Source: Hyphomicrobiaceae bacterium (GTDB lineage: Bacteria > Pseudomonadota > Alphaproteobacteria > Rhizobiales > Hyphomicrobiaceae). Taken from it: a stretch of 51,795 bases of DNA. Below the pieces are notes generated by a model that searched no databases, had not been told where the DNA came from, and saw nothing but the letters and a program-made list of their open reading frames with translations. Positions 1 through 51,795 of this stretch are shown one piece after another; position 1 is the first letter of the stretch, and each line of letters starts with the position of its first letter. The position numbers and the translations under genes were made by a program. The DNA is taken from NCBI GenBank assembly GCA_050186055.1, contig JBFWYV010000001.1, positions 1 through 51,795 of the forward strand, read 5' to 3'.

Positions 1-889
1 CCGATCTGTTCTCCACCAGGCGGGGCGGCGTCATCGGGTGCGCGCTCCTGCGCTCCCAGAACGCATAAGCGCCGAACCCTGCGATCCCGAGCAGAACGGC
101 GGCGACCGTAAGCACCGTGCCCGGCTGCGCCGGAGCGCCGGCGGCGGCCTGAGCTTCGCCGGGGCCGATCCGGCTGAGCGCCCAGGCAAGGGCTGCGAGC
201 GCAGAAGCCAGGATCGCGGCGCCGACGATGTCGAACGGGCGTTGCTCGCGGCGATCCTCCGGCGCGAAGGACAGCAGAATCCCCACCGCGATAAGCGCGA
301 TAGGCGGGTTGATCCAGAACACCGACGGCCAGCCGAAGGTCTCGGTCAGCCACCCGCCGAGGACAGGGCCGCCGGCGGTGGTCAGGGCCGATGCCGCCGC
401 CCATACGCCGATCGCCTGGTTTCGCTCGGCGCGCGGATAGGTGGCGCCGATCAGGGCGAGGCTGGCCGGGGTGACGATCGCTGCCGCCGTGCCCTGCACG
501 ACGCGGGCGGCGATCAGCCACGCTGGCGAAGGCGCCAGCGCGCAAGCCGCCGAGGCCAGGCCGAACAGGATGCAGCCGAGCGCGAGCATGCGCGCCTTGC
601 CGTAAACATCCGCGAGCGCGCCGCCGATCAATGTCAGAGAGGCGAGCGCCAGCACATATCCGTTGAGAACCCACTGAACCGAGGCGAGGTCCGCTCCGAA
701 ATCGGCGCGCAGTCTCGGCAATGCGACGGTCAGCGCCGAGCCGTCGATGAACGCCATCGATGACGCGAGCACGCAGGCGGCGAGCACCATGCGGCGGCGC
801 CAGGACGGTGCTTCCCGCCCGAGCTCTCGCGGGGAGGGTTCTGCTTCGATGACCCCGCGGCTGCATGGCTCCACAAACGGCTGCGCCAT
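1..889 (-). CDS. MFS transporter, DHA2 (EmrB/QacA-like) family; C-terminal part lies outside the window
   Basis: Absent from the ORF track because it runs off the left edge. Manual minus-strand translation starts at ATG 889-887, with an in-frame TGA immediately upstream. It gives MAQPFVEPC..WRRRMVLAACVLASSMAFIDGSALTVALPRLRADFGADLASVQWVLNGYVLALASLTLIGGALADVYGKARML..ARVVQGTAAAIVTPASLALIGATYP, typical MFS TM1-TM5 motifs. The listed 38..763 + ORF is its Arg-rich antisense shadow. Confidence 0.8.
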   Translation of the reverse strand, partial: MAQPFVEPCSRGVIEAEPSPRELGREAPSWRRRMVLAACVLASSMAFIDGSALTVALPRLRADFGADLASVQWVLNGYVLALASLTLIGGALADVYGKARMLALGCILFGLASAACALAPSPAWLIAARVVQGTAAAIVTPASLALIGATYPRAERNQAIGVWAAASALTTAGGPVLGGWLTETFGWPSVFWINPPIALIAVGILLSFAPEDRREQRPFDIVGAAILASALAALAWALSRIGPGEAQAAAGAPAQPGTVLTVAAVLLGIAGFGAYAFWERRSAHPMTPPRLVENRS

Positions 890-925
890 TCATCGTCCTC
901 CCCGGCCCGCCGCCTCGAGTGCCGT

Positions 926-1564
926 TTACCAGCGCAGCAGGATACGGCCCGCGAGAGCGCCGGCGGCCGTGACCGCCGCGATGCCCAGGCTGTACCAGAG
1001 CGCCAGGAACGGCAGTCCGCCTTCCGTGCAATGAAACGAGTAGACCCACGCACCGAGCGCGCCCGCCGCCAATCCCACGGCGGCGCCGGCCACGGTCAGC
1101 CTGGTCGGCGCGGCCCGGCGCATGAAGGCGATTCCTGTCACCAAGAACGGCACGGACAGAGCCATGATGAAGAACGGGCATAGCAGCGCGGACGAGCCCA
1201 TCAGCATATTCGGGCGCGCGTCGGCGGGCGCCAGCGCGTAATCGATGATGGATGCGAGGGCTGTTGCCGCGACGAGGATGAGCACCATACGCAACGGCCG
1301 GTTCCCACGATGGCCGGGGCGGCTCAATTGCTCCACCGCCCAGATGCCGGCAAGTGCAAGACCCGCCGTGTAGCCCGACTTGATCCAGAACATCGCGGTG
1401 CCGGTGGCCTCCCGCAGGTCCGGCCGAAAGCCGAGCGACATCGCCATCAGCGGCATCGCAACCGCAAGTCCAAGCAGCACCAGGAGCAGAAGCCGCCGCT
1501 GCAGTGCGCCGGCCGGCACCGGCTTCAGATCATCGGCGAGGCGCGCAATCAGGTCGTCGGTCAT
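926..1564 (-). CDS. nrsF: NrsF/OsrA-family anti-sigma factor (DUF1109), polytopic membrane protein
   Basis: The N-terminus MTDDLIARLADDLKPVP is followed by about 6 hydrophobic segments, the hallmark of DUF1109 anti-sigma factors. Its start overlaps the stop of the upstream ECF sigma gene by 4 nt (1561-1564). Confidence 0.75.
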   Translation of the reverse strand: MTDDLIARLADDLKPVPAGALQRRLLLLVLLGLAVAMPLMAMSLGFRPDLREATGTAMFWIKSGYTAGLALAGIWAVEQLSRPGHRGNRPLRMVLILVAATALASIIDYALAPADARPNMLMGSSALLCPFFIMALSVPFLVTGIAFMRRAAPTRLTVAGAAVGLAAGALGAWVYSFHCTEGGLPFLALWYSLGIAAVTAAGALAGRILLRW

Positions 1565-2118
1565 TGCTTGCCTCCAAACCGAGCCAGCAATGCCTTGAAG
1601 CCGCGATGCACGGCAACCTTCACGGCGGATTCGGACATGCCTGTCGATGCCGCGACCTCGGCCACCGACTGCCCGTCGATCTTCACGCGCCGGATCAAGG
1701 CCCGCGTCCGCTCCGGCAGAGTGTCAAGCATGGTATCGAGGTCGTGGCGATCACCAGCCGACTGTGCCGGGCTGGTTTCGTCCGCAATGAAGTCCGCGAC
1801 GTCATCGATCGGCAGATGCCTGTCCTGGCGAGACCGGCGCAACAGGTCGACCAGCTTGTAGCGCGCAATCGCATATACCCAGGGTGTCAAGGCCTGGTCG
1901 GGGTTGTACGTCATGCGGCGCGCATGGATGGCCAAGAGAGTCTCCTGCACCAGGTCATCCGCCTGGCTTGACAGGTTATCGTAGAGGCGACGCTGGAAGT
2001 ACCGCCGCAAAAGCTCAGTCAAATCGGTCAAGAGGCGCCGGTACGATGCCGCATCGCCGGCGAGCGATGCCAGCATCAGGGCGCGAAGCCTGTCTTCCAG
2101 TTCCAGCAGCTCGCCCAT
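1561..2118 (-). CDS. sigF: ECF (sigma-70 family) RNA polymerase sigma factor, SigF/EcfF-like
   Basis: Region 2 (DDLVQETLLAIHARRMTYNPDQALTPWVYAIARYKLVDLLRR) and region 4 HTH (GQSVAEVAASTGMSESAVKVAVHRGFKAL) are present. The gene is translationally coupled to the DUF1109 gene. The start could instead be the internal Met of MLASLAGD. Confidence 0.8.
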   Translation of the reverse strand: MGELLELEDRLRALMLASLAGDAASYRRLLTDLTELLRRYFQRRLYDNLSSQADDLVQETLLAIHARRMTYNPDQALTPWVYAIARYKLVDLLRRSRQDRHLPIDDVADFIADETSPAQSAGDRHDLDTMLDTLPERTRALIRRVKIDGQSVAEVAASTGMSESAVKVAVHRGFKALLARFGGKQ

Positions 2119-2126
2119 CGGGCTAA

Positions 2127-2151
2127 TTCGCCTTCAGTCGGGAAAGGTTAC
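2127..2151 (-). promoter_or_regulatory. Candidate ECF sigmaF-type promoter (GTAACC-N15-CGAA) reading toward the sigma gene
   Basis: The minus strand reads GTAACC (2151-2146), a 15-nt spacer, then CGAA (2130-2127), 8 nt upstream of the annotated ATG. The spacer is one nt shorter than in the divergent copy. Confidence 0.4.
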
Positions 2152-2206
2152 AGCCTCGGTGGATGATCACGCGGGGCGTCGGTTTCTATCACGCTTGTGT
2201 GAAGGC

Positions 2207-2232
2207 GTAACCGGTAGAGGGGTTCCGGCGAA
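2207..2232 (+). promoter_or_regulatory. Candidate ECF sigmaF-type promoter GTAACC-N16-CGAA upstream of the Met-rich protein operon
   Basis: GTAACC at 2207-2212, a 16-nt spacer (ggtagaggggttccgg), then CGAA at 2229-2232, about 68 nt upstream of ATG 2300. As I recall, this matches the -35/-10 consensus reported for Caulobacter sigmaF. Confidence 0.55.
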
Positions 2233-2299
2233 CTTTCCGAACGTCGCGTGCGCGCCGGCCATAGGGTCCGGGCGGTCACGCCTACTCGGGAGTTACGCC

Positions 2300-2563
2300 A
2301 TGGCCCCTGTCATCCGCAATGCCATTTTCGGTCTCGCCCTTGCTGCTTTCAGCGCAGCCGCCGCCACAGCCTATGCCGAGGACTCCATGAGCAAAGCCAA
2401 ATCCGGCGACGCCATGAAGAGCGACAGCATGTCCAAAGGCGGAGGCACCATGAAGAAGGACGCGATGGGCAAGGGCAAAATGGGATCCGATACCATGAAG
2501 AAGGACAGCATGGGCTCGGATGCCATGGCCAAGAAGACAGGCGACAGCATGAAGAAGAAGTAA
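2300..2563 (+). CDS. Secreted Met/Lys/Asp-rich pentapeptide (MXKDX-type) repeat protein, 87 aa
   Basis: GGGAG RBS at 2288-2292. The signal peptide is MAPVIRNAIFGLALAAFSAAAATAYA. The mature 61 aa carry 10 Met in reiterated (S/T/A)M(K/S/G)(K/S)D units (TMKKDAM, DTMKKDSM, DSMKKK). The 2159 start in the track is an upstream extension. Confidence 0.75.
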   Translation: MAPVIRNAIFGLALAAFSAAAATAYAEDSMSKAKSGDAMKSDSMSKGGGTMKKDAMGKGKMGSDTMKKDSMGSDAMAKKTGDSMKKK

Positions 2564-2645
2564 GGCCAGCCACCGAGGGCTCCGCGCGCCCGCTCCGGGC
2601 CGCGGAGCCTCCTTCCACCACCCAGGACGCCAGGCATCATCGCCA

Positions 2646-3506
2646 ATGCCCGCATTATTCAAAACCACCACGCGGCCATCCAGCGGCTCGCTGATCTACC
2701 GCCAGAATATCTGGACGCGGATGACCCATTGGACATGGGCTGTCTGCCTGTTCTTCCTTCTGTTCTCGGGCCTGCAGATCTTCAACGCGCATCCGTCCCT
2801 CTATATCGGGCACGAAAGCGGCGTCGCGTACGACAATGCCGTCTTCAGCACGTACGCGGTCGATACTCCGGATGGGCCGCAAGGCCGGACACGCATCTTC
2901 GGATGGGAGTTCAATACCACCGGCGTCCTGGGCGTGAGTGGCACGGCAGATCAGCCGCAGTTTCGCGGCTTTCCATCGAGCGTGACCATCCCCTCCTATC
3001 GGGATCTGGGGACGGGCCGCGTTGTTCATTTCTTCTTTGCCTGGCTGTTCGTGACCGCACTGCTCGTCTGGCTTGTTGCCAGCCTGATCACCGGCCACCT
3101 GCGCCGCGACCTCCTGCCGACGGGCAAGGATCTTGCCGCTCTTCCCAAGGACATTGCCGACCACGCGCGCTTCCGCTTCCATCATGGCCGCAGTTACAAC
3201 GTGCTGCAGAAGCTCGCCTATTGCGGCGTGTTCTTCGTCCTGTTTCCGCTCATCATCCTGACCGGCCTCAGCATGAGTCCCGGCGTGAATGCCGCCTGGC
3301 CGTGGCTGCTCGATCTGTTCGGGGGGCGGCAGACCGCGCGCACACTCCACTTCCTCGCCATGCTGCTGCTCGTCCTGTTCTTCGTCGTTCACATTCTGAT
3401 GGTGCTGGCCGCGGGACCGATCAATGAGCTGCGCTCCATGATCACCGGCTGGTACCGCACCGGCGTCAGCTCAGGCACGGCCGTCGCCGAAGGAGACAAG
3501 CCATGA
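2646..3506 (+). CDS. Cytochrome b/b6-domain (b561 / PhsC-like) membrane protein
   Basis: Multi-TM protein with His-bearing helices (TRMTHWTWAVCLFFLLFSGLQIFNAHP, RTLHFLAMLLLVLFFVVHILMV). It overlaps the next gene by 4 nt. Confidence 0.75.
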   Translation: MPALFKTTTRPSSGSLIYRQNIWTRMTHWTWAVCLFFLLFSGLQIFNAHPSLYIGHESGVAYDNAVFSTYAVDTPDGPQGRTRIFGWEFNTTGVLGVSGTADQPQFRGFPSSVTIPSYRDLGTGRVVHFFFAWLFVTALLVWLVASLITGHLRRDLLPTGKDLAALPKDIADHARFRFHHGRSYNVLQKLAYCGVFFVLFPLIILTGLSMSPGVNAAWPWLLDLFGGRQTARTLHFLAMLLLVLFFVVHILMVLAAGPINELRSMITGWYRTGVSSGTAVAEGDKP

Positions 3507-4282
3507 GCCGGACCCTGCTCACCCGCCGTCGCTTGCTCGGGCTTGGCGCGGCCGGTGCATCATCCCTTGTGCTGGGCGGATGCGGCCAGTTCGACTTTCT
3601 CGGAGAGACGGACAGTTCTGCGCGCGCGTTTCTCGAACGGGCCAACGATCTCACCTATCGCGCCCAGCGCCTGTTGATCCGCGAGGGCGCGCTGGCACCG
3701 GAATATTCCGAAAGCGAGATCCGTCAGGGCCAGCGGCCCAACGGCTCGCGCGATCCGGATACGCCCCAGTATTTGGGACTAAAAGCTGATGATTTCGCCG
3801 GCTATCGCCTCGCCGTGACCGGGCTTGTCGAGCAGCCTCGCAGCTATTCGCTCGCGGAGTTGCGCAACATGCCATCGCGGACGCAGATCACCCGCCACGA
3901 CTGCGTCGAGGGCTGGAGCTGCATCGCCAAATGGACCGGCACGCCGTTGTCGCGGATCCTCGACGAGGTGAAGCCGAAACCGGCAGCGCGGTTCCTGGTG
4001 TTTCATTGTTTCGACAGGCTCGACGGCAACACGTCGTACTATGAGAGCTGCGATCTGATCGACGCGCGTCACCCGCAGACGATCCTCGCCTATGGTCTCA
4101 ATGGGCAGGCGCTTCCCGTGGCCAACGGTGCGCCGGTCCGCGTGCGCATCGAGCGGGCTCTGGGCTACAAGCAGGCGAAATACGTGCGCGCCATCGAGGC
4201 GGTCGACAGCTTTTCTCGCTTCGGCCGGGGTAAAGGAGGCTACTGGGAAGATCAGGGATACGACTGGTACGCCGGGATCTAA
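3503..4282 (+). CDS. Molybdopterin-dependent oxidoreductase (sulfite-oxidase fold, YedY/MsrP-like catalytic subunit)
   Basis: Twin-arginine signal plus lipobox (LTRRRLLGLGAAGASSLVLGGC). The Mo-domain core reads TRHDCVEGWSCIAKWTGTPLSRIL ... NGAPVRVRIERALGYKQAKYV. Confidence 0.8.
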   Translation: MSRTLLTRRRLLGLGAAGASSLVLGGCGQFDFLGETDSSARAFLERANDLTYRAQRLLIREGALAPEYSESEIRQGQRPNGSRDPDTPQYLGLKADDFAGYRLAVTGLVEQPRSYSLAELRNMPSRTQITRHDCVEGWSCIAKWTGTPLSRILDEVKPKPAARFLVFHCFDRLDGNTSYYESCDLIDARHPQTILAYGLNGQALPVANGAPVRVRIERALGYKQAKYVRAIEAVDSFSRFGRGKGGYWEDQGYDWYAGI

Positions 4283-4361
4283 CATCTAGTATTGCGAAGG
4301 TGACTTACTGTGATCGACCGCCGACCGGCCTGGATCTGGTCACGAGCTGTAGCGTTGCTAC

Positions 4362-5003
4362 CTATGCGGCGGCGAACCGTTTCAATGTGGCCGTCTCGAA
4401 GTCGATCAGCTTCCTGACGCTCGGGCGTTGCAGCATGCGGGTGTGATGGGCCGTCGCATGCTGGAATTGGCTGAGATCGAGGCCAAGCTGCTGGGCGCGC
4501 CGCATGGTCCAGAAGAGATGCGCGTCCGGTCCGGTATAGTGGCCGAACAAATAGTCGCGGCCCGCCAGCATGTCGTCCGCGATCTTGAAGTTCTCCGTGA
4601 GCGGCCCGGTGGCCAGAGCCTTGACACTTTCTGGGGCGTCCGCGACGTCGCACACCTTCCTGGTGTTGTTCATGCGGGCCAGGTAAGGGTGAATGCCGCC
4701 GGAGCACCACGACATGATCGATATGGCCTGAAGCAGGTCCCACGGGTCAGCCGGCATCAGACCGGCATCCGGAAATTGCCGTGCAATCCAAGCATGGATC
4801 GCGACATTTTCCGACAACGTTCGGCCGTCGACCACGAGCAATGGCACTTTGTGCTTCGGATTGATCTTCAAATATTGCGGGCTCATTTGCTGGCCCGTCC
4901 CCAGGTTGATCGTTTCAACTTCGAAGCTCGCGCCTGCTTCCGTCAGGTTGATGTATGGTACCATCGAGCACGCGATGGGCGCGTAATAGAGAACGATCTG
5001 CAT
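4362..5003 (-). CDS. Glutathione S-transferase
   Basis: Thioredoxin-like N-domain (MQIVLYYAPIACSMVPYINLTEAG..YLKINPKHKVPLLVVDGRTLSENVAI) followed by a helical C-domain. Confidence 0.8.
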   Translation of the reverse strand: MQIVLYYAPIACSMVPYINLTEAGASFEVETINLGTGQQMSPQYLKINPKHKVPLLVVDGRTLSENVAIHAWIARQFPDAGLMPADPWDLLQAISIMSWCSGGIHPYLARMNNTRKVCDVADAPESVKALATGPLTENFKIADDMLAGRDYLFGHYTGPDAHLFWTMRRAQQLGLDLSQFQHATAHHTRMLQRPSVRKLIDFETATLKRFAAA

Positions 5004-5216
5004 CCGGCGGCTCCTGCTGAATAGTCCGAGCCAAACTGTATGCCCGTGGCCGGAAGTATTTCAAGCAAACACCGGAGGACGGCGGCCATCCACATGGCTC
5101 ACCGCGGTCATGGTCTTTCCAGTCGCGCGTCTCCGAATTAGCTTGCGAAGCGGGCATGCTTGTTTCGTGTCCGCTATCGAGCGATGACGAGCGCCCAGGT
5201 TCGCAGGTGAAATCCA

Positions 5217-5888
5217 ATGGCCGCAAGCCGCCGAAGATCGCAGTCGTCGCTGATCGACACGGAGCAGGACATCGTCAAGGGCATGCGGGCCCTCCGGCGC
5301 GCTTGCCCGGTCATGCGCAGCATCCATGCGATTGCTGGCGACCCTCCCCTGCGCCGGCGGCCGGCCGGCTTCGAAGGGCTCGCCCGCATCATCGTCGCCC
5401 AGCAGCTCTCGACCGCCAGCGCCGGAGCGATATGGTCCCGTGTAATTGCTGCCGTCGATCCGCTCACCGCGCCGGGGCTGTTGGCCGCAACCGACGACGC
5501 CCTGCGTGCAGCCGGCCTGTCCCGGCCGAAGATCCGCACCCTGCGCGCCCTGGCCGCCGCTGTCGCGCATGATGGCCTTGACGTCGAAGCCTTGTCGCAA
5601 GCCGGCGACCAGCAGATCCACGAGGCACTGACCGCCGTGTCGGGCATCGGCCCCTGGACCGCCGACATCTTCATCATGTTTTGCCTCGGTCGCGCCGATG
5701 CTTTTGCCGCGGGCGATCTCGCCCTGCAGATCGCTTTGGCTCACGCTGCTGGCCTCGATGCGCGCCCCTCGGCAGCCGAGTTGCTCGCGTACGCAGAGCG
5801 CTGGCGTCCGTGGCGCGGCGTCGCGGCGCGGATGCTGTGGGCCTATTATCCCCATATGAAGCGGGTGAAGGACGGCACACCGGTCTGA
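5217..5888 (+). CDS. DNA-3-methyladenine glycosylase II family (AlkA-like, HhH-GPD)
   Basis: HhH-GPD signature: LTAVSGIGPWTADIFIMFCLGRADAFAAGDLAL. Confidence 0.75.
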   Translation: MAASRRRSQSSLIDTEQDIVKGMRALRRACPVMRSIHAIAGDPPLRRRPAGFEGLARIIVAQQLSTASAGAIWSRVIAAVDPLTAPGLLAATDDALRAAGLSRPKIRTLRALAAAVAHDGLDVEALSQAGDQQIHEALTAVSGIGPWTADIFIMFCLGRADAFAAGDLALQIALAHAAGLDARPSAAELLAYAERWRPWRGVAARMLWAYYPHMKRVKDGTPV

Positions 5889-6583
5889 TGGCCGCATCAT
5901 CGGCGCCGCCGCGGCTCGAAAGGGAACGGACGATGGCAGAGCTGGACGGACCACGTCGTGCACCGGCGCGCGGCTCAGCCGATGGCTTGGTCGTGCTCTT
6001 GCACGGCTACGGCGCCAACGGCGACGATCTCATCACGCTGGCGGACGTCTGGGCCAGCCGGTTGCCGGCTGTTGCGTTCGTCTCGCCGCATGCGCCGGGC
6101 CGGCTTCCCCAGCCCGGCATGAACGCACGCCAGTGGTTCCCGCTGTCCGAATTGAGTCCGGCCGAGTTGGGGCGCGGCGCTGAGACTGCGGCGCCCGGCC
6201 TGGAGAGGTTCCTGGATGCTGAGCTGGCGCGTCACGGCCTGCCGCCGTCGAAGCTCGCTCTCGTAGGGTTCAGCCAGGGCACCATGATGGCCCTGCACGT
6301 CGGTCTCCGTCGCAAGGCAGCGCCCGCCGCCATCGTTGGCTTTTCCGGCGTGCTGGCGGGACCGGAGCGCCTGCAGCGCGAGATCGCATGCCGCCCGCCG
6401 GTCATGCTGATCCATGGCGCTGCCGATGATTTGATCCCGGTCGGTGCGATCGACCTGACGCGCGAAGTCGCCGCCGCCGCCGGCGTCCCTGTCGAATGGC
6501 ATGTCCGCGAAGGCCTCGGCCACGGCATTGACGAGGCCGGCATCGCCATGGCCGGCAAATTTCTGGCCGAGCACCTGCGTTGA
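5888..6583 (+). CDS. Alpha/beta hydrolase, phospholipase/carboxylesterase family
   Basis: ATG 5888 overlaps the preceding TGA (TGATG). It has VVLLHGYGANGDD, the nucleophile elbow GFSQGTMMAL, and LIHGAADDLIP / GLGHGI. The longer 5681 start overlaps the upstream gene. Confidence 0.75.
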   Translation: MAASSAPPRLERERTMAELDGPRRAPARGSADGLVVLLHGYGANGDDLITLADVWASRLPAVAFVSPHAPGRLPQPGMNARQWFPLSELSPAELGRGAETAAPGLERFLDAELARHGLPPSKLALVGFSQGTMMALHVGLRRKAAPAAIVGFSGVLAGPERLQREIACRPPVMLIHGAADDLIPVGAIDLTREVAAAAGVPVEWHVREGLGHGIDEAGIAMAGKFLAEHLR

Positions 6584-7194
6584 CCCAATCCGGCCGCGAC
6601 GTCTGGCAACTGTACCACCGGTTCGCCGGTCGCTTCGACGAAGTGCGCGGTCGCCAGCTCATGGAGCGGGACTGGCTCGACCTCATGCTGTCGGATTTGC
6701 CTACGCAGCCGGGAGTCCTCGATCTCGGCTGCGGCATGGGCGAGCCGATCGCACGATATCTGCTCGATCAGTCATGCCGGGTCACCGGCGTCGACGCGGC
6801 ATCGGCCATGATCGGGATCTGCCGGGCTCGTTTTCCGGCGAGCCGGTGGCTTGTCGGCGACATGCGCGGTCTCGATCTCGGCGAGCGCTTTGACGCCCTT
6901 GTGGCCTGGGACAGCTTCTTTCATCTGGATGCAGACGATCAGCGTGTCATGTTTCCGGTCTTCGCGCGCCATCTGGAGCCCGGCGGCAGGCTCATGTTCA
7001 CGTCCGGTTCGGCTGCCGGCATCGCCATCGGTGATCTGTTCGGTGAGCCGCTCTTTCACGCGAGCCTCGCATCCGCGGAATATCGGGAGCTGCTTGCTGC
7101 CAACGGTTTCGAGGTCGTCCGCCATCGCGTCGAGGACCCCGGTTGCGGCGGTCACACGGTCTGGCTCGCGCGCCGCCTGCCCATCGCCGTTTGA
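6580..7194 (+). CDS. Class I SAM-dependent methyltransferase
   Basis: Motif I is VLDLGCGMGEP. It also has acidic post-I VTGVDAAS and FDALVAWDSFFHL. It overlaps the upstream gene by 4 nt. Confidence 0.8.
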   Translation: MTQSGRDVWQLYHRFAGRFDEVRGRQLMERDWLDLMLSDLPTQPGVLDLGCGMGEPIARYLLDQSCRVTGVDAASAMIGICRARFPASRWLVGDMRGLDLGERFDALVAWDSFFHLDADDQRVMFPVFARHLEPGGRLMFTSGSAAGIAIGDLFGEPLFHASLASAEYRELLAANGFEVVRHRVEDPGCGGHTVWLARRLPIAV

Positions 7195-7213
7195 GCGGCC
7201 CGCCCGGGCCCGA

Positions 7214-7639
7214 TTATTCCGACGTGCCGAACAGCTCGATCACTTCGGCCGGCACCGGCACCGACTTGAGTTTGCCGGTCTCGGGATCGCGCCCGACCAG
7301 CACGCGCTTCTCGAATCCTTCCACCGCCAGTTCGCCTTTGTTGAACAGCTTGTGCTCGATCTCGAAGCTGGTCCGGCCCCATTTCGGAATGCAGGTCTCG
7401 ATGGTGACGATGTCGCCGTAGCTGGACGGCTTGTGAAAGCGGGCTCGCGTATCGATCATCGGCCAGCCGTTGAGGTTGTAGCGCTTGAGCAGTTCCTTCT
7501 TGGGCAGCCCGACGCTCTCGAAATGCTCCATCACGCTGGCGTCGAACCAAATGAAGTAGTTGGGATAGAACACGATATCGGCCGGGTCGCACTCGCCCCA
7601 TTCGACCTTCACCTCGCGCCGCGTGATCAGCATCTGCAT
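7214..7639 (-). CDS. Acyl-CoA thioesterase, hotdog fold (YbgC/4HBT family)
   Basis: N-terminal VEWGECDPADIVFYPNYFIWFD, typical of the 4HBT catalytic Asp region. The size (141 aa) fits. Confidence 0.8.
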   Translation of the reverse strand: MQMLITRREVKVEWGECDPADIVFYPNYFIWFDASVMEHFESVGLPKKELLKRYNLNGWPMIDTRARFHKPSSYGDIVTIETCIPKWGRTSFEIEHKLFNKGELAVEGFEKRVLVGRDPETGKLKSVPVPAEVIELFGTSE

Positions 7640-7903
7640 CTTTCCTCTGGATGTCGCAGGAAGCGGGCAACCTACCTGTCAACGGAACGGCGCGCCAGGG
7701 CCGGCGCCTCGACGGGCTCAGTGTGCGTTGCAGCGAATCAGCCCTTCCAGGGCCTTTGAGCGCGACGCGGTGGAAGTAGACAAGTCACGGAAATAACAAG
7801 GGTTTTGTGTGGACTTCACAGAGCTGACACAGATGGTTAGTATATGTTGCAGCGTTCAGGGTGCGATCCTGATTAATTCGGGCAACCGCCAGGAAGTACG
7901 CAC

Positions 7904-8464
7904 GTGAATGTTCAAGCCGCCCATCCGGAAACATTTCCAGCTCTGGTCTTGAACGCTGACTTTCGGCCGCTGAGCTACTACCCCCTCTCCCTCTGGAGCT
8001 GGCAGGAGACGGTGAAGGCCGTTTTCCTCGATCGGGTCAACATCGTCTCCGAGTACGACAAGAGCGTGCGCAGCCCCACCTTCGAGATGCGGCTGCCGAG
8101 CGTCGTCGCCTTGAAGACATACGTGCGGCCCGCGTTGTACCCCGCTTTCACACGGTTCAACGTATTTCTGCGCGACCGTTTCTGCTGTCAGTACTGCGGC
8201 AGCAAGGCTGACCTGACCTTCGACCATCTCGTACCCCGCTCGCGCGGCGGTCTCACGCGCTGGGACAACGTGGTCACCGCGTGCGCGCCTTGCAATCTGA
8301 GAAAAGGCGGCGAAATGCCGAGCGATGCCGGCATGCGGCCGCATCAGCTTCCGTATCGGCCCACCGTGTTCGAGCTCCATCGCAATGGTCGGCTCTTCCC
8401 GCCGAACTATCTGCATGATAGCTGGCTCGATTATCTCTATTGGGATACCGAGCTGGAGCCCTGA
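7904..8464 (+). CDS. HNH endonuclease
   Basis: CQYCGSKADLTFDHLVPRSRGGLTRWDNVVTACAPCNLRK, the Cys4 plus H-N-H motif. GTG start. Confidence 0.8.
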   Translation: MNVQAAHPETFPALVLNADFRPLSYYPLSLWSWQETVKAVFLDRVNIVSEYDKSVRSPTFEMRLPSVVALKTYVRPALYPAFTRFNVFLRDRFCCQYCGSKADLTFDHLVPRSRGGLTRWDNVVTACAPCNLRKGGEMPSDAGMRPHQLPYRPTVFELHRNGRLFPPNYLHDSWLDYLYWDTELEP

Positions 8465-8502
8465 TCGGCAATCGGCTGTTATCGTTTCGTTTGCGAGTCC
8501 AC

Positions 8503-8529
8503 AAGGCCCGGGGTTTGTCTCCGGGCCTT
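8503..8529 (+). terminator. Stem-loop downstream of the HNH gene
   Basis: aaggcccgg (8503-8511) pairs perfectly with ccgggcctt (8521-8529) around a 9-nt loop. There is no clear U-tract. Confidence 0.4.
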
Positions 8530-8566
8530 ACGTCATCGGGCACGGGCAGGAAAGGACACGTCGGCC

Positions 8567-9358
8567 ATGGAGCCATTTCTTGTTCGGGCCTTGGCCGCCG
8601 GTCTCGGTCTTGCCGTCATTGCCGCGCCGCTCGGATGCTTCCTCGTCTGGCAGCGGATGGCATTCTTCGGCGAGACGGTGGCCCATGCCAGCTTGATCGG
8701 CATCGCACTTGCGTTGGCATTCGATCTCGACATGACGGCGAGCGCGCTGGCGGTGGCTGGACTGGTCGCCATCGTGCTGTTTGCCCTCTCGCGCCAGCGG
8801 ATCCTTCCCGTGGACTCGCTGTTGAGCCTGCTGTCTCATGCCTCGCTTGCCGTTGGCGTCCTTGCGGCGGCGCTGGTGAAAGGCAGCTCGATCGATCTCA
8901 TGGCCTATCTCTTCGGCGACATCTTCGCGGTCACGACCACGGATCTTGCATGGCTGGCCGCCGGCGGCATCGCCGTGTTGATTGCTCTTCGCCTGCTGTG
9001 GAAGCCGTTGCTCGCCCTGGCCGTGCACGAGGAGCTTGCTGTCGCGGAGGGCGTCAACCGGGATCGGGTCAAGATCGCTTTCGTGCTGCTGTTGGCCGTT
9101 CTGGTCGCGATGGCGATGAAGCTCGTCGGCGTGCTGCTGACGGTGGCATTCCTGGTCATCCCGGCTGCCGCGGCCCGTCCGCTGTCCCGCACGCCGGAAC
9201 GGATGGTCATGCTCGCAGCGGGCGCCGCCGCCGTCGGCGTGGTTGCCGGCCTGGGCTTGTCCTGGGGGCTGGATGCGCCGGGCGGGCCGTCGATTGTCGT
9301 GGCTCTCGCGGTCCTGGCGCTTGCATCGCTGTCCATAGCGGCTTTGCGCAACCATTGA
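8567..9358 (+). CDS. znuB: Metal (Zn/Mn) ABC transporter permease, ZnuB-like
   Basis: 263-aa polytopic protein with FLVWQRMAFFGETVAHASLIGIAL and DLMAYLFGDI, typical of the ABC-3 permease family. No cognate ATPase or binding protein is adjacent. Confidence 0.8.
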   Translation: MEPFLVRALAAGLGLAVIAAPLGCFLVWQRMAFFGETVAHASLIGIALALAFDLDMTASALAVAGLVAIVLFALSRQRILPVDSLLSLLSHASLAVGVLAAALVKGSSIDLMAYLFGDIFAVTTTDLAWLAAGGIAVLIALRLLWKPLLALAVHEELAVAEGVNRDRVKIAFVLLLAVLVAMAMKLVGVLLTVAFLVIPAAAARPLSRTPERMVMLAAGAAAVGVVAGLGLSWGLDAPGGPSIVVALAVLALASLSIAALRNH

Positions 9359-9539
9359 TTGAATCAGCAACGTTGCAGCGAACATGGCGACCGTTACCTG
9401 TCGGGCGTCGTTGACCCGATCCTTCCGGATACGATGAAACCACCGTCAAGCATGGCAGTAGCTGCAACAAGCGTCTGAATCACAACACGATTCGCGCAAA
9501 ATTAGCCTTCATTGCGCCTCGACCTCGCCTCCCGAATCG

Positions 9540-10316
9540 GTGAGGTATGACCTCGCGTTTCAACCTGTACGCGAGGACAAATTGAGATATGCAACCCGAC
9601 AGGCCGGTGCTCTGGCGATTGCGGGGTTACTGGCCGTTCCATTGCTTGCAACCCAAGGTTACGAATCGACATCGGCGCGCGGTGTTGCGCCATCATCCGG
9701 CAGTACCGTTGCCGGCGCAGCCCGCGTGGTCGACGGCGATACCATCGTAATCGGCGATGTCAGGGTCCGCCTCGAGGGCATCGATGCTCCGGAGACGTCC
9801 CAGAACTGCAGTCGTTCGCTGATTGGAAACTGGGCCTGCGGTCACGAGGCGGCGCGCCACCTCGACCGGCTGGTTCGCGGCCGCCAGGTCGAATGCAGAA
9901 GCGTCGGCGCCGACCGCTATGGACGCATGCTTGGCATTTGCACGGTGGCAGGTCGGGATATCAACGCCGCCATGATCCGCGACGGCATGGCCTGGGCGTT
10001 TGTCAGGTATTCGACCCGCTACGTCGGCATCGAGGCACAGGCCCGCCAGAAGAAACTGGGGATTTGGCAAGGCAAGGCCCAGCGGCCGTGGGACTACCGG
10101 GCCGAGCAGTGGACATCGGCCGAAGCCGCCTCGCGCGCTGAGGCGCCGGCCGGCTGCGTGATCAAGGGAAACATCACGAACAAGGGCCGCCTCTACCACA
10201 CGCCCTGGAGCCACTGGTACGCGAGGACGAAGATCGACACGGCCAAGGGCGAGCGCTGGTTCTGCAACGAAGCGGAGGCGGTGGCAGCCGGGTGGCGGCC
10301 CGCCTCTATTCACTGA
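9540..10316 (+). CDS. Secreted thermonuclease (staphylococcal nuclease-like) with a C-terminal Cys-containing 'sunset'-like domain
   Basis: SNase core: VVDGDTIVIGDVRVRLEGIDAPE..YGRMLGIC..G.DINAAMIRDGMAWAF. C-terminal module: CVIKGNITNKGRLYHTPWSHWYARTKIDTAKGERWFCNEAEAVAAGWR. The start is uncertain; an in-frame TTG just before RYATRQAGALAIAGLLAVPLLA would give a cleaner signal peptide. Confidence 0.75.
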   Translation: MRYDLAFQPVREDKLRYATRQAGALAIAGLLAVPLLATQGYESTSARGVAPSSGSTVAGAARVVDGDTIVIGDVRVRLEGIDAPETSQNCSRSLIGNWACGHEAARHLDRLVRGRQVECRSVGADRYGRMLGICTVAGRDINAAMIRDGMAWAFVRYSTRYVGIEAQARQKKLGIWQGKAQRPWDYRAEQWTSAEAASRAEAPAGCVIKGNITNKGRLYHTPWSHWYARTKIDTAKGERWFCNEAEAVAAGWRPASIH

Positions 10317-10330
10317 CGAAACATCGGAAT

Positions 10331-10394
10331 GGCGGGCAAACCCGCCTCTCCGCGGCAAGCCGGCACCTCCACCATCCACCCCCCGGCTTGCCGC
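10331..10394. terminator. Two GC-rich hairpins between convergent genes (likely bidirectional terminator)
   Basis: Hairpin 1 is ggcggg-caaa-cccgcc (10331-10346). Hairpin 2 is a perfect 12-bp stem, gcggcaagccgg (10352-10363) with ccggcttgccgc (10383-10394). Confidence 0.55.
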
Positions 10395-10416
10395 CCCCCG
10401 TTTGGGAAATGGTCCG

Positions 10417-11736
10417 CTATTTCTTTTTCGCGTCCTTTTTGGCGGCGGCCTCGGTTTCGGCCTTCTTCCTTTCGATCTTCTCGATCTCCGCTGCTGCCTT
10501 TTCGGCCTCTGTGATCGATCGTTTCTGGGCGACCGTCAGCCGCTTGTCGTCGTCGCTTTCATCCAGCGCACGCATGACGCGAAACCCGGTGTAATTGTTC
10601 GCCGCACCCGCCATTATCCGGTCGCGGGCGGCAAGACGCGTCTGCGCCAGGTTGCTGTTCCAGGCGCCGCCCTTCACAACGAATGCGGAGCACGGGCCCT
10701 GCTGTCCGGACGGAACGCTATCGGCGCAATCGGCGGTCATTTCGGCAACGTTGCCGTGCACGTCCGCCAACCCGAAACCGTTCGATGACAGCGATCCGCC
10801 GGCCACGGACCCGTCACGGGTGCGGCCGAAATTGGCCTGCGACGTCAGCAGCCTGTCACCGCTGGCATACGCCCCCGCACTGTTGGCGCGCGCCATGTAT
10901 TCCCATTCGGCCTCGCTCAGAAGCGTGTACTTTCGACCCGTCACGCCCGAGAGCCATCCCACGAACTGGCTGGCGTTCTCGTGCCGGATGCAAACCACGG
11001 GATGTCGATTGTCCTGTTCGAACCCCGGACGGCGCCAGTCCCACGTCCCGCGACGCCGTGATCCGACATCGCAGTCTTGCGCGATATCGGTCCCGCTTTG
11101 CTTCACGAACTCCGCGAACTCGCTGCGCAGAATCTCCAGCCGGCTGACCGCAAACGGCTTTTCAATGGAGAGCCGGATCGGCTTGTGCTCGGCGGTGCTC
11201 CGCCCCGGTTCCGTCTCAGCCGAACCGAATGTGAAGGTCCCGCTCGGCACGACCACCATCTCGGGGCAGTGCGGGCAGTCCTTGAACGGGATCTTGCTGT
11301 AGTCGTTCGTCAGTTCGCTGTCGGGGTCCTGTTCGCTGTCGGAGGCTTCAGTCTTGCTCGCGTCGTTGCTGGATGACTTGGCATCGCCCGGGGTCGGCAT
11401 TTTCGCCGCGGCTTGGGCGCCTGACGCAGACGCCGCTCCGGAGTCGGACGAGGCACCGCCGCCGCCCTGCTGCTTGCCGCCGCCTTGCTCCCCGGTATAG
11501 TTGAACTGGCCGTCGCCTGCGGCCTTCTTGCGCTCGATCTGGCCTGCCCGTGGTCCGAGCTCCAGTTTCGAGTTGTCCTCGATCCAGAACATGATGAAGA
11601 GGACCGAGCCGAGTGCTGCCGCGGTACTGGACAGCAGCAGCCGCCGGTGTTTGTTGGCGAGGCCGGCCTCCATCGCCCATGCAACTCCGCCCAGCATGGC
11701 GATCAGCAACCAGAATAGAATATCCAAGGAACTCAT
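10417..11736 (-). CDS. Membrane-anchored formylglycine-generating enzyme (FGE/SUMF1) family protein
   Basis: N-terminal TM segments, then a Gly/Ser/Ala-rich linker. The FGE-sulfatase domain reads MVVVPSGTFTFGS..RHPVVCIRHENASQFVGWLS..YTLLSEAEWEYMAR..GLADVHGNVAEM..VVKGGAW..YTGFRV. The C-terminal tail is Lys/Glu/Ala-rich. Confidence 0.8.
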   Translation of the reverse strand: MSSLDILFWLLIAMLGGVAWAMEAGLANKHRRLLLSSTAAALGSVLFIMFWIEDNSKLELGPRAGQIERKKAAGDGQFNYTGEQGGGKQQGGGGASSDSGAASASGAQAAAKMPTPGDAKSSSNDASKTEASDSEQDPDSELTNDYSKIPFKDCPHCPEMVVVPSGTFTFGSAETEPGRSTAEHKPIRLSIEKPFAVSRLEILRSEFAEFVKQSGTDIAQDCDVGSRRRGTWDWRRPGFEQDNRHPVVCIRHENASQFVGWLSGVTGRKYTLLSEAEWEYMARANSAGAYASGDRLLTSQANFGRTRDGSVAGGSLSSNGFGLADVHGNVAEMTADCADSVPSGQQGPCSAFVVKGGAWNSNLAQTRLAARDRIMAGAANNYTGFRVMRALDESDDDKRLTVAQKRSITEAEKAAAEIEKIERKKAETEAAAKKDAKKK

Positions 11737-11995
11737 GGCGCACCGCGAGTTTTCCGCCCCCGATCAAGCCGGACTGATTAACGCCATTTGCTTAAGGAAC
11801 TGTCAGTCCGGCCGCTGCTCCCGCCAACGACCGGCGGCAGCAAAGGTCCCGCCGGTCCTGCGCGGTTTCGCCGTACCTACAAAATGAAGGCCACGCAGCG
11901 CCATTTCTTGACACTTTCGGGGCTCGCTCACTATGGTGCGCGCCGTCGATCAACCCGCCGGAATCCGAACACACGCTTCCGGGGGAGGTATTGTT

Positions 11996-12397
11996 ATGTC
12001 TAGGAGCGGACAGAATCCTGGTCCAACGCGCCGCGACCTCTCACCCGAGGAACAGGAGGCGTTGAGGCAAAGGGCGTCCGCGCTGGGCAAGCGTCTGGAC
12101 CAGGTCAAGGCGCGAAAGGCACCACCTCCCTCACACCAGAATGCACGTGGACGGGCCTTTGGCGAGGCCTTCAAGATCGTAGCGGAGCTGGTGGTCGGCG
12201 TGGCCGTCGGCGGTGGGATAGGGTGGTTCCTGGATCGCCAGTTCGGCAGTACGCCGTGGCTTCTGGTGCTGTTCCTGATACTGGGCTTTGCGGGAGGCCT
12301 GCTGAATGTGATCCGCATCGCCCGCCAGATGCAACGCGAGGCCGAGCCGCTGCAACGTGCGGCAAGGCCGGTCGCGGACGACGACGAGGACAGGTAG
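11996..12397 (+). CDS. atpI: ATP synthase protein I (AtpI/AtpZ family)
   Basis: GGGGGAGG RBS at 11981-11988 precedes ATG 11996. It is a small 2-TM protein (IVAELVVGVAVGGGIGWFLD, PWLLVLFLILGFAGGLLN) immediately upstream of atpB. Confidence 0.75.
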   Translation: MSRSGQNPGPTRRDLSPEEQEALRQRASALGKRLDQVKARKAPPPSHQNARGRAFGEAFKIVAELVVGVAVGGGIGWFLDRQFGSTPWLLVLFLILGFAGGLLNVIRIARQMQREAEPLQRAARPVADDDEDR

Positions 12398-12409
12398 GAG
12401 GGATAAGAC

Positions 12410-13174
12410 GTGGCTGCAGGCGCGGCGGAAGGGGCCCACGGCCCCATGCATCAGTTCGAGATCAACCGGATCTTCGAGTTCCCGTTGTTCGGATTTGATG
12501 CCTCCTTCACCAATGCGTCGCTCTTCATGGTGATTGCGCTCATCGCGATCGTCGGCCTCATGCTGTGGGCGGTCTCGCCACGGGCTCTGGTCCCTGGCCG
12601 CGCGCAGTCCGTTGCCGAGCTGCTTTACGAGTATGTCGCCAGCATGGTGCGCGAGAACGTCGGCGACGAAGGCATGAAGTACTTTCCCTGGATCTTCACG
12701 ATCTTCATATTCGTCCTGACCCTGAATATGATCGGGATGATCCCTTACTCGTTCACGGTCACCAGCCACATCATCGTCACGTTCGCGCTGGCCGCGATGG
12801 TCTGGATCGTCGTCACCGTCCTGGGCTTCATGAAGCACGGGGTCGGCTTCCTGAAGCTGTTCCTGCCGTCCGGCCTGCCGTTTTGGCTGATACCGGTCAT
12901 CGTGCCGATCGAGCTGATTTCCTACCTGATCCGTCCGATCAGCCACTCGGTACGACTGTTCGCCAACATGATGGCCGGACACACCATGCTGAAAGTGTTC
13001 GGCGGCTTCATCGTCAGCTTCGCGACCGCCGGCTTCGGCTGGGCGGGTATCGCGCCGCTTGGCTTCATGGTGGCGTTTACGGGACTTGAGTTCCTGGTCG
13101 CCTTCCTGCAGGCGCTGATCTTCGCCGTTCTGACCTGCATCTATCTCAACGACGCGCTTCACATGCATCACTAG
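12410..13174 (+). CDS. atpB: F0F1 ATP synthase subunit a
   Basis: PMHQFEI N-terminus. The conserved Arg helix reads ISHSVRLFANMMAGH. Confidence 0.95.
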   Translation: MAAGAAEGAHGPMHQFEINRIFEFPLFGFDASFTNASLFMVIALIAIVGLMLWAVSPRALVPGRAQSVAELLYEYVASMVRENVGDEGMKYFPWIFTIFIFVLTLNMIGMIPYSFTVTSHIIVTFALAAMVWIVVTVLGFMKHGVGFLKLFLPSGLPFWLIPVIVPIELISYLIRPISHSVRLFANMMAGHTMLKVFGGFIVSFATAGFGWAGIAPLGFMVAFTGLEFLVAFLQALIFAVLTCIYLNDALHMHH

Positions 13175-13260
13175 TGGTTCTTGCCGGCCTTTGCTGCCGG
13201 ACCGGACGCTGAATTCGAAGACAACCGGACACTGCACCTCGTCAAACACGGAGACACCTT

Positions 13261-13485
13261 ATGGAACTCGCAGCAGCAAAGATGATCGGCGCCGGCCTCG
13301 CGTGCAGCGCGCTGATCGGCGCTGGTGTCGGCATCGGCAACATCTTCGGCAATTATCTCGCCGGCGCCATGCGCAACCCGTCTGCCGCACCCGGCCAGTT
13401 CACCAACCTGCTGATCGGCTTTGCTCTGGCCGAAGCGACCGGTCTGTTCGGCCTGCTGATCGCGCTGATCATCCTGTTCGGCTGA
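13261..13485 (+). CDS. atpE: F0F1 ATP synthase subunit c
   Basis: 74-aa hairpin protein: [40 protein letters not shown]. Confidence 0.95.
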
Positions 13486-13513
13486 TCGATCCGGTTGAGA
13501 CGGGTGCCAGGGC

Positions 13514-13538
13514 GCGCCGGCGCAAGCTGCGCCGGTGC
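13514..13538 (+). other. Intercistronic stem-loop between atpE and the b' gene
   Basis: gcgccggcgca (13514-13524) pairs with tgcgccggtgc (13528-13538). This gives an 11-bp stem with one G-U and a 3-nt loop. No U-tract follows. Confidence 0.4.
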
Positions 13539-13588
13539 GCTGGCCTTGTCGCGAGGCGCCCGGCGGTCAATGGGTTGGAGAGAGATCA

Positions 13589-14134
13589 ATGCTTGCTAGT
13601 TTCGCCACCATGGCCGTGGCGCTCGCTGCGGAACCCGAGAGCGGTGGCCTTCCGCAGCTCAACCCGGATGACTTCTCGCCGCAGCTCATCTGGCTGGCCA
13701 TCACCTTCACGCTGCTGTTCGTGCTGTTGAGCAAGGTCGTTCTGCCGAACGTGGGCGGCGTGCTCGAGGAGCGGGCACAGCGCATTCAGCGCGACCTCGA
13801 CGAAGCGGAGCGGATGAAGCTCGAGACGGAAAAGGCCCTTTCCAACTACGAGTCCTCGCTGTCTGCCGCCAGGCAGCGCGCTGGCCTCATCGCCAAGGAT
13901 ATTCGCGACAAGCTCGCCGCCGAGGTCGACGCCGAGCGTGGCAAAGTCGAGGCGCAGATCGCGGCGCGCGTAGCCGAGGCCGAGAAGAGCATCACCGATA
14001 CGAAGACGCGCGCCATGGCCGAGGTCGGCCAGATCGCGACGGAGACGACCGAGGCAATCGTCTCGCAGCTAACCGGTTCGACGGTCAGCCAGGATGAGGT
14101 ACGTCAGGCCGTTCGCGCCGTGGCTGGGGAGTAG
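13589..14134 (+). CDS. F0F1 ATP synthase subunit b' (second b-type subunit)
   Basis: A single N-terminal TM (QLIWLAITFTLLFVLLSKVVLP) is followed by a long charged helix (RIQRDLDEAERMKLETEKAL..). ATG 13589 follows a GGAGAGAG-type RBS. The 13535 start in the track is an extension. Confidence 0.85.
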   Translation: MLASFATMAVALAAEPESGGLPQLNPDDFSPQLIWLAITFTLLFVLLSKVVLPNVGGVLEERAQRIQRDLDEAERMKLETEKALSNYESSLSAARQRAGLIAKDIRDKLAAEVDAERGKVEAQIAARVAEAEKSITDTKTRAMAEVGQIATETTEAIVSQLTGSTVSQDEVRQAVRAVAGE

Positions 14135-14139
14135 GACCA

Positions 14140-14655
14140 ATGCTGACCATGCTGGCTGGCAGCCTGCCGTTCTACCTGACGGCTGAATTCTGGGTCGCCG
14201 TCGCGTTTTTCGGGTTCGTCGGCCTGATCGTCTACTACAAGGTGCCTGCGCTCGTCGGAAAGATGCTCGACGACCGCGCCGACGCCATCCGCAGGGAGAT
14301 CGACGAGGCGCGCCGCCTTCGCGAGGAAGCGCAGGCGCTGCTTGCCGAGTATCACGAGAAGACGCGCGGAGCCGAGGAAGAGGCAAACGCGATCATCGAG
14401 CAGGCTAGGAGCGAGGCGGCTGCGCTCACTGCCGAAACCCGCCGGAACCTGAACGAGATGCTTGAGCGGCGTATGCGACTGGCTGAGGAGAAGATTGCTC
14501 GCGCTGAAGCCCAGGCTCTGGCTGATGTTCGGGCCAGCGCGGTCGACACAGCAATCGACGCCGCCCAACGCATCCTGAGTTCCAGGGCAGTGCCGTCAGC
14601 CGGCTCCACGTTGATCGATCAGAGCATTCGCGATCTGAAGGGCAAGCTGAACTGA
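14140..14655 (+). CDS. atpF: F0F1 ATP synthase subunit b
   Basis: TM (FWVAVAFFGFVGLIVYY) followed by a coiled-coil (IRREIDEARRLREEAQALLAEYHEK..). Confidence 0.9.
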   Translation: MLTMLAGSLPFYLTAEFWVAVAFFGFVGLIVYYKVPALVGKMLDDRADAIRREIDEARRLREEAQALLAEYHEKTRGAEEEANAIIEQARSEAAALTAETRRNLNEMLERRMRLAEEKIARAEAQALADVRASAVDTAIDAAQRILSSRAVPSAGSTLIDQSIRDLKGKLN

Positions 14656-14763
14656 AGGGACCCTCCGGCCGCTGGTTAGTGCTGCTTGCCGACGCCGCGG
14701 CTCCCAGGCTGTAGTGGCAGTGTGCGGCCGGCCCGTGCTGCATTGTCCATCGCTGGGTGACCC

Positions 14764-15792
14764 ATGGTCAGCGCACTCAACCCGCTCGCCGCGGCCGTTC
14801 TGATTGCAGCTTCGGCGGCAGTGACCGCCGCGCTCATTGTCGTATTGCGTCCGCTGCTCGTGCGCTACGCGCTGGCGCGCCCCAATGCACGCTCCAGCCA
14901 TACGATACCGACCCCGCAAGGCGGCGGCATCGCCATCGTGCTGACGGTACTGGCGGCAATCGCGGCGGCAGCAGTATTCGGCCTTCCGGGAAGCCGGGAG
15001 CTGCCGCTGGCGGTCATCGCGCTGGCGGTATTGGTGTTGGCCGTGATCGGCACGGTCGATGACATACGGCCCCTTCCGGTCCTCCCGCGCCTTGCCGGCC
15101 AGCTTCTCGTCGCGGCGGCGCTGATCGCCGTGCTCCCCGCTGAGGCGCGCGCGCTGCCCATCCTTCCGCTCGCCCTAGAGCGCATCGTGCTGATCATCGG
15201 TCTCGTCTGGTTCATCAACCTTACCAACTTCATGGACGGCATCGACTGGATGACCGTCGTTGAGGCGGTGCCGATACTGACCGTGCTCGTGGTTCTGGCT
15301 ATGTCGGGACTTGTGCCGGCGCGGAGCGCCATGCTGGTGCCCGCGCTTGCATTGCTCGGCGGCCTGCTCGGATTTGCCCCATTCAATCGGCACGTCGCCA
15401 AACTGTTTCTGGGCGATGTCGGCAGCCTGCCGGTCGGCATGCTGCTGGGCTGGCTGCTGATTGTTCTGGCGTCGGACGGTTTTCTCATCGCCGCGCTGAT
15501 TCTGCCGCTCTACTATCTGGCCGATGCGACGTTGACGCTCATCTGGCGGTTTCATCGCGGCGAACGCGTGTCGGAGGGCCATCGTTCGCATTTCTATCAG
15601 ACGGCCGTCAGGCTCGGTTTCAGTGTGCCCCGGGTGACGGCGATGGTATTTGCCTTGAACGTGGTGCTGGCAGTGCTCGCCACCCTCGCGGCAATGGCAA
15701 ATGCGCTGATGGCCCAGCTTGTCCTGCTGGCGATCGCAGCGCTCGCGACCGCGCTTGTCTTGCGCGAATTCGCGCGCGGTCCCCGTCGCTGA
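14764..15792 (+). CDS. Polyprenyl-phosphate HexNAc-1-phosphate transferase (GT4 family; WecA/WbpL/MraY-like), initiating enzyme
   Basis: 11-TM type protein with VIGTVDDIRPL and FINLTNFMDGIDW (NxxNxxDGIDG-type motif). It is divergent from the minus-strand glycan genes. Confidence 0.85.
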   Translation: MVSALNPLAAAVLIAASAAVTAALIVVLRPLLVRYALARPNARSSHTIPTPQGGGIAIVLTVLAAIAAAAVFGLPGSRELPLAVIALAVLVLAVIGTVDDIRPLPVLPRLAGQLLVAAALIAVLPAEARALPILPLALERIVLIIGLVWFINLTNFMDGIDWMTVVEAVPILTVLVVLAMSGLVPARSAMLVPALALLGGLLGFAPFNRHVAKLFLGDVGSLPVGMLLGWLLIVLASDGFLIAALILPLYYLADATLTLIWRFHRGERVSEGHRSHFYQTAVRLGFSVPRVTAMVFALNVVLAVLATLAAMANALMAQLVLLAIAALATALVLREFARGPRR

Positions 15793-15826
15793 TTTATCCG
15801 CCACGCCCGCCCCGAAAGACGGACCG

Positions 15827-17053
15827 TCAGATGCCGTCACGCGACAGCAGCGGCGTCAGAAAGGCCGACAGGTTACCGCCGTCGAACAGATGACCCGTGA
15901 TGCCTGCGGCCGCGGCTGCATCCATGTCGATCGTCTTGTCGCCCACCATCAGGCTGCGGCTCGTGTCCACCGGCCAGTCAGCGACGCAGTCGAGCAGCAT
16001 TCCAGGCGCCGGTTTCCGCCTGTCGCTGGCGCGCCGGTAGGCATCGACGACGCCGGCTTCATGGAACGGACAGTACTGGAACGCATCGATATGGGCGCCG
16101 TGTCGCGCAAGCTCGGCGTTCATCCACGCGTGCAGCCGGCGGACATCCTCTTCGCTGTAGAAGCCGCGTGCCACGCCGGCCTGGTTCGTGACCACGAACG
16201 TGTAGTACCCCAGATCGTTGCACAGCTTCACGGCTTCGGCTGCACCATCGATCCACGCAAAATCCTCGCGGCGATAAACGTATCCCTTGTCTTCGTTCAG
16301 CACGCCGTCGCGGTCGAAGAACACAGCCGGCCGCCGGCGGCTGCCGAAATCGGCTCCCGCCCTCTCCAGGTCGGTGGGCACGCCGATGTCGATGAAGTAG
16401 CCGTCATAGAGGCGTGCGCCAAGCTGCCCTGCAGCGGCGAGTCGCGGGAACACCGACTGCTCCAGTGAGCATGGCGCCTCATCGATCAGCTCGAGGATGC
16501 CGCGCCCGGCGCAATAGACTCCGGCATTGATCGGACCGCTTGTTCCGGGTCCCGCCGGCAGAAACCGCGTGACCCGTCCACCATCGACGTCGACCCGGCC
16601 GTAGCGGTCGCCGGGATGATCTCGTTTCAGCGCCATCGTCAGCGACGCCCCATTGCGCCCGGCATCGACCACGAGATCGAGAAAATTGAAGTCGAAATAG
16701 GAATCGCCGTTGAGCAGCAAGAACCGCGGTTCAAGCACGTCGGCCGCGAATTTGAGCGCACCGCCGGTACCGAGCGGAGTTGGTTCCGTGACCACCGAGA
16801 TCCGCGCCCCGCGCCAAGTCCGATCGGCATAGAACTCTGCCACCTGTCCGGCCTTGTAGCCGGCAAGCAGGACGATGCTGGTGATGCCGGGATAGCGCGT
16901 CACCTCGTCGAGAAGGTGTTCCAGAAACGGCCGGCCGCCGACGTCCAGCAGCGGCTTCGGTGTCGACCGGGTGCGTTCCCCCAATCGCGTGCCCAGACCG
17001 CCGACGAGGATGGCCGCCTGGTTCAGCACAGCGCGTCCTCGATGAAGCCGCAT
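15827..17053 (-). CDS. Bifunctional sugar-1-phosphate nucleotidyltransferase (HddC-like) / D,D-heptose 1,7-bisphosphate phosphatase (GmhB, HAD)
   Basis: The N-domain has AILVGGLGTRLGERTRSTPKPLL and LLLNGDSYFD. The C-domain has the HAD motifs FFDRDGVLN, VVTNQAGVARG and RKPAPGM..MVGDKTIDMDAA. An alternative GTG start at 17029 would reduce the overlap with gmhA. Confidence 0.8.
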   Translation of the reverse strand: MRLHRGRAVLNQAAILVGGLGTRLGERTRSTPKPLLDVGGRPFLEHLLDEVTRYPGITSIVLLAGYKAGQVAEFYADRTWRGARISVVTEPTPLGTGGALKFAADVLEPRFLLLNGDSYFDFNFLDLVVDAGRNGASLTMALKRDHPGDRYGRVDVDGGRVTRFLPAGPGTSGPINAGVYCAGRGILELIDEAPCSLEQSVFPRLAAAGQLGARLYDGYFIDIGVPTDLERAGADFGSRRRPAVFFDRDGVLNEDKGYVYRREDFAWIDGAAEAVKLCNDLGYYTFVVTNQAGVARGFYSEEDVRRLHAWMNAELARHGAHIDAFQYCPFHEAGVVDAYRRASDRRKPAPGMLLDCVADWPVDTSRSLMVGDKTIDMDAAAAAGITGHLFDGGNLSAFLTPLLSRDGI

Positions 17054-17604
17054 AGCATGTGGCCGACCACGATATGCATTTCCTGGATCGAGTTGGTGCG
17101 TGTCGAGGGAACGCGAATGGCAAGATCCGCGGCTTCGGCCAGCCGCCCGCCGCCCTGACCGGTCAATGCCACCGTCTTGATCCCGGCCTCGCGCGCCGCC
17201 TCGACGGCCTTGACCACATTGGCGCTGTTGCCGCTGGTAGACAGGCCGACCAGGACGTCTCCGGCGCGGCCGATGCCCTTGAGCTGGCGGCAGAACACCT
17301 CGTCATAGGCATAGTCGTTGGCGATCGCCGTCAGGGCAGACGTATCGACCGTAAGCGCCAGCGCCGGCAGCGGCGCGCGGTCCTTGAGGTACCGCCCCAT
17401 CAGTTCAGCCGCCAGATGCTGCGCATCCGCTGCCGAGCCGCCATTCCCGCAGAACATGACCTTCCCGCCTGATTTCAGCGAATCGACGAGCAGGTCGGCC
17501 GCAGCCGATATGACCTCCGCCTGCCCCTTCAGCAGCTTCATGTTCTCGGCGATGACATCGAGCTCGCCGACGACGCGCGCTGCCAGGTCCGGTCCCGCGC
17601 TCAT
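17023..17604 (-). CDS. gmhA: D-sedoheptulose-7-phosphate isomerase
   Basis: SIS domain: KVMFCGNGGSAADAQHLAAEL, LVGLSTSGNSANV, QEMHIVVGHMLC. Confidence 0.9.
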   Translation of the reverse strand: MSAGPDLAARVVGELDVIAENMKLLKGQAEVISAAADLLVDSLKSGGKVMFCGNGGSAADAQHLAAELMGRYLKDRAPLPALALTVDTSALTAIANDYAYDEVFCRQLKGIGRAGDVLVGLSTSGNSANVVKAVEAAREAGIKTVALTGQGGGRLAEAADLAIRVPSTRTNSIQEMHIVVGHMLCGFIEDALC

Positions 17605-18587
17605 CCCTCATCCCCCTGGAGCTTCTCTTGTCTGGCGGTTTCAACGAGGCACGCGCGCGTCGTCATCTGCGGCGTCCAGCCGAATGCTGCCGAGAAGCCG
17701 CTCGCATCGATCTCCAGGTCTCCGAGCAATTGCGTCGCAAGACGTGTCCCCCCGGCCGCTTTCAACGCCGGGCCGAGCAGGGGACCCGGAACGGGAAACA
17801 GCATGGATCTCATTCCGAACCCCTCGCGCAAGGCGGCCACGATATCTCCGGTCGAAACTACCTGTCTGTCCGCCAGCACGAAAGTCCCTGAAACGGCTCC
17901 GCGCCGCCGACGCTGGAGAACGGCGTCGATGGCAGAGGCCAGATTGTCGACGGACAGCAGGCTGCGCCGGTTCCGAACGCCGCCGAGCGGGAGAGGAATG
18001 GGCCTGCGCGAAAGCCGAAGCAGACGCCAAAGGTTGCCTTTTGCACCCGCTCCACACAGCAGCGGTAGTCTCAGGATGACCAGGGCCGGCCCGCCTTCCG
18101 TGGCCATCGCCGTGAGCGTCTCCTCCGCGGCGTGCTTCGAGCAGGCATAGGGCGAATGAGGATGCGGCGTGCTGGCGTCGTTGAACGGACGGCCTGGCGC
18201 CGAAACATCGCCGAGGACACCGATCGAGCTGATCTGAACGAAGCCGCGTACCCCCGCGGCGGCGGCTGCGCCGTAGAGCCGCTTGGCCCCGTCGGCATTG
18301 ACCCGATTGAACAAAGCGCCGGGATCCGGTGTTGTCTCTCGCATCACGTGGGCACGGCCGGCGAGGTTGACGACGGCCCACACCTCGTCGAGGGCATCGG
18401 TCCAGTCGGTGTCGGGCCCCACTTCGCCGATCTGGACGACGCGCACGTCGGCCGCTGCGGCCGACATCGCATTGCGCGGGCTGCGTGTGGCGAGCGTAAG
18501 GGGCCAGCCTCGTTTCGTCAGAAAAGGCACCAGATGCTGCCCGACGAAGCCCGTTGCGCCGGTGATCAAGACCCGCCCGGGTTCCAT
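17601..18587 (-). CDS. NAD-dependent sugar epimerase/dehydratase (extended SDR)
   Basis: VLITGATGFVGQHL Rossmann motif and YACSKHAAE (YxxxK). It overlaps gmhA by 4 nt. Confidence 0.8.
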   Translation of the reverse strand: MEPGRVLITGATGFVGQHLVPFLTKRGWPLTLATRSPRNAMSAAAADVRVVQIGEVGPDTDWTDALDEVWAVVNLAGRAHVMRETTPDPGALFNRVNADGAKRLYGAAAAAGVRGFVQISSIGVLGDVSAPGRPFNDASTPHPHSPYACSKHAAEETLTAMATEGGPALVILRLPLLCGAGAKGNLWRLLRLSRRPIPLPLGGVRNRRSLLSVDNLASAIDAVLQRRRRGAVSGTFVLADRQVVSTGDIVAALREGFGMRSMLFPVPGPLLGPALKAAGGTRLATQLLGDLEIDASGFSAAFGWTPQMTTRACLVETARQEKLQGDEG

Positions 18588-18659
18588 CGTGTCCAGTCCC
18601 TCACCGCGTTTCCCGGCTGCCCGATCCGCAATTGCGATTGCGGACCGATACGCCCCGCG

Positions 18660-19973
18660 TCATTCCCTGCTGCGGGCGATGTGGATCGCGCTTGCCATGA
18701 GCATGACCGAGATCATGAACGCGGACATGAACCACGCCTGCCACATCCCCCAGCTGAAGGCCGCCGTCACGGCTGCCGTCACAAATCCCGCCAGCGCATA
18801 AGGCTGCGCGCGTTCGCTCAATCGGCCGATCAGGTTCAAGAGCACGAGGCCGAACGTGAGCAGGAAGGCCGCCCCGATCCCGCCCAGCTCGTACCATGTC
18901 TGCAGATAGACATTATGTGCGTGACGGCTTGTGGTCAGCGGAAACGCGAAGCCTTCCGGTCTGATTTGCGTGTTGCCTTCCGCGGTGAAATCGATCTTCG
19001 TCGATCGCACGCCGATGCCGCCGATCGGCGCCTCACTCACCTTTTGCGCCGTCACCCCCCAGAGGATGATGCGTTGCTTGACTGGCGTAGGCAGTTGCTG
19101 GACCAGATGCAGCTCCTGCTTGAAGGCGAACAGCGCCAGCGGCACGACCAGCAGCACGGCGGCGATCCATCCGATCGCCGCCAGTCTGCGCATCAGCACC
19201 GGCTTCGACCTGGCGATCAGGAAGGCCAGGCCGCTCAACACCACAGCCATTTTCGAGGTCTCGTGCACCGACGCATACGCGCAGACCGCGGCGGCGGCAA
19301 ACAATGTGACCATCGCCATGCGTGCTCGGCTCGCGTCGCAGCGGCAGGCGATGATCAGCATGGCCGGCCACAGCGCGAGTTGTTGCGCGGCCAGATTGAA
19401 ATTCAAACCATCCAGGCGCATCGCGACGATCACGCCATTCTCGATCGTCAGGTTCTTGTCGGGCGGCCGAATGGCCGGAATCAGATTGAACAGGAAACGC
19501 TCGATCGCTTGCCCCGACAGCAATTCGATCATCAGGTAGGCCGTGCCGATGCCGATACCGATCAGCATGCCTTCCACGATGCGCGCAAGCGCGGCCTCCG
19601 AGGCTTGCCGCGTCCACGCAATAGCGAGTTGTGTCAGCGCGAGCAGCAGCGCCACCTCGCCGATTTTGGCGTAGGCCGTTGGCGGGCTCACGGCCCATGT
19701 GGCATTGACGCAAAGGTAGATGAGGAACCCGCCGATCGTGAGCCACAGCGCATTGCGCTCCGGGATCAGCGCCGGCGGATTGGTCAGCGCCAGCATCACC
19801 GCCGGCAGTGCCAGCAGGACGAGGATGCCCGGCGACGCGCGCGGTCCCAGCAGGAACACGATAAGCGCAATCATGAACACCGTGCCGAGAACGCGCGGCG
19901 GCAACGCAACGCCTGCGTGCGGCGCGGGCAAGGCCGGGTCCGGGACTCCGTTGGCGAAGACCGGCATGGTCAC
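18660..19973 (-). CDS. O-antigen ligase family (Wzy_C domain) membrane protein, WaaL/RfaL-like
   Basis: Polytopic protein with a periplasmic loop ending SRHAHNVYLQTWYELGGIGAAFL, the HxHN..L...E.G..G signature of the Wzy_C family. Confidence 0.75.
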   Translation of the reverse strand: MTMPVFANGVPDPALPAPHAGVALPPRVLGTVFMIALIVFLLGPRASPGILVLLALPAVMLALTNPPALIPERNALWLTIGGFLIYLCVNATWAVSPPTAYAKIGEVALLLALTQLAIAWTRQASEAALARIVEGMLIGIGIGTAYLMIELLSGQAIERFLFNLIPAIRPPDKNLTIENGVIVAMRLDGLNFNLAAQQLALWPAMLIIACRCDASRARMAMVTLFAAAAVCAYASVHETSKMAVVLSGLAFLIARSKPVLMRRLAAIGWIAAVLLVVPLALFAFKQELHLVQQLPTPVKQRIILWGVTAQKVSEAPIGGIGVRSTKIDFTAEGNTQIRPEGFAFPLTTSRHAHNVYLQTWYELGGIGAAFLLTFGLVLLNLIGRLSERAQPYALAGFVTAAVTAAFSWGMWQAWFMSAFMISVMLMASAIHIARSRE

Positions 19974-20054
19974 GTACTCCCCGTGTCAGCGATCGCCGCC
20001 GCTCTCGACCGGATCGAGGTTCAACTGCGGACAGCCCTGCATTGTCTCACGCCG

Positions 20055-20855
20055 TCAGAATTGCAGCCGCTTGGCGTAGGCCCTGACTCCGAAGTTCGCC
20101 AGGCACCAGGCCGCCGACGGCAGCGATAGACCCTCGACATTGCGATAGATGTTCCACACCCATCCCGCCGATCGCATGCGCTTGCTCGAGACCGAGTTGC
20201 CCCGCACCCGGTATCTCGCGAGATCCTCTCTTAGCCCACGCGCCACATGGCCGCGCTTGAGAATGCTGAGCCACAGGCAGAAGTCGTCATAGCCTTCGTT
20301 GGTCATGCGGATTTCGCCGGCGACCTCCCTGTCGACCATCGCCGTCAGCGTGGCGATCGCTGTATTGCACAGGAGCTGCCTGTAGGTAAGGCTGTTCGGG
20401 ACCTCGATCAGCCGCCCGACCGTGGCGCCATCGTCGCTGATCCGGCGGAAACACGTGTACGACAACGCAGTCGGATGCTCGGCCATGAAATGAAGCTGGC
20501 GATCGAGCTTTTGCGGCAGCCACAGATCGTCGCTGTCGAGAAAGGCGATATACCGCCCGCTGGCGGCGTCGAGCGCCGACTGGCGCGTCAGCGCCGGGCC
20601 GCCGTTCTGCGTGCGCCGGATCAGCTTGACGCGGGCGTCGTCCCGGGAGAATTGCTCGACCAGCCGGCAGGTGCCGTCGCTGGAGCAGTCGTCCACGACC
20701 AGCATCTCCCAATCCGCCACGGTCTGAGCCTGCACCGAGCGGATCGTCTCGGCCAGAACGTCTTCGGCATTCCAGGCGGGGGTGATGATGGATACGAGCG
20801 GCATTCCCGATGGCTCTCGCGCTAGGGCGGCGAGTTTCCCTGCTTCGATCCGCAA
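20055..20855 (-). CDS. Family 2 glycosyltransferase
   Basis: VSIITPAWNAEDVLAETIRSVQAQT..MLVVDDCSSDGT..YIAFLDSDDLW (DxD). The internal Met of MPLVSIITP (20804) is an alternative start. Confidence 0.85.
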   Translation of the reverse strand: MRIEAGKLAALAREPSGMPLVSIITPAWNAEDVLAETIRSVQAQTVADWEMLVVDDCSSDGTCRLVEQFSRDDARVKLIRRTQNGGPALTRQSALDAASGRYIAFLDSDDLWLPQKLDRQLHFMAEHPTALSYTCFRRISDDGATVGRLIEVPNSLTYRQLLCNTAIATLTAMVDREVAGEIRMTNEGYDDFCLWLSILKRGHVARGLREDLARYRVRGNSVSSKRMRSAGWVWNIYRNVEGLSLPSAAWCLANFGVRAYAKRLQF

Positions 20856-20919
20856 AACGCCTGTCGTTGCACGGATGTCGTCAGGTCATGTCGTGGCGAC
20901 CCGCAGGCCCCCGCCGTTT

Positions 20920-22479
20920 CTATGCGCCATTTCTACGTGTCATCCAGCCCGCAATCACGGGCATCTCTTCCGTTGTCCCACCTGATAGCACCGTCTCCAG
21001 CGATTGAACGAACGTTCCTATCAGGCCCTCGTCGGCGACATACAATTCCCCCGGTGCCGATCGATCCCACGCCGTCTGGAAGTATTTTGCGGCCTCATTG
21101 CGGTCGACGTCCGGCCGCGCCAAAGCTTCGCGGATGCGGTCGCCGAGATCGTGCAGCCGGTTCGCTCGCAGGACCAGCGGGCATTTTCCATAGAAGGCGT
21201 CGCCCAGCACCACAACCTGCTTGCCGAGCAGCAGCGCTTCCGCGCCTGATTTGCTGTTGACCGAGACCACGGCATCGGCCCGTTCCAGGATCGAGAAGTT
21301 GTTGGACTTTGGCGCGAGCACCACAAGGTTGTCGTAACGCCGGATGAGCTGCTTCAGCCGCGCAGCCGGGATCGCCCCGATCTGCGCGGGGTGCTCCTTG
21401 ATCGCGAGCATATGCGACGCCGGTATGACGCGGAGAATATAGTCGATGAGCGCGAGCTGATCGAGATACTCCGGCGACCGCAGCGTCAGCGCCATATCGG
21501 CCGGCACATGCAGCGGGTAATAGATGAACGGCTTGCCCTCGGGCAGCCCCTGGTAGTGGCGCTGCATCGACACCGCGTTGCGCACCATCAGGGCATGCGA
21601 ACGGGCGTGATGCAGATTGTGGCCGAATTCCTGGTGCTTTCCGAGCACATACTGGTCGTAGAGCTTCTCGCCCAATCGGCGAACGTTGCGGAAGTTTGCG
21701 ACTTTCGTTACCGCGGGCGCGTACTGATGCCGGTCCTTGATCGGCACCACGATCGCCTGCGAGCGGTAGGTCTGCTCCAGATAACGCGCCACCTCGCCGC
21801 TGACGGCTTCAGCCGGGCGGTCCATCGCTTGCAGGGCTTTGAACGTGTTTGCAACAAAGAACATCCGTCCACGGAAGAAAGATGGTTCCAGAAACCAGTT
21901 GTCGATGCCGCGCCGGCGCGCGGCGTGGAAGCTGGCGATGACCGAGAGGAACCCGCCGAGTTCCTGCACCATCACCGCGCTCTTGCCGGCGGTTTGCAAT
22001 CGATCGAGAACGCCCTCCAGTGCGTTCGAGTAGATCACGAAGCGCCGCGCCAGCGCTCCCGTGTCGCGGATCGCGAACGTCACCCGCTCATGGCTGAGTA
22101 GCAGGTTGACATTGTCGATACCGTAGTCATCGATCCGCCTGCGGAACATCGCATCGATGTCGCTGTCCGCATCGAGGCCGGCGAGCCCGTCCCGGAATAT
22201 GTTGTTCGCCGGAACCCCGGCAGCCTGCGCCATCTCGAAGCTGCGGTCGTCGAACGCCAGCAACTCGACCGCGCGTCCGTGAGCGATCAGCAGCTTAGCC
22301 ACAGGCAGCCAGAAGCGGGTCTGGTACGCCGCAAGCGTCGTGATCAGTATCGTCGAATCCGGATGCGGTCTGGCCATTTTGCTCATCGCTGCTGCCATCG
22401 GGATGGGAACGGCGGCAATTGAACGAGAGTTCTCTCCCCACTTCATCCCCTGCGCGTTCGCGAACGCAAGCACGCGCAC
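20920..22479 (-). CDS. Capsule polysaccharide biosynthesis protein (Capsule_synth; KpsS/KpsC/LipB-like putative ulosonic-acid transferase)
   Basis: YYPLHVPADMALTLRSPEYLDQLALIDYILRVIP..LAIKEHPAQIG..VVSVNSKSGAEALLLGKQVVVLGDAFY resembles the KpsS/KpsC family core. The start is uncertain, with several in-frame Met. Confidence 0.65.
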   Translation of the reverse strand: MRVLAFANAQGMKWGENSRSIAAVPIPMAAAMSKMARPHPDSTILITTLAAYQTRFWLPVAKLLIAHGRAVELLAFDDRSFEMAQAAGVPANNIFRDGLAGLDADSDIDAMFRRRIDDYGIDNVNLLLSHERVTFAIRDTGALARRFVIYSNALEGVLDRLQTAGKSAVMVQELGGFLSVIASFHAARRRGIDNWFLEPSFFRGRMFFVANTFKALQAMDRPAEAVSGEVARYLEQTYRSQAIVVPIKDRHQYAPAVTKVANFRNVRRLGEKLYDQYVLGKHQEFGHNLHHARSHALMVRNAVSMQRHYQGLPEGKPFIYYPLHVPADMALTLRSPEYLDQLALIDYILRVIPASHMLAIKEHPAQIGAIPAARLKQLIRRYDNLVVLAPKSNNFSILERADAVVSVNSKSGAEALLLGKQVVVLGDAFYGKCPLVLRANRLHDLGDRIREALARPDVDRNEAAKYFQTAWDRSAPGELYVADEGLIGTFVQSLETVLSGGTTEEMPVIAGWMTRRNGA

Positions 22480-22609
22480 GGCTGAATTCGGTTCCCCATA
22501 GAAGGATTCATCTGTAGCACTGGCCTGCGAAGCCCGCCCTTCCGATAACGGATACGAACAGACCGTGTCCAGCGGATATTAGCATAAGGGATCGCGGTTC
22601 GATTCCAAC

Positions 22610-24022
22610 CTATGCTTCTTCCAGCCGGAAACCTCCACGTTCACCGGAACGAAAATGCCAGATGGCAAATCCGATCGATAAACATAAACTGAAAAGCAAA
22701 CCCGTCGGGGCATCGAAGATAACGTTGTCTACCAAAAAGGTTGCAGCGAAACACGCGAGCATTAGGTGTATTGCAAGAAAACAAGATTGGTACTGAATTT
22801 CTTGGTTCTTAAAAAATTGACGGAGGGATAGCAGACCGATTGATGCCAAGGGAATCACAAGACAAAAGAGACCCAGAAGCCCAGCCTGCAAGAAAACAAA
22901 CCAGAAGTCACCATGCGCATGAATATAATGACGTTCCGGCAGCTTTCCGAAAAGCAGATTGACAACTCTCGGTTCCTCCAGAACCTTCTTAACTTTCTCC
23001 AGATCCAAAAGCCGGGTGGTTATAGAATCCGAGTGAAAGGCACAGCTTTCCGGGTATCCTACAACTTTCGATCCGCAAACTAGATCAGCAACCAGTGTAT
23101 TATGAATGGTATCTCCAAATGGAGCAGGAAAAAGCGCAATTTGCCCGGCACAACTCGCAAGTACAAGCACACCGATTAGCGCAACCCAGCCGCGATTGAA
23201 TCCCACAAGCAATACGAAATACGCTAACAGCCCGAAAGAAATCAAAACTTGGCTAAGCGATCCCGTCCGAATCGTAGCTATATTCAAAAAGATAGCGATT
23301 AGACTTAAGGCGACTCTGGTTCCAGTACTTTTCACGAACCACAGGAGCGCGAGAGAAATTGCCAAAGCCAAATTGAGGGCAAACCCGAATCTGTTTGGAT
23401 TAAGCAAGAACCCGGTAAATGGCACGTAACCAACGTAAGGATCGTCGCTCCATAGTGCCAAACTGGGCATCACTTCCGATAAGAATACGCTGAAAGCAAC
23501 CTGAAAGAAAACGCTACCCATGAAGATAATAGCACATGTCCGGAGTAAAGATGTCAAATCCCGATCGCGTTGGGCTAAAATGAGAAAACACAGCCACGAC
23601 GGCAGAAGAAAAGATTTCGCCATCTGGTAGGCTAACGGAAGCGTAGAAGAGGATGAAGCCAGAATTGCTGCTATGAGTATCCAAAGAAAATATAATAATG
23701 CCACCAACTGCACATCCAGGCGGTTCAGGAAGAGTTTTCGGATTGATGACAAATCCGACCTGAAAGTAAAGTATAATAGAAATGTCAAGAACGATCCAAC
23801 AATTACGATTTCATCGCTCGCCCTAACAATAAACGGAGCATAAGACGTTCCTTTCGAAAATGGAAAAATATAGTATAAAGCGGTTATATTCAATGCCACA
23901 AATAGATTGACTGTTACGGCAATCTTTATAATGGCACCCCAACTAAGATGGTCAAGCTTGGTGCTGATCAATTTACAGTTCCTTCCCGGCGCAATTTTTT
24001 CGCTAAGCTTACGCAGGAACAA
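22610..24022 (-). CDS. Low-GC polytopic membrane protein, Wzy_C-type (O-antigen polymerase Wzy, or ligase/O-oligosaccharyltransferase-like)
   Basis: At least 10 hydrophobic segments. The late loop reads ERHYIHAHGDFWFVFLQAGLLGLF, reminiscent of the Wzy_C H..H motif. Sampled lines are about 35-53% GC, against about 65% in the flanks. Confidence 0.6.
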   Translation of the reverse strand: MFLRKLSEKIAPGRNCKLISTKLDHLSWGAIIKIAVTVNLFVALNITALYYIFPFSKGTSYAPFIVRASDEIVIVGSFLTFLLYFTFRSDLSSIRKLFLNRLDVQLVALLYFLWILIAAILASSSSTLPLAYQMAKSFLLPSWLCFLILAQRDRDLTSLLRTCAIIFMGSVFFQVAFSVFLSEVMPSLALWSDDPYVGYVPFTGFLLNPNRFGFALNLALAISLALLWFVKSTGTRVALSLIAIFLNIATIRTGSLSQVLISFGLLAYFVLLVGFNRGWVALIGVLVLASCAGQIALFPAPFGDTIHNTLVADLVCGSKVVGYPESCAFHSDSITTRLLDLEKVKKVLEEPRVVNLLFGKLPERHYIHAHGDFWFVFLQAGLLGLFCLVIPLASIGLLSLRQFFKNQEIQYQSCFLAIHLMLACFAATFLVDNVIFDAPTGLLFSLCLSIGFAIWHFRSGERGGFRLEEA

Positions 24023-24092
24023 GGGACAACGGACGTGTCACTGTGAATTGACGCGGAAAATTAACTCGGCAGGCTATGCGATTCTTTTGGCT

Positions 24093-24530
24093 TCAGCGGC
24101 GTGCTCCATTCGGATAGCAACGCTCGGTTCTGCGATCAAAGTCGAACCCATCCGGGCACCAGCCGTATCTGTGCCGCACGCCGCGCCTGGATGCTCCATT
24201 CGGATAGCAACGCTCGGTTCTGCGATCAAAGTCGAACCCATCAGGACACCAGCCATATCTGTGCCGCGTACCACGCCTGACTGCTCCATTTGGATAGCAA
24301 CGCTCTGTTCTGCGATCAAAGTCGTAGCCGTGCGGACACCATCCATAACGCACTTGAATCGGCATAGGTCGTGGATCGACGCCGACCAAGGGTTGACCTG
24401 GGGTTGACCACGCGCTGCGTGCGTTAATTTGAGCATCAGCGCTAGTTGACATGAAGGCAAACACAACCATAGCCGTTGTGCTTAACGCTAGTGCAAATAT
24501 CTTGTCCGTTAGCTTGGGAGATATGGTCAT
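24093..24530 (-). CDS. Small secreted protein with three 30-aa Cys-containing tandem repeats
   Basis: ATG 24530. The signal peptide is MTISPKLTDKIFALALSTTAMVVFAFMSTSADA. The repeats read RYGWCP(H/D)G(Y/F)DFDRRTERCYPNGAxRRGxRH, 2.8 copies. The longer 24623 start adds a non-signal-like extension. Confidence 0.65.
   Translation of the reverse strand: MTISPKLTDKIFALALSTTAMVVFAFMSTSADAQINARSAWSTPGQPLVGVDPRPMPIQVRYGWCPHGYDFDRRTERCYPNGAVRRGTRHRYGWCPDGFDFDRRTERCYPNGASRRGVRHRYGWCPDGFDFDRRTERCYPNGARR
24096..24350 (-). repeat. Tandem ~90-bp coding repeats (about 2.8 copies)
   Basis: The near-identical block gctccattcggatagcaacgctcggttctgcgatcaaagtcgaaccca occurs at about 24102 and about 24192. A diverged copy (gctccatttggatagcaacgctctgttctgcgatcaaagtcgtagcc) lies at about 24282. 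The period is 90 bp, or 30 codons. Confidence 0.85.
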
Positions 24531-24743
24531 TCGTCCATTCCGATACCGAAGAGAACTCTGAGAATTATTCCAAACCGTACATGAACCGAACATGAAAGGG
24601 CTGCATGATGAAGTAAATGGCAAAATTGGGGCCCACCCTTTGCATCAACAGCAAAATGCAATGCAAAGCGAACAGCCGCACTAATGCTCGATAGGCGCAA
24701 TTTAGGCCCAAGGTAGGGAGAGCCCAGATGATTCCGGTGCATC

Positions 24744-25658
24744 TTACTGAGTTATCAGCGGCTCCCAAGCATAGAGCTGGCCGTCATTTCTGATCGTCGG
24801 AGCGAAGCGCATGCGCTCCCGCGCTACGATGCGAATGCGACCGGCTTTCTCTAGCCCGTCCAATACGGTGAACAGCCTGTTCTGGTAATCGACGGACTTG
24901 AGGTAGACAAAGCTCACAACGTCGCGCGGCTTCGTCAAACTCAGCATTTCCGCCGCCGGTTCGATGTTGATGACGCGCCTGGGGCGCGCGGCAAGAATGT
25001 TTTCAATAACGGCTTCAACGGCGTAAGGGATCTGCTCGATACAGAAAAAAGTGAACGCCGTTTGGCCCGCGATTTCCCTGAAACCAGTATCGGCGCTGTC
25101 GGTAAGGTCGATACGATCGAAGCTGATCCGATCCGACAGCCCGTAATGTCGTGCGATCGCGCGACCTGCCTCGATTCCGTTGGGTGCAACATCGAGTCCG
25201 CGCAGGCTTCTCCATCGCCGATCGAAACTGAGCGAAAACAGATTGTAGCCAAAGCCGGCGCCGAGTTCTAGCAGGCTTTCGCTGTCACCGGCATGCCGCG
25301 CCAGAAGAGAGGAAAGCGCCTTCAGCCTATAGCGGTAGTAGTCGTCCGTGCCGATGGCAACGATGCGGCCATCGACTTTTGCCAAGCGTTCGCGACGGTT
25401 GCTGCCGATCAGGAAGGCGTCGAGATCGCACTTTTCCCAGTCGCGAGCGCTTAGCACCCTCCCCCAGTGTCCCACATTGTATTCTTCGTTGACGACGCCG
25501 GCGTTTCGCCGAACCCGCTTGAACATCAGGCGTTGCGCGCTGCGGGCAAGATCCGCTGCATAGGCTTTCGAACGCTGGGCTACGCTAGCCTCTCTCATCC
25601 GCGGTGCACCGGTTCCAAGAGGTCGAGTAGCCGTCGGCTGAGAGGCAGGAGGCTGCAT
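24744..25658 (-). CDS. Class I SAM-dependent methyltransferase
   Basis: Motif I is LLELGAGFGYNL, with RGLDVAPNG downstream. ATG 25658 avoids overlap with the upstream gene. The 25769 start in the track overlaps it by about 95 nt. Confidence 0.7.
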   Translation of the reverse strand: MQPPASQPTATRPLGTGAPRMREASVAQRSKAYAADLARSAQRLMFKRVRRNAGVVNEEYNVGHWGRVLSARDWEKCDLDAFLIGSNRRERLAKVDGRIVAIGTDDYYRYRLKALSSLLARHAGDSESLLELGAGFGYNLFSLSFDRRWRSLRGLDVAPNGIEAGRAIARHYGLSDRISFDRIDLTDSADTGFREIAGQTAFTFFCIEQIPYAVEAVIENILAARPRRVINIEPAAEMLSLTKPRDVVSFVYLKSVDYQNRLFTVLDGLEKAGRIRIVARERMRFAPTIRNDGQLYAWEPLITQ

Positions 25659-25674
25659 CGCGATGCACTCCGCG

Positions 25675-26619
25675 TCAAAGGCCCATGACCATCTTCTCGA
25701 GTGGAGTCGTTTCGGAGGCTGGGTAGAATGGACGGCGCCAACCGTTAGGAAATACCGGTGGGAACGCATAGTAAGTGGCCGTGTAGAGTAGTCGGCCGTG
25801 CCCGGGTTTCATCCGGCTCCCCATATGCAGACACCGTGTCGTTTCGACCATGAAGGCGGCAAGTTTTGGCGCCTTGACCACTTTGATCTCCGATTCGGCA
25901 ACCTTCGCGAACACACGCTGGTCCGGGAAATGACTGCCCCGGATCGGGTGGCCGAAAGCTTCCGACGGCTGTTTGGGCAGGAATGTGAACGGCCCGTCCC
26001 CGTCATCGAGCACGTCTGTCAGATAGGTAAACAGCTTGATGACGCGCTTGTTGTCATGGTCGCGATGCCAGAGCTGCGAGAATCCCAGGTCACCTTCTGC
26101 GTGCCGGGAATGAGATAGCAGCACATAGTCAAGCCACGGCACCTCGCCCAGCGTCGCCGAGAGCATATTGATGACAGCAGGTTGGAGAGCATATCGGACG
26201 AAAATGCTGTCGGCGGCGAGCTTGCCGTCCTTCATCTCGCTGTCAAGCAGCCGAACCCAGAATTTCTTGTGACTGCTGGCCTGTTGGCCGGCCAGCCGCT
26301 CGATGTCATCGAGCCTTTGCTGGGCGGCGACAGCCATGTCACCGGCGAGCGTCTCGTTCATCAGATCGGTAACTATGGCGTAGCCGTCCCGATCCAGGTC
26401 GGCGGCCTTCTGCCGCTGATCTGATGTAACAGGCAGCGATTGGGCAATGCGCCGCCGCTCCAGCTTGCTGCGCATGTGCCACGTGCTGACGCCGGCCTTG
26501 ACTGCCCAACCCAGTTGGGTGCGGTTCACGTGCCACAACGCTCGCGTGAAAGTGCTCACCGCTCGCCTCCGTCTTCCATTGCGCCGGCCACACGGTCTGG
26601 TCTGGAAGGGCCACGACAA
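25675..26619 (-). CDS. Fe(II)/2-oxoglutarate dioxygenase superfamily protein (PhyH-like)
   Basis: LDRDGYAIV N-terminal motif. The HxD facial triad is in QLWHRDHD, with a distal His in TRCLHMGS and Arg in GHGRLLY. The start is uncertain; MRSKLERRR at 26475 is an alternative. Confidence 0.55.
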   Translation of the reverse strand: MSWPFQTRPCGRRNGRRRRAVSTFTRALWHVNRTQLGWAVKAGVSTWHMRSKLERRRIAQSLPVTSDQRQKAADLDRDGYAIVTDLMNETLAGDMAVAAQQRLDDIERLAGQQASSHKKFWVRLLDSEMKDGKLAADSIFVRYALQPAVINMLSATLGEVPWLDYVLLSHSRHAEGDLGFSQLWHRDHDNKRVIKLFTYLTDVLDDGDGPFTFLPKQPSEAFGHPIRGSHFPDQRVFAKVAESEIKVVKAPKLAAFMVETTRCLHMGSRMKPGHGRLLYTATYYAFPPVFPNGWRRPFYPASETTPLEKMVMGL

Positions 26620-26777
26620 ATCTCCGCGGAGAAGGCTACCGGCCGTCGGAAATCAGCGCGTTCGTCCAATCCGCACCGGAGCAAGTTGGTATCAGCTCGA
26701 CTGCGGTCGATCAAGGCGAACCGTCCATAACGCACGGGGCCGCAGGGGACAATTCTGGAAGATCCCGGCCGTCGATG

Positions 26778-28292
26778 TCAGCCTTTCCCTGCTACCTCGA
26801 TTGCACGCTTGAGAACGGCACGATCCTGTCCGCCCAACACTACCAAGTAGCAGCCCAACCAGGCCAGTACACAGCACCCAGCCATCACGGCGCCCAGTCC
26901 GAGGAGGTTGAACGGTGCAAATGCTGCTTGGATTACCGCGGCCCAACCGGCGACAGCCAGCAGAACAACAGCATGCCGACCGACCTGCGACCAGAAAAGT
27001 GATGGCGGCAGGCCCCAGGTTTTCAGCATGTTGTTGGCCAATATTGGCGCAAACACGGTCATCGATACCGCCTGCCCGATAATGAATGCACGTTCACTGA
27101 ACCAGGCGAAAAAAGCAAACGTCAACAAGTATTGCAGCACGGCCTGCAACATCAGCAGCCGGGTCGTCAGGCGCATGAAATCCGAGCGGACATAGAGTGC
27201 GACTTGCCCTGGCCCGATCAGGACGCCGACGGCTGGCACGACCATCATCAGCGCCAGCCAGGGCCAGTACGCCGCAAAAGTCGGCCCCACCCAGAGGCTT
27301 AGAATGTCCTTCGAGAACATCGCCACGACGCCCAGAGCCGGCAGCGCCATCGCGGCGGGAAGCACGAAGCCGCCGCGCCCCAGCATATGCTGCCGGACGG
27401 TGTCGGACGTCTCGTCGATCCGCGCACTCGTAGGCAGGATCGCCGAACTGATGAGCCCCAGCGTCGACTTCAGAAATCTGGGAAGGCGCGTCAGGATGTC
27501 GTAGATGCCCACTGGTCCGGCCCCAAGCAGCGCGCCGATGGCCATCGGTGGCAACTGCTGCTGGAGAATCCCAACGACGCGGTTATTGAACATGAGCCCG
27601 CTGCGCAGAGCGACATCGGCGCGGCTTTCCTCTCCCCATTTCTGCAGCCGCAGTGGCGAGCCTCGCGCGAGGCGCGATGCCACCAGCCCAAGCAAGATGC
27701 ATCGCACGGCGGTGACGATGAGGAAGGCGTACGCGATCCACTGGTATGGCATCTGCCAGGCGGCTATCAGCAGCACCGCAGCGACATAGCTGAATGATCC
27801 CGCAATCTCGACGAGCCGCAGCCAGCCGTAACGCTCGAAGCCCTTGAGGAGTCCCTCCGCGATAAGTCCGGGAAAGGCAACCAGCAGCACAGCGGCGGTT
27901 GCTCTGGTCATGCCGATGAAGGCTGCCTGTTGATCGTCAGCGACCCTGAACAACTGCGCTAGCCAGAATGCGGCGCTCCACAGCAGGATAGCCGACGCGA
28001 TGCCGATGACGACCGACCCGATCAGTAGCAGCGTCACGCGCTCGCCGGCTGCGACCCAGTTGCCGCCTCCACGTGCCCGCGCAACCGATTGTGTCGTCGT
28101 ATCGGCGACGCCGAAGTCGATCAGCGCCAGGAAGCCGGTCGGCAACAGATTGCGCACCAGCACGATCATGCCAAGCGCGGCAAAGCCATAGCTGCGGGCA
28201 ATGACAGCGACGGCGATCAGGCCGAGAACCCCCGCGATCCCGAATGCGACCGCAGAAATCATGGTGTTCTGCACAAGCCGCCGCAGCATCAA
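26778..28292 (-). CDS. wzx: Oligosaccharide flippase (Wzx; MOP/polysaccharide biosynthesis protein family)
   Basis: 504 aa and about 12-14 TM. It has N-terminal NTMISAVAFGIAGVLGLIAVAVIARSYG and the mid-protein VGIYDILTRLPRFL motif typical of the family. Confidence 0.75.
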   Translation of the reverse strand: MMLRRLVQNTMISAVAFGIAGVLGLIAVAVIARSYGFAALGMIVLVRNLLPTGFLALIDFGVADTTTQSVARARGGGNWVAAGERVTLLLIGSVVIGIASAILLWSAAFWLAQLFRVADDQQAAFIGMTRATAAVLLVAFPGLIAEGLLKGFERYGWLRLVEIAGSFSYVAAVLLIAAWQMPYQWIAYAFLIVTAVRCILLGLVASRLARGSPLRLQKWGEESRADVALRSGLMFNNRVVGILQQQLPPMAIGALLGAGPVGIYDILTRLPRFLKSTLGLISSAILPTSARIDETSDTVRQHMLGRGGFVLPAAMALPALGVVAMFSKDILSLWVGPTFAAYWPWLALMMVVPAVGVLIGPGQVALYVRSDFMRLTTRLLMLQAVLQYLLTFAFFAWFSERAFIIGQAVSMTVFAPILANNMLKTWGLPPSLFWSQVGRHAVVLLAVAGWAAVIQAAFAPFNLLGLGAVMAGCCVLAWLGCYLVVLGGQDRAVLKRAIEVAGKG

Positions 28293-29695
28293 CTCGCCTC
28301 GACCAGCTCGACCGAGGAGCCTCCCAGCATTCGAGACGCGCGGCCGTACGTTTCGGTTGCGGGTCGCGCAATCCAGCGGCGGTCTGCAGATGCGACGGCC
28401 TGAATGCGGTTTAGTATGTCCTCCACCAATTCAATTGGGAACGCTTTGCCGATCCGCCGGCGTTCTATGCTCCGATTCGCATAAATTCGCCGAACCATCC
28501 CGCTGGTCCGATAGCCGAGCGTCGTTCGCGTCAGATGCGCGAAGCGTCCTCGGATGGAAGGTGACTCCGAAGCCACTATTGCAGCAGCACTCAGCGAAGC
28601 GGAGCGTATTGTGTGCAAAATGGCATCGGCAATTCGCTTTGTCGCAGCGCCATCGATAGCAAAATAAAGCTCTCTGAACACTTTCTTGCGAAACTCAAGC
28701 ACCTGGAATGGCGCGGGTGGAAGCCGATTTTCCAGTGCTTCTCCGAGCATGCGAATCAAGTCATCTTCACCGTTCGCTATCCGGCTGACGCCTGTTGCCG
28801 CATCCAGTCGCAAGGCCGGCGTGTTGAACCATTCCAGGGCGATGGCCTCAACGCCAAGCATCGCTGCCTCGACAGCCGTCGAGCAGTTCTGATGCAAGAG
28901 CAGACGAGATGAGGCGATCCATTCAAGAGACGTTCCCTCTTGGCGGACCTCGACGTTGGGAAGTCTCGCCAGCTCGTCATAGGCAGCGATACGCTCGAAA
29001 GGGTGTGGGCGGAGGACAAAGCGCACGCTCGGAAAAAGCTTAGCGAGTTGAATTGCAACGGCCGTGAGGGTGCGGTGCGCCTCGCCTGCATCATGAATGA
29101 ACTGAAGCGCGAAAGTCTCTGAGAAGCCAGCTTTCACCATGGACGCGATTTCATGCTTCGGGCCGGAAGAAAAGCGTGGGTTGACCGTCGGGAAATTGGT
29201 GTTGATGAGTACGTAGCCGGGGCGGACCCCCGGTACGGGGAGCGCGCTGCGCCAAGGCGCTGCGCAGAAATCGTATCGCGGGCAGCCTGTTACATGCAGC
29301 CGATTTTGCGGCACGGTTCCTTTCTGAATAAAGGCCCGATATTGCGATTCACCCCAAACGCAATACAGGTCCACGAGACGACCGCAGTTGGCACTGGCCA
29401 CCATCTCCGCGAAATGTTCAGAGCTCTTTCCCGCTATGCCTTCGGTGTCAAGAACGCCGACCAGAATGCCGGCATTCTTATATGTCTTGATGAGGTCTGA
29501 ATTGTTGGCGCGTGTATAATTGACGAGGACGAGGTCTGGCTTCAATGCTGGAACGTCAAAGCCCTGGTCGTACATCGGGACGAGCCAGCTCCGAGCCCCC
29601 GCGCAAGCAAGCTGCCACGCAAGAAGCACGAGGCCTTCAAGGTCCCGGAGCGGATTGTCGACGATAAGACAAACCCGCGGTGCTTTCTCGAGCAT
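28289..29695 (-). CDS. Surface-carbohydrate biosynthesis protein; candidate CMP-nonulosonate (pseudaminyl) transferase
   Basis: A soluble protein of about 468 aa with two Rossmann-like halves (RVCLIVDNPLRDLEG..; VLRPHP..LLLHQNCSTAVEAAMLG). It sits directly downstream of pseI and overlaps wzx by 4 nt. From memory it resembles the uncharacterised family that accompanies Pse/Leg clusters. ATG 29695 avoids overlap with pseI. Confidence 0.5.
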   Translation of the reverse strand: MLEKAPRVCLIVDNPLRDLEGLVLLAWQLACAGARSWLVPMYDQGFDVPALKPDLVLVNYTRANNSDLIKTYKNAGILVGVLDTEGIAGKSSEHFAEMVASANCGRLVDLYCVWGESQYRAFIQKGTVPQNRLHVTGCPRYDFCAAPWRSALPVPGVRPGYVLINTNFPTVNPRFSSGPKHEIASMVKAGFSETFALQFIHDAGEAHRTLTAVAIQLAKLFPSVRFVLRPHPFERIAAYDELARLPNVEVRQEGTSLEWIASSRLLLHQNCSTAVEAAMLGVEAIALEWFNTPALRLDAATGVSRIANGEDDLIRMLGEALENRLPPAPFQVLEFRKKVFRELYFAIDGAATKRIADAILHTIRSASLSAAAIVASESPSIRGRFAHLTRTTLGYRTSGMVRRIYANRSIERRRIGKAFPIELVEDILNRIQAVASADRRWIARPATETYGRASRMLGGSSVELVEAS

Positions 29696-29715
29696 TTTGG
29701 GAATCTGCCCTGAGT

Positions 29716-30789
29716 TCAATTCTCGCCGTCCTGTGCAGAAAGCAGGTCCCAGCTCATGGGAGTACCTCGGGGTACGGAACAACGGACTTGCTTTCCCAGT
29801 AGCATTTGCCGGTATTTGGGTGCCAGCCCCATACCGGGACGGATGGCCCGCAGGTTGGTTTCAGCCAGAACATCGCCAGGCCGCAAGTCTTCGACGATGT
29901 AGAGCGACCGGCGAAACATAAGCGAATTTTTTTCTTTCGTTGTTTGCCCATAATAAATTCGACCCAGAGCCTGCCATGCGCGCTCGCTTTCGATCACGAG
30001 TGACGCCATTTCTTCGGGTTCCATCGAGAATGTACTGTCCACTCCGCCATCAGCACGACGGAGAGTGAAGTGCTTTTCGATAACGGTCGCCCCCAGCGCC
30101 ACGCTGGCGATAGCCGCGCCAATTCCGAAAGTGTGATCGGAAAGGCCGACCTCGCATCCGAACAACTCGCGCAAGTGCGGAATGGTCAGCAAGTTGCTAT
30201 CCTGAGGCGAAGCTGGATACGTGCTTGTGCACTTGAGCAGCACGAGACTGCGGCACCCAGCCTCACGCGCTGTGCGCACAGTCTCGTCGAGTTCGGCAAT
30301 GGTAGCCATTCCAGTTGATATGATCACGGGCTTATCCGTGGCAGCGACCTTTCGGATTAAATCGAGGTCGGTATTCTCGAACGATGCTATTTTGTATGCA
30401 GGCACATCGAGCGTTTCCAGGAAATCAACCGCGGTGGCATCAAACGGTGTAGAAAAAGGGATCATCCCAAGCTCTCTAGCGTGATCAAAGATCGGCTTGT
30501 GCCAATCCCACGGCGTATAAGCTTGTTGGTAGAGATTGTGCAGGGAACTGCCTTTCCACAAGCTCTGCGGATCATCAATGAAAAATTCGCCGTCTTCACG
30601 ATCGATAGTCATCGTGTCTGCGGTGTACGTCTGCAGCTTCAGAGCGTGTGCACCCGACTTGGCCGCTGCCTCGACGATTGTCATCGCCCGATCGAGCGAT
30701 TGATTGTGATTGCCGGACATCTCCGCGATGATGAACGGCGGACTGTCTTTCCCCACCGTCCGTCCAGCAATTTCGAATACCATCGGCAT
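29716..30789 (-). CDS. pseI: Pseudaminic acid synthase (NeuB family + SAF domain)
   Basis: PFIIAEMSGNHNQSLDRA, KLQTYTADT, YKIASFENTDL, VIISTGMAT, GLSDHT, and a C-terminal SAF domain (RRSLYIVEDLRPGDVL..NLRAIRPG). Confidence 0.85.
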   Translation of the reverse strand: MPMVFEIAGRTVGKDSPPFIIAEMSGNHNQSLDRAMTIVEAAAKSGAHALKLQTYTADTMTIDREDGEFFIDDPQSLWKGSSLHNLYQQAYTPWDWHKPIFDHARELGMIPFSTPFDATAVDFLETLDVPAYKIASFENTDLDLIRKVAATDKPVIISTGMATIAELDETVRTAREAGCRSLVLLKCTSTYPASPQDSNLLTIPHLRELFGCEVGLSDHTFGIGAAIASVALGATVIEKHFTLRRADGGVDSTFSMEPEEMASLVIESERAWQALGRIYYGQTTKEKNSLMFRRSLYIVEDLRPGDVLAETNLRAIRPGMGLAPKYRQMLLGKQVRCSVPRGTPMSWDLLSAQDGEN

Positions 30790-30990
30790 CGTCTCGTCTC
30801 ACTTGTCAAACGGGTGCGGGTCTGGTCGTCTATGTACGACAACCCATCATACAACTGACTTTCTCGGGCCGGCAGGGAATGGCTGGCGGCAACATGCGCC
30901 TGCATGAGATGTAACGGGTCCCTTGGCATGTTGACGAGACATCAAGCAGCTCGCTGGCTCCCCACTCTATCGCGAGATGTAGCTGGTCTC

Positions 30991-31635
30991 CTATGTCTCT
31001 CGCAACTTGTCCAATTGGATTGTGTATATTTTCCCCTTTAGCTCAAAAAAAGCAGGAAACCGGTCTGGATCGCAAACGCGCAGAAGATTGAATTGCGTCG
31101 CTATGGATTGGTAGGGGTCAATACGAGAGTCTTCGGGAGTTCTCCGTCGATAATAGGTAGGCACGCGATCGTCTTGGGGTTTGGGTTCCAGAGTCCCGAA
31201 ACTCGTGACCGCCAGCATCATCAGTTCGATACTGATACTGAAAAGCTTGTCGTTGATCTCGTCGTAAAGCTCGTGCCCCTCCAACTGAAAACGGCGTTTC
31301 GCCCAAATCGGCCCGGCGTCGACGGAATCGGCCGCCTCCAGCAAGGATACGACGATTTCGTTGCGCCCTTCGAGGACCTGCCAGACATGAGGCGACCATC
31401 CGCGGCCTTCGGGCAGATCGCTGGAGTGAACGACCAGCGTTGCGCGGTACCGAGCCCGATCGTGACGGCCGATTATTTCATGGCATGAGATCAGAAAGAG
31501 TATATCTCCACCGGCAAGATCGACCTTGCGCTCCACAAGCTGCACCTGATGCGATGAGTCGAGTTGAGCGATCCAGCGCTCGAGCCATGGATAGATGGGA
31601 TGAGAGCTGCTGGAGCAAAGCACTGATATCCGCAT
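30991..31635 (-). CDS. Formyltransferase-fold protein (Fmt/PurN N-domain-like) in the PseH position
   Basis: TLVVHSSDLPEGRGWSPHVWQVLEG resembles the HxSLLPxxRG site, and DSVDAGPI supplies the conserved Asp. The canonical Asn two residues before the His is Val here. Confidence 0.65.
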   Translation of the reverse strand: MRISVLCSSSSHPIYPWLERWIAQLDSSHQVQLVERKVDLAGGDILFLISCHEIIGRHDRARYRATLVVHSSDLPEGRGWSPHVWQVLEGRNEIVVSLLEAADSVDAGPIWAKRRFQLEGHELYDEINDKLFSISIELMMLAVTSFGTLEPKPQDDRVPTYYRRRTPEDSRIDPYQSIATQFNLLRVCDPDRFPAFFELKGKIYTIQLDKLRET

Positions 31636-31658
31636 ATTCAGTTAGCTCCGCACTGTTT

Positions 31659-32876
31659 TCAAACCGCCCCATTCAGCGCACGTTCGCTTTCCATAAGCGC
31701 AGCCCGAACGCGCTGGCAGCCTTTGCCATCGACAATACGCATCGCTGCAGCCGACATAGTCTGGACTTGACGACGGTCAGCCAGCAAGTGCTGCAAGGCG
31801 GACAGATAGTCTTCTGACACGACTTCGTTGAATTCACCCAAATAGCGAATGGCGCCCACGCGATCAAGTTGCTGGAGAGCGCCGAACTGGTTATCCGCAA
31901 TTGCCACAGCCACTGTTGGTAAGCCGAGACAGCAGCGCTCCCAAGATGCTGTACCGCCGCTACCCACGGCGAGGTCGGCAATTGCCATCAGCGAAGCCAT
32001 ATCTGTTGTCTGGTGATGGACGCACACCCGTTGCATCGACGCGGCCTGGCGTCGGATCAAATCGACATGGGGGCAGGCGCCGCCCATTACCACATCGACA
32101 GCGAGGTCGCAGTCCTCAAGATCGGCTAGGGCGCTGAGCACCTTACCCGTCTCATTCATTGGGTCACCGCCGCCCATGAACACGAATATGCGCCGTATCT
32201 CCCCGTCGCGTTCCCGAAGATGACTCCGGGCTGCAACAAACTGTGGTCTCAGCAGGGCATGCGCGGGGCCGAGCAGGGTTTTGCAGGAGGACGGAACCAA
32301 CGCGTCATACCGTTCTTCAAGTCCTTCCACGAGGTTTTGGTCTAATAGGAAGTCGCAATCGTGCCGGCGGTCGGCGAGGTCATCGATGGCAAGCAACCGG
32401 CTCGCATATGGCCGCAACCAACTTTCCCATTGGTTGTCCAGCGCGTAATGATCCACAATCAACCAATCAACCGGCCCCCGGCGCCGCAGCAACGCCGCTG
32501 TGTCCCGAGCATCGACGGACCAGTGGACAGGAAGCCAATGCGCGTGCGGGATGCGCACCTCTCCTGCGATATTACCGGCATCTTCAGATCTTGAGGCGAG
32601 CAGCAACTCGATCGCATGGCCGTTGGCCCGCACCATATCCGCGAGTTGATTTGCCATGGTCCGTGCAACGAACGTAACGCTGGCGCCAGACTCGGCGAGC
32701 TCATTGGCGAGCGTAACGCACCGCATGAGATGGCCTGTGCCGATTTCCGTCGATGCATCGACGCGAATCGCAACGCCAATCATCGCACGCGGGCCTTTCG
32801 AAAAGGCATTGGCCTCGATTTCATGCAGATACCCAGTGCACTGGCTCTCGTGTTGCGCGCTCTCCGTTTGAACCAT
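31659..32876 (-). CDS. pseG: UDP-2,4-diacetamido-2,4,6-trideoxy-beta-L-altropyranose hydrolase
   Basis: IRVDASTEIGTGHLMRCVTLANEL is a PseG-type N-terminus. The GT-B-like C-half reads IADLAVGSGGTASWERCCLGLP. An alternative start at 32783 (MIGVAIRVD) removes a 31-aa extension. No GNAT domain is fused. Confidence 0.8.
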   Translation of the reverse strand: MVQTESAQHESQCTGYLHEIEANAFSKGPRAMIGVAIRVDASTEIGTGHLMRCVTLANELAESGASVTFVARTMANQLADMVRANGHAIELLLASRSEDAGNIAGEVRIPHAHWLPVHWSVDARDTAALLRRRGPVDWLIVDHYALDNQWESWLRPYASRLLAIDDLADRRHDCDFLLDQNLVEGLEERYDALVPSSCKTLLGPAHALLRPQFVAARSHLRERDGEIRRIFVFMGGGDPMNETGKVLSALADLEDCDLAVDVVMGGACPHVDLIRRQAASMQRVCVHHQTTDMASLMAIADLAVGSGGTASWERCCLGLPTVAVAIADNQFGALQQLDRVGAIRYLGEFNEVVSEDYLSALQHLLADRRQVQTMSAAAMRIVDGKGCQRVRAALMESERALNGAV

Positions 32877-32903
32877 GCGGACAATGACGGGTGGATCGCG
32901 TTG

Positions 32904-33617
32904 CTAATCGGGGGGGCGACCCGGTGATTTAGTGCCTCGCCAGGCTATATACATGAGTTCCGCGCGCTCCCAATCCTCGATTGTATCGATATCTTGCACC
33001 ATATGCCGCGGAATAACGACGCCTGCTGAGTGGGGCGCGAATAATGGCCGGTTTTCAACGAACGCCTCTGCAGTACCCCAATAAAATTGACCGGCATCGT
33101 GATACAAGGTCTCCAGGTCCTGAGAGCGTGTCGTCATGTGATGCGGCTCGGTGGGCTCAATGCCGCCACTTGCAAGTAGGCGCACGGCCCTCTGGATGGG
33201 AAATGGAAAGCTCGTAATGGAGAACGCAAACGTTTTCTCCCTTTCCATGAGTATGCGGAGGCCCTCCCGAAGGTAGCTGGCGTCAAGCATTGGCGCCGTC
33301 GCATAGATGCAGCACGTATGATCGATGCTGTATCCACGATCACGATACCAGAGAACTGCGTGGGCAACCACCGCATTGGTACCCGTGAAATCGTCTGCGA
33401 GGTTGGACGGGCGAACAAAGGGCACTTCGGCCCCATGACTTCGCGCGGCTTCTGCAATTTCGTCATCATCGGTAGAGACGATAACGTGATCAAACAAATT
33501 GGCCTCGATCGCTGCGGCAATGGAATAGGCAATGATTGGGCGGCCGCAAAATAAACGAATGTTCTTTTTGTGGATCCGTTTTGAGCCGCCGCGGGCCGGG
33601 ATGACCGCAATTCTCAT
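32904..33617 (-). CDS. pseF: Pseudaminic acid cytidylyltransferase
   Basis: IAVIPARGGSKRIHKKNI, and the later DIDTIEDWERAE. It overlaps pseC by 4 nt. Confidence 0.85.
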   Translation of the reverse strand: MRIAVIPARGGSKRIHKKNIRLFCGRPIIAYSIAAAIEANLFDHVIVSTDDDEIAEAARSHGAEVPFVRPSNLADDFTGTNAVVAHAVLWYRDRGYSIDHTCCIYATAPMLDASYLREGLRILMEREKTFAFSITSFPFPIQRAVRLLASGGIEPTEPHHMTTRSQDLETLYHDAGQFYWGTAEAFVENRPLFAPHSAGVVIPRHMVQDIDTIEDWERAELMYIAWRGTKSPGRPPD

Positions 33618-34774
33618 TGAATTGCCTTCTTTAAGACATCGACGACCATATCCAGTTCATCGTCCGTCATCCGTGGGAACAGTGGAAGCGTGATTGCTTC
33701 GTCATAATAGCGCTCCGCTTGAGGAAACATGCCGGCTGTGAACCCCAGCCTCCGATACCACGGCTGCATATGCACGGGTATGTAGTGCACGTTGACGCCT
33801 ATTCCGCCGGCACGCATCGCCTCGAACACGTGTAGCCGGGACTTTCCGATCGCTTCGAGATCCAGTCGCACAACGTAGAGATGCCAGGCTGAGTTGGTAT
33901 CGGGATGCTGCCAAGGTGTGCGCAATGGCAATTGGCCAAGGCGTTGATTATAGCGTCCAGCCAGTTCGCGCCGCCTCGCGACGAATGCATCGAGGCGATT
34001 AAGCTGGCTGAGGCCCAGCGCCGCTTGCATCTCATTCATTCTATAGTTGAAGCCGAGGTCAATCTGTTCATAGTACCACGGACCGTGACTTTCGAATTCC
34101 ATTTCGCGCGCATCGCGCGTGACGCCGTGCGAGCGAAATAGATTGAGCCGTTCGTATATAGCGCGGTCGTTTGTGAGGGCGACGCCGCCCTCGCCAGTAG
34201 TAATGATCTTAACAGGGTGAAAACTGAATACGGTAATATCGGCTTCGCGACATGAGCCGATTGGTGCTCCTAAATACTCGCCTCCGATAGCATGCGAGGC
34301 ATCCTGCAGAATGCGAAAGCCGTATTCATTCGCCAGCGCCCGGATGCGATGCATATCCGCAGATTGACCAGCAAAATCCACAGGGACAACCACCTTTGGA
34401 AGCGCTGCTCTTCTTGCTCGTGCGGATGCAAGCTTTGCCTCGAGTGCATCCGCGCACATGCAGTAAGTTTGAGGATCGATGTCGACGAAATCGACTTGCG
34501 CTCCAACATAAAGTGCACAATTAGCCGACGCAACAAACGTATTGGGTGTGGTCCAAAGCAGATCTCCCGGGCCCAATTCAAGAGACAAGCAGGCAATATG
34601 CAACGCCGCCGTCGCATTGGAGACGGCCACAGCCCAGTTGGCCGCGCAGCGCTTTGCAATCGCTTCCTCGAATTGAGGAATGGTCGGACCGCTGGTCAAC
34701 CAGTCCGAATTGAGAACGCTCTTGACCGCCTCAATATCATCCAGGTTCGTATCTTGACGCCCGTATGGGATCAT
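33614..34774 (-). CDS. pseC: UDP-4-amino-4,6-dideoxy-N-acetyl-beta-L-altrosamine transaminase (DegT/DnrJ/EryC1 family)
   Basis: MIPYGRQ N-terminus. The PLP-Lys motif is FSFHPVKIITTGEGG. It overlaps pseB by 4 nt. Confidence 0.85.
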   Translation of the reverse strand: MIPYGRQDTNLDDIEAVKSVLNSDWLTSGPTIPQFEEAIAKRCAANWAVAVSNATAALHIACLSLELGPGDLLWTTPNTFVASANCALYVGAQVDFVDIDPQTYCMCADALEAKLASARARRAALPKVVVPVDFAGQSADMHRIRALANEYGFRILQDASHAIGGEYLGAPIGSCREADITVFSFHPVKIITTGEGGVALTNDRAIYERLNLFRSHGVTRDAREMEFESHGPWYYEQIDLGFNYRMNEMQAALGLSQLNRLDAFVARRRELAGRYNQRLGQLPLRTPWQHPDTNSAWHLYVVRLDLEAIGKSRLHVFEAMRAGGIGVNVHYIPVHMQPWYRRLGFTAGMFPQAERYYDEAITLPLFPRMTDDELDMVVDVLKKAIQ

Positions 34775-35778
34775 TGAAGTGCAATCCTGTTGAACTCACG
34801 GATTTCCGGTATGCTGAGAAAATGCGGATTTGAACCCGAATCATAACCAAAGCCCTGCTCGACGACACTACCGGTTTCGCCCAACCCATTGCGCGAATAA
34901 TCTACATCGACGTGATGAAAACGGATCGTCGGCTTTATTACAAAATGATCGGGAAATCGCAAAGTGAGGTGCGAATCATCTGGAGGGCACATGACCTCAT
35001 GAAGTTTTTCGCCGGGACGAATGCCGATTACTTTCTGTCTGATATTCGGAGCCATGGCGGTGGCCAGCTCATTGATGCGAACAGATGGAATCACAGGCAC
35101 GAACAACTCTCCGCCGTGCATGCGTTCAAAGGACTTCATCACGAATTCAACGCCCTGCTGAAGCGAGATCCAGAAACGTGTCATGCGAGTATCCGTGATG
35201 GGTAGGTGATCGGTGCGTTGGCGTATTAGGCTCTCGAAAAGCGGAACTACGGAGCCGCGAGAACCAACGACATTACCGTAGCGAACGACGGAAAAGCGAG
35301 TTCTGTGGCCCCCCGCCATGTTGTTGGCAGCTATGAACAATTTGTCTGAAGCCAGCTTCGTCGCACCGTATAAATTGATCGGTTGCGCCGCCTTGTCTGT
35401 TGAAAGTGCAATCACCTTGTCCACATTCGATTGAAGCGAGGCACGGATTACATTTTCAGCGCCATGGATGTTGGTCTTGATGCACTCCATGGGATTATAT
35501 TCGGCAGCCGGAACTTGTTTCAGCGCTGCTGCATGAACGACGAGGTCGATGCCCCTCATTGCCGTCGTCAGGCGATCAGCATCTCGCACGTCGCCGATGA
35601 AAAAGCGCATCGAAGACGCATCGAACAATCGCTGCATCTCATATTGTTTAAGTTCATCTCGCGAATAGACGACAACGCGACGTGGCCGGTATTTATCGAG
35701 TAGCGTGCGAACGAATTTTCGCCCGAAAGAGCCTGTGCCGCCAGTAATAAGGATATTTCTATCGTCGAACATTTTCAT
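34771..35778 (-). CDS. pseB: UDP-N-acetylglucosamine 4,6-dehydratase (inverting)
   Basis: ILITGGTGSFGRKF, VVYSRDELKQ, YGATKLASDKL (YxxxK). ATG 35778 (MKMFDDRN) is chosen because the 35898 start overlaps the upstream SDR gene. Confidence 0.9.
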   Translation of the reverse strand: MKMFDDRNILITGGTGSFGRKFVRTLLDKYRPRRVVVYSRDELKQYEMQRLFDASSMRFFIGDVRDADRLTTAMRGIDLVVHAAALKQVPAAEYNPMECIKTNIHGAENVIRASLQSNVDKVIALSTDKAAQPINLYGATKLASDKLFIAANNMAGGHRTRFSVVRYGNVVGSRGSVVPLFESLIRQRTDHLPITDTRMTRFWISLQQGVEFVMKSFERMHGGELFVPVIPSVRINELATAMAPNIRQKVIGIRPGEKLHEVMCPPDDSHLTLRFPDHFVIKPTIRFHHVDVDYSRNGLGETGSVVEQGFGYDSGSNPHFLSIPEIREFNRIALQ

Positions 35779-35828
35779 CTCATCTGTAAGCGTTTGGCAA
35801 AAACGCAAACCTTCATTGGCGGTAGCTA

Positions 35829-36671
35829 CTACCACACACTGCGGCCGCCATCCATCACGATGTTCTGGCCGGTCATGTAGCTCGACGCGTCCGAGCACAG
35901 GAACTGGACAATCGATCTGTACTCGTCCTTGTGCGCCATCCGGCCCATCGGGATCAGTCGGTGCAGCCGCTCCGTGAAGGCGTCAGGCTGACCGTTGAAC
36001 ACGCCGCCCGGAGACAGCGCATTGACGCGCACGCCCTTGTCGGCCCAGTAGGTCGCAAGATACTTCGTCAGGCCCACAAGCCCATGCTTGATGACCGAGT
36101 AGGTGACGGGCTTCACCGGCTGTTCGGCTTCGGCAGTCACGTTGTCCTGCCGGTAAAGTCGCTGGTCGGGCGCGATCACGCCGAGGTCCGACGCAATATT
36201 GAGAATCACGCCGTCGCCGCGCTCGGCCATGGCGGCCCCGAACACCTGCGCGCATAGCATGGCGCCGGTCAGGCCGACCGCGATCTCCAGGTTCCACTGA
36301 TCGAGGGCAAACCCCTCGAAGCGGGAGGCATGCATCAGGCCGGCGGCCGATGTGACCTTCGGATCGATGGCGGCATTGTTGACCAGGATGCCGACCCCGC
36401 GCCCGTCGCGCGTGAGCCGCTCGTTAAGGGCCGCAATCGATGCGGCCTGACAGACATCGAGCGCTGCCGCCATGCAGGTGGCCTTGGGCACGATTTCCTT
36501 CACGAACACGGCGGCATCGGCAGCGCTCGCCTCGTTGAGATCGCTCAGCACCACAAAAGCGCCGGTCTCGGCCAGCGCTGCCGCATGCTGACGGCCGAGT
36601 AGCCCGCCCGCACCCGTGATCAAGGCCGTGCGCCCTGTGAGATCGTAAGGCTTGGGAAGAATGGGCCTCAT
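35829..36671 (-). CDS. SDR-family oxidoreductase (classical SDR, 1 of 3)
   Basis: ALITGAGGLLG (TGxxxGxG), NNAA, YSVIKHG (YxxxK). The start at 36671 or 36677 avoids overlap with the upstream gene. Confidence 0.8.
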   Translation of the reverse strand: MRPILPKPYDLTGRTALITGAGGLLGRQHAAALAETGAFVVLSDLNEASAADAAVFVKEIVPKATCMAAALDVCQAASIAALNERLTRDGRGVGILVNNAAIDPKVTSAAGLMHASRFEGFALDQWNLEIAVGLTGAMLCAQVFGAAMAERGDGVILNIASDLGVIAPDQRLYRQDNVTAEAEQPVKPVTYSVIKHGLVGLTKYLATYWADKGVRVNALSPGGVFNGQPDAFTERLHRLIPMGRMAHKDEYRSIVQFLCSDASSYMTGQNIVMDGGRSVW

Positions 36672-36699
36672 GCACATATCTCTCCGGATCGTTGTCACA

Positions 36700-37461
36700 T
36701 CATGCGCGGAGCTGACCACCGTCCGCAACCATCACCGTGCCGGTGATGAAAGCGGCGCGCGGCGAAGCGAGGAATGCAACTGCGTCCGCCACTTCTTCGG
36801 GCATGCCCAGCCGCGCAAGCGCCACCTCTCGTGTCAGCATGTCCTCGACGCTGTCGCGGTTCTCGGCCAGCTTGTGTGCCCAGGTTCCGCCTTCGAACAG
36901 GATATTGCCGGGCGCCACGGCATTGATCCGTATACCATCTCGAGCCAGTGGCCTGGCAAGACCTCGTACCGTCGCATTGAGCGCTGCCTTGGCCGCGGAG
37001 TAGGTTACCGGTGCGCCAAGTGCGGCGAGGCCGCAGATTGAGGAGACCGCAACGATCGACCGGTCGCCCTCGCCGTTGCGCATCAAGGGGCGCGCGGCAG
37101 AAATCGTGCCGGTGGTCGCAAACAGGTTGAGGTCCATTACCCGTCGCCACTCGGCGTCCGTCTCGTTGCCGGGCGGCACCGAGGCGCCGCTGCCGACGTT
37201 GCACACCAGGATATCGAGACGTCCCCAGCGTGCACCAACGTCGTCGATGAGCCAGTGCGTCTCGGCATCGTTTTGTACGTCTGCTTTGTGAATCGATACG
37301 TCAGCCGCAATGGAGGCCTTGGCTCGCTCCAGCCCTTCTCCGTCGCGGGCGTTGAGCGCGACCTTGCAGCCCTCGCGCGCCAGCGCCGACGCAATGGCAA
37401 GGCCGATCCCCCGACTTGCCCCGGTCACGAGTGCGACTTTGCTGGCAAGGCCGAGATCCAT
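36700..37461 (-). CDS. SDR-family oxidoreductase (FabG-like, 2 of 3)
   Basis: ALVTGASRGIGLAIA, YSAAKAAL, and the C-terminal ITGTVMVADGG. Its ATG directly abuts the upstream stop (TGAATG). Confidence 0.8.
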   Translation of the reverse strand: MDLGLASKVALVTGASRGIGLAIASALAREGCKVALNARDGEGLERAKASIAADVSIHKADVQNDAETHWLIDDVGARWGRLDILVCNVGSGASVPPGNETDAEWRRVMDLNLFATTGTISAARPLMRNGEGDRSIVAVSSICGLAALGAPVTYSAAKAALNATVRGLARPLARDGIRINAVAPGNILFEGGTWAHKLAENRDSVEDMLTREVALARLGMPEEVADAVAFLASPRAAFITGTVMVADGGQLRA

Positions 37462-38334
37462 TCAGGCACCCGCCGCGATCCAGCCCAGCACCATGTCCTG
37501 GTAGCGCGCGAGGGCACCGGCGTGATCGCCGTCGGCCGCACGCGCCGTTTGCAGCACGTAGTTGCCGGCATAGCCGTTCTGCTCAAGCAGCCGGATGGCG
37601 CGGCCAATCTCTGCCGCTCCGGTCCCAAGCGGCACGGTTGTTCCGCCGCGCACGCGGTCTTTCACATGCACATGCGCGATCCGATCGGCGTAGGCCACGA
37701 TCTCTTCGCCGCAATCGTAGCCGAGCGCCGCACTGTTTCCGATGTCGTAGTTGATGGCGTACGCCTCGGCCGGCAGCCGTTCGATGAAGTGCCTCAGCGT
37801 GTCGGGCGCGTAGTCGGATTCGAACGCCACCAGGACACCGCGCCGGCGTAGATCCGCGGTCCGCTCTGCCAGGACGTCGACGAGCACGGCCTCCTGAGCC
37901 GCAGTCTCCAGCGATCCGTTGTCGACCAGCGGCACCACGACGGTGCCAACGCCTAGCGCTGCAGCAGCGTCGATCACGGTGTCGAACTCGGCAATCAAAG
38001 CATCCCGCTCGGACCCCGCTACTTTCCAGAACGGTGCCTGCATGAACAGGTCGCCGGTCAGTGCAGCGACGCTGATGCTGTTTTGTGCAGCGAGCGCGCG
38101 GATCTCCTGCCGGCCGCCGTCCGTCATGATTGGGTTCTCGGACAGGTGGTCGTGGTCGAGCGTCCATTCGATCAGCTTGAGCCCAAGCCGGGCCGCGCCC
38201 GGAAATTCAGCCTCCCAATCATCCCACGGGAACGCCTGGATCTTGCCGTCGACCAGCGGTGACAGCCGCCCTTGCATGAAGCCGAGGCGCTCCGCCGTAG
38301 GTCGCTTCGCGCGCGTTGAAGTGTTGGCGGTCAC
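37462..38334 (-). CDS. Sugar phosphate isomerase/epimerase (xylose-isomerase-like TIM barrel)
   Basis: LGFMQGRLSP..GLKLIEWTL..VVVPLVD..LVAFESD..NYDIGNSA..HVHVKD is the typical AP_endonuc_2/IolE-like pattern. The proposed GTG start at 38334 forms a GTGA overlap with the upstream stop. The Met of MQGRL is an alternative, and the 38454 start overlaps the upstream gene by about 120 nt. Confidence 0.7.
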   Translation of the reverse strand: MTANTSTRAKRPTAERLGFMQGRLSPLVDGKIQAFPWDDWEAEFPGAARLGLKLIEWTLDHDHLSENPIMTDGGRQEIRALAAQNSISVAALTGDLFMQAPFWKVAGSERDALIAEFDTVIDAAAALGVGTVVVPLVDNGSLETAAQEAVLVDVLAERTADLRRRGVLVAFESDYAPDTLRHFIERLPAEAYAINYDIGNSAALGYDCGEEIVAYADRIAHVHVKDRVRGGTTVPLGTGAAEIGRAIRLLEQNGYAGNYVLQTARAADGDHAGALARYQDMVLGWIAAGA

Positions 38335-39101
38335 GTCACCAGCCCCTTTGCCGTCCAGCCGCCATCGATTATGATCTCCTGGCCGGTCATGTAGGCCGAG
38401 GCATCGGACGCCAGAAACAGCGCCGCCCCGACGAGATCGTCCGGCTCGCCCCACCGATCGAGAATGGTTTGCCGCCGCCGCTGTGCATTGAGCGCCGGGT
38501 CGCGATAGCTCGCATCCGTCATCGCCGTATGCACGTAGCCCGGCGCCAGAGCATTGACCCGAATCCCGTCGGCGGCAAGATCGACCGCAAGCGCGCGCGT
38601 CAGGCCCGTCAGGCCCGCTTTCGCCGCCACGTACCCTGGATTGCCGGGAAAGCCGCGGCTCGAATTGATGCTGGTGACGTTGACGATAGACCCGCGGCCG
38701 GACGCCTTCAGGAGGCGTCGCGCCGCGAGTACTGTCGCATAGACTGAGACCAGATCGGCCTCCAGTGTCGTTCGGAACCGCTCGATCTCCTCGGACGGCG
38801 AGCCGTTGCTCGGTCCCAATGAGATGCCGGCCGCGTTGATCAGAACATTGAGTTGCCCCGCATCCGCGCCGATCGTCGAAAAAGCAGCCTCGACTGCAGC
38901 AGGATTGGAAACATCGCAGGAAAAGGCTTGCACGCCTTCAGAGCCGGTGCCGCTGCGGCTGAGCCCATAGACCCGCGCGCCTGCCGTGGCTAGCCCGGCA
39001 GCGATCACCGCACCGATCCCGCGCGATGCGCCGGTGACTGCGGCGGTACGGCCGGCCAGCCCGAACCGCTTGGCGAGGGCGTCAGCCGGTGCGTCAGGCA
39101 T
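38331..39101 (-). CDS. SDR-family oxidoreductase (3 of 3)
   Basis: AAVTGASRGIGAVIA, NAAG, YVAAKAGL, MTGQEIIIDGG. Confidence 0.8.
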   Translation of the reverse strand: MPDAPADALAKRFGLAGRTAAVTGASRGIGAVIAAGLATAGARVYGLSRSGTGSEGVQAFSCDVSNPAAVEAAFSTIGADAGQLNVLINAAGISLGPSNGSPSEEIERFRTTLEADLVSVYATVLAARRLLKASGRGSIVNVTSINSSRGFPGNPGYVAAKAGLTGLTRALAVDLAADGIRVNALAPGYVHTAMTDASYRDPALNAQRRRQTILDRWGEPDDLVGAALFLASDASAYMTGQEIIIDGGWTAKGLVT

Positions 39102-39816
39102 AGCCGTAGCCCCGCATGATGACCTCGCACAGCTTGATGTCTTCGATCCTGTCGATCTGGAACATCTTGTGGCGTTCCATCAGGTAGAACCCGATCCGAC
39201 CGCCCAGCCGATTGTTGTTCTCGCGCAGCAGGCTTGGAGGGAAGACATAGAAGGAGCCGTTCTCCAGAAAACGGCGCTCGATCTCCTGCCGTCGCCGGCG
39301 CGTGCGATAATCATAGTTGACCGCCTCGGCTTGCCCGTCCTTGTCGAGCCGCCAGTTGAAGAAATCCTCCACCTCGCACACCGACAGCAAGCTGTCGTAT
39401 CCTTCGCGCTCATAGAGTTCGAGCGCGTCCGAAAGGTCGTTGGGCCCGCGGACCGGCGACGTCGCCTGCAGCGCCACGATCCGCGTGAACGGACCTTCTG
39501 TTGCCTCCACGCTGTCGAGCGCATGCCGCCACGCCGACTCGGAGGTCGCCGTGTCGCTGGAGATCGCGTCGGGACGTTTGATGCCGATGGCGCCATGGGC
39601 GCAGGCGACATCGAGGATCTCATCGCTGTCGGAGGAAAGCACTACGACGTCGATGCCCTTGGCATCGCGCGCCTGTTCGACGGTCCATGCAATCAGCGGC
39701 TTGCCGCAGATCTCGAGAAGGTTCTTGCGCGGTATGCCTTTCGAACCGCCTCGCGCGGCGATCACCGCCAGCGTGCGCTGCGGACCGGCGTCGCGCCGGC
39801 GAACTTGCGCCGTCAC
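39094..39816 (-). CDS. Acylneuraminate/ulosonate cytidylyltransferase family (NeuA/KdsB-like), second copy in the locus
   Basis: LAVIAARGGSKGIPRKNLLEICGKPLIAW, LQATSPVR. The GTG start forms a GTGA overlap with the upstream synthase stop. Confidence 0.8.
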   Translation of the reverse strand: MTAQVRRRDAGPQRTLAVIAARGGSKGIPRKNLLEICGKPLIAWTVEQARDAKGIDVVVLSSDSDEILDVACAHGAIGIKRPDAISSDTATSESAWRHALDSVEATEGPFTRIVALQATSPVRGPNDLSDALELYEREGYDSLLSVCEVEDFFNWRLDKDGQAEAVNYDYRTRRRRQEIERRFLENGSFYVFPPSLLRENNNRLGGRIGFYLMERHKMFQIDRIEDIKLCEVIMRGYGYA

Positions 39817-41771
39817 AGCCTGCCCTCCAGCCGCGCCAGTGCGGTCCAGAAGCCTTCGCCCATGTTCTTGTGCCCCTGCCAGATCTCGGGGATGAAGGAT
39901 GCGCCCGGAGCATGCTCGGCCAAGGTCTTGCCGAGCGCATCGAAATCAATCTCGCCGTCCTCGATTTGCAGACCCTCGCCGTCCAGCCCCTTGGCATCGC
40001 CCAGATGAAGATGCGCTGTATGCGGACCAAGCGCCGCGAGCCCTTCCAGAAAATCGAAGCCGAAATGATTGGATGCAAGCCGGGTATGCGAGATGTCGAC
40101 ACACATCCTCAATCCGGTTCTGGCACAGAATGCCGCCGACTCCTCGGGGAAGATGAAGATGTTCTGATGTCGTTGCCCGCCGAAGTGCCATGGGAACGGC
40201 GCCATCGTCTGCGGGATCAGCTCGACGCCCGTCATGTCGAGTTCGCCGAGGCTCATCTCGAAAATGTCGTAGCGCCGCGCTTTCTCGTCGGCGGGCAGCG
40301 GCGCGTCGCGCGTGAAGCCGCCTACATTGGCGACGATCATCGGCCGCTCCGTACGCGGGAAGAAACGCTTCAATCCGCGCGTGATGTCGATCACGCGCTG
40401 CGTCTCTTTGATCGAGATCTGCCGTTCCTCTTCGTCTGGCGTCGCCATATCCATCAGCCGGCTGCCGGCGAACAGCTCAGGTGCATGGACGACGAAACCG
40501 ATTTCGTAGGTCCCTTTGAGATAGTCGGCCGGGTCGCGGTCCATGTCCTGGTAGCTCAGGTGGAACTCGATCAGATCCGGCCGGCAGATCTTCAGAAAAC
40601 GCTCCGTATCGTGATAGCGCACCGGCACCCCCCACGGGCGGCTGAACGTATAGGCGCGCGCCTTGTCGCCGCCCGCCTCCAGGTCGGAGGCAAAGAAGTA
40701 GTCGTCCTTGCGCATCGCCCGTGTCAGGGTGCGGCCGACCAGCCGCGGCATCGCCAGCGGCGACACGCCCTGGCCCGGGCTGCGCACTGCGATGTCGCCT
40801 TCGCCAATCACGGCACCGGCTTCAAGGTCACGAGCCGCCACGAGGCTCTTGGCCAGGTTCTCGCGGTTGATGAGTTCGCCCTGGCTCAGTCTGCGCTCGC
40901 CCGCATTGCTCTCGGCTGCGCCATCTCCCATCGCCGCTTCGATTTCGCGAATGCCGCTGACCAGCGTCGAGAACTCGGCCGGCTCCAGGCTCGCGGCGTG
41001 ATCCGGTCCCTCCATGGTCCTGTCGAGCGTGATGTGACGTTCGATGATCGATGCGCCGAGCGCGACTGCGGCCTGCGATACGGCGACCCCGCGCTCATGC
41101 CCCGAATAGCCGACGGGCATGTGCACCTGCGCAAGCTGCCGCATGAAGCGGAGGTTGATATTGTGGAATGCGGCCGGATACGTGCTCTGGCAATGCAGCA
41201 GCGCATACGCGGCGCCGCGCTTGTCCAGATAGTCCGTAACCGTCGTGATTTCTCCGATCGTGCTCATGCCGGTCGACAGGATCATCGGCTTTCCCGTCGC
41301 CGCGATCACTGTGAGCAACGGCAGGTTCGTCAGATCGGCCGACGCCACCTTGAAGGCGGCAACGCCGAACCCGTCGAGCACCGCCACGCTCGCCGGGTCC
41401 CATGGCGTGCAGAGATAGGTGATGCCGGCTTGTTCGCAATAGGCCGCGAGGCGTTGGTGATCCGCGGTCCTGAGCTCGAATCTGCGCAGCAGATCGAGCG
41501 TGTATTCGACGGCAAGATCATCCTCGCGGCCTTCCAGCGTCGCGGCCCGATAGACCTGATCCAAATGCCGCATCTGGAACTTGGCGCAGTCGGCGCCCGC
41601 CGCGATCGCAGCATCCACCAGCGCGATCGCCCGGTCGAAGTCGCCGTTGTGATTGTTGCCGATCTCGGCGATCACGTAGCAGGGATGGCCAGGACCGACG
41701 GTACGCGGACCGATTTTCAGCTCGGCACGGCCTTTGTCCGCCCGCGAGCCGTTGGCATTGCCGTCCATCAT
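39813..41771 (-). CDS. Fusion protein: NeuB-family PEP-condensing ulosonic acid synthase + SAF domain + C-terminal xylose-isomerase-like TIM barrel
   Basis: N-half: CYVIAEIGNNHNGDFDRA, KFQMRHL, FKVASADLTNL, ILSTGMST, GYSGHERG, IERHITLD, and SAF (AKSLVAARDLEAGAVIGEGDIAVRSPG). C-half (about aa 385-652): IEFHLSY..VVHAPE..IVANVGG..ISHTRL..HLHLGD, typical of AP_endonuc_2/sugar-P isomerase barrels. Confidence 0.75.
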   Translation of the reverse strand: MMDGNANGSRADKGRAELKIGPRTVGPGHPCYVIAEIGNNHNGDFDRAIALVDAAIAAGADCAKFQMRHLDQVYRAATLEGREDDLAVEYTLDLLRRFELRTADHQRLAAYCEQAGITYLCTPWDPASVAVLDGFGVAAFKVASADLTNLPLLTVIAATGKPMILSTGMSTIGEITTVTDYLDKRGAAYALLHCQSTYPAAFHNINLRFMRQLAQVHMPVGYSGHERGVAVSQAAVALGASIIERHITLDRTMEGPDHAASLEPAEFSTLVSGIREIEAAMGDGAAESNAGERRLSQGELINRENLAKSLVAARDLEAGAVIGEGDIAVRSPGQGVSPLAMPRLVGRTLTRAMRKDDYFFASDLEAGGDKARAYTFSRPWGVPVRYHDTERFLKICRPDLIEFHLSYQDMDRDPADYLKGTYEIGFVVHAPELFAGSRLMDMATPDEEERQISIKETQRVIDITRGLKRFFPRTERPMIVANVGGFTRDAPLPADEKARRYDIFEMSLGELDMTGVELIPQTMAPFPWHFGGQRHQNIFIFPEESAAFCARTGLRMCVDISHTRLASNHFGFDFLEGLAALGPHTAHLHLGDAKGLDGEGLQIEDGEIDFDALGKTLAEHAPGASFIPEIWQGHKNMGEGFWTALARLEGRL

Positions 41772-41901
41772 CGCGTCCTCTCACGCGGTTGCAGTCTCGG
41801 GTCCCGGCGACGCCACGGTTCGATGCGCAATTGCAGGCCCGCGCCCATGGCGCAGGCCGCGAACGCCTGCCTTGCGCCGCAACACCGACCCGCCGGCACC
41901 G

Positions 41902-43275
41902 TCACTCGGGCATCCTCGTTTTCCAGGATTGCAGCCCGGTTTCATCGAATGAAATACGCTGGCAGCGATAGCCTGCACCCTCCATCGCGGTCTCGAAGTG
42001 GTATCGATGGAAGGGGCGGGTGTAAAACAGAAAGTAGCCGCCGCCGCCGGCACCAAGGAGCTTGCCTCCGATCGCGTGGTTGACGGCAGCGAAATCGTAG
42101 ATCTTGTCGATCTCGCCGTTGCTGATGGCCGAACTGAACTGGCGTTTGACCTGCCAGGCTTCGTCCAGCAAGCAGCCATAGTCGAGAAGACGTCCCCGCA
42201 GCAGCAGCTTTTTCATCTCCCGCGTGATGTCCTTCTGGCGCTCCGCGAGCTGCTTGATGTCGCGGCTCTCGGCCATGCTCTGCCTCTGATCGCGATGCAC
42301 CGCGCCCGAATCGTGCAGCTTGCCGGTGAACACCAGGACCAGGCTTTCCTCGAGTTCGCGCAGGGTTCGTGTTTCGAGCCTCAGTGGTACAACCTCGTTG
42401 TGGTCGGAGGTGAACTCCATGAAGTTGAAGCCGCCGAACACCGTCGCATACTGATCCTGCCAGCCTCCGGGGATGTTGAGCAGCAGCCGCTCCGATTGAA
42501 AGGCCATCTCCGCGATTTCGTGCCGGTCCCAGCGGTCGGCGCGGAACTCGTTGAAGCAGCCGATGACGGCCGACGTCACCGCCGCCGAGCCGCCGAGCCC
42601 CGAGCCGACAGGGAAGTCTGCGGCGACCTCGAGATCGAAGCCAAATCCGGGATCGATCAGGCGCACGACGGCCTTGAGCAGGTCGAGCCGGCCGTCAAAC
42701 GCCAGATCCTGCACGGAGGCGGCATTGACCGCATCGCGGAAGTCGTGCGAATAGATCCTCACGCCCTTGTTCGGCCGGCGCCTGAGACTGGCGTGGGCGA
42801 AGAGCTGCACGGTCGTGTTGATCACGACTCCGCCGTTCTCGTCGAAATAGTGGGTGAGATCGGTGCCTCCGCCGCCGAAGCTGATTCGGGCCGGCGACCG
42901 CGAGCGGCTGTAGACCTCGCGCTCTTCCTCGAGCTGAAACCGCTCGCGGGTGTAGACGTCGGCGAGCCGCCCGGCGCTGTCGAGCACTGGCACCGAGTGG
43001 ATCCGGTGGTCGAGAAGCTTGAGGATGTTCTCGCGCGGCGTGCCGACTTTCGCAGATACGAAGCGGCGGTTCATGCAATGCGACACCGGCAGCTTGATAT
43101 CGCGCGTCTTGAGCAGAAATCGCCGTATGTCGCCGTCCGTCACACTTCCGGTGATGCACTGGTCAAGGTCGCAGGCGAACAGGATTCTCAGCTTGTTCGC
43201 ATTGAGCCGGTGCAACGCCTCCTCGATCGGCTGGCTCTCACCCACCGTCCACGACTCGCGCTCAGCCGCCGACAT
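41902..43275 (-). CDS. Fusion protein: N-terminal CBS-domain pair + GHMP sugar kinase (HddA / D-glycero-D-manno-heptose-7-P kinase-like, COG2605 type)
   Basis: CBS region: ILFACDLDQCITGSVTDGDIRRFLL ... SVPVLDSAGRLADVYT. Kinase: RISFGGGGTDL, PVGSGLGGSAAV (GHMP motif II), GKLLGAGGGGYFLFY (motif III). Confidence 0.75.
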   Translation of the reverse strand: MSAAERESWTVGESQPIEEALHRLNANKLRILFACDLDQCITGSVTDGDIRRFLLKTRDIKLPVSHCMNRRFVSAKVGTPRENILKLLDHRIHSVPVLDSAGRLADVYTRERFQLEEEREVYSRSRSPARISFGGGGTDLTHYFDENGGVVINTTVQLFAHASLRRRPNKGVRIYSHDFRDAVNAASVQDLAFDGRLDLLKAVVRLIDPGFGFDLEVAADFPVGSGLGGSAAVTSAVIGCFNEFRADRWDRHEIAEMAFQSERLLLNIPGGWQDQYATVFGGFNFMEFTSDHNEVVPLRLETRTLRELEESLVLVFTGKLHDSGAVHRDQRQSMAESRDIKQLAERQKDITREMKKLLLRGRLLDYGCLLDEAWQVKRQFSSAISNGEIDKIYDFAAVNHAIGGKLLGAGGGGYFLFYTRPFHRYHFETAMEGAGYRCQRISFDETGLQSWKTRMPE

Positions 43276-43358
43276 CGCTGCTGCCCTTCCGACCCGTCAA
43301 AGGTATATTGCCTCACGGCGTTTCTAGTCGCGCCGACACCACACGAACAAGCCGCAAC

Positions 43359-43405
43359 CGGGCAAAATACCCAACAATGCGGGCAATATGCGGCCAAAAT
43401 ACCAA
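43359..43405 (-). promoter_or_regulatory. Phased direct repeats in the AT-richer region upstream of the first gene of the glycan operon (candidate operator/promoter)
   Basis: On the plus strand, cgggcaaaataccca (43359-43373) and cggccaaaataccaa (43391-43405) match 13/15. A partial third copy, cgggcaatatg, lies at 43380-43390. The spacings of 21 and 11 nt sit 84-130 nt upstream of ATG 43275. Confidence 0.3.
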
Positions 43406-43422
43406 GCCGTGGCGGCCCCGCT

Positions 43423-44064
43423 TCAGCCGCCGCGACGGCGTAGCGTGACGTACAGCGCCCCCTCCCCGCCATGGCGGGCATGCGCTGCCGCGTAACTGAT
43501 CACCAGTCCGCGCAGTTGCGGCGACCCAAGCCAGCGCGGGACATTGCGGCGCAACACCCCGCGATCGCGACCGAAATTGTCTCCGTCACGCGTGCTTCTG
43601 CCCTGCGGCGCACCTTTCCCGGTTATGATCAGCACGGTCTTCAGGCCATCCGCCGCGGCGCGGTGAAGAAATTGCGATAGCGCGCCGTGTGCTTCGTCCT
43701 GGGTCATGCCATGAAGGTCCAACCGCGCTTCGATCTCGATGCCGCCGCGTGCGATGCGCCGCGCCTTGCGCCGCTCCAGCACGACCATCTGCGGCTCATC
43801 TTGAACCTCGCGCGCAGCCCGCTTGCCCTCAGGCCGCGAAGGCTTGGCTGGAGGAGCCGGCCGCGCCTCCACGGGGTCGGGTGTCCTCGTCCTCTGCGGG
43901 CGCGCCGCTGCGTCGCCGCCGCTCGTGGCATCGTTTCGCATATCGACGGGCGCAACCCTCGTCTTGCTCACGGTCCGGCGCACGTCGCGCGTGACATGAC
44001 GCCAAAGTGCGGCGTCCTCCTCGCTGAGGCCGCGTGGCCGACGCCGGTCGCCGCCCCCTGCCAT
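43423..44064 (-). CDS. Smr/MutS2-family (Smr domain) protein
   Basis: LDLHGMTQDEAHGAL..LIITGKG..GVLRRNVPRWL..GGEGALYV. ATG 44064 shares one nt with the mltA stop (TGATG). The track start at 44085 is 7 codons longer. Confidence 0.8.
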   Translation of the reverse strand: MAGGGDRRRPRGLSEEDAALWRHVTRDVRRTVSKTRVAPVDMRNDATSGGDAAARPQRTRTPDPVEARPAPPAKPSRPEGKRAAREVQDEPQMVVLERRKARRIARGGIEIEARLDLHGMTQDEAHGALSQFLHRAAADGLKTVLIITGKGAPQGRSTRDGDNFGRDRGVLRRNVPRWLGSPQLRGLVISYAAAHARHGGEGALYVTLRRRGG

Positions 44065-45203
44065 CAGTCCGCCTGTCTGCTGCACGGTCGTTCGACCGGT
44101 TTCAGCACGTAGAACGAGCCCTTGTGCTTGGTGATGCCAGCCTTCGCACCGGCGCCATCGCCGGAACCGAAGTAGATATCGCCGCGTTCCGGTCCGGCGA
44201 TCGCCGAACCGACATCCTGCGCAATCATCAATCGTCTGAAGGCCCGGCCGTTGCCCGCATGCGTCAGCGTCGGCGCATCGACGAACACCGGCATCCCCAG
44301 CGTATGTGTCGAGCCGTCGACGGCCAGGCTGCGCCCCGGCGTCAGCGGGATATCGAGCGCCCCGTGCGGACTGTCCGCCTCGCGACCGGTGAGGGCCCGG
44401 AAGAACACGAAGGATTCGTTGTGCTGCATGACTTTGCGGCCGCGCTCTCGATCGGCCCGCAGATAGGCCCCGAGCGATTGCAGGGACATTGCCGCAAGGG
44501 TCATCGCGCCCTGCTCGATCAGGCGGCGGCCGACAGACCGGTAGGGATGCCCGTTCTTGCCGTCGTAGGTGATGCGCAGCCTCGACCCGTCGGTGAGCCG
44601 CACGAGCCCGGATCCCTGAACCTGCACGAAAAACGCATCGACCGGATCCGCCAGCCAGATCAGCTCCAGCCCTTGGCCGGCAAGCGCTCCAGCCTCGATC
44701 TCACGCCGGGTGAAATAGGGAACGAGGCCGTCGGCAGTGCGACGCTTATGCGTGGCGCCGATGCCGGGCGCAGCCCGCAGCACGTCGTCGGTCACCGCCT
44801 CCAGATCGGGAGGCCGCCGATACAGCGGCACGTTGAACTGGTCGGTCCGTTCGCGCGCCCCGACCAGTACCGGTTCGAAATACCCTGTCAACAGCCCCTG
44901 CCGGTCCGGCTGGCTGAGGCGGTACGGCCGGAAATAATGCTCGAAGAATCCGCGCGCCTCGTCTGTGCCGACGCGCCGCCCGGACCGCACACGCGCCTGC
45001 GCCGCCGCGCAGGCACGCAGAAGTGCCATATCGCTCGACCACGAGGCTCCTGCCCCCTGCGATCTCGCCCGCTGCTCGACGGCAGCGCATGATTTCAGAA
45101 ACGCCCGGAACGCCGCCGCGTGATTGTCCACATCCCAGCCGGGGACATCGGAGTAGCAGGCTGCATGGTAGCGCAGCTCCTGTCCCTCCGCCGGGCGGTG
45201 CAT
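44064..45203 (-). CDS. mltA: Murein transglycosylase A
   Basis: FFEHYFRPY, LLTGYFEP, PYFTRREIE, the 3D-domain GRSLAVD, and GAKAGI..KGSFYVL. Confidence 0.85.
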   Translation of the reverse strand: MHRPAEGQELRYHAACYSDVPGWDVDNHAAAFRAFLKSCAAVEQRARSQGAGASWSSDMALLRACAAAQARVRSGRRVGTDEARGFFEHYFRPYRLSQPDRQGLLTGYFEPVLVGARERTDQFNVPLYRRPPDLEAVTDDVLRAAPGIGATHKRRTADGLVPYFTRREIEAGALAGQGLELIWLADPVDAFFVQVQGSGLVRLTDGSRLRITYDGKNGHPYRSVGRRLIEQGAMTLAAMSLQSLGAYLRADRERGRKVMQHNESFVFFRALTGREADSPHGALDIPLTPGRSLAVDGSTHTLGMPVFVDAPTLTHAGNGRAFRRLMIAQDVGSAIAGPERGDIYFGSGDGAGAKAGITKHKGSFYVLKPVERPCSRQAD

Positions 45204-45208
45204 TGCAT

Positions 45209-45940
45209 TCAGCCCGCCGACTGCGTCGCAACCAGCCGCCAGTTGGGATTTCTCGTGGAGACGTCGCGCGCAAAGCTCCAGATATCGGTGACGTCGGCAA
45301 TCTTCTGCGGATCGCCAGCGATCACCTCTCCATTGCTGTCGCGTGTGGCCGAAATGAGCTGGCTATCGAACTTCACGGTCACGACGGCCTGTCCGTTCTT
45401 GAGCTCGGCCTCCACGATATCCGCTTTGCTGATGCCGACGAAGCTCTGGTCGATGACCTCGCCGCGCTTCTCGCGCTCGGCGATCGCCGCCGAAAAGCCT
45501 TCCATCACGTCGCGGCTGAGCAAGTCCTTCAGCATCTTCCGATTGCCCTCCGCGAAAGCGGTGACGATCATCTCGTAGGCCTGCTTGGCGCCGGTCAGGA
45601 AGTGCTCCGGATCGAACGAGCGGTCGGCGCGTAGAATGGCAAGCAGCCCGTTTTCGATCGCTGGATCGGTTGCGAAGGTCTTCACGCGGGCTTCGGCGTC
45701 GGCCAGTGTGGTTTGGTTGTTGCCGCCCTGCGAACTGGCGGCATCCTCCCGCTCGCGGCGCGGCAGCGCTACCACTTTGCCTTGCGCCGCGGCGGCACGC
45801 TCACGCTCTGCGCGCGCCCGGACCTGCCGGTCGATCCGCGCCTCATCGTCTTGCGTACGCCGGCCCAGGACGCTCCTGAGCTTCCAGATCGCGATCAGCG
45901 CCACAACGATGGAGATCAGAGTAATCAGATTACCGTCCAT
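45209..45940 (-). CDS. Tim44-like domain-containing membrane protein
   Basis: An N-terminal TM (LITLISIVVALIAIW) and a charged linker are followed by a C-terminal Tim44-like fold (FDPEHFLTGAKQAYEMIVTAFAEGNRKMLKDLLS..WSFARDV..NPNWRLVAT). Confidence 0.8.
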   Translation of the reverse strand: MDGNLITLISIVVALIAIWKLRSVLGRRTQDDEARIDRQVRARAERERAAAAQGKVVALPRREREDAASSQGGNNQTTLADAEARVKTFATDPAIENGLLAILRADRSFDPEHFLTGAKQAYEMIVTAFAEGNRKMLKDLLSRDVMEGFSAAIAEREKRGEVIDQSFVGISKADIVEAELKNGQAVVTVKFDSQLISATRDSNGEVIAGDPQKIADVTDIWSFARDVSTRNPNWRLVATQSAG

Positions 45941-46311
45941 GGAGGTGCTTTCTCGAAAGGGAACTGTCGTCTACCCATATGTGGTCTACGCTGAACCGGC
46001 GCCAGAGGTAGGTCGGGCGTGCACGGCTCCTGATGCCTAATTCTGCGCACGATTTGTGCGCACGATGCCGAAAGCTTCGGCCCGTGCCCGCCGCTCGTGC
46101 TATACAGGGCGCGGCGGGGCCGGCACCGGAGTGGAGCCACGGAGACCGTCTTCCCGCGCAATCGAGCTCCTGGTCGCCAATGCCCCCGGGTTCAATGGCA
46201 ATCTAGGCGGTTTGGGCGGCTTTCGCCAACAAATTTGACCGGCTCCTTGAAGCGTTCTTCCTGAGCAGTTGATCTCGGTTGCGGACGCAACGACATCGTC
46301 TCGGATACCTG

Positions 46312-46872
46312 ATGCGGATCGCTATCATCCTCTTCGTGCTGGCGCTGCCCTTCGTGGAACTGGCCCTGCTGATCAAGGTCGGCCAGTTGATCGGCTTCTG
46401 GTGGACGATGTTGATCATTCTGGGAACAGCCGTTGGCGGCGGCCTGATCGTGCACGAGCAGGGGTTCAGCACCCTGCGCCGCGCACAGGCGGCCGTCAGC
46501 GAAGGGCGTCTGCCGGTCGAGCCGGTGATCGACGGTGTATTCCTTATGTTTGCGGGCGGACTTCTGGTCGCGCCGGGTTTGATCACCGACACCGTGGGGG
46601 CGCTGCTCCTCATCCCACCTTTGCGTCGCAGGATCGCGCGCTGGCTGTTTCATCAATTGCTGCACAACGCGGAGGTTCACGTTCGGACCTCGACGTATGA
46701 CGGGCGCGGACCCGACGGTGGTGACCCTCGTCATGCACGGCGGCCCGACGGCCGCCGTGGCGAAGGGGATGGCGGGGGGATTGTCATCGATGGCGAATGG
46801 GAGCGCGTCGACGATCCCAAACCGGGAAGCCGGAAGCCGGGTCCCGGCGGCAAGCAGAACCGGCTGCGGTAG
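46312..46872 (+). CDS. fxsA: FxsA family membrane protein
   Basis: MRIAIILFVLALPFVELALLIKVG..GLLVAPGLITDTVGALLLIPPLRR. ATG 46312 is preferred over the 46279 extension. Confidence 0.8.
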   Translation: MRIAIILFVLALPFVELALLIKVGQLIGFWWTMLIILGTAVGGGLIVHEQGFSTLRRAQAAVSEGRLPVEPVIDGVFLMFAGGLLVAPGLITDTVGALLLIPPLRRRIARWLFHQLLHNAEVHVRTSTYDGRGPDGGDPRHARRPDGRRGEGDGGGIVIDGEWERVDDPKPGSRKPGPGGKQNRLR

Positions 46873-47017
46873 GACCAGCGCGCGCGACGCCGCCCGTTCG
46901 GAGGCTATCGGCCGCGCTTGAGCCGATTGCTCAAATCCCGATAACCATGATAGCCACCGCAGGGAGCAACGGCGTGTATTTGGCCCGCCAAGACCAGGAG
47001 CGAGGAAACCTCTACCG

Positions 47018-47512
47018 ATGAACGACTCCTCAAACGGTGCCCAGCCGGGCAATGCCGCCGATTCCGAGCAGCAGGGCGTCCAGATCCGCATCGCCGCTCA
47101 GTACGTGAAGGACCTGTCGTTCGAGAATCCCAATATTGAGCGACTGCTGTCCGGTCCCGGCGACAATCCCAACCTCAATGTCGAGGTCAACGTCAATTCC
47201 AGGCCGATGGCCGAGAATCTCTACGAAAGCGCCATCCACTTCACGGCCCAGGCCGTCAGCACGCAGGGCGTGATCTACGATTTCGAGGTCGTCTACGCCG
47301 GCCTCTTCCATCTCGAAAATCTGCCGCAGGAAGCGCTTGAGCCGTTCATGCTGGTCAACGCGCCGACGCTTCTCTTCCCGTTCCTGCGACGGCTGGTCGC
47401 GGACGTGACCCGCGAAGGCGGCTTCCCGCCGCTGCTGCTCGATCCGATCGACTTTGCGCAGCTCTACCTGCAGCGCCAGCAGCAGGCTCAAGCCGGTAAC
47501 GACAATGGCTGA
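47018..47512 (+). CDS. secB: Protein-export chaperone SecB
   Basis: IRIAAQYVKDLSFENPN..FEVVYAGLF..APTLLFPFLRRLVADVTREGGFPPLLLDPIDF. Confidence 0.95.
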   Translation: MNDSSNGAQPGNAADSEQQGVQIRIAAQYVKDLSFENPNIERLLSGPGDNPNLNVEVNVNSRPMAENLYESAIHFTAQAVSTQGVIYDFEVVYAGLFHLENLPQEALEPFMLVNAPTLLFPFLRRLVADVTREGGFPPLLLDPIDFAQLYLQRQQQAQAGNDNG

Positions 47513-47532
47513 GTTGGACGGGCTAAAGCAAC

Positions 47533-47585
47533 GGACTTGAAATTCACCTCAGTTCGAGGCTAGGCGGGGAGTGAATTTCAAGTCC
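47533..47585. terminator. Perfect 15-bp inverted repeat between convergent secB and dnaQ
   Basis: ggacttgaaattcac (47533-47547) pairs perfectly with gtgaatttcaagtcc (47571-47585) around a 23-nt loop. Flanking ctaaagcaac / gttgttttag extend the pairing imperfectly. Confidence 0.55.
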
Positions 47586-47638
47586 AAAGTTGTTTTAGAG
47601 TCGTCTCTCCAGACGTCCCGGGCGGTCACCGCGGCCGG

Positions 47639-48373
47639 CTATTGAACCGCCTTGGCCTGTTCGTCCTGCTCCGCAGGCAGATACTTCCACCAGAGCGCGT
47701 TTTCGCCGAGCGTCGCGACGAACTGGCGATGCGCCTCGATATCCGCATCAGTAAGGCGCGGTGCCAACGGGCGCGGACGTGTACGCGGCGTTGCTGCACG
47801 AATGAGCTCGCCGTCACCCTGTTCCGCGGTCTTCGCCAGTCCAAGGACGGCCTGCCGCTCGCCCAGCAACTCGACGTAGACGTCGGCCAGCAGGCTCGCG
47901 TCCATCAGCGCGCCGTGCTTCACGCGCTTCGAATTGTCGATGCCATATCGTTTGCACAGGGCATCGAGCGTGTTCGGCCCCGCCGGATGCTTGCGGCGAG
48001 CGATCGCCAGGGTGTCCACCACCCGATCGGGCGTGATCGGCGGCTGCCCGATCAGTTCCAGCTCCATGTTGATGAAGCCCATGTCGAAACTGGCATTGTG
48101 AATGACGAGCTGTCCGTCATCTCCAACGAAGTCGATGAAGGCGTTAGCGACCTCGGGAAACGGAGGTTTGTCGGTGAGAAAGGTGTCTGAGATGCCATGG
48201 ATGCGCTCCGCGTCCGGATGAACGGCGCGTCCCTGCGGATTGATGTAGACATGAAACTCGCGCCCGGTCGGAATGCGGTTCAGCAACTCGATACAGCCGA
48301 TTTCAATCAGCCGGTCCCCTTTGCGGGCATCGAGCCCGGTCGTTTCCGTGTCGAGCACGATATCGCGCAGCAT
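47639..48373 (-). CDS. dnaQ: DNA polymerase III subunit epsilon (3'-5' exonuclease)
   Basis: Exo I is VLDTETTGL, Exo II is HNASFDMGF, and Exo III is HGALMDASLLADVY. ATG 48373 (MLRDIV) avoids overlap with coaE. Confidence 0.9.
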   Translation of the reverse strand: MLRDIVLDTETTGLDARKGDRLIEIGCIELLNRIPTGREFHVYINPQGRAVHPDAERIHGISDTFLTDKPPFPEVANAFIDFVGDDGQLVIHNASFDMGFINMELELIGQPPITPDRVVDTLAIARRKHPAGPNTLDALCKRYGIDNSKRVKHGALMDASLLADVYVELLGERQAVLGLAKTAEQGDGELIRAATPRTRPRPLAPRLTDADIEAHRQFVATLGENALWWKYLPAEQDEQAKAVQ

Positions 48374-48405
48374 CCGATGTCCCCCGCCCGCCCCGCAATC
48401 GGGCA

Positions 48406-49020
48406 TCAGGCCCAATAGCGCTGGAAAGCCTGTCCCCTACGTCCCTTCAGCGACTCGATGATAGCATCGACGTCGGCCAGCGTCTGATCGAGAGGCTGGC
48501 CGGTATCCACAACGAAATCAGCGCGAGCGCGCTTGTGCCCATCCGGCAACTGCCGCGCGAGAATGGTGTCCAGCTTGTCTTGCGTCATTCCCGGTCTCTG
48601 CAGCACGCGCTCACGCTGGTGCTCGGCCGGTGCACTGACCACGATCGTCACATCGCAGCGATTGTCGCCGCCCGTCTCGAACAATAGGGGCACTTCCAGC
48701 ACGGCGACCTCGGCCCCCGCCCTGTAGGCCGCGCCGAGACATTCGCGCTCCGCGGCGGTGACGAGCGGATGCACGATGCTCTCGAGCTTCTTGAAGCCCG
48801 AGGGATCTGCGATCAGCAGCGCTGCCAGCTTCTGACGGTCGACCTTGCCTTCGCTCGTTGCCCCGGGAAATGCAGCCTCGATCGGCGCAACCGCGTCGTC
48901 CTCGTAAAGCTCATGCACCAGCGCGTCGGCGTCGCAGACCGGGATGCCCTTTTCGCGGAACCTGGCTGCAACCGTCGACTTTCCCATGCCGACCGAGCCG
49001 GTCAGCCCGATGATGAGCAT
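48406..49020 (-). CDS. coaE: Dephospho-CoA kinase
   Basis: MLIIGLTGSVGMGKST P-loop, VCDADALVHELY, IVHPLV. Confidence 0.9.
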   Translation of the reverse strand: MLIIGLTGSVGMGKSTVAARFREKGIPVCDADALVHELYEDDAVAPIEAAFPGATSEGKVDRQKLAALLIADPSGFKKLESIVHPLVTAAERECLGAAYRAGAEVAVLEVPLLFETGGDNRCDVTIVVSAPAEHQRERVLQRPGMTQDKLDTILARQLPDGHKRARADFVVDTGQPLDQTLADVDAIIESLKGRRGQAFQRYWA

Positions 49021-49075
49021 ACCTCGTTCCTCGCCTCGCGCCTCTGCCGCGGCAATATACCAGCCGCAGCCGATC

Positions 49076-49696
49076 TTAGAACGCCGCGTGCCCGTGTCGC
49101 CTCAGTTCGGCGAGCAATGGCAGCAGCGGCAAGCCGAGGATGGTGAAGTAGTCCCCTTCGATCCGCTGGAACAGGTTCACTCCGACGCCTTCCAGCTCAT
49201 AGCAGCCGACGCAGTTGAGCACACGGTCGCCGGCTCGCGTCAGATAGCTGTCGATCGCTTCGCCGGGCAGCTTCCTCATCGTCAGTCTTGCCTGATCGCA
49301 GTGCTGCCAGATCGTTTCGCCGCCTGTCGCCAGCACGACGCCGCAATGAAGCTCGTGCGTCGAGCCTGCCAGCATGGTGAGCGCGCTGCGTGCAGCCGCC
49401 ATGTCGTGCGCCTTGGTCAGAATTGTGTTGCCGAACGCCAGCACCTGGTCTGCTCCGATCACCAGGGCATGTGGAAATCGTTGGCTGACGTCCTCCGCTT
49501 TCGCGGCGGCCAATGTGCTCGCGATATCGGCGGGCGTGGCGGCAGGCGCGTCTCTCGCGATGGCATCGCGGACCTCGTCCTCGTCCACGCGCGCCGGCTC
49601 GACGCGCAGCCCGAGCCCTGCCGCTTGCAGCAGCGCCCTGCGCGCTGCGCTTTGCGACGCGAGAATCAGTCCCGCTCCATCATCGGCCTGTGGCAT
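49076..49696 (-). CDS. maf: Maf-family nucleoside triphosphate pyrophosphatase
   Basis: LILASQSAARRALLQAAGL..VDEDEV, VIGADQV, and CVGCYELEGVG near the C-terminus. ATG 49696 avoids overlap with the upstream regulator gene. Confidence 0.85.
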   Translation of the reverse strand: MPQADDGAGLILASQSAARRALLQAAGLGLRVEPARVDEDEVRDAIARDAPAATPADIASTLAAAKAEDVSQRFPHALVIGADQVLAFGNTILTKAHDMAAARSALTMLAGSTHELHCGVVLATGGETIWQHCDQARLTMRKLPGEAIDSYLTRAGDRVLNCVGCYELEGVGVNLFQRIEGDYFTILGLPLLPLLAELRRHGHAAF

Positions 49697-49700
49697 GCCG

Positions 49701-50189
49701 CTATCCTCGCGAGGCTCGCGCAAGCCCCATCGGCACGCCGGGCTCACGCTTGGCTTTGCGGATCGACACGAAGGTCTTCACGGTGGAGACGTTCGGCGCC
49801 GCGGTCAGCTCGCGCGTGACGAAATCCTGAAAAGCCGGCAGGTCCGGGGCCACGCAGCGCAGAATGTAGTCCGTCTCCCCGGCGATATAGTCGCAGTCGC
49901 GCACGAGCGGCCAGGAAAGGATGCGGTTCTCGAAATCCCGAAGCTCGGCTTCCGACTGGCTGTAGAGCCCGACCATCGCATAAGCGACGAGTTCGAATCC
50001 GACCCGCCGCTCGTCGATATCGGCGTGATAGCCGAGGATATAGCCGTCGTCCTCCAGCGCCCTTACGCGCCTGAGACACGGCGGCGGCGTCACCCCTACA
50101 CGCGCCGCCAGCGCGACGTTGGTGATGCGGCCATCCGCCTGCAATTCCCTTAGGATGCGCCAGTCGATGGCGTCGAGTTCGGCTGTCAT
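49701..50189 (-). CDS. Lrp/AsnC family transcriptional regulator
   Basis: The HTH reads LDAIDWRILRELQADGRITNVALAARVGVTPPPCLRRVRALEDDGYI, followed by an AsnC-type ligand domain. ATG 50189 (MTAELD). Confidence 0.85.
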   Translation of the reverse strand: MTAELDAIDWRILRELQADGRITNVALAARVGVTPPPCLRRVRALEDDGYILGYHADIDERRVGFELVAYAMVGLYSQSEAELRDFENRILSWPLVRDCDYIAGETDYILRCVAPDLPAFQDFVTRELTAAPNVSTVKTFVSIRKAKREPGVPMGLARASRG

Positions 50190-50350
50190 GGCTGGCGCTG
50201 TTCCCTGGAGTTTCGCCCTCGCGATGGCCTCCCTCGGCCATCGATCGAACTGCCGAGGGCGCGCTTTTTGACTGATAGGTGCCCCAGGCAGCACGCGCAA
50301 CCATCGCCGGCGCTGACCGGATCGAATAGAGGATAACCTCGCCCGGCCGT

Positions 50351-51034
50351 TTGACGGAGTATCGTCTCGTGGTCATTGGATTGACGATGACGAGGGAGTC
50401 ACGAGCGCAGGCCGATGCGGGGCCGACTTTTGCCCTGGAGCTGGCAGGGCTGTCGCGCGGCCACACGCTGGTCGCAGGCGTCGATGAGGCGGGACGCGGT
50501 CCGTGGGCAGGTCCCGTCGTCGCGGCTGCCGTTATCCTGAATCCTGCTGCCATCCCGCCTGGAATCGACGACTCCAAGGTGCTGGATGCGCCGACCCGGG
50601 AAGCGCTCTATTCGGAGATCGTAACCCATGCCACCGCCGTCGCAGTCGGCATCGCGGATGTCAGCCGTATCGATCGCACCAACATTCTCGCCGCTACGTT
50701 GTGGGCGATGACGCAGGCTGTCTCGGCCCTTTCGCACAAGCCTCAACTGGTGCTGATCGATGGCAACCAGACGCCGAAGCTCAAATGCGAAGCCATGACG
50801 GTCGTCGGAGGCGATGCCAGCAGCCTGTCGATTGCCGCCGCATCGATCATCGCCAAGGTGACGCGGGATCGTATGATGACCGAGCTTGCCGAAAGCTGCC
50901 CCGGTTATGGCTTCGAGCGGCACAAGGGTTACGGCACGCCGGAGCATCAGCTTGCACTGAGAACTTTGGGTGTGAGCCCTCATCATCGACGCAGCTTCAA
51001 GCCTGTGCGGCTCGTGCTGGCTGCGAAAATGTGA
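50351..51034 (+). CDS. rnhB: Ribonuclease HII
   Basis: VAGVDEAGRGPWAGPVVAAAV, DDSKVL, GGDASSLSIAAASIIAKVTRD, KGYGT..H. The 50351 start is TTG; ATG 50387 is an alternative. Confidence 0.9.
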   Translation: MTEYRLVVIGLTMTRESRAQADAGPTFALELAGLSRGHTLVAGVDEAGRGPWAGPVVAAAVILNPAAIPPGIDDSKVLDAPTREALYSEIVTHATAVAVGIADVSRIDRTNILAATLWAMTQAVSALSHKPQLVLIDGNQTPKLKCEAMTVVGGDASSLSIAAASIIAKVTRDRMMTELAESCPGYGFERHKGYGTPEHQLALRTLGVSPHHRRSFKPVRLVLAAKM

Positions 51035-51075
51035 GCGCGAGGATGGTCTTTGGCTGGGCTCTGCCTGTGGCTGGG

Positions 51076-51330
51076 CTAATGAGCACTTTGCTCGGCTGAC
51101 ACGCGCCGGTATTCGCAGCGCACACGCTGCTCCGCGGTTTTCATGTCATGTGCGATGCCGGCAATCGTGTCTTTGGCATCATACCAGCGCCAGTGAAACT
51201 CGGCCCGCTCGCCCGCCTTGACGATGGATCCGACGGCAACAAAAGGATCCGTTTCAGTGAAAAAGTTTACGACACCCGTGTAGGGGCAACGATGCTTCGA
51301 CAGCATGGGCGGCCTCCTTTGAACATTCAC
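51076..51330 (-). CDS. Small hypothetical protein
   Basis: An ORF only, with no motif I recognise. The internal Met of MLSKHRC (51306) is an alternative start. Its codon usage is GC3-rich like its neighbours. Confidence 0.35.
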   Translation of the reverse strand: MNVQRRPPMLSKHRCPYTGVVNFFTETDPFVAVGSIVKAGERAEFHWRWYDAKDTIAGIAHDMKTAEQRVRCEYRRVSAEQSAH

Positions 51331-51591
51331 CCGCTGAGGACCAGATGACCCATTTCCAACTGATACTCGAGTTTCTATCGCCTCGTTTTGTGTCAGCAGT
51401 GAGAAGCCACGATAACATGAGAGTTATCCGGAGTAACCCCAGCAATCACAGGGAGTTGATAAGTTCTTGCTGAACATAACCGTGTTCTATCCATATGGTG
51501 TCGTCTGATGCCGCGCTTGCACCCCCGATGCGGCTGTCGCAACGCGCCGGTCCGTAGTCAGACGGTCAGCCACCGGCCCGGCCCAAGGGGA

Positions 51592-51795
51592 TTACCCTTC
51601 AAGGTCCCATACACCGTCCTTCTGACGGCAGGCTATGCCTTCTGTGCTTCGTGAAAAGCCAGCGGAGATCAGCCTGAGCTCCATATGGCGGCAGATGCGG
51701 CCGCTCACGTCGCGGAACGTGGAGGTCATTCGAACGGAACCTGCTAGCTGGCCGCCGTCGCGCCTCCAGACATAGGTCGCCCCATCGGAAGCCTG
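51592..51795 (-). CDS. C-terminal fragment of a surface-antigen-like protein (N-terminus outside the window)
   Basis: Manual minus-strand translation from the right edge gives QASDGATYVWRRDGGQLAGSVRMTSTFRDVSGRICRHMELRLISAGFSRSTEGIACRQKDGVWDLEG, with the stop (TAA) at 51594-51592. The ..CR....(n)..ACR..DG.W.. pattern resembles the conserved C-terminus of alphaproteobacterial 17-kDa/RT0821-type surface antigens, from memory. Confidence 0.45.
   Translation of the reverse strand, partial: QASDGATYVWRRDGGQLAGSVRMTSTFRDVSGRICRHMELRLISAGFSRSTEGIACRQKDGVWDLEG

Follow-up and report, generated by a model that had tools for sequence, protein, structure and literature searches.

A large clade of formyltransferase-fold proteins tied to pseudaminic acid loci, with a candidate role at the PseH step

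Which enzyme acylates the amine made by PseC in an operon for pseudaminic acid (Pse) biosynthesis that has no recognizable pseH? Pseudaminic acids are surface sugars of flagella, capsules and O-antigens, and the N-acyl groups that they bear set antigenicity as well as phage and host recognition. The question is raised by a 51.8-kb (51,795 nt) stretch of a metagenomic contig, hereafter the window, which is the sole stretch of the genome covered. The source was described as a soil-type bacterium.

The pse operon and its missing acetyltransferase

All genes of the pse operon lie on the minus strand, with coordinates as in the earlier note, and the five that it had recognized scored above their NCBIfam equivalog cutoffs: pseB (inverting UDP-GlcNAc 4,6-dehydratase, 34771–35778; TIGR03589, 528.9 bits versus a cutoff of 407.75, with a Pfam match to Polysacc_synt_2), pseC (33614–34774; TIGR03588, 547.3 versus 423.5), pseF (CMP-pseudaminic acid synthetase, 32904–33617; TIGR03584, 328.4 versus 205.7), pseG (UDP-sugar hydrolase, 31659–32876; TIGR03590, 292.5 versus 153.55 over residues 35–336) and pseI (pseudaminic acid synthase, 29716–30789; TIGR03586, 489 versus 340.25). 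PseC is the sole aminotransferase of the operon, and PseI shares 75% identity with its counterpart in L004, a locus of the Bradyrhizobium diazoefficiens type. The 4-nt overlaps described between pseB and pseC (34771–34774) and between pseC and pseF (33614–33617) are both real ATGA junctions. Since the family model aligns from residue 3, pseB is likely to start at the ATG at 35778; the 405-aa ORF of pseG may truly start at Met32 (about 32783), because its family match begins at residue 35. The GC content of the Pse segment (0.53–0.59) is below that of the flanks (about 0.65).

The reported absence of a GNAT N-acetyltransferase from the locus was borne out across the whole window. Pfam scans of about 50 ORFs found no GNAT, LbH acyltransferase or PIG-L deacetylase, and six-frame searches with PseH-like, LbH, PIG-L and GNATx (non-PseH GNAT) profiles gave no match. 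PseH itself (TIGR03585, a GNAT) was found neither by NCBIfam and Pfam scans of the ORFs nor by the six-frame PseH-like profile search. PseG was confirmed by Pfam to carry no fused GNAT domain, and no Fmt domain is fused to it. Between pseG and pseI, as had been noted, lies an Fmt-like ORF of 214 aa (30991–31635, minus strand), which includes VVHSSDLPEGRGWSP and DSVDAGPI; its product is here called FmtA.

A non-coding spacer of 201 bp (30790–30990, minus strand) separates the FmtA gene from pseI. The spacer is real and atypical, as the two genes overlap or lie within 30 bp of each other in 66 of 71 related loci. No similarity was found between it and other loci, and the corresponding site in L004 holds genes for a PIG-L protein and FmtB (see below). 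The suggestion that it may hold an internal promoter was unsupported: no promoter-like or terminator-like match fell in the gap, and the region as a whole had 3 such matches versus 4.0 ± 2.0 expected, i.e. no excess.

Downstream of pseI, the ORF at 28289–29782 (minus strand) encodes a TIGR04396 "surface carbohydrate biosynthesis protein" (T4396; 324 bits, cutoff 125) with 60% identity to its L004 homologue. As its likeness to relatives begins at residue 35, its start is probably near 29695, past the pseI stop. It is followed by a Wzx-type flippase candidate (26778–28292, minus strand), which has about 11 hydrophobic segments in a hydropathy scan and 48% identity over 496 aa to an L004 gene with Polysacc_synt Pfam matches. 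The gene order PseG-FmtA-PseI-T4396 recurs in seven Bradyrhizobium-type loci (L008–L014), where a Wzx-type gene after T4396 is also conserved: it comes next in six of the seven, and the contig of the other (L013) ends there.

FmtA belongs to a large formyltransferase-fold clade

FmtA was assigned to the formyltransferase fold from its L-V-V-H70 and D106-A-G motifs, a marginal match to Pfam Formyl_trans_N (PF00551; 28.0 bits, cutoff 26.1) and its similarity to the N-domain of ArnA (E = 1.8e-11). The ArnA alignment pairs Val68 with Asn102, His70 with His104 and Asp106 with Asp140, so that the earlier reading of Val in place of the catalytic Asn was correct; FmtA departs from the canonical Asn-x-His...Asp triad at this residue and keeps the other two. 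Its scores are far below the cutoffs of the NCBIfam formyltransferase equivalogs (ArnA, 52.4 versus 777; fmt, 52.5 versus 201.5) and of the PRK06988 (55.7 versus 316) and PRK07579 (23.8 versus 238) models. An AlphaFold2 model (pLDDT 97.4) gave Foldseek E values down to about 1e-16 against formyltransferase structures, namely 1ZGH (the best match, TM-score 0.84/0.80 over the full length), ArnA-N, the FDH hydrolase domain, HypX, Rv3404c, WbkC and VioF, all of them folate-dependent formyl-transfer proteins. The Formyl_trans_N superfamily fold of FmtA is confirmed at the level of this predicted structure.

The gene had been taken for a lone divergent one; it proved to be a member of a very large conserved clade whose proteins regularly have a hydrophobic residue in place of the Asn. 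We defined FmtA-type proteins by the motif [VIL]-x-H-x-S-x-L-P-x-G-[RK]-G-[WFM]-S-P ... D-x-G, a length of about 215 aa with a C-terminal subdomain, and adjacency or fusion to PseG; the window FmtA shows all of these features and keeps every invariant residue. At E≤1e-3 the clade has 4767 representatives, compared with 315 at E≤1e-30, and a relative is encoded in 352 species-representative genomes. The Asn position is occupied by Val in 116, Ile in 2 and Leu in 2 of 120 close homologues, with H70, D106 and P-x-G-R-G-W-S-P invariant; among 153 aligned domains the corresponding numbers are 138, 8 and 4, with H70 in 151 and D106 in all 153. FmtA-type proteins are a large, widespread and uncharacterised clade of the formyltransferase fold tied to Pse loci. 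Their genes are now labelled "formyltransferase family protein", "methionyl-tRNA formyltransferase" or "UDP-glucuronic acid dehydrogenase".

Fusions are frequent in this clade. PseG-FmtA fusions were found in 62 of 150 representatives, with the PseG halves passing the TIGR03590 cutoff. Such physical linkage, together with the loss of the canonical Asn, might suggest that FmtA has lost catalysis and serves PseG as a structural or substrate-channelling partner. We regard this as very improbable, because a pseudoenzyme would not be expected to keep His70, Asp106 and the cofactor-loop motif unchanged over more than 150 diverged sequences, as this clade does, and because FmtA is also fused to PseI (one case), to a cytidylyltransferase and to other formyltransferase (FT) domains.

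Genomic context and the PseH step

In almost all of 80 loci, the FmtA gene follows pseG immediately and precedes pseI. The order B-C-F-G-FmtA-I, without interruption, was seen in 23 loci that span many genera, among them Pseudomonas, Psychrobacter, Achromobacter, Devosia, Methylobacterium, Chromobacterium, Geomobilimonas and a member of the Pontiellaceae. Of 61 loci that span 12 kb or more, one contains a true PseH and none contains PIG-L or a second FT; at the search sensitivity used, no GNAT or LbH was detected within 10 kb in 41 of them. The GNATx found in others is not PseH (37.6 bits versus the PseH cutoff of 93.1). A second aminotransferase accompanied it in 15 of 15 loci, GNATx never occurring without one, versus 10 of the 46 others (Fisher p = 5e-8, a value that overstates independence because the loci are phylogenetically related).

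These patterns can be expressed as an accounting rule, in which aminotransferases plus PIG-L deacetylases equal N-acyltransferase domains, FmtA being counted as one. The two sides balance in the window (1 = 1), in L088 and in L094 (three aminotransferases, three acyltransferase domains), and also in L004, L089 and L093 provided that a pseC outside the retrieved stretch is counted. PIG-L was predicted for L092 and L093 before look-up and is present in both. The exceptions are the P0211 locus, L090, with an ATP-grasp protein, and L030. Most loci would balance only if FmtA is an N-acyltransferase, and in the window it would be the sole one, for the amine made by PseC.

Comparative genomics therefore supports the proposal that this Fmt-like protein substitutes for PseH, on the grounds that its position is conserved, that it is often fused to PseG, and that amine-generating enzymes and N-acyltransferases balance; the proposal does not hold as a rule of strict replacement. 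In L030 the fusion partner of FmtA is a genuine PseH (117.2 bits, cutoff 93.1), in P0193 and P0206 it is an intact GNAT, and in P0196 a PseJ-like canonical N-x-H FT domain, so that FmtA is not always the sole or N7-specific enzyme. The L030 fusion, the intact PseG-GNAT-FmtA fusions and a stand-alone GNAT adjoining a PseG-relic-FmtA fusion would also agree with an unlinked or promiscuous GNAT supplying PseH in trans, which would yield normal Pse5Ac7Ac and leave FmtA an accessory role on another amine or on part of the pool. Since pse genes are scattered in Bradyrhizobium-type loci, with pseBCF elsewhere, a pseH outside the window is conceivable in the source organism, and Caulobacter has a redundant or promiscuous PseH step (PMC7591256). 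We nevertheless consider supply in trans unlikely, because the window and 36 related loci have PseC as the only aminotransferase and no deacetylase, which leaves no other free amine for FmtA; moreover, two-thirds of the larger loci (the 41 of 61 above) lack an alternative acyltransferase nearby, and extra GNATs track extra aminotransferases or PIG-L.

We favour the reading that FmtA performs the PseH-equivalent N-acylation in the window operon, with a probability of roughly 0.55. It would N-acylate the 4-amino group of the PseC product, UDP-4-amino-4,6-dideoxy-beta-L-AltNAc, the usual step of the GNAT PseH; the likeliest acyl group is formyl, which would be drawn from N10-formyl-tetrahydrofolate. 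PseG would then remove UDP, PseI would condense the sugar with PEP, and PseF would activate the product with CMP, giving CMP-Pse5Ac7Fo if the group is formyl. The PseC-made amine can be inferred as acceptor more firmly than the acyl group, and formyl specifically is a tentative assignment, at somewhat below even odds.

The catalytic Asn of the usual formyltransferases stabilises the oxyanion. His70 and Asp106 would act as in other formyltransferases, but with this Asn replaced by Val68 clade-wide, the catalytic details, and possibly the donor, would differ from those of textbook enzymes. FmtA might thus carry out the PseH step with acetyl or another short acyl group, or with a donor other than N10-formyl-THF. 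A hydrophobic residue at the Asn position is shared with 1ZGH (V-V-F-H) and FmtB, the P0196 fusion suggests that FmtA and a PseJ-like FT are not equivalent, and FmtA-type operons seem much more frequent than descriptions of 7-N-formyl Pse in the glycan literature. However, FmtA keeps the folate-type motifs H-x-S-x-L-P-x-G-R-G and D-x-G-x-I, every structural neighbour uses formyl-folate, and acetyl transfer by a formyltransferase fold is, to our knowledge, without precedent. In addition, MS detected formyl on NulOs of Ca. Kuenenia, in whose cluster both a deacetylase and a formyltransferase are encoded (bioRxiv 10.64898/2026.04.20.719630). Non-formyl transfer by FmtA is accordingly improbable, and there is a similarly small chance that the reshaped FmtA-type site in general transfers a group such as acetyl, possibly from a non-CoA donor.

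If FmtA-type proteins take the PseH step, many Pse operons in Proteobacteria and beyond would yield a Pse variant at N7, probably the 7-N-formyl form, which current annotation misses, and the family would be a natural test of a formyltransferase working without the conserved Asn. If the transferred group is not formyl, widespread Pse operons would produce N7-acyl Pse, of an ordinary or a new kind, without any GNAT, by a chemistry new to this fold. The question is directly testable with existing PseB/PseC coupled assays.

Comparison with known systems

A formyltransferase in the place of PseH is already known. According to the account in PMC11040635, PseJ of Anoxybacillus kamchatkensis (PDB 6CI2/6CI4; Reimer et al. 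2018, ACS Chem Biol) replaces PseH, acting on UDP-4-amino-4,6-dideoxy-L-AltNAc and leading to 7-formamido Pse (Pse5Ac7Fo), and PseF converts both Pse5Ac7Fo and Pse5Ac7Ac. This precedent establishes that the PseH step is open to a formyltransferase and that the enzymes downstream cope with the product. FmtA resembles PseJ in its fold and in being encoded in a Pse cluster without pseH, at a position that fits the step between PseC and PseG. The likeness is one of analogy and not of family membership: PseJ falls among the canonical PurN/LgrA-F-type domains (an N-x-H domain of the canonical kind matches it at 1.4e-7), whereas FmtA, with an extra C-terminal subdomain, V-x-H for N-x-H and no significant similarity to PseJ (6CI2; E = 0.82, 12.7 bits), is a separate lineage.

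With PseH, FmtA shares the operon slot between pseG and pseI and the inferred acceptor amine, but PseH has the unrelated GNAT fold and uses acetyl-CoA as donor. The nearest structure, 1ZGH, is an uncharacterised structural genomics entry, a "methionyl-tRNA formyltransferase" of Clostridium thermocellum, which likewise has Val at the Asn position; however, it is only about 20% identical and is placed in another family, Formyl_trans_C_2, which in most cases is found paired with a deacetylase. The FmtB proteins, which are related to it, adjoin PIG-L deacetylases in Pse loci. Finally, the ArnA N-domain, VioF, WbkC, Rv3404c, FdtF and WlaRD share with FmtA the fold, the His and Asp residues and the SLLP-type folate loop, and they act on nucleotide-sugar amines, as proposed for FmtA; they differ in retaining the catalytic Asn where FmtA has Val.

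The Pse operon and its surroundings

The Pse operon consists of six co-directional genes on the minus strand (29716–35778). Five of the six products, PseB, PseC, PseF, PseG and PseI, scored above the curated NCBIfam equivalog cutoffs, confirming the genes named in the earlier note (pseB, pseC, pseF, pseG and pseI), and the 4-nt overlaps described there were found as ATGA at the pseB/pseC and pseC/pseF junctions. The remaining gene, between pseG and pseI (30991–31635), encodes the 214-aa formyltransferase-fold protein FmtA. Because its GC content (0.53–0.59) is below that of the flanks (about 0.65), the Pse segment looks like an acquired island within a larger surface-polysaccharide region, which is flanked at one end by ATP-synthase F0 genes and at the other by Smr/MltA/Tim44/SecB genes. 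The window is matched by contigs from landfill metagenomes, and its Pse-locus proteins have their nearest relatives in Bradyrhizobium. Short near-identical contigs of low depth, from sequencing runs guessed to be RNA, cover pseI, the pseG/FmtA junction, pseG, pseF, pseC and pseB; sparse as they are, they hint weakly that the operon is transcribed, and they are uninformative about the spacer between FmtA and pseI. Runs X12, X15, X17 and X20 ("organism A", guessed RNA) contain identical or near-identical short contigs in the interval 28200–36800.

The observations that the locus lacks a GNAT and that PseG carries no fused one stood up across the 51.8-kb window: Pfam and NCBIfam scans of its approximately 50 ORFs revealed no GNAT, hexapeptide acyltransferase or PIG-L deacetylase, six-frame searches with profiles for PseH-like GNAT, a second GNAT type, LbH and PIG-L gave no match, and Pfam detected no extra domain on PseG. 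Judged from the gene content of the window, PseC is the predicted source of the sole free amine and FmtA is the sole candidate acylating enzyme.

The 201-bp spacer between FmtA and pseI (30790–30990) is atypical, as the two genes overlap or abut in 66 of 71 loci. An internal promoter had been proposed here; the gap contains no promoter-like or terminator-like match, and the proposal was dropped. At the nucleotide level the gap resembles none of the other loci, and it has no long ORF in the forward (operon-strand) frames; a remnant of FmtB (a second Fmt-like protein) and PIG-L was rejected on these grounds. Since the closest relative, the B. diazoefficiens-type locus L004, has FmtB and PIG-L genes at this position, the gap may mark an indel.

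A second, high-GC set of genes of ulosonic-acid type occupies 35829–43275 and 15827–18587. It includes a 652-aa protein joining a NeuB-family synthase to a xylose-isomerase-like TIM barrel (39813–41771; NeuB_NnaB 328 bits, under the cutoff), a second cytidylyltransferase (39094–39816), three SDRs and another TIM-barrel protein, and is accompanied by GDP-heptose genes encoding GmhA (17023–17604), an HddC+GmhB fusion (15827–17053) and an HddA-like, CBS-domain-containing kinase (41902–43275). Speculatively, the proximity of a NeuB-type synthase to heptose genes could point to a higher-carbon (C10) ulosonic acid. At 22610–24022, where GC drops sharply to 0.44, an ORF of 470 aa has about 11 hydrophobic segments and matches no family, as is typical of Wzy-like polymerases or of other membrane proteins that are serotype-specific; it adjoins a gene for a KpsS-like Capsule_synth protein (20920–22479) with 60% identity to its B. 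diazoefficiens-type counterpart.

The FmtA-type clade

FmtA passes the Pfam Formyl_trans_N profile marginally (28.0 bits, cutoff 26.1) and is far under the NCBIfam cutoffs of all named formyltransferase equivalogs. Its best sequence match in the PDB is the ArnA N-domain (1.8e-11), and in the alignment Val68, His70 and Asp106 fall on ArnA Asn102, His104 and Asp140, in agreement with the replacement of the catalytic Asn by Val noted earlier. With a pLDDT of 97.4, the AlphaFold2 model has very high confidence. Its top structural match is 1ZGH, an uncharacterised protein of Clostridium thermocellum (TM-score 0.84/0.80) that likewise has Val at the Asn position, followed by ArnA-N, the FDH hydrolase domain, HypX and sugar N-formyltransferases.

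The protein had been described as divergent and Fmt/PurN-like; the fold is correct, and the protein is not an isolated case: an exhaustive search returned 4767 representatives at E≤1e-3 (315 at E≤1e-30). A word-index search gave 1892 relatives, the closest (67% identity) from Bradyrhizobium, and 352 species-representative genomes encode one. Essentially all FmtA-type members have V, I or L at the Asn position, and His70 and Asp106 are invariant or almost so, as is the loop S-x-L-P-x-G-R/K-G-W-S-P. Because these residues are kept while the Asn position is V/I/L, the pattern is not one of decay but the signature of what would be an active enzyme with an altered catalytic centre.

Across the 80 loci retrieved, FmtA lies immediately 3' of pseG and 5' of pseI almost without exception, the slot of pseH in canonical B-C-F-G-H-I operons such as psaA-F of Acinetobacter. 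The window's order, B-C-F-G-FmtA-I, occurs uninterrupted in 23 loci, including those from Pseudomonas, Psychrobacter, Achromobacter, Devosia, Methylobacterium, Chromobacterium, Geomobilimonas, Psychromonas, Oceanospirillum and a Pontiellaceae. Carriers of this compact operon include Pseudomonas viridiflava, Psychrobacter immobilis, Chromobacterium fluminis and Devosia aquimaris, as well as the complete genomes of Pseudomonas sp. P3C3 (CP184361.1) and Psychrobacter sp. DM4 (NZ_CP195536.1); Bradyrhizobium centrosematis (LMG 29515; NZ_CP120703.1) shows a split arrangement instead. Among the best 150 representatives, 62 are PseG-FmtA fusions, with PseG halves above the TIGR03590 cutoff, and one is a PseI-FmtA fusion. 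By its gene neighbourhoods, the FmtA-type clade is apparently dedicated to Pse loci. Further fusions (P0130, P0228, P0229) involve a pyruvate-dehydrogenase E1-alpha-like (TPP) domain, a cytidylyltransferase, and a PseG-FmtA-ATP-grasp arrangement; the first is odd for an enzyme with an expected folate donor.

Coexistence with other acyltransferases

Replacement of PseH by an Fmt-like gene, as proposed for this DNA, is probable in the window and does not apply to every locus. In L030, FmtA is fused to PseH (C-terminal half 117.2 bits, PseH cutoff 93.1); P0193 and P0206 are PseG-x-FmtA fusions with an intact GNAT; and in P0196 the FmtA domain is joined to a PseJ-like formyltransferase domain with the canonical N-x-H motif, read as N-I-H in the raw sequence. 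P0196 (427 aa; L092, 4841–6124), whose canonical domain is PseJ/LgrA-F-like, is encoded in a flagellar Pse locus, where WbqC, PIG-L and a Maf-type (MptE-like) gene are also present. In L004, the closest Bradyrhizobium relative, the order PseG-FmtA-FmtB-PIG-L-PseI (10001–12007) suggests that this lineage makes a Pse carrying two non-acetyl N-substituents. The L004 FmtB is 1ZGH-like with an A-F-H motif, hence also without the Asn, and pseB, pseC and pseF are absent within 10 kb.

About half of the PseG-FmtA fusions have an 80–170-aa insert between the domains (P0162–P0270; loci L089, L090), ranging from intact GNAT through truncated GNAT-core matches to no recognisable similarity. Pfam recognised 3 of 28 inserts, and about 10 more gave partial matches to our own profile. 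The inserts may represent a PseH domain decaying after the arrival of FmtA, a series that is suggestive, not proven, and is weakened by a stand-alone GNAT in one relic-type locus, the sole such locus where a GNAT was seen.

Both replacement and coexistence are reconciled by an accounting in which each amine made by an aminotransferase or PIG-L is predicted to have one N-acyltransferase, FmtA counted in; it balances for the majority of the loci examined. In the window and in L088 there is one of each. A second acyltransferase domain is accompanied by PIG-L every time in L004, L089, L092 and L093, and in the last two PIG-L was predicted ahead of look-up and then found. L094 has three aminotransferases against GNAT, FmtA and GNAT. 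A second aminotransferase is present in 15/15 loci with an extra non-PseH GNAT versus 10/46 without. Exceptions are the P0211 locus, L090 (ATP-grasp) and L030 (where the contig ends). At the sensitivity used, no alternative acyltransferase was detected within 10 kb in 41 of the 61 loci of ≥12 kb.

Nineteen of the 80 loci (e.g. L069, 11692–14521; L015, 11699–12268; L081, L087, L039 and L045) encode a conserved RimL-type GNAT that has the motif IGNIKYEP and scores below the PseH cutoff. It is found together with a Gfo/Idh oxidoreductase and a DegT aminotransferase, or else directly 3' of pseI where the locus also has a second NeuB and a HemL-like aminotransferase. This GNAT was rejected as a hidden PseH (37.6 bits against 93.1, and always with a second aminotransferase); the module looks like one for an additional acetamido group.

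The acyl group and comparison with known Pse systems

None of the FmtA matches carrying an organism name comes from a strain with a solved glycan. Within Psychrobacter, P. arcticus has Pse5Ac7Ac and P. marincola Pse5Lac7Ac. An rkp-3 model, in which the Fmt-like RkpP would lead to 3-hydroxybutyryl-Pse, was abandoned for want of literature support; S. fredii NGR234 performs the PseH step with the GNAT Rkp3_013. Sinorhizobium pSymB matches are 312-aa Fmt-like genes (about 28% identity) in an unrelated polysaccharide locus. The upstream SDR pair (35829–37461) was discarded as a 3-hydroxybutyryl source, as it lies in the high-GC neighbouring cluster without a link to the Pse operon.

The economical reading is that FmtA would move a formyl group, to which we give a probability of about 0.4, because all its structural neighbours handle formyl-folate, the folate-loop motifs are kept, and there are precedents in PseJ, in the tolerance of PseF and in formylated NulOs of Ca. 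Kuenenia. PseJ is cited in PMC11040635 as a formyltransferase able to take the PseH step, yielding Pse5Ac7Fo, and PseF is as efficient at converting Pse5Ac7Fo as at converting Pse5Ac7Ac (PMC11040635). In Ca. Kuenenia, formylated NulOs were detected by MS, and the NulO cluster contains a deacetylase and a formyltransferase (bioRxiv 10.64898/2026.04.20.719630). That FmtA takes the PseH step with another acyl group or donor was kept as a candidate because the oxyanion-stabilising Asn is absent throughout the clade and P0196 contains FmtA and a PseJ-like domain together; however, the same formyl-folate neighbours and retained loop make it unlikely.

Transfer of formyl by FmtA would, on present evidence, make the window protein work like PseJ. 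However, FmtA lies outside the PseJ family (E = 0.82), and its lineage differs in being much larger, in its altered catalytic motif and in its characteristic PseG fusions. The idea that a formyltransferase can stand in for PseH has already been published for PseJ; what is new here is the distinct, unstudied FmtA lineage.

What the first reader, a model, noticed from the sequence alone, without database searches (positions are those of the whole stretch)
35829..43275. Second, unassigned CMP-ulosonic-acid-type pathway with no amino-sugar enzymes
Seven co-directional genes sit immediately upstream of the pse genes. They are tightly coupled: GTGA overlaps at 39813-39816 and 38331-38334, an 8-nt overlap at 39094-39101, and abutting TGAATG at 37459-37464. 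The set is a CBS::GHMP kinase, a NeuB-family synthase fused to a xylose-isomerase-like TIM barrel, a NeuA/KdsB-type cytidylyltransferase, three classical SDRs (each with TGxxxGxG and YxxxK) and a stand-alone TIM-barrel isomerase/epimerase. The locus therefore carries two PEP-condensing synthases (CYVIAEIGNNHNG versus PFIIAEMSGNHNQ) and two cytidylyltransferases (AARGGSKGIPRKN versus PARGGSKRIHKKN). The NeuB-family routes I know (Neu5Ac, legionaminic acid, pseudaminic acid) need an aminotransferase, N-acyltransferase, 4,6-dehydratase or NeuC-type hydrolysing epimerase; this module has none. Compared with the Kdn route it adds three oxidoreductases and two TIM barrels. My inference is that it makes a CMP-activated, non-aminated, redox/epimerase-tailored keto-deoxy ulosonic acid that I cannot map to a described pathway. 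The only kinase is HddA-like, and gmhA, gmhB and hddC are in the same locus. A heptose-derived aldose acceptor (C7 + PEP giving a C10 acid) is therefore a speculative but testable option.
Basis: partly seen in the sequence, partly recalled or inferred. Interest (0 to 1): 0.85.

Follow-up and report, generated by a model that had tools for sequence, protein, structure and literature searches.

The report
Kdn-type sugar-acid operon linked to heptose
Seven tightly packed genes form a real second pathway for a CMP-activated, nitrogen-free sialic-acid-like sugar: its core matches the gene pair that Serratia needs to make Kdn, but here it is wired to heptose-activation genes and extra oxidoreductases, so the product may be a new, larger or epimerised relative of Kdn.

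Summary
A complete, separately encoded pseudaminic acid set lies next to them.

- The pair of NeuB::SAF::TIM synthase and NeuA-type cytidylyltransferase is not an orphan. It is the universal core of a very large family: at least 88 clusters at 50% identity and 571 places matched in the scan of species-representative genomes.
- A pair of this description is required for Kdn (and minor Neu5Ac) production in Serratia marcescens. A fusion of this kind was noted in Leptospira in 2012.
- The fused TIM barrel is therefore part of the synthase, not an extra enzyme.

The unexplained part is the kinase-associated sub-clade to which this window belongs.
- The CBS pair has moved from the synthase to an HddA-like kinase.
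- In about 80 metagenomic loci the order (GmhB)-HddC-CBS::kinase-NeuB::TIM-GmhA-...-TIM-SDR-SDR recurs.
- In this window GmhA and HddC::GmhB lie 20 kb away in the same island.

My best model is that a manno-heptose precursor is condensed with PEP, CMP-activated, and epimerised by the SDRs and TIM barrel in an Ela-like way. The product was not determined.

The parts
41902..43275 (-). G1: CBS pair fused to an HddA-like GHMP sugar kinase (457 aa)
   Evidence: Pfam finds CBS plus the GHMP_kinases_N and _C domains. The NCBIfam HddA model scores 241 bits, below its cut-off of 600. The best PDB matches are heptose-7-P kinases 4n3o, 3k85 and WcbL 4usk. Its CBS pair is 28-40% identical to the N-terminal CBS of CBS-NeuB-TIM proteins.
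39813..41771 (-). G2: NeuB-family PEP-condensing synthase + SAF + xylose-isomerase/Endo IV-like TIM barrel (652 aa)
   Evidence: Pfam finds NeuB (1e-82), SAF and AP_endonuc_2. PEP and metal residues are conserved: E25, K53, Q55, T110, K129, S132, S154, Y186, S213, H215, E234, H236 and D247 in N. meningitidis NeuB numbering. R314 is replaced by Ser. The AlphaFold model of the TIM domain has pLDDT 93.5. Its nearest folds are endonuclease IV (5zhz), then ketose 3-epimerases.
39094..39816 (-). G3: NeuA-type cytidylyltransferase (240 aa)
   Evidence: Pfam finds CTP_transf_3. The best PDB matches are CMP-sialic acid synthetases: 9t4z PpNeuA, 6ifd, 1qwj and 1eyr. The PseF model scores 117 bits, below its cut-off of 206. 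A homologue lies next to the fusion gene in 71 of 81 loci.
38331..39101 (-). G4: classical SDR (256 aa)
   Evidence: Pfam finds adh_short_C2 (1e-55). It carries TGASRGIG and YVAAK. It is present in about one third of kinase-associated loci.
37462..38334 (-). G5: stand-alone xylose-isomerase-like TIM barrel (290 aa), UlaE-like
   Evidence: Pfam finds AP_endonuc_2 (3e-21). The only PDB match is UlaE 3cqh. It co-occurs with G6 and G7 in 20 of 32 long kinase-anchored loci.
36700..37461 (-). G6: classical SDR (253 aa)
   Evidence: Pfam finds adh_short_C2 (2e-55). It carries TGASRGIG and YSAAK.
35829..36671 (-). G7: PtmA/PRK09186-like SDR (280 aa)
   Evidence: The best NCBIfam hit is NF006619 (PRK09186), 155 bits. 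It is the most widely co-occurring tailoring gene: 24 of 32 long loci. In Nitrosomonas it sits with a GFO oxidoreductase and the cytidylyltransferase.
17023..17604 (-). GmhA, sedoheptulose-7-P isomerase (probable supplier for the module)
   Evidence: TIGR00441 scores 217.5 bits, above its cut-off of 209.45. Homologues lie directly after NeuB::TIM in many related loci.
15827..17053 (-). HddC::GmhB fusion (sugar-1-P nucleotidyltransferase + heptose bisphosphate phosphatase)
   Evidence: Pfam finds NTP_transferase plus HAD. NCBIfam matches GmhB (147 bits) and HddC (119 bits). No GHMP kinase other than G1 was found among the annotated genes of the island.
28289..29782 (-). Candidate nonulosonic-acid transferase (TIGR04396 / BFO_1060-like)
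   Evidence: NCBIfam scores 324 bits against a cut-off of 125. It co-occurs with the NeuB::TIM core in L050, L053 and Nitrosomonas loci.
20920..22479 (-). Capsule_synth (KpsS/KpsC-like) candidate ulosonic-acid transferase
   Evidence: Pfam finds PF05159. Homologues of 42-44% identity lie downstream of the core in L050 and L053.

Best explanation
The seven genes are one operon-like module for a CMP-activated, non-aminated ulosonic acid of the Kdn type. It belongs to a monophyletic, kinase-associated branch of the NeuB::SAF::TIM / NeuA family.

Shown by sequence and comparison:
- G2 has an intact PEP/metal site.
- G3 is a NeuA-type cytidylyltransferase.
- These two genes are the universal core of the family.
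- The CBS::kinase, G5, G6 and G7 are conserved partners in this branch.
- HddC, GmhA and GmhB homologues are interleaved with them in most relatives.

Inferred mechanism:
1. GmhA (17023-17604) makes D-glycero-D-manno-heptose 7-phosphate.
2. The CBS-regulated kinase G1 is the first committed, feedback-controlled step. Together with GmhB::HddC it converts this to a (probably GDP-linked) manno-heptose, the C7 analogue of GDP-mannose or Man-6-P.
3. The Endo IV-like TIM domain of G2 removes the phosphate or nucleotide.
4. The NeuB domain condenses the manno-configured aldose with PEP. The product is a 3-deoxy-2-ulosonic acid one carbon unit longer than Kdn (C10).
5. G3 makes the CMP-sugar.
6. G4, G6 and G7 (oxidation and face-selective reduction) and G5 (epimerisation next to a keto group) change its stereochemistry. 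ElaA and ElaC do the same kind of thing to CMP-legionaminic acid.
7. The product is built, together with pseudaminic acid, into a Wzx/Wzy-dependent surface polysaccharide.
For: - Architecture and coupling.
- Catalytic residues of the NeuB domain.
- Family size and CBS variants.
- Core pair in 71 of 81 loci from many phyla.
- Serratia neuA plus a 2241-bp neuB carrying a COG1082 domain, between wzc and wzx, is needed for Kdn: PMC9000132.
- G3 is closest to CMP-sialate synthetases.
- The NeuB domain shares the GYSGHE(R/T)G motif with human NANS, 35% identity.
- Kinase followed by NeuB::TIM in 47 of 50 loci, HddC upstream in 40 of 63, GmhA in 15 of 40, GmhB in 20 of 80.
- The window's GmhA passes its equivalog cut-off, and G1 is the only GHMP kinase found in the island.
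- The CBS pair sits either on the kinase or on the synthase, never both.
- The kinase-associated synthases form one NJ clade.
- That clade has its own signature beside the catalytic Asp (GPDHAAS versus GNDHKVS).
- The TIM domain is nearest to endonuclease IV. It has extra invariant His residues at the ends of strands 2 and 3, and Gln where ketose 3-epimerases have their catalytic Glu. The Endo IV and epimerase ligand positions I compared against come from my own knowledge.
- Precedent for GFO/SDR epimerisation of a CMP-NulO: PMC13656337.
Against: - No enzyme here was assayed, and no C10 ulosonic acid is known to me from any organism.
- GHMP sugar kinases of the HddA type phosphorylate the anomeric carbon. 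This only makes sense if a later hydrolysis frees the aldehyde, and that activity of the TIM domain is unproven.
- By profile search the TIM domain is closest to MJ1311, a ketose-3-epimerase-like protein. Foldseek scores for Endo IV and the epimerases are close.
- In Bradyrhizobium diazoefficiens (L001) no gmhA or hddC lies within 10 kb of the module.
- G1, HddC and G2 all score below the NCBIfam equivalog cut-offs.
- I could not retrieve the Serratia NeuB sequence, so its membership rests on the paper's description.
Confidence: 0.45

Rival explanations
1. The module makes ordinary Kdn (C9) from Man-6-P, mannose or GDP-mannose, exactly as the Serratia neuAB pair is thought to. The SDRs and the stand-alone TIM barrel then epimerise or otherwise tailor Kdn or CMP-Kdn. 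The kinase G1, GmhA and HddC::GmhB make GDP-D-glycero-alpha-D-manno-heptose as a separate building block of the same polysaccharide.
For: - Serratia genetics and chemistry link this type of pair to Kdn.
- G1 is the only HddA candidate for an otherwise complete gmhA / gmhB::hddC / epimerase set in the island.
- Known Kdn routes need no further enzymes (PMC6200933).
- Genes for different sugars of one glycan are often interleaved.
Against: - It does not explain why the CBS pair leaves the synthase exactly when the kinase acquires it.
- It does not explain why the order HddC-kinase-NeuB::TIM-GmhA is kept across dozens of divergent loci.
- It does not explain why the kinase-associated synthases are a separate clade with changes beside the catalytic Asp.
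- L160 carries a core-type CBS-NeuB::TIM next to an HddC-CBS::kinase pair, which suggests non-redundant products. The contig ends before a second synthase could be seen.
Confidence: 0.3
2. This is an animal-like N-acetylneuraminic acid route, as proposed for Leptospira. A kinase makes ManNAc-6-P. The NeuB domain makes Neu5Ac-9-P. The fused TIM domain is the phosphatase. G3 makes CMP-Neu5Ac.
For: - The Ricaldi et al. hypothesis for the Leptospira fusion (PMC3438082).
- A NANS-like motif in the NeuB domain.
- Serratia neuAB strains also make Neu5Ac at about 1:20 relative to Kdn.
- An AGE-family GlcNAc 2-epimerase gene lies next to the module in B. diazoefficiens.
Against: - No AGE, NeuC or NanE homologue was found among the genes annotated in this window.
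- R314, which holds the N-acetyl group in N. meningitidis NeuB, is Ser throughout the family. The role of R314 is from my own knowledge.
- The kinase is HddA-like, not a ROK-type ManNAc kinase.
- Kdn, not Neu5Ac, is the main Serratia product.
- The three SDRs and G5 would have no role.
Confidence: 0.08
3. The module does not make a second sugar. It modifies pseudaminic acid or supplies a substituent for it, because it is co-transcribed with pseB/C/F here and in L003.
For: The module or the core lies directly upstream of pseB-pseC-pseF in the window, L003, L043 and L053.
Against: - The pse set is complete, with its own PseI and PseF above equivalog cut-offs.
- The module occurs without pse genes in Bradyrhizobium and in most of the 160 loci.
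- It has its own intact PEP-condensing synthase and cytidylyltransferase.
Confidence: 0.05

Closest known systems
Serratia marcescens KL1/KL2 capsule neuA-neuB pair (Kdn, with minor Neu5Ac; Anderson et al. 2022, PMC9000132)
   Same: A NeuA-type cytidylyltransferase lies next to a NeuB-family synthase that carries an extra C-terminal sugar-phosphate isomerase/epimerase (COG1082 / AP_endonuc_2) domain. The pair sits inside a Wzx/Wzy polysaccharide locus. No amino-sugar enzymes are needed. The arrangement wzc-neuA-neuB-wzx is the same as in my loci L014 and L022.
   Different: The Serratia NeuB ORF is 2241 bp. That length fits the CBS-NeuB-SAF-TIM form, so I take it to have the CBS pair on the synthase, but the paper does not say so. 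The paper describes no kinase, SDRs, second TIM barrel or heptose genes as partners. Here the CBS pair is on a separate HddA-like kinase, and the synthase belongs to a distinct clade with altered residues beside the catalytic Asp. I did not compare the Serratia sequence itself.
Leptospira interrogans fused NulO synthase (YP_002104 / NP_711794; Ricaldi et al. 2012, PMC3438082)
   Same: [quoted passage not shown] A Leptospira borgpetersenii locus (L063) was recovered with my TIM-domain profile.
   Different: It sits in a cluster with Leg genes and aminotransferases. It was proposed, not shown, to make Neu5Ac-9-P and dephosphorylate it. There is no GHMP kinase and no G5/G6 partners.
Kdn-9-P route of Bacteroides thetaiotaomicron, Prymnesium parvum and human NANS
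   Same: The product is non-aminated. A manno-configured phosphorylated aldose is condensed with PEP, dephosphorylated and CMP-activated. The G2 NeuB domain shares the GYSGHE motif with NANS. G3 resembles CMP-sialate synthetases.
   Different: Those routes use a separate HAD phosphatase and have no fused TIM barrel, CBS domain, GHMP kinase or SDRs.
GDP-D-glycero-alpha-D-manno-heptose pathway (GmhA, HddA, GmhB, HddC)
   Same: All four activities have homologues in the island. In relatives they lie inside the module. G1's kinase domain is closest to the solved HddA and WcbL structures.
   Different: G1 carries an N-terminal CBS pair and scores far below the HddA equivalog cut-off. The pathway is interleaved with a PEP-condensing synthase, which is not known for any heptose pathway.
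ElaA/ElaB/ElaC cassette (CMP-legionaminic acid C8 epimerisation; PMC13656337)
   Same: A cytidylyltransferase works with two NAD(P) oxidoreductases that oxidise and re-reduce a hydroxyl of a CMP-nonulosonic acid. Nitrosomonas relatives of the core carry a G7-like SDR, a GFO enzyme and the cytidylyltransferase side by side.
   Different: This window has no Gfo/Idh/MocA enzyme. It has three classical SDRs and a UlaE-like TIM barrel instead. The substrate lacks the N-acetyl groups that ElaA and ElaC recognise. I did not test homology of G7 to ElaC directly.

Membership tests
NeuB::SAF::TIM + NeuA 'Kdn-type' pair (Serratia neuAB type) | NeuB-family domain with intact PEP and metal ligands | tested here: met
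   All 13 checked residues are conserved against N. meningitidis NeuB. Pfam NeuB scores 1e-82.
NeuB::SAF::TIM + NeuA 'Kdn-type' pair (Serratia neuAB type) | C-terminal AP_endonuc_2 / COG1082 TIM barrel fused after the SAF domain | tested here: met
   Pfam places AP_endonuc_2 at residues 403-640 of G2. G2 aligns over its full length with at least 88 representative fusions. Invariant H, D and E columns are retained.
NeuB::SAF::TIM + NeuA 'Kdn-type' pair (Serratia neuAB type) | Adjacent NeuA-type cytidylyltransferase | tested here: met
   G3 overlaps G2 by 4 nt. A homologue is adjacent in 71 of 81 loci.
NeuB::SAF::TIM + NeuA 'Kdn-type' pair (Serratia neuAB type) | N-terminal CBS pair on the synthase (present in about half of the family; inferred for Serratia from its ORF length) | tested here: not met
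   G2 starts directly with the NeuB domain. The homologous CBS pair is on G1.
NeuB::SAF::TIM + NeuA 'Kdn-type' pair (Serratia neuAB type) | Product is Kdn | not testable with these tools
   This needs chemistry. The kinase-associated clade has a different signature beside the catalytic Asp.
Canonical bacterial Neu5Ac pathway (NeuC-NeuB-NeuA) | Hydrolysing UDP-GlcNAc 2-epimerase NeuC | tested here: not met
   None of the genes annotated in the island has an Epimerase_2/NeuC hit.
Pseudaminic / legionaminic acid pathways | 4,6-dehydratase, aminotransferase and N-acyltransferase dedicated to the synthase | tested here: not met
   The module has none. The adjacent PseB, PseC, PseG, PseI and PseF form a separate complete set. 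G2 and G3 score below the PseI and PseF cut-offs.
GDP-D-glycero-alpha-D-manno-heptose pathway | GmhA sedoheptulose-7-P isomerase | tested here: met
   Window 17023-17604 scores 217.5 bits on TIGR00441, above the cut-off of 209.45.
GDP-D-glycero-alpha-D-manno-heptose pathway | HddA kinase, GmhB phosphatase and HddC guanylyltransferase at equivalog level | tested here: inconclusive
   G1 scores 241 bits against a cut-off of 600. HddC scores 119 against 300. GmhB scores 143-147 against 150-178. The best hits are to these families, but all fall below the cut-offs.
Animal-type NulO-9-P synthase + phosphatase route | Dedicated phosphatase acting on the 9-phosphate | not testable with these tools
   The module has no HAD phosphatase. 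The fused TIM domain has Endo IV as its nearest fold (TM 0.68/0.76), but the ketose epimerases score almost as well.
ElaABC-type CMP-NulO epimerisation | Gfo/Idh/MocA oxidase + SDR reductase + cytidylyltransferase | tested here: inconclusive
   SDRs and a cytidylyltransferase are present, but the module has no GFO enzyme. GFO + G7-like SDR + cytidylyltransferase does occur next to the core in the Nitrosomonas loci L018-L020 and L024-L027.
Ketose 3-epimerase (DTE / UlaE) family, for the fused TIM domain | Two catalytic Glu residues among a Glu-Asp-His-Glu metal site | tested here: not met
   At the end of strand 5, where I place the first catalytic Glu of these epimerases (from my own knowledge), at least 90% of the family has Gln (Q154 of alignment A2). 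Extra invariant His residues lie at strands 2 and 3.

The most novel reading that the evidence does not exclude
The kinase-associated NeuB::TIM clade, including this operon and its orthologues in very many Bradyrhizobium genomes, makes a CMP-activated ten-carbon 3-deoxy-2-ulosonic acid from D-glycero-D-manno-heptose and PEP. This would be a 'homo-Kdn', further epimerised by the SDRs and TIM barrel. I know of no such sugar class described in nature. The fused Endo IV-like TIM domain would be a new kind of phosphate- or nucleotide-releasing partner of a NeuB synthase.
Probability: 0.4. Interest if true: 0.88.

Novelty: new variant of a known kind. Interest (0 to 1): 0.68.

Why it matters
Sialic-acid-like sugars shape how bacteria are seen by hosts, phages and immune systems. 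The NeuB::TIM / NeuA pair is very widespread, from Proteobacteria and cyanobacteria to Leptospira, Bacillus and Klebsiella. Its enzymology is unknown beyond one genetic study.

The branch found here is conserved in soybean symbionts (Bradyrhizobium) and in many marine, freshwater and soil bacteria. Its synteny with the GDP-heptose genes turns a vague 'unknown sialic acid' into a sharp, testable question: is heptose the acceptor, and what does the fused TIM domain do?

A positive answer would add a new monosaccharide class and a new enzyme activity. A negative one would still define the bacterial Kdn route and how Kdn is tailored.

Tried and rejected
- **Bradyrhizose (the C10 bicyclic sugar of photosynthetic Bradyrhizobium).** Rejected. 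It is an aldose with no carboxylate, and its candidate cluster is a different 11-gene operon containing a dTDP-glucose 4,6-dehydratase.
- **A GmhA::cytidylyltransferase fusion in L120 and L081.** Rejected. The two genes are in different frames and only abut.
- **A recent duplication of G5 as the origin of the fused TIM domain.** Rejected. BLASTP finds only a 26-residue match.
- **Literature searches on Bradyrhizobium with NeuB, nonulosonic or flagellin glycosylation terms.** They gave nothing on this operon.
- **A search for a Serratia protein with the Klebsiella TIM fragment.** No named Serratia hit appeared in the top 120.
- **A LIC12162-type transferase.** One lies next to the module in L120, but it has no homologue in the window or in the Bradyrhizobium loci.
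- **The 832-aa protein downstream of the module in B. diazoefficiens.** It has no relative in the PDB.
- **Profile search of the TIM domain against the PDB.** Only MJ1311 came up, so sequence alone cannot decide between a phosphoesterase and an isomerase.

Full report
**1. Observation**

The window is a whole 51.8-kb contig. On the minus strand, from 43275 down to 35829, lie seven co-directional ORFs. Pfam assigns them as follows:
- G1, CBS + GHMP kinase (41902-43275).
- G2, NeuB + SAF + AP_endonuc_2 TIM barrel (39813-41771).
- G3, CTP_transf_3 (39094-39816).
- G4, classical SDR (38331-39101).
- G5, AP_endonuc_2 TIM barrel (37462-38334).
- G6, SDR (36700-37461).
- G7, SDR (35829-36671).

The quoted peptide motifs are present.

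Three minor corrections apply. G7 most likely starts at ATG 36671. Its glycine motif is TGAGGLLG. A 130-nt gap separates G1 from G2.

Downstream lie PseB, PseC, PseF, PseG, a formyltransferase-like gene and PseI. The five Pse proteins pass NCBIfam equivalog cut-offs. G2 and G3 pass none. The locus therefore carries two independent synthase/cytidylyltransferase pairs.

The island runs from about 14.7 to 43.3 kb between housekeeping genes: ATP synthase b/b' on one side, and Smr, MltA, Tim44, DnaQ, CoaE and Maf on the other. It also encodes a WecA-like GT4, HddC::GmhB, GmhA, an extended SDR, Wzy_C, a GT2, a KpsS/C-like protein, Wzy-like and Wzx-like membrane proteins, and a TIGR04396/BFO_1060-like candidate NulO transferase.

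**2. The module is conserved**

G2 has homologues of about 75% identity in very many Bradyrhizobium species. B. diazoefficiens has the same seven genes in the same order with no pse genes nearby (L001). A relative whose synthase is 79% identical has the module followed by pseB/C/F (L003).

**3. The core is a large, known-by-genetics family**

A search of 1.8 billion representative proteins found at least 88 full-length NeuB-SAF-TIM fusions among the best 150. About half carry an extra N-terminal CBS pair, giving a protein of about 750 aa.

A scan of one genome per species with a TIM-domain profile found 571 relatives. The best 80 loci come from Gamma-, Beta- and Alphaproteobacteria, cyanobacteria, Leptospira, Bacillus-type Firmicutes, Flavobacteriales, Desulfobulbia and others.

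tblastn and ORF clustering show that the only universal partner is a cytidylyltransferase, present in 71 of 81 loci and usually directly upstream. The surroundings are ordinary polysaccharide genes: Wzx, Wzm/Wzt, Wzc, glycosyltransferases, and methyl-, acetyl- and pyruvyl-transferases. A Klebsiella K locus carries the pair between wzy/GT genes and gnd-manC-manB-ugd.

Two papers describe this kind of gene.
- Ricaldi et al. 2012 noted the Leptospira synthase with a C-terminal endonuclease-like domain. They proposed an animal-like Neu5Ac-9-P route.
- Anderson et al. 2022 showed that Serratia marcescens KL1/KL2 strains carry neuA and a 2241-bp neuB with an extra COG1082 domain between wzc and wzx. 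These strains make Kdn and a little Neu5Ac (about 20:1). Deleting neuB abolishes sialic acid and capsule.

That ORF length and gene order match the CBS-NeuB-SAF-TIM form and loci such as L014 and L022. I could not fetch the Serratia sequence, so this identification rests on the paper's description.

**4. What the domains say**

The NeuB domain keeps every PEP and metal residue that I checked against N. meningitidis NeuB. Arg314, which holds the N-acetyl group of ManNAc (from my own knowledge), is Ser in the whole family.

The motif GYSGHE(R/T)G...ERHITLD...DH.ASLEP is shared with human NANS, which uses 6-phosphorylated sugars. The match is 35% identity and 221 bits.

G3 is closest to CMP-sialic acid synthetases.

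The fused TIM domain gave a confident AlphaFold model (pLDDT 93.5). Its best structural match is M. tuberculosis endonuclease IV (TM 0.68/0.76). Ketose 3-epimerases, UlaE and MJ1311 follow closely. By profile search only MJ1311 is found.

The family has invariant His residues after strands 2 and 3, a D..H motif, H.H..D, a conserved D-G-E-G, and a final Glu. It mostly has Gln where ketose 3-epimerases have their first catalytic Glu. I placed the Endo IV and epimerase ligands from my own knowledge, not from a tool result. I read this pattern as favouring a metal-dependent phosphoester hydrolase over an epimerase, but it is not decisive.

**5. The kinase-associated branch**

Only Bradyrhizobium-type loci and a few others (L070, L075, L081) have the CBS::kinase.

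A metagenome scan with an alignment of six CBS::kinases returned 543 relatives. Counts over the best 80 loci, restricted to those long enough to judge each position, are:

| Feature | Loci |
|---|---|
| NeuB::TIM directly after the kinase | 47 of 50 |
| HddC-like nucleotidyltransferase directly before the kinase | 40 of 63 |
| GmhA homologue directly after the synthase | 15 of 40 |
| GmhB homologue in the locus | 20 of 80 |
| G7 within 9 kb | 24 of 32 |
| G5 within 9 kb | 20 of 32 |
| G6 within 9 kb | 16 of 32 |
| A cytidylyltransferase within 9 kb | 18 of 32 |

The HddC-like genes have HddC as their best NCBIfam hit. The window's GmhA passes its equivalog cut-off.

Synthases in these loci lack the CBS pair, and the kinase's CBS pair is homologous to the one on core-type synthases. 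The kinase-associated synthases form one clade in an NJ tree. The only three other members of that clade come from kinase-anchored loci as well. They differ from core-type enzymes at ten positions. Four of these lie beside the catalytic Asp: GPDHAAS against GNDHKVS.

Variants of the branch add class III or DegT aminotransferases, methyltransferases, a VOC protein, GFO oxidoreductases and a LIC12162-type transferase.

**6. Mechanism**

Shown:
- An intact PEP-condensing synthase and a NeuA-type activating enzyme are present.
- They have conserved partners, and there are no amino-sugar enzymes.

Inferred:
- The CBS pair marks the regulated first committed step. Its move to the HddA-like kinase suggests that the kinase opens this pathway.
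- GmhA, G1, GmhB and HddC would give a GDP-manno-heptose-type precursor, the C7 analogue of the mannose precursor of Kdn.
- The TIM domain would free the aldose, or remove a terminal phosphate.
- The NeuB domain would make a C10 3-deoxy-ulosonic acid, and G3 the CMP-sugar.
- The SDRs and G5 would epimerise it through keto intermediates. ElaA (GFO) and ElaC (SDR) do this at C8 of CMP-legionaminic acid. The Nitrosomonas relatives carry exactly SDR + GFO + cytidylyltransferase beside the core.

The main rival keeps Kdn as the product and treats the heptose genes as a separate pathway of the same glycan. It explains less of the synteny but needs no new chemistry.

**7. Comparison and novelty**

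The core is a member of the NeuB::TIM / NeuA family that has been linked genetically to Kdn. The finding as a whole is a new variant of that kind: a CBS::kinase, heptose genes, three SDRs and a second TIM barrel.

No step has been reconstituted for any member of the family in the literature I could search.

If the C10 reading is right, it would be a new sugar class. I give that reading 0.4.

**8. Verdict**

Noticed in passing
window 30991-31635 (-): In the otherwise complete pse operon, a formyltransferase-like gene occupies the position where an N-acetyltransferase (PseH) would be expected. No PseH was found. This hints at an N-formylated pseudaminic acid derivative.
   Followed up: partly
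window 24093-24623 (-), within the low-GC patch at 22-25 kb: A small protein with a signal-peptide-like N-terminus carries three tandem copies of a Cys-containing repeat of about 32 residues (RYGWCP.G.DFDRRTERCYPNGA). It lies beside an 11-TM Wzy-like gene in a region of about 49% GC, against 64% elsewhere.
   Followed up: no
window 15827-17053 (-): HddC-like nucleotidyltransferase and GmhB-like HAD phosphatase are fused in one 408-aa protein. The gene overlaps gmhA. In most related loci the two are separate genes.
   Followed up: partly
window 28289-29782 and 20920-22479 (-); L050, L053: Two candidate ulosonic-acid transferases (TIGR04396/BFO_1060-like and PF05159 KpsS/C-like) travel together with the NeuB::TIM core in Rhizobium wuzhouense and Limnobacter loci. 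This suggests one transferase per acidic sugar.
   Followed up: partly
L018-L020, L024, L026, L027 (Nitrosomonas): A divergent trio of G7-like SDR, Gfo/Idh/MocA oxidoreductase and cytidylyltransferase lies next to CBS-NeuB::TIM. Its composition is the same as the ElaC/ElaA/ElaB cassette for CMP-NulO epimerisation.
   Followed up: partly
L160 (marine metagenome contig), 2845-7856: A core-type CBS-NeuB::TIM and an HddC-CBS::kinase pair lie in the same locus, which suggests the two types are not redundant. The contig ends before a second synthase could be seen.
   Followed up: no
L001 5874-7028 and 15889-21926 (B. diazoefficiens): In Bradyrhizobium the module is flanked by an AGE-family (GlcNAc 2-epimerase-like) gene and an AMP-binding enzyme upstream. 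Downstream are a multi-TM protein, two proteins with no recorded family, and an 832-aa protein with no Pfam or PDB relative. These may be the acceptor or transferase machinery.
   Followed up: partly
window 41772-41901: The 130-nt G1-G2 spacer is GC-rich and, by eye, contains an imperfect inverted repeat (GGCGCAAGGC...GCCTGCGCC). I did not fold or analyse it.
   Followed up: no

What the first reader, a model, noticed from the sequence alone, without database searches (positions are those of the whole stretch)
39813..41771. NeuB-SAF synthase covalently fused to a xylose-isomerase-like TIM barrel
The 652-aa ORF reads through from a complete NeuB+SAF unit (about aa 20-370) into a domain of about 270 aa (roughly nt 39813-40619). 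That domain carries the AP_endonuc_2/sugar-phosphate isomerase pattern IEFHLSY..VVHAPE..ISHTRL..HLHLGD. I saw no stop or frame change at the junction. A stand-alone paralogous barrel (37462-38334) lies three genes downstream. A physical fusion suggests channelling between an isomerisation/epimerisation or dehydration step and the PEP condensation. That could mean making the aldose substrate in situ or processing the nascent keto-acid. I do not recall this architecture among characterised sialic/nonulosonic acid synthases.
Basis: partly seen in the sequence, partly recalled or inferred. Interest (0 to 1): 0.7.

Follow-up and report, generated by a model that had tools for sequence, protein, structure and literature searches.

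The report
Sialic-acid-type synthase fused to a TIM barrel
The fusion is real and belongs to a widespread, ancient family of two-enzyme proteins; a Serratia protein with the same domain make-up is needed to make the sialic-acid relative Kdn, and here the gene sits in an unstudied cassette tied to heptose-activating genes, so it may make an undescribed ten-carbon acidic sugar.

Summary
The 652-aa ORF (39813-41771, minus strand) is a genuine NeuB + SAF + xylose-isomerase-like TIM-barrel protein and not an assembly artefact. The same colinear protein occurs in at least 584 species-representative genomes across many phyla. The NeuB domains of all the fused proteins I put in a neighbour-joining tree form one clade.

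The architecture is not unnoticed. In Serratia marcescens KL1/KL2 capsule loci, a neuB with an extra COG1082 domain, next to neuA, is genetically required for Kdn (plus minor Neu5Ac) and for capsule. The extra domain was never assayed there. I found that same minimal two-gene module (cytidylyltransferase + CBS-NeuB-SAF-barrel) in Actinomyces, Ensifer and a capsule locus from a metagenome.

The window carries a second, uncharacterised context. It is a conserved cassette: CBS-HddA-like kinase, the fusion, a cytidylyltransferase, a UlaE-like barrel and classical SDRs. Outside Bradyrhizobiaceae this cassette is interleaved with GmhB, HddC and GmhA, a complete nucleotide-heptose pathway.

No NeuC/PseG/LegG-type hydrolase is present in the loci I inventoried. 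My best inference is that the fused barrel frees the manno-configured aldose from its GDP- or phosphate-activated form for the adjacent PEP condensation. This is unproven.

The parts
39813..41771 (-). Fusion gene (652 aa): NeuB + SAF + xylose-isomerase-like TIM barrel
   Evidence: ORF; Pfam; colinear homologues; AF2 full-length model with pLDDT 91.2 and pTM 0.80
40920..41621 (-). NeuB (PEP-condensing TIM barrel) domain, residues 51-284
   Evidence: PF03102 E 1.2e-82. The residues I mapped onto N. meningitidis NeuB (E25, K53, Q55, K129, S132, H215, E234, H236, D247) correspond to E36, K64, Q66, K141, S144, H225, E244, H246 and D257. TIGR03569 scores 328 bits against a cut-off of 399.65, so the protein is not an equivalog NeuB
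40677..40850 (-). SAF / antifreeze-like domain, residues 308-365
   Evidence: PF08666 E 8.7e-11. The motif [KR]SPGQG replaces the RPG of NeuB/PseI
39816..40649 (-). C-terminal xylose-isomerase-like / endonuclease-IV-like TIM barrel, residues 375-652
   Evidence: PF01261. AF2 model has pLDDT 95.6. Foldseek finds EndoIV 5zhz, MJ1311 3wqo and ketose 3-epimerases at TM 0.6-0.76 and 10-20% identity. Invariant residues are R385, D388, E402, H404, H429, S453, D559, H562, H589, D592, E599, E629, W631 and H634
41902..43275 (-). CBS-pair + GHMP kinase of the HddA/WcbL (heptose-7-phosphate 1-kinase) family; directly upstream of the fusion wherever upstream sequence was held
   Evidence: Pfam CBS and GHMP_kinases_N; NF049969 HddA 240.8 bits, below its cut-off; PDB 4n3o E 1.3e-55, also 4usk and 3k85; synteny
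39094..39816 (-). CMP-ulosonate-type cytidylyltransferase; its GTG start overlaps the fusion's TGA stop (GTGA)
   Evidence: PF02348 E 5.4e-23; PseF-like at 116.7 bits, below cut-off; overlap read
38331..39101 (-). Classical SDR 'a' (KduD / gluconate-5-dehydrogenase-like); present in only part of the cassettes
37462..38334 (-). Stand-alone UlaE-like TIM barrel (Bar2), a core cassette member
   Evidence: PF01261 E 4.9e-21; PDB 3cqh E 4.9e-8; synteny
36700..37461 (-). Classical SDR 'b', a core cassette member
35829..36728 (-). Classical SDR 'c', a core cassette member (homologues are about 280 aa, so the true start is probably later)
15827..18587 (-). Nucleotide-heptose genes in the same island: fused HddC-GmhB (15827-17053), GmhA (17023-17604) and an extended SDR (17601-18587). 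These are the probable source of the activated heptose. The only HddA-type kinase I found in the window is the cassette's CBS-kinase
   Evidence: Pfam; NCBIfam (GmhA TIGR00441 scores 217.5 against a cut-off of 209.45); linkage of these genes to the cassette in other genomes

Best explanation
The gene encodes a bifunctional ulosonic-acid synthase of an old, monophyletic fused family.

Shown: the NeuB-SAF part keeps the PEP- and metal-site residues I mapped from N. meningitidis NeuB. The barrel is a well-folded, strongly conserved metal-type TIM barrel. The gene is translationally coupled to a CMP-transferase gene. A Serratia protein with the same domain composition is genetically required for Kdn.

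Inferred: the pathway runs like every other bacterial nonulosonic-acid route. A nucleotide-activated sugar is built, the free reducing sugar is released, it is condensed with PEP, and the product is activated with CMP. The release step has no NeuC/PseG/LegG-type gene in the loci I inventoried. I assign it to the fused barrel, a distant relative of the phosphoester-cleaving endonuclease IV. The barrel would hydrolyse the GDP-activated (or 1-phosphate) manno-configured sugar and hand the open-chain aldose to the neighbouring NeuB active site.

In the two-gene version (Serratia, Actinomyces, Ensifer) the donor would be GDP-mannose and the product Kdn. In the window's cassette the donor would be the product of GmhA, the CBS-HddA kinase, GmhB and HddC, that is GDP-D-glycero-alpha-D-manno-heptose. 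The product would then be a ten-carbon Kdn homologue. The UlaE-like barrel and the classical SDRs would tailor it, and the cytidylyltransferase would activate it with CMP. The CBS pair on the kinase would be the regulatory input.

The confidence of 0.42 refers to the specific role proposed for the barrel. That the protein is a genuine member of the conserved fused synthase family I hold at about 0.9.
For: Reality and age of the fusion.
- More than 100 Bradyrhizobium 90%-identity clusters share the architecture.
- 823 clusters at 50% identity match the barrel, and about 88 of the best 150 carry NeuB in the same chain.
- 584 confirmed species-genome hits. In 79 of the 80 loci kept, NeuB-SAF and the barrel share one ORF; the 80th is cut by the contig end.
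- The window protein is 45% identical and colinear with a 751-aa CBS-bearing form.
- In the NJ tree the NeuB domains of all fused forms make one clade, apart from PseI, NmNeuB and NANS.

Link to Kdn.
- PMC9000132 reports NeuB + COG1082 next to neuA. A delta-neuB mutant loses Kdn/Neu5Ac and capsule, and complementation restores them.
- The same neuA-plus-fusion pair, with no other sugar-pathway gene from my query set, occurs in L084, L085, L086 and L087.

Link to heptose.
- The kinase belongs to the HddA/WcbL family.
- Among 54 non-Bradyrhizobiaceae loci, an HddC-like gene sits directly upstream of the kinase in 38 of the 45 loci that hold the kinase next to the fusion. GmhB sits upstream of HddC in 13. 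GmhA sits directly downstream of the fusion in 34.
- In the window, HddC-GmhB and GmhA lie in the same island.

Missing hydrolase.
- The Leptospira operon inventory holds 13 contiguous genes. None is of the NeuC/PseG/LegG type and there is no spare ORF.
- None appears in L001/L002 or in the two-gene loci.

Chemistry of the barrel.
- The best Foldseek hit is endonuclease IV, and a profile search finds MJ1311 and then endonuclease IV.
- H429, D559, H562, H589 and E629 align with EndoIV metal ligands.
- Gln replaces the epimerase catalytic Glu.

Coupling.
- The SAF-barrel linker is about 10 residues, and the full-length model has pTM 0.80.
- The stop and start codons overlap as GTGA with the cytidylyltransferase gene.
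Against: No enzyme of this barrel subfamily has been assayed.
- Fold similarity to endonuclease IV is remote (TM about 0.7, 17% identity).
- Two of the three EndoIV Zn1 ligands are missing (N482, Q521), and the D229/H231 loop is absent.
- No sugar-nucleotide hydrolase is known to me in the PF01261 superfamily; the commonest activities there are isomerase, epimerase and dehydratase.
- The heptose genes could supply a separate heptosyl donor for the same glycan, while the fusion simply makes Kdn. Operon interleaving is suggestive, not proof.
- In the window and in Bradyrhizobium the heptose genes are kilobases away, not interleaved.
- I could not obtain the Serratia protein sequence. Its membership of the same barrel subfamily rests on identical domain and COG composition and on gene order only.
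Confidence: 0.42

Rival explanations
1. Animal-type phosphate route. The NeuB domain condenses PEP with a sugar phosphate: mannose-6-P in the two-gene loci, heptose-7-P from GmhA in the cassette. The fused barrel is then the ulosonate-9(10)-phosphate phosphatase. It would be the functional counterpart of NANP or of the HAD phosphatase BT1713 that partners the Bacteroides Kdn-9-P synthase.
For: The two-gene module must start from a primary metabolite. The NeuB-SAF part scores higher against vertebrate Neu5Ac-9-P synthase (222 bits, 35%) than against NmNeuB (168 bits) or the window's PseI (157 bits). It shares the motifs GYSGHE, ERHITLD and DHxASLEP with the vertebrate enzyme. The Pfam listings of the two-gene loci show no HAD phosphatase. 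Endonuclease IV also has 3'-phosphomonoesterase activity (own knowledge). The Serratia authors note that human NANS makes both phosphorylated Neu5Ac and phosphorylated Kdn.
Against: This route needs only GmhA. It leaves the conserved HddA-type anomeric kinase, GmhB and HddC unexplained. In the tree the fused clade is not sister to NANS. The basic residue K308, shared with NANS, is also basic in PseI, which uses a free sugar.
Confidence: 0.2
2. The barrel is an aldose-ketose isomerase or an epimerase. It would convert a ketose(-phosphate) or a gluco-configured sugar into the manno-configured aldose that NeuB consumes, with the irreversible PEP condensation pulling an unfavourable equilibrium.
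For: PF01261 membership, and close fold matches to ketose 3-epimerases and UlaE. JGI annotators call the domain 'sugar phosphate isomerase/epimerase'. D559, H589 and E629 match three of the four E-D-H-E positions.
Against: The fourth position, a catalytic Glu in the 3-epimerases, is Gln in this protein and in most fused forms. The cassettes already carry a GmhA-type isomerase and a UlaE-like epimerase. Mannose-6-P and GDP-mannose are ordinary metabolites, so an isomerase adds little to the two-gene module. Whichever activated or phosphorylated sugar is isomerised, a release or dephosphorylation step would still be missing.
Confidence: 0.15
3. The barrel acts after condensation, for example by dehydration or epimerisation of the nascent keto-acid. 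Alternatively it is a non-catalytic scaffold or regulatory module that stabilises the NeuB dimer.
For: The superfamily includes dehydratases such as IolE and 3-dehydroshikimate dehydratase (own knowledge; weak IolE hit for Bar2). Two canonical metal ligands are substituted.
Against: In Serratia the product recovered is plain Kdn, so no post-condensation change needs explaining. More than 20 invariant polar, Gly and aromatic residues lie around the barrel mouth across phyla, which argues for a working active site.
Confidence: 0.12
4. Assembly or frameshift artefact: two separate genes wrongly joined.
For: None found. A few database 'stand-alone' barrels exist.
Against: Hundreds of independent genomes and metagenomes have the same continuous ORF. 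The one 'stand-alone' barrel whose contig I examined lies in a frameshift-ridden contig beside CBS-NeuB fragments, so there the split form is the artefact.
Confidence: 0.01

Closest known systems
Serratia marcescens KL1/KL2 capsule NeuB (Anderson et al. 2022, PMC9000132)
   Same: It combines a NeuB-family domain with an extra COG1082 'sugar phosphate isomerase/epimerase' domain. It is adjacent to an acylneuraminate-type cytidylyltransferase inside a surface-polysaccharide locus. It is genetically required for an ulosonic acid.
   Different: The Serratia gene belongs to a two-gene module with neuA first, and its product is Kdn with about 5% Neu5Ac. The window gene follows a CBS-HddA-type kinase and precedes the cytidylyltransferase. 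It is accompanied by a UlaE-like barrel, three SDRs and, elsewhere in the island, nucleotide-heptose genes.
Bacterial NeuB / LegI / PseI synthases (for example N. meningitidis NeuB, PDB 1xuu/1xuz; C. jejuni PseI 8h2c)
   Same: NeuB TIM barrel plus SAF domain, with the metal and PEP residues I mapped conserved. The same pathway position is expected, just before a CMP-transferase.
   Different: Identity is 31-33%. The protein falls below both equivalog cut-offs and sits in a separate clade. It has 278 extra C-terminal residues. The known enzymes receive their free sugar from separate hydrolases (NeuC, LegG, PseG), which are absent from the cassette and two-gene loci I inventoried.
Nucleotide-sugar hydrolases that feed nonulosonic-acid synthases (NeuC, LegG, PseG) and GDP-mannose mannosyl hydrolase WcaH/Gmm
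   Same: They occupy the proposed functional slot: releasing the reducing sugar from an NDP-sugar.
   Different: Their folds are unrelated: the UDP-GlcNAc 2-epimerase fold, GT-B and Nudix (own knowledge). The resemblance is functional and inferred, not tested.
Endonuclease IV (PDB 5zhz, 1qum) and MJ1311 (3wqo, 'D-tagatose 3-epimerase-like protein')
   Same: These are the nearest solved relatives by fold and by profile. They share the HAP, DxxH and HxH..D motifs and the beta-8 Glu.
   Different: Identity is only 17-20%. The trinuclear-site ligands are incomplete (N482, Q521, and no D229/H231 loop). The substrate is obviously not DNA. As far as I know, the function of MJ1311 is itself unknown.
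Kdn-9-phosphate / Neu5Ac-9-phosphate route (vertebrate NANS + NANP; Bacteroides thetaiotaomicron Kdn-9-P synthase + HAD phosphatase)
   Same: Both concern deaminated sialic-acid chemistry. The NeuB-SAF part of the window protein is slightly more similar to NANS than to bacterial NeuB.
   Different: In those systems the phosphatase is a separate HAD protein and no TIM barrel is involved. The details of the Bacteroides system are from my own knowledge and from its citation in PMC9000132; the primary paper was not held.
GDP-D-glycero-alpha-D-manno-heptose pathway (GmhA, HddA/WcbL, GmhB, HddC)
   Same: All four functions have family-level homologues linked to the cassette.
   Different: The known pathway ends in a heptosyl donor for capsules and S-layers. 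Here it is interleaved with a PEP-condensing synthase and a CMP-transferase. The kinase carries an N-terminal CBS pair.

Membership tests
NeuB family nonulosonic/ulosonic acid synthases (PF03102 + PF08666) | NeuB domain and SAF domain both above the Pfam gathering scores | tested here: met
   277.5 bits against 22.1, and 42.7 bits against 21
NeuB family nonulosonic/ulosonic acid synthases (PF03102 + PF08666) | Metal and PEP/sugar-site residues of N. meningitidis NeuB (E25, K53, Q55, K129, S132, H215, E234, H236, D247) | tested here: met
   These align to E36, K64, Q66, K141, S144, H225, E244, H246 and D257. All but E36 (at least 90%) are invariant in 33 fused proteins. Differences: N184 is Ser, F112 is Trp, and R314 sits in an RSPG rather than an RPG context
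N-acetylneuraminate synthase proper (TIGR03569) or pseudaminic acid synthase (TIGR03586) | Score above NCBI's equivalog cut-off | tested here: not met
   328.2 against 399.65, and 222.3 against 340.25. The protein also falls in a separate clade in the NJ tree
Xylose-isomerase-like TIM barrel superfamily (PF01261) | Pfam score above the gathering score, and a (beta/alpha)8 fold | tested here: met
   59.4 bits against 31.1. The AF2 model has pLDDT 95.6. 221 PDB matches at E<=0.001, all of the top 50 from this superfamily
Ketose 3-epimerases / UlaE (within PF01261) | E-D-H-E tetrad in which both Glu residues act as catalytic bases and metal ligands | tested here: not met
   D559, H589 and E629 are present, but the beta-4 Glu position is Q521 (PQTM). 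It is Glu only in a minority subgroup of the family
Endonuclease IV | Nine-residue trinuclear metal site (H69, H109, E145, D179, H182, H216, D229, H231, E261) | tested here: not met
   Equivalents exist for H69 (H429), D179 (D559), H182 (H562), H216 (H589) and E261 (E629). H109 is N482, E145 is Q521, and the D229/H231 loop is deleted, with E599 nearby. The residue numbering of E. coli Endo IV is from my own knowledge
Serratia-type Kdn 'NeuB' (NeuB + COG1082 fusion) | Same domain composition and adjacency to a cytidylyltransferase gene in a surface-glycan locus | tested here: met
   for the window. JGI names homologues 'sialic acid synthase SpsE/sugar phosphate isomerase/epimerase'.
Serratia-type Kdn 'NeuB' (NeuB + COG1082 fusion) | Sequence-level orthology to the Serratia protein | not tested
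   The Serratia sequence could not be reached with the tools. As a proxy, the window protein is 45% identical over the full length to a 751-aa protein from an analogous neuA-neuB capsule locus
Serratia-type Kdn 'NeuB' (NeuB + COG1082 fusion) | The product is Kdn | not testable with these tools
   This needs biochemistry or glycan analysis. The context (kinase, SDRs, second barrel, heptose genes) differs from the two-gene Kdn module
GDP-heptose pathway kinase HddA | NCBIfam equivalog score, and similarity to solved heptokinases | tested here: inconclusive
   240.8 bits against a cut-off of 600. However, E is 1.3e-55 to PDB 4n3o and about 1e-50 to WcbL 4usk. The protein also has an extra N-terminal CBS pair

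The most novel reading that the evidence does not exclude
The cassette found here, and in hundreds of species from Leptospira to Bradyrhizobium, Chlorobium, Flavobacteriia and SAR86, makes a CMP-activated ten-carbon 3-deoxy-2-ulosonic acid. The sugar would be a 'Kdn plus one carbon', built from GDP-D-glycero-D-manno-heptose and PEP. The fused TIM barrel would be a new kind of nucleotide-sugar (or sugar-1-phosphate) hydrolase, derived from the endonuclease-IV/xylose-isomerase fold, that channels the freed aldose into the NeuB site.
Probability: 0.25. Interest if true: 0.85.

Novelty: new variant of a known kind. Interest (0 to 1): 0.55.

Why it matters
Nonulosonic acids such as sialic, legionaminic and pseudaminic acid and Kdn decorate capsules, LPS and flagella, and they shape how hosts and phages recognise a cell. 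This fused synthase family is widespread, yet the only experimental evidence I found is one genetic study in a clinical Serratia. The role of its extra domain is unknown.

If the barrel supplies the free aldose, it would fill the missing hydrolase step of Kdn biosynthesis in bacteria. It would also add a new chemistry to a well-studied fold. If the heptose link is real, a whole class of ten-carbon acidic sugars may be hiding in common soil, freshwater and marine bacteria, including agriculturally important Bradyrhizobium.

Both ideas can be tested directly with one recombinant protein and commercially or enzymatically available substrates.

Tried and rejected
1. Frameshift or assembly artefact. 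Rejected.

2. Bradyrhizose biosynthesis, which I considered because bradyrhizose is a C10 sugar of Bradyrhizobium. The published candidate cluster is a different, dTDP-glucose-dehydratase-containing operon of photosynthetic strains. It does not mention NeuB.

3. Close paralogy of the two barrels. Rejected.

4. A phosphate-binding signature shared only with NANS (K308). Rejected as a discriminator because PseI also has a basic residue at that position.

5. The large phylogenetic survey of NeuB (PMC8208679) contains no occurrence of my search terms for this fusion. PMC554113 lists AP_endonuc_2 only as an over-represented domain. A 2026 bioRxiv screen mentions Bradyrhizobium for an unrelated clone.

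The absence of prior description of the cassette is therefore not established.

7. The primary paper on Bacteroides Kdn synthesis (PMC4425688) is not held.

8. A PDB sequence search with the SAF domain did not retrieve the human NANS AFP domain.

9. The full-length structure prediction gives confidence values but no coordinates. Whether the two active sites face each other could not be examined.

Full report
THE OBSERVATION

The minus-strand ORF 39813-41771 encodes 652 residues from an ATG that follows a GAGAGGA ribosome-binding motif. Pfam places NeuB at residues 51-284, SAF at 308-365 and AP_endonuc_2 (xylose-isomerase-like TIM barrel) at 403-640. All three score above their gathering thresholds.

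A second AP_endonuc_2 protein lies three genes downstream at 37462-38334. It shows no significant pairwise similarity to the fused barrel (best E 0.023). It resembles UlaE, whereas the fused barrel's nearest solved relatives are MJ1311 and endonuclease IV.

NOT AN ARTEFACT, AND NOT RARE

- More than a hundred Bradyrhizobium protein clusters at 75-79% identity have the same three-domain architecture.
- An exhaustive search with the barrel alone found 823 clusters at 50% identity, 184 of them at E<=1e-30.
- Of the best 150 representatives, about 88 carry NeuB in the same chain. They come in two forms: NeuB-SAF-barrel of about 620-650 aa, and CBS-NeuB-SAF-barrel of about 730-770 aa.
- The one 'stand-alone' barrel whose contig I examined sits in a frameshift-ridden contig next to CBS-NeuB fragments.
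- The best 80 span Bradyrhizobium, Nitrobacter, Rhizomicrobium, Mycobacteriaceae, Nitrospinales, Burkholderiales, Chlorobium, many Leptospira, Flavobacteriia, Cytophagia, SAR86, Bdellovibrionales and Puniceicoccaceae.
- In 79 of these 80 loci NeuB-SAF and the barrel share one ORF. In the remaining one the ORF is cut by the contig end.
- The window protein aligns colinearly, at 45% identity, with a 751-aa CBS-bearing form.
- In a neighbour-joining tree the NeuB domains of all fused proteins form one clade, apart from PseI, other NeuB-like proteins, N. meningitidis NeuB and vertebrate NANS. CBS-bearing and CBS-less forms are intermixed.

The fusion therefore looks old and stably inherited.

WHAT EACH HALF LOOKS LIKE

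The NeuB-SAF half keeps the metal and PEP/sugar-site residues that I mapped from N. meningitidis NeuB. It scores below NCBI's equivalog cut-offs for both NeuB and PseI. BLASTP scores for the NeuB-SAF part:

| Compared with | Bits | Identity |
|---|---|---|
| Vertebrate Neu5Ac-9-P synthase (NANS) | 222 | 35% |
| N. meningitidis NeuB | 168 | 33% |
| The window's own PseI | 157 | 32% |

The barrel half models with pLDDT 95.6. Its structural neighbours are endonuclease IV, MJ1311 and ketose 3-epimerases, at TM 0.6-0.76 and only 10-20% identity. A family profile finds MJ1311 (E 1e-10) and then endonuclease IV.

About two dozen residues are invariant across phyla: R385, D388, E402, H404, H429, S453, D559, H562, H589, D592, E599, E629, W631 and H634, plus Gly/Pro loop positions. 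The barrel is therefore almost certainly catalytic.

Two positions are substituted. They are metal ligands in endonuclease IV and MJ1311, and one of them is a catalytic Glu in the 3-epimerases. Here and in most fused forms they are Asn482 and Gln521. A minority subgroup keeps His and Glu. The canonical epimerase mechanism is thus not supported for this protein.

The full-length model has pLDDT 91.2 and pTM 0.80, with a short SAF-barrel linker. This suggests a compact arrangement.

WHAT IS ALREADY KNOWN

Anderson et al. 2022 (PMC9000132) studied the Serratia marcescens KL1 and KL2 capsule loci. [quoted passage not shown] The strains make Kdn and about 5% Neu5Ac. Deleting neuB abolishes sialic acid and capsule, and complementation restores both. 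The extra domain was not studied.

I found the same cytidylyltransferase-plus-fusion gene pair in three settings:
- an Actinomyces graevenitzii glycan cluster;
- a Wza/Wzi/Wzz/rml capsule locus;
- an Ensifer canadensis megaplasmid.

Marine gammaproteobacteria also carry close homologues of the CBS-bearing fusion, but I did not examine their gene neighbourhoods. In the loci I did examine, the pair has no kinase, SDR, second barrel or heptose gene beside it. Two genes therefore suffice to go from a primary metabolite to a CMP-ulosonic acid.

I could not obtain the Serratia sequence. Its membership of this exact barrel subfamily rests on identical domain and COG composition and on gene order.

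THE WINDOW'S CONTEXT IS DIFFERENT AND, AS FAR AS I COULD FIND, UNSTUDIED

Here the fusion follows a gene for a CBS-pair + GHMP kinase. Its stop overlaps the GTG start of a cytidylyltransferase gene (GTGA). Then come an SDR, the UlaE-like barrel and two more SDRs.

This order (kinase, fusion, cytidylyltransferase, optional SDRa, Bar2, SDRb, SDRc) recurs in nearly all 80 loci across phyla. The kinase belongs to the HddA/WcbL heptose-7-phosphate kinase family, with E 1.3e-55 to PDB 4n3o.

Outside Bradyrhizobiaceae the operon reads GmhB, HddC, CBS-HddA, NeuB-SAF-barrel, GmhA, and so on. Counts among the 54 non-Bradyrhizobiaceae loci:

| Feature | Count |
|---|---|
| HddC-like gene directly upstream of the kinase | 38 of the 45 loci that hold the kinase next to the fusion |
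| GmhB-like gene directly upstream of HddC | 13 |
| GmhA-like gene directly downstream of the fusion | 34 of 54 |

Many of these operons add a class-III aminotransferase, a VOC-family protein and methyltransferases.

In Bradyrhizobiaceae a fused HddC-GmhB gene lies within 9 kb in 14 of 28 loci. In the window it sits at 15827-17053, next to GmhA (17023-17604, above the TIGR00441 cut-off) and an extended SDR. The only HddA-type kinase I found in the window is the cassette's CBS-kinase.

The CBS pair on the kinase is homologous to the CBS pair at the N-terminus of the 750-aa fusions. This looks as if the regulatory module moved between neighbouring genes.

MECHANISM

All characterised bacterial nonulosonic-acid routes follow the same four steps (established knowledge of the Neu, Leg and Pse pathways):
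1. Build an NDP-sugar.
2. Release the free reducing sugar with a dedicated hydrolase (NeuC, LegG or PseG).
3. Condense it with PEP.
4. Activate the product with CMP.

The cassette encodes a complete NDP-heptose pathway, a synthase and a CMP-transferase, but no such hydrolase. The 13-gene Leptospira operon has no unassigned ORF. The two-gene Kdn module likewise lacks one.

The one conserved catalytic domain without a job is the fused barrel, a remote relative of a phosphoester hydrolase. I therefore propose that it frees the manno-configured aldose from its GDP-activated (or 1-phosphate) form next to the NeuB site. The donor would be GDP-mannose in the two-gene systems, giving Kdn. In the cassette it would be GDP-D-glycero-D-manno-heptose, giving a ten-carbon Kdn homologue that Bar2 and the SDRs then tailor.

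Everything from 'I therefore propose' onward is inference. The alternatives are:
- a terminal phosphatase acting after condensation of a sugar phosphate, as in the animal and Bacteroides routes;
- a post-condensation or structural role.

These are weighed in the rival explanations. The heptose genes may also simply supply a second donor for the same glycan.

VERDICT

The finding is real. It is not an orphan curiosity, because the architecture is common and has one genetic characterisation. That lowers its novelty. Two things remain open and testable: what the barrel does, and whether the heptose-linked cassette makes an undescribed ten-carbon acidic sugar.

The failure of several literature searches means I cannot exclude that the cassette has been described elsewhere.

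Noticed in passing
window 29716-35898 (-): A complete pseudaminic-acid gene set lies directly beside the cassette, at lower GC (about 53-57% against 65%). It comprises PseB (34771-35898, TIGR03589 528 bits; the true start is probably Met43), PseC (33614-34774), PseF (32904-33617), a PseG-like DUF354 protein (31659-32876), a formyltransferase-like protein (30991-31635) and a PseI-type NeuB+SAF (29716-30789). The island therefore encodes two separate PEP-condensing synthases and two cytidylyltransferases. The same juxtaposition is seen in L001 and in several Bradyrhizobium loci.
   Followed up: partly
window 22610-29782 (-): Five consecutive ORFs (470, 341, 314, 504 and 497 aa) have no Pfam hit. 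The first lies in a sharp GC trough (44% at 23-24 kb). They sit between a KpsC/KpsS-like protein and PseI, and are presumably glycan polymerase, transferase or flippase-type genes of foreign origin.
   Followed up: no
window 20920-22479 (-), 20055-20855 (-), 18660-19973 (-), 14764-15792 (+): Glycan assembly genes: a Capsule_synth (KpsC/KpsS-like; by my own knowledge, the family of CMP-Kdo-dependent transferases) protein, a GT2, a Wzy_C/O-antigen-ligase-like protein and a GT4 (WecA-like) initiating transferase. The KpsC/S-like enzyme is a candidate user of the CMP-ulosonic acid.
   Followed up: no
window 41902-43275 (-), compared with L084-L087: The CBS pair sits on the HddA-type kinase in cassette loci, but on the N-terminus of the NeuB fusion in two-gene loci. 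The two CBS pairs detect each other by phmmer. This suggests the regulatory module was transferred when the GHMP part was lost or gained between adjacent genes.
   Followed up: partly
fused barrel, residues 482 and 521 of the window protein (alignment A1): Two metal-ligand positions vary together across the family. They are N/S/T plus Q in most fused proteins, but H plus E (as in endonuclease IV and MJ1311) in a subgroup comprising P0166, P0248, P0191, P0231 and P0263. This may mark two metal stoichiometries or two activities.
   Followed up: no
loci L033, L038, L042, L044, L045, L048, L049, L059, L062, L066, L069, L081 (roughly 10-15 kb in each locus): An extended version of the cassette carries a class-III (GABA/ornithine-type) aminotransferase, a VOC/glyoxalase-fold protein and one or two methyltransferases between the cytidylyltransferase and Bar2. 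This implies amino- and methyl-tailored derivatives of the product in Leptospira, Chlorobium, SAR86 and others.
   Followed up: partly
window 10417-11736 (-): An FGE-sulfatase-domain protein (439 aa) with no obvious link to the glycan genes.
   Followed up: no
window 43423-45940 (-): The island ends abruptly upstream of the kinase, at three ORFs that I did not scan. From reading their translations alone they look like Smr-, MltA- and Tim44-like housekeeping genes. In Bradyrhizobium the same cassette sits in a different neighbourhood: a branched-chain ABC transporter, an AGE-family epimerase and an AMP-binding enzyme. The cassette therefore appears to move as a unit.
   Followed up: no
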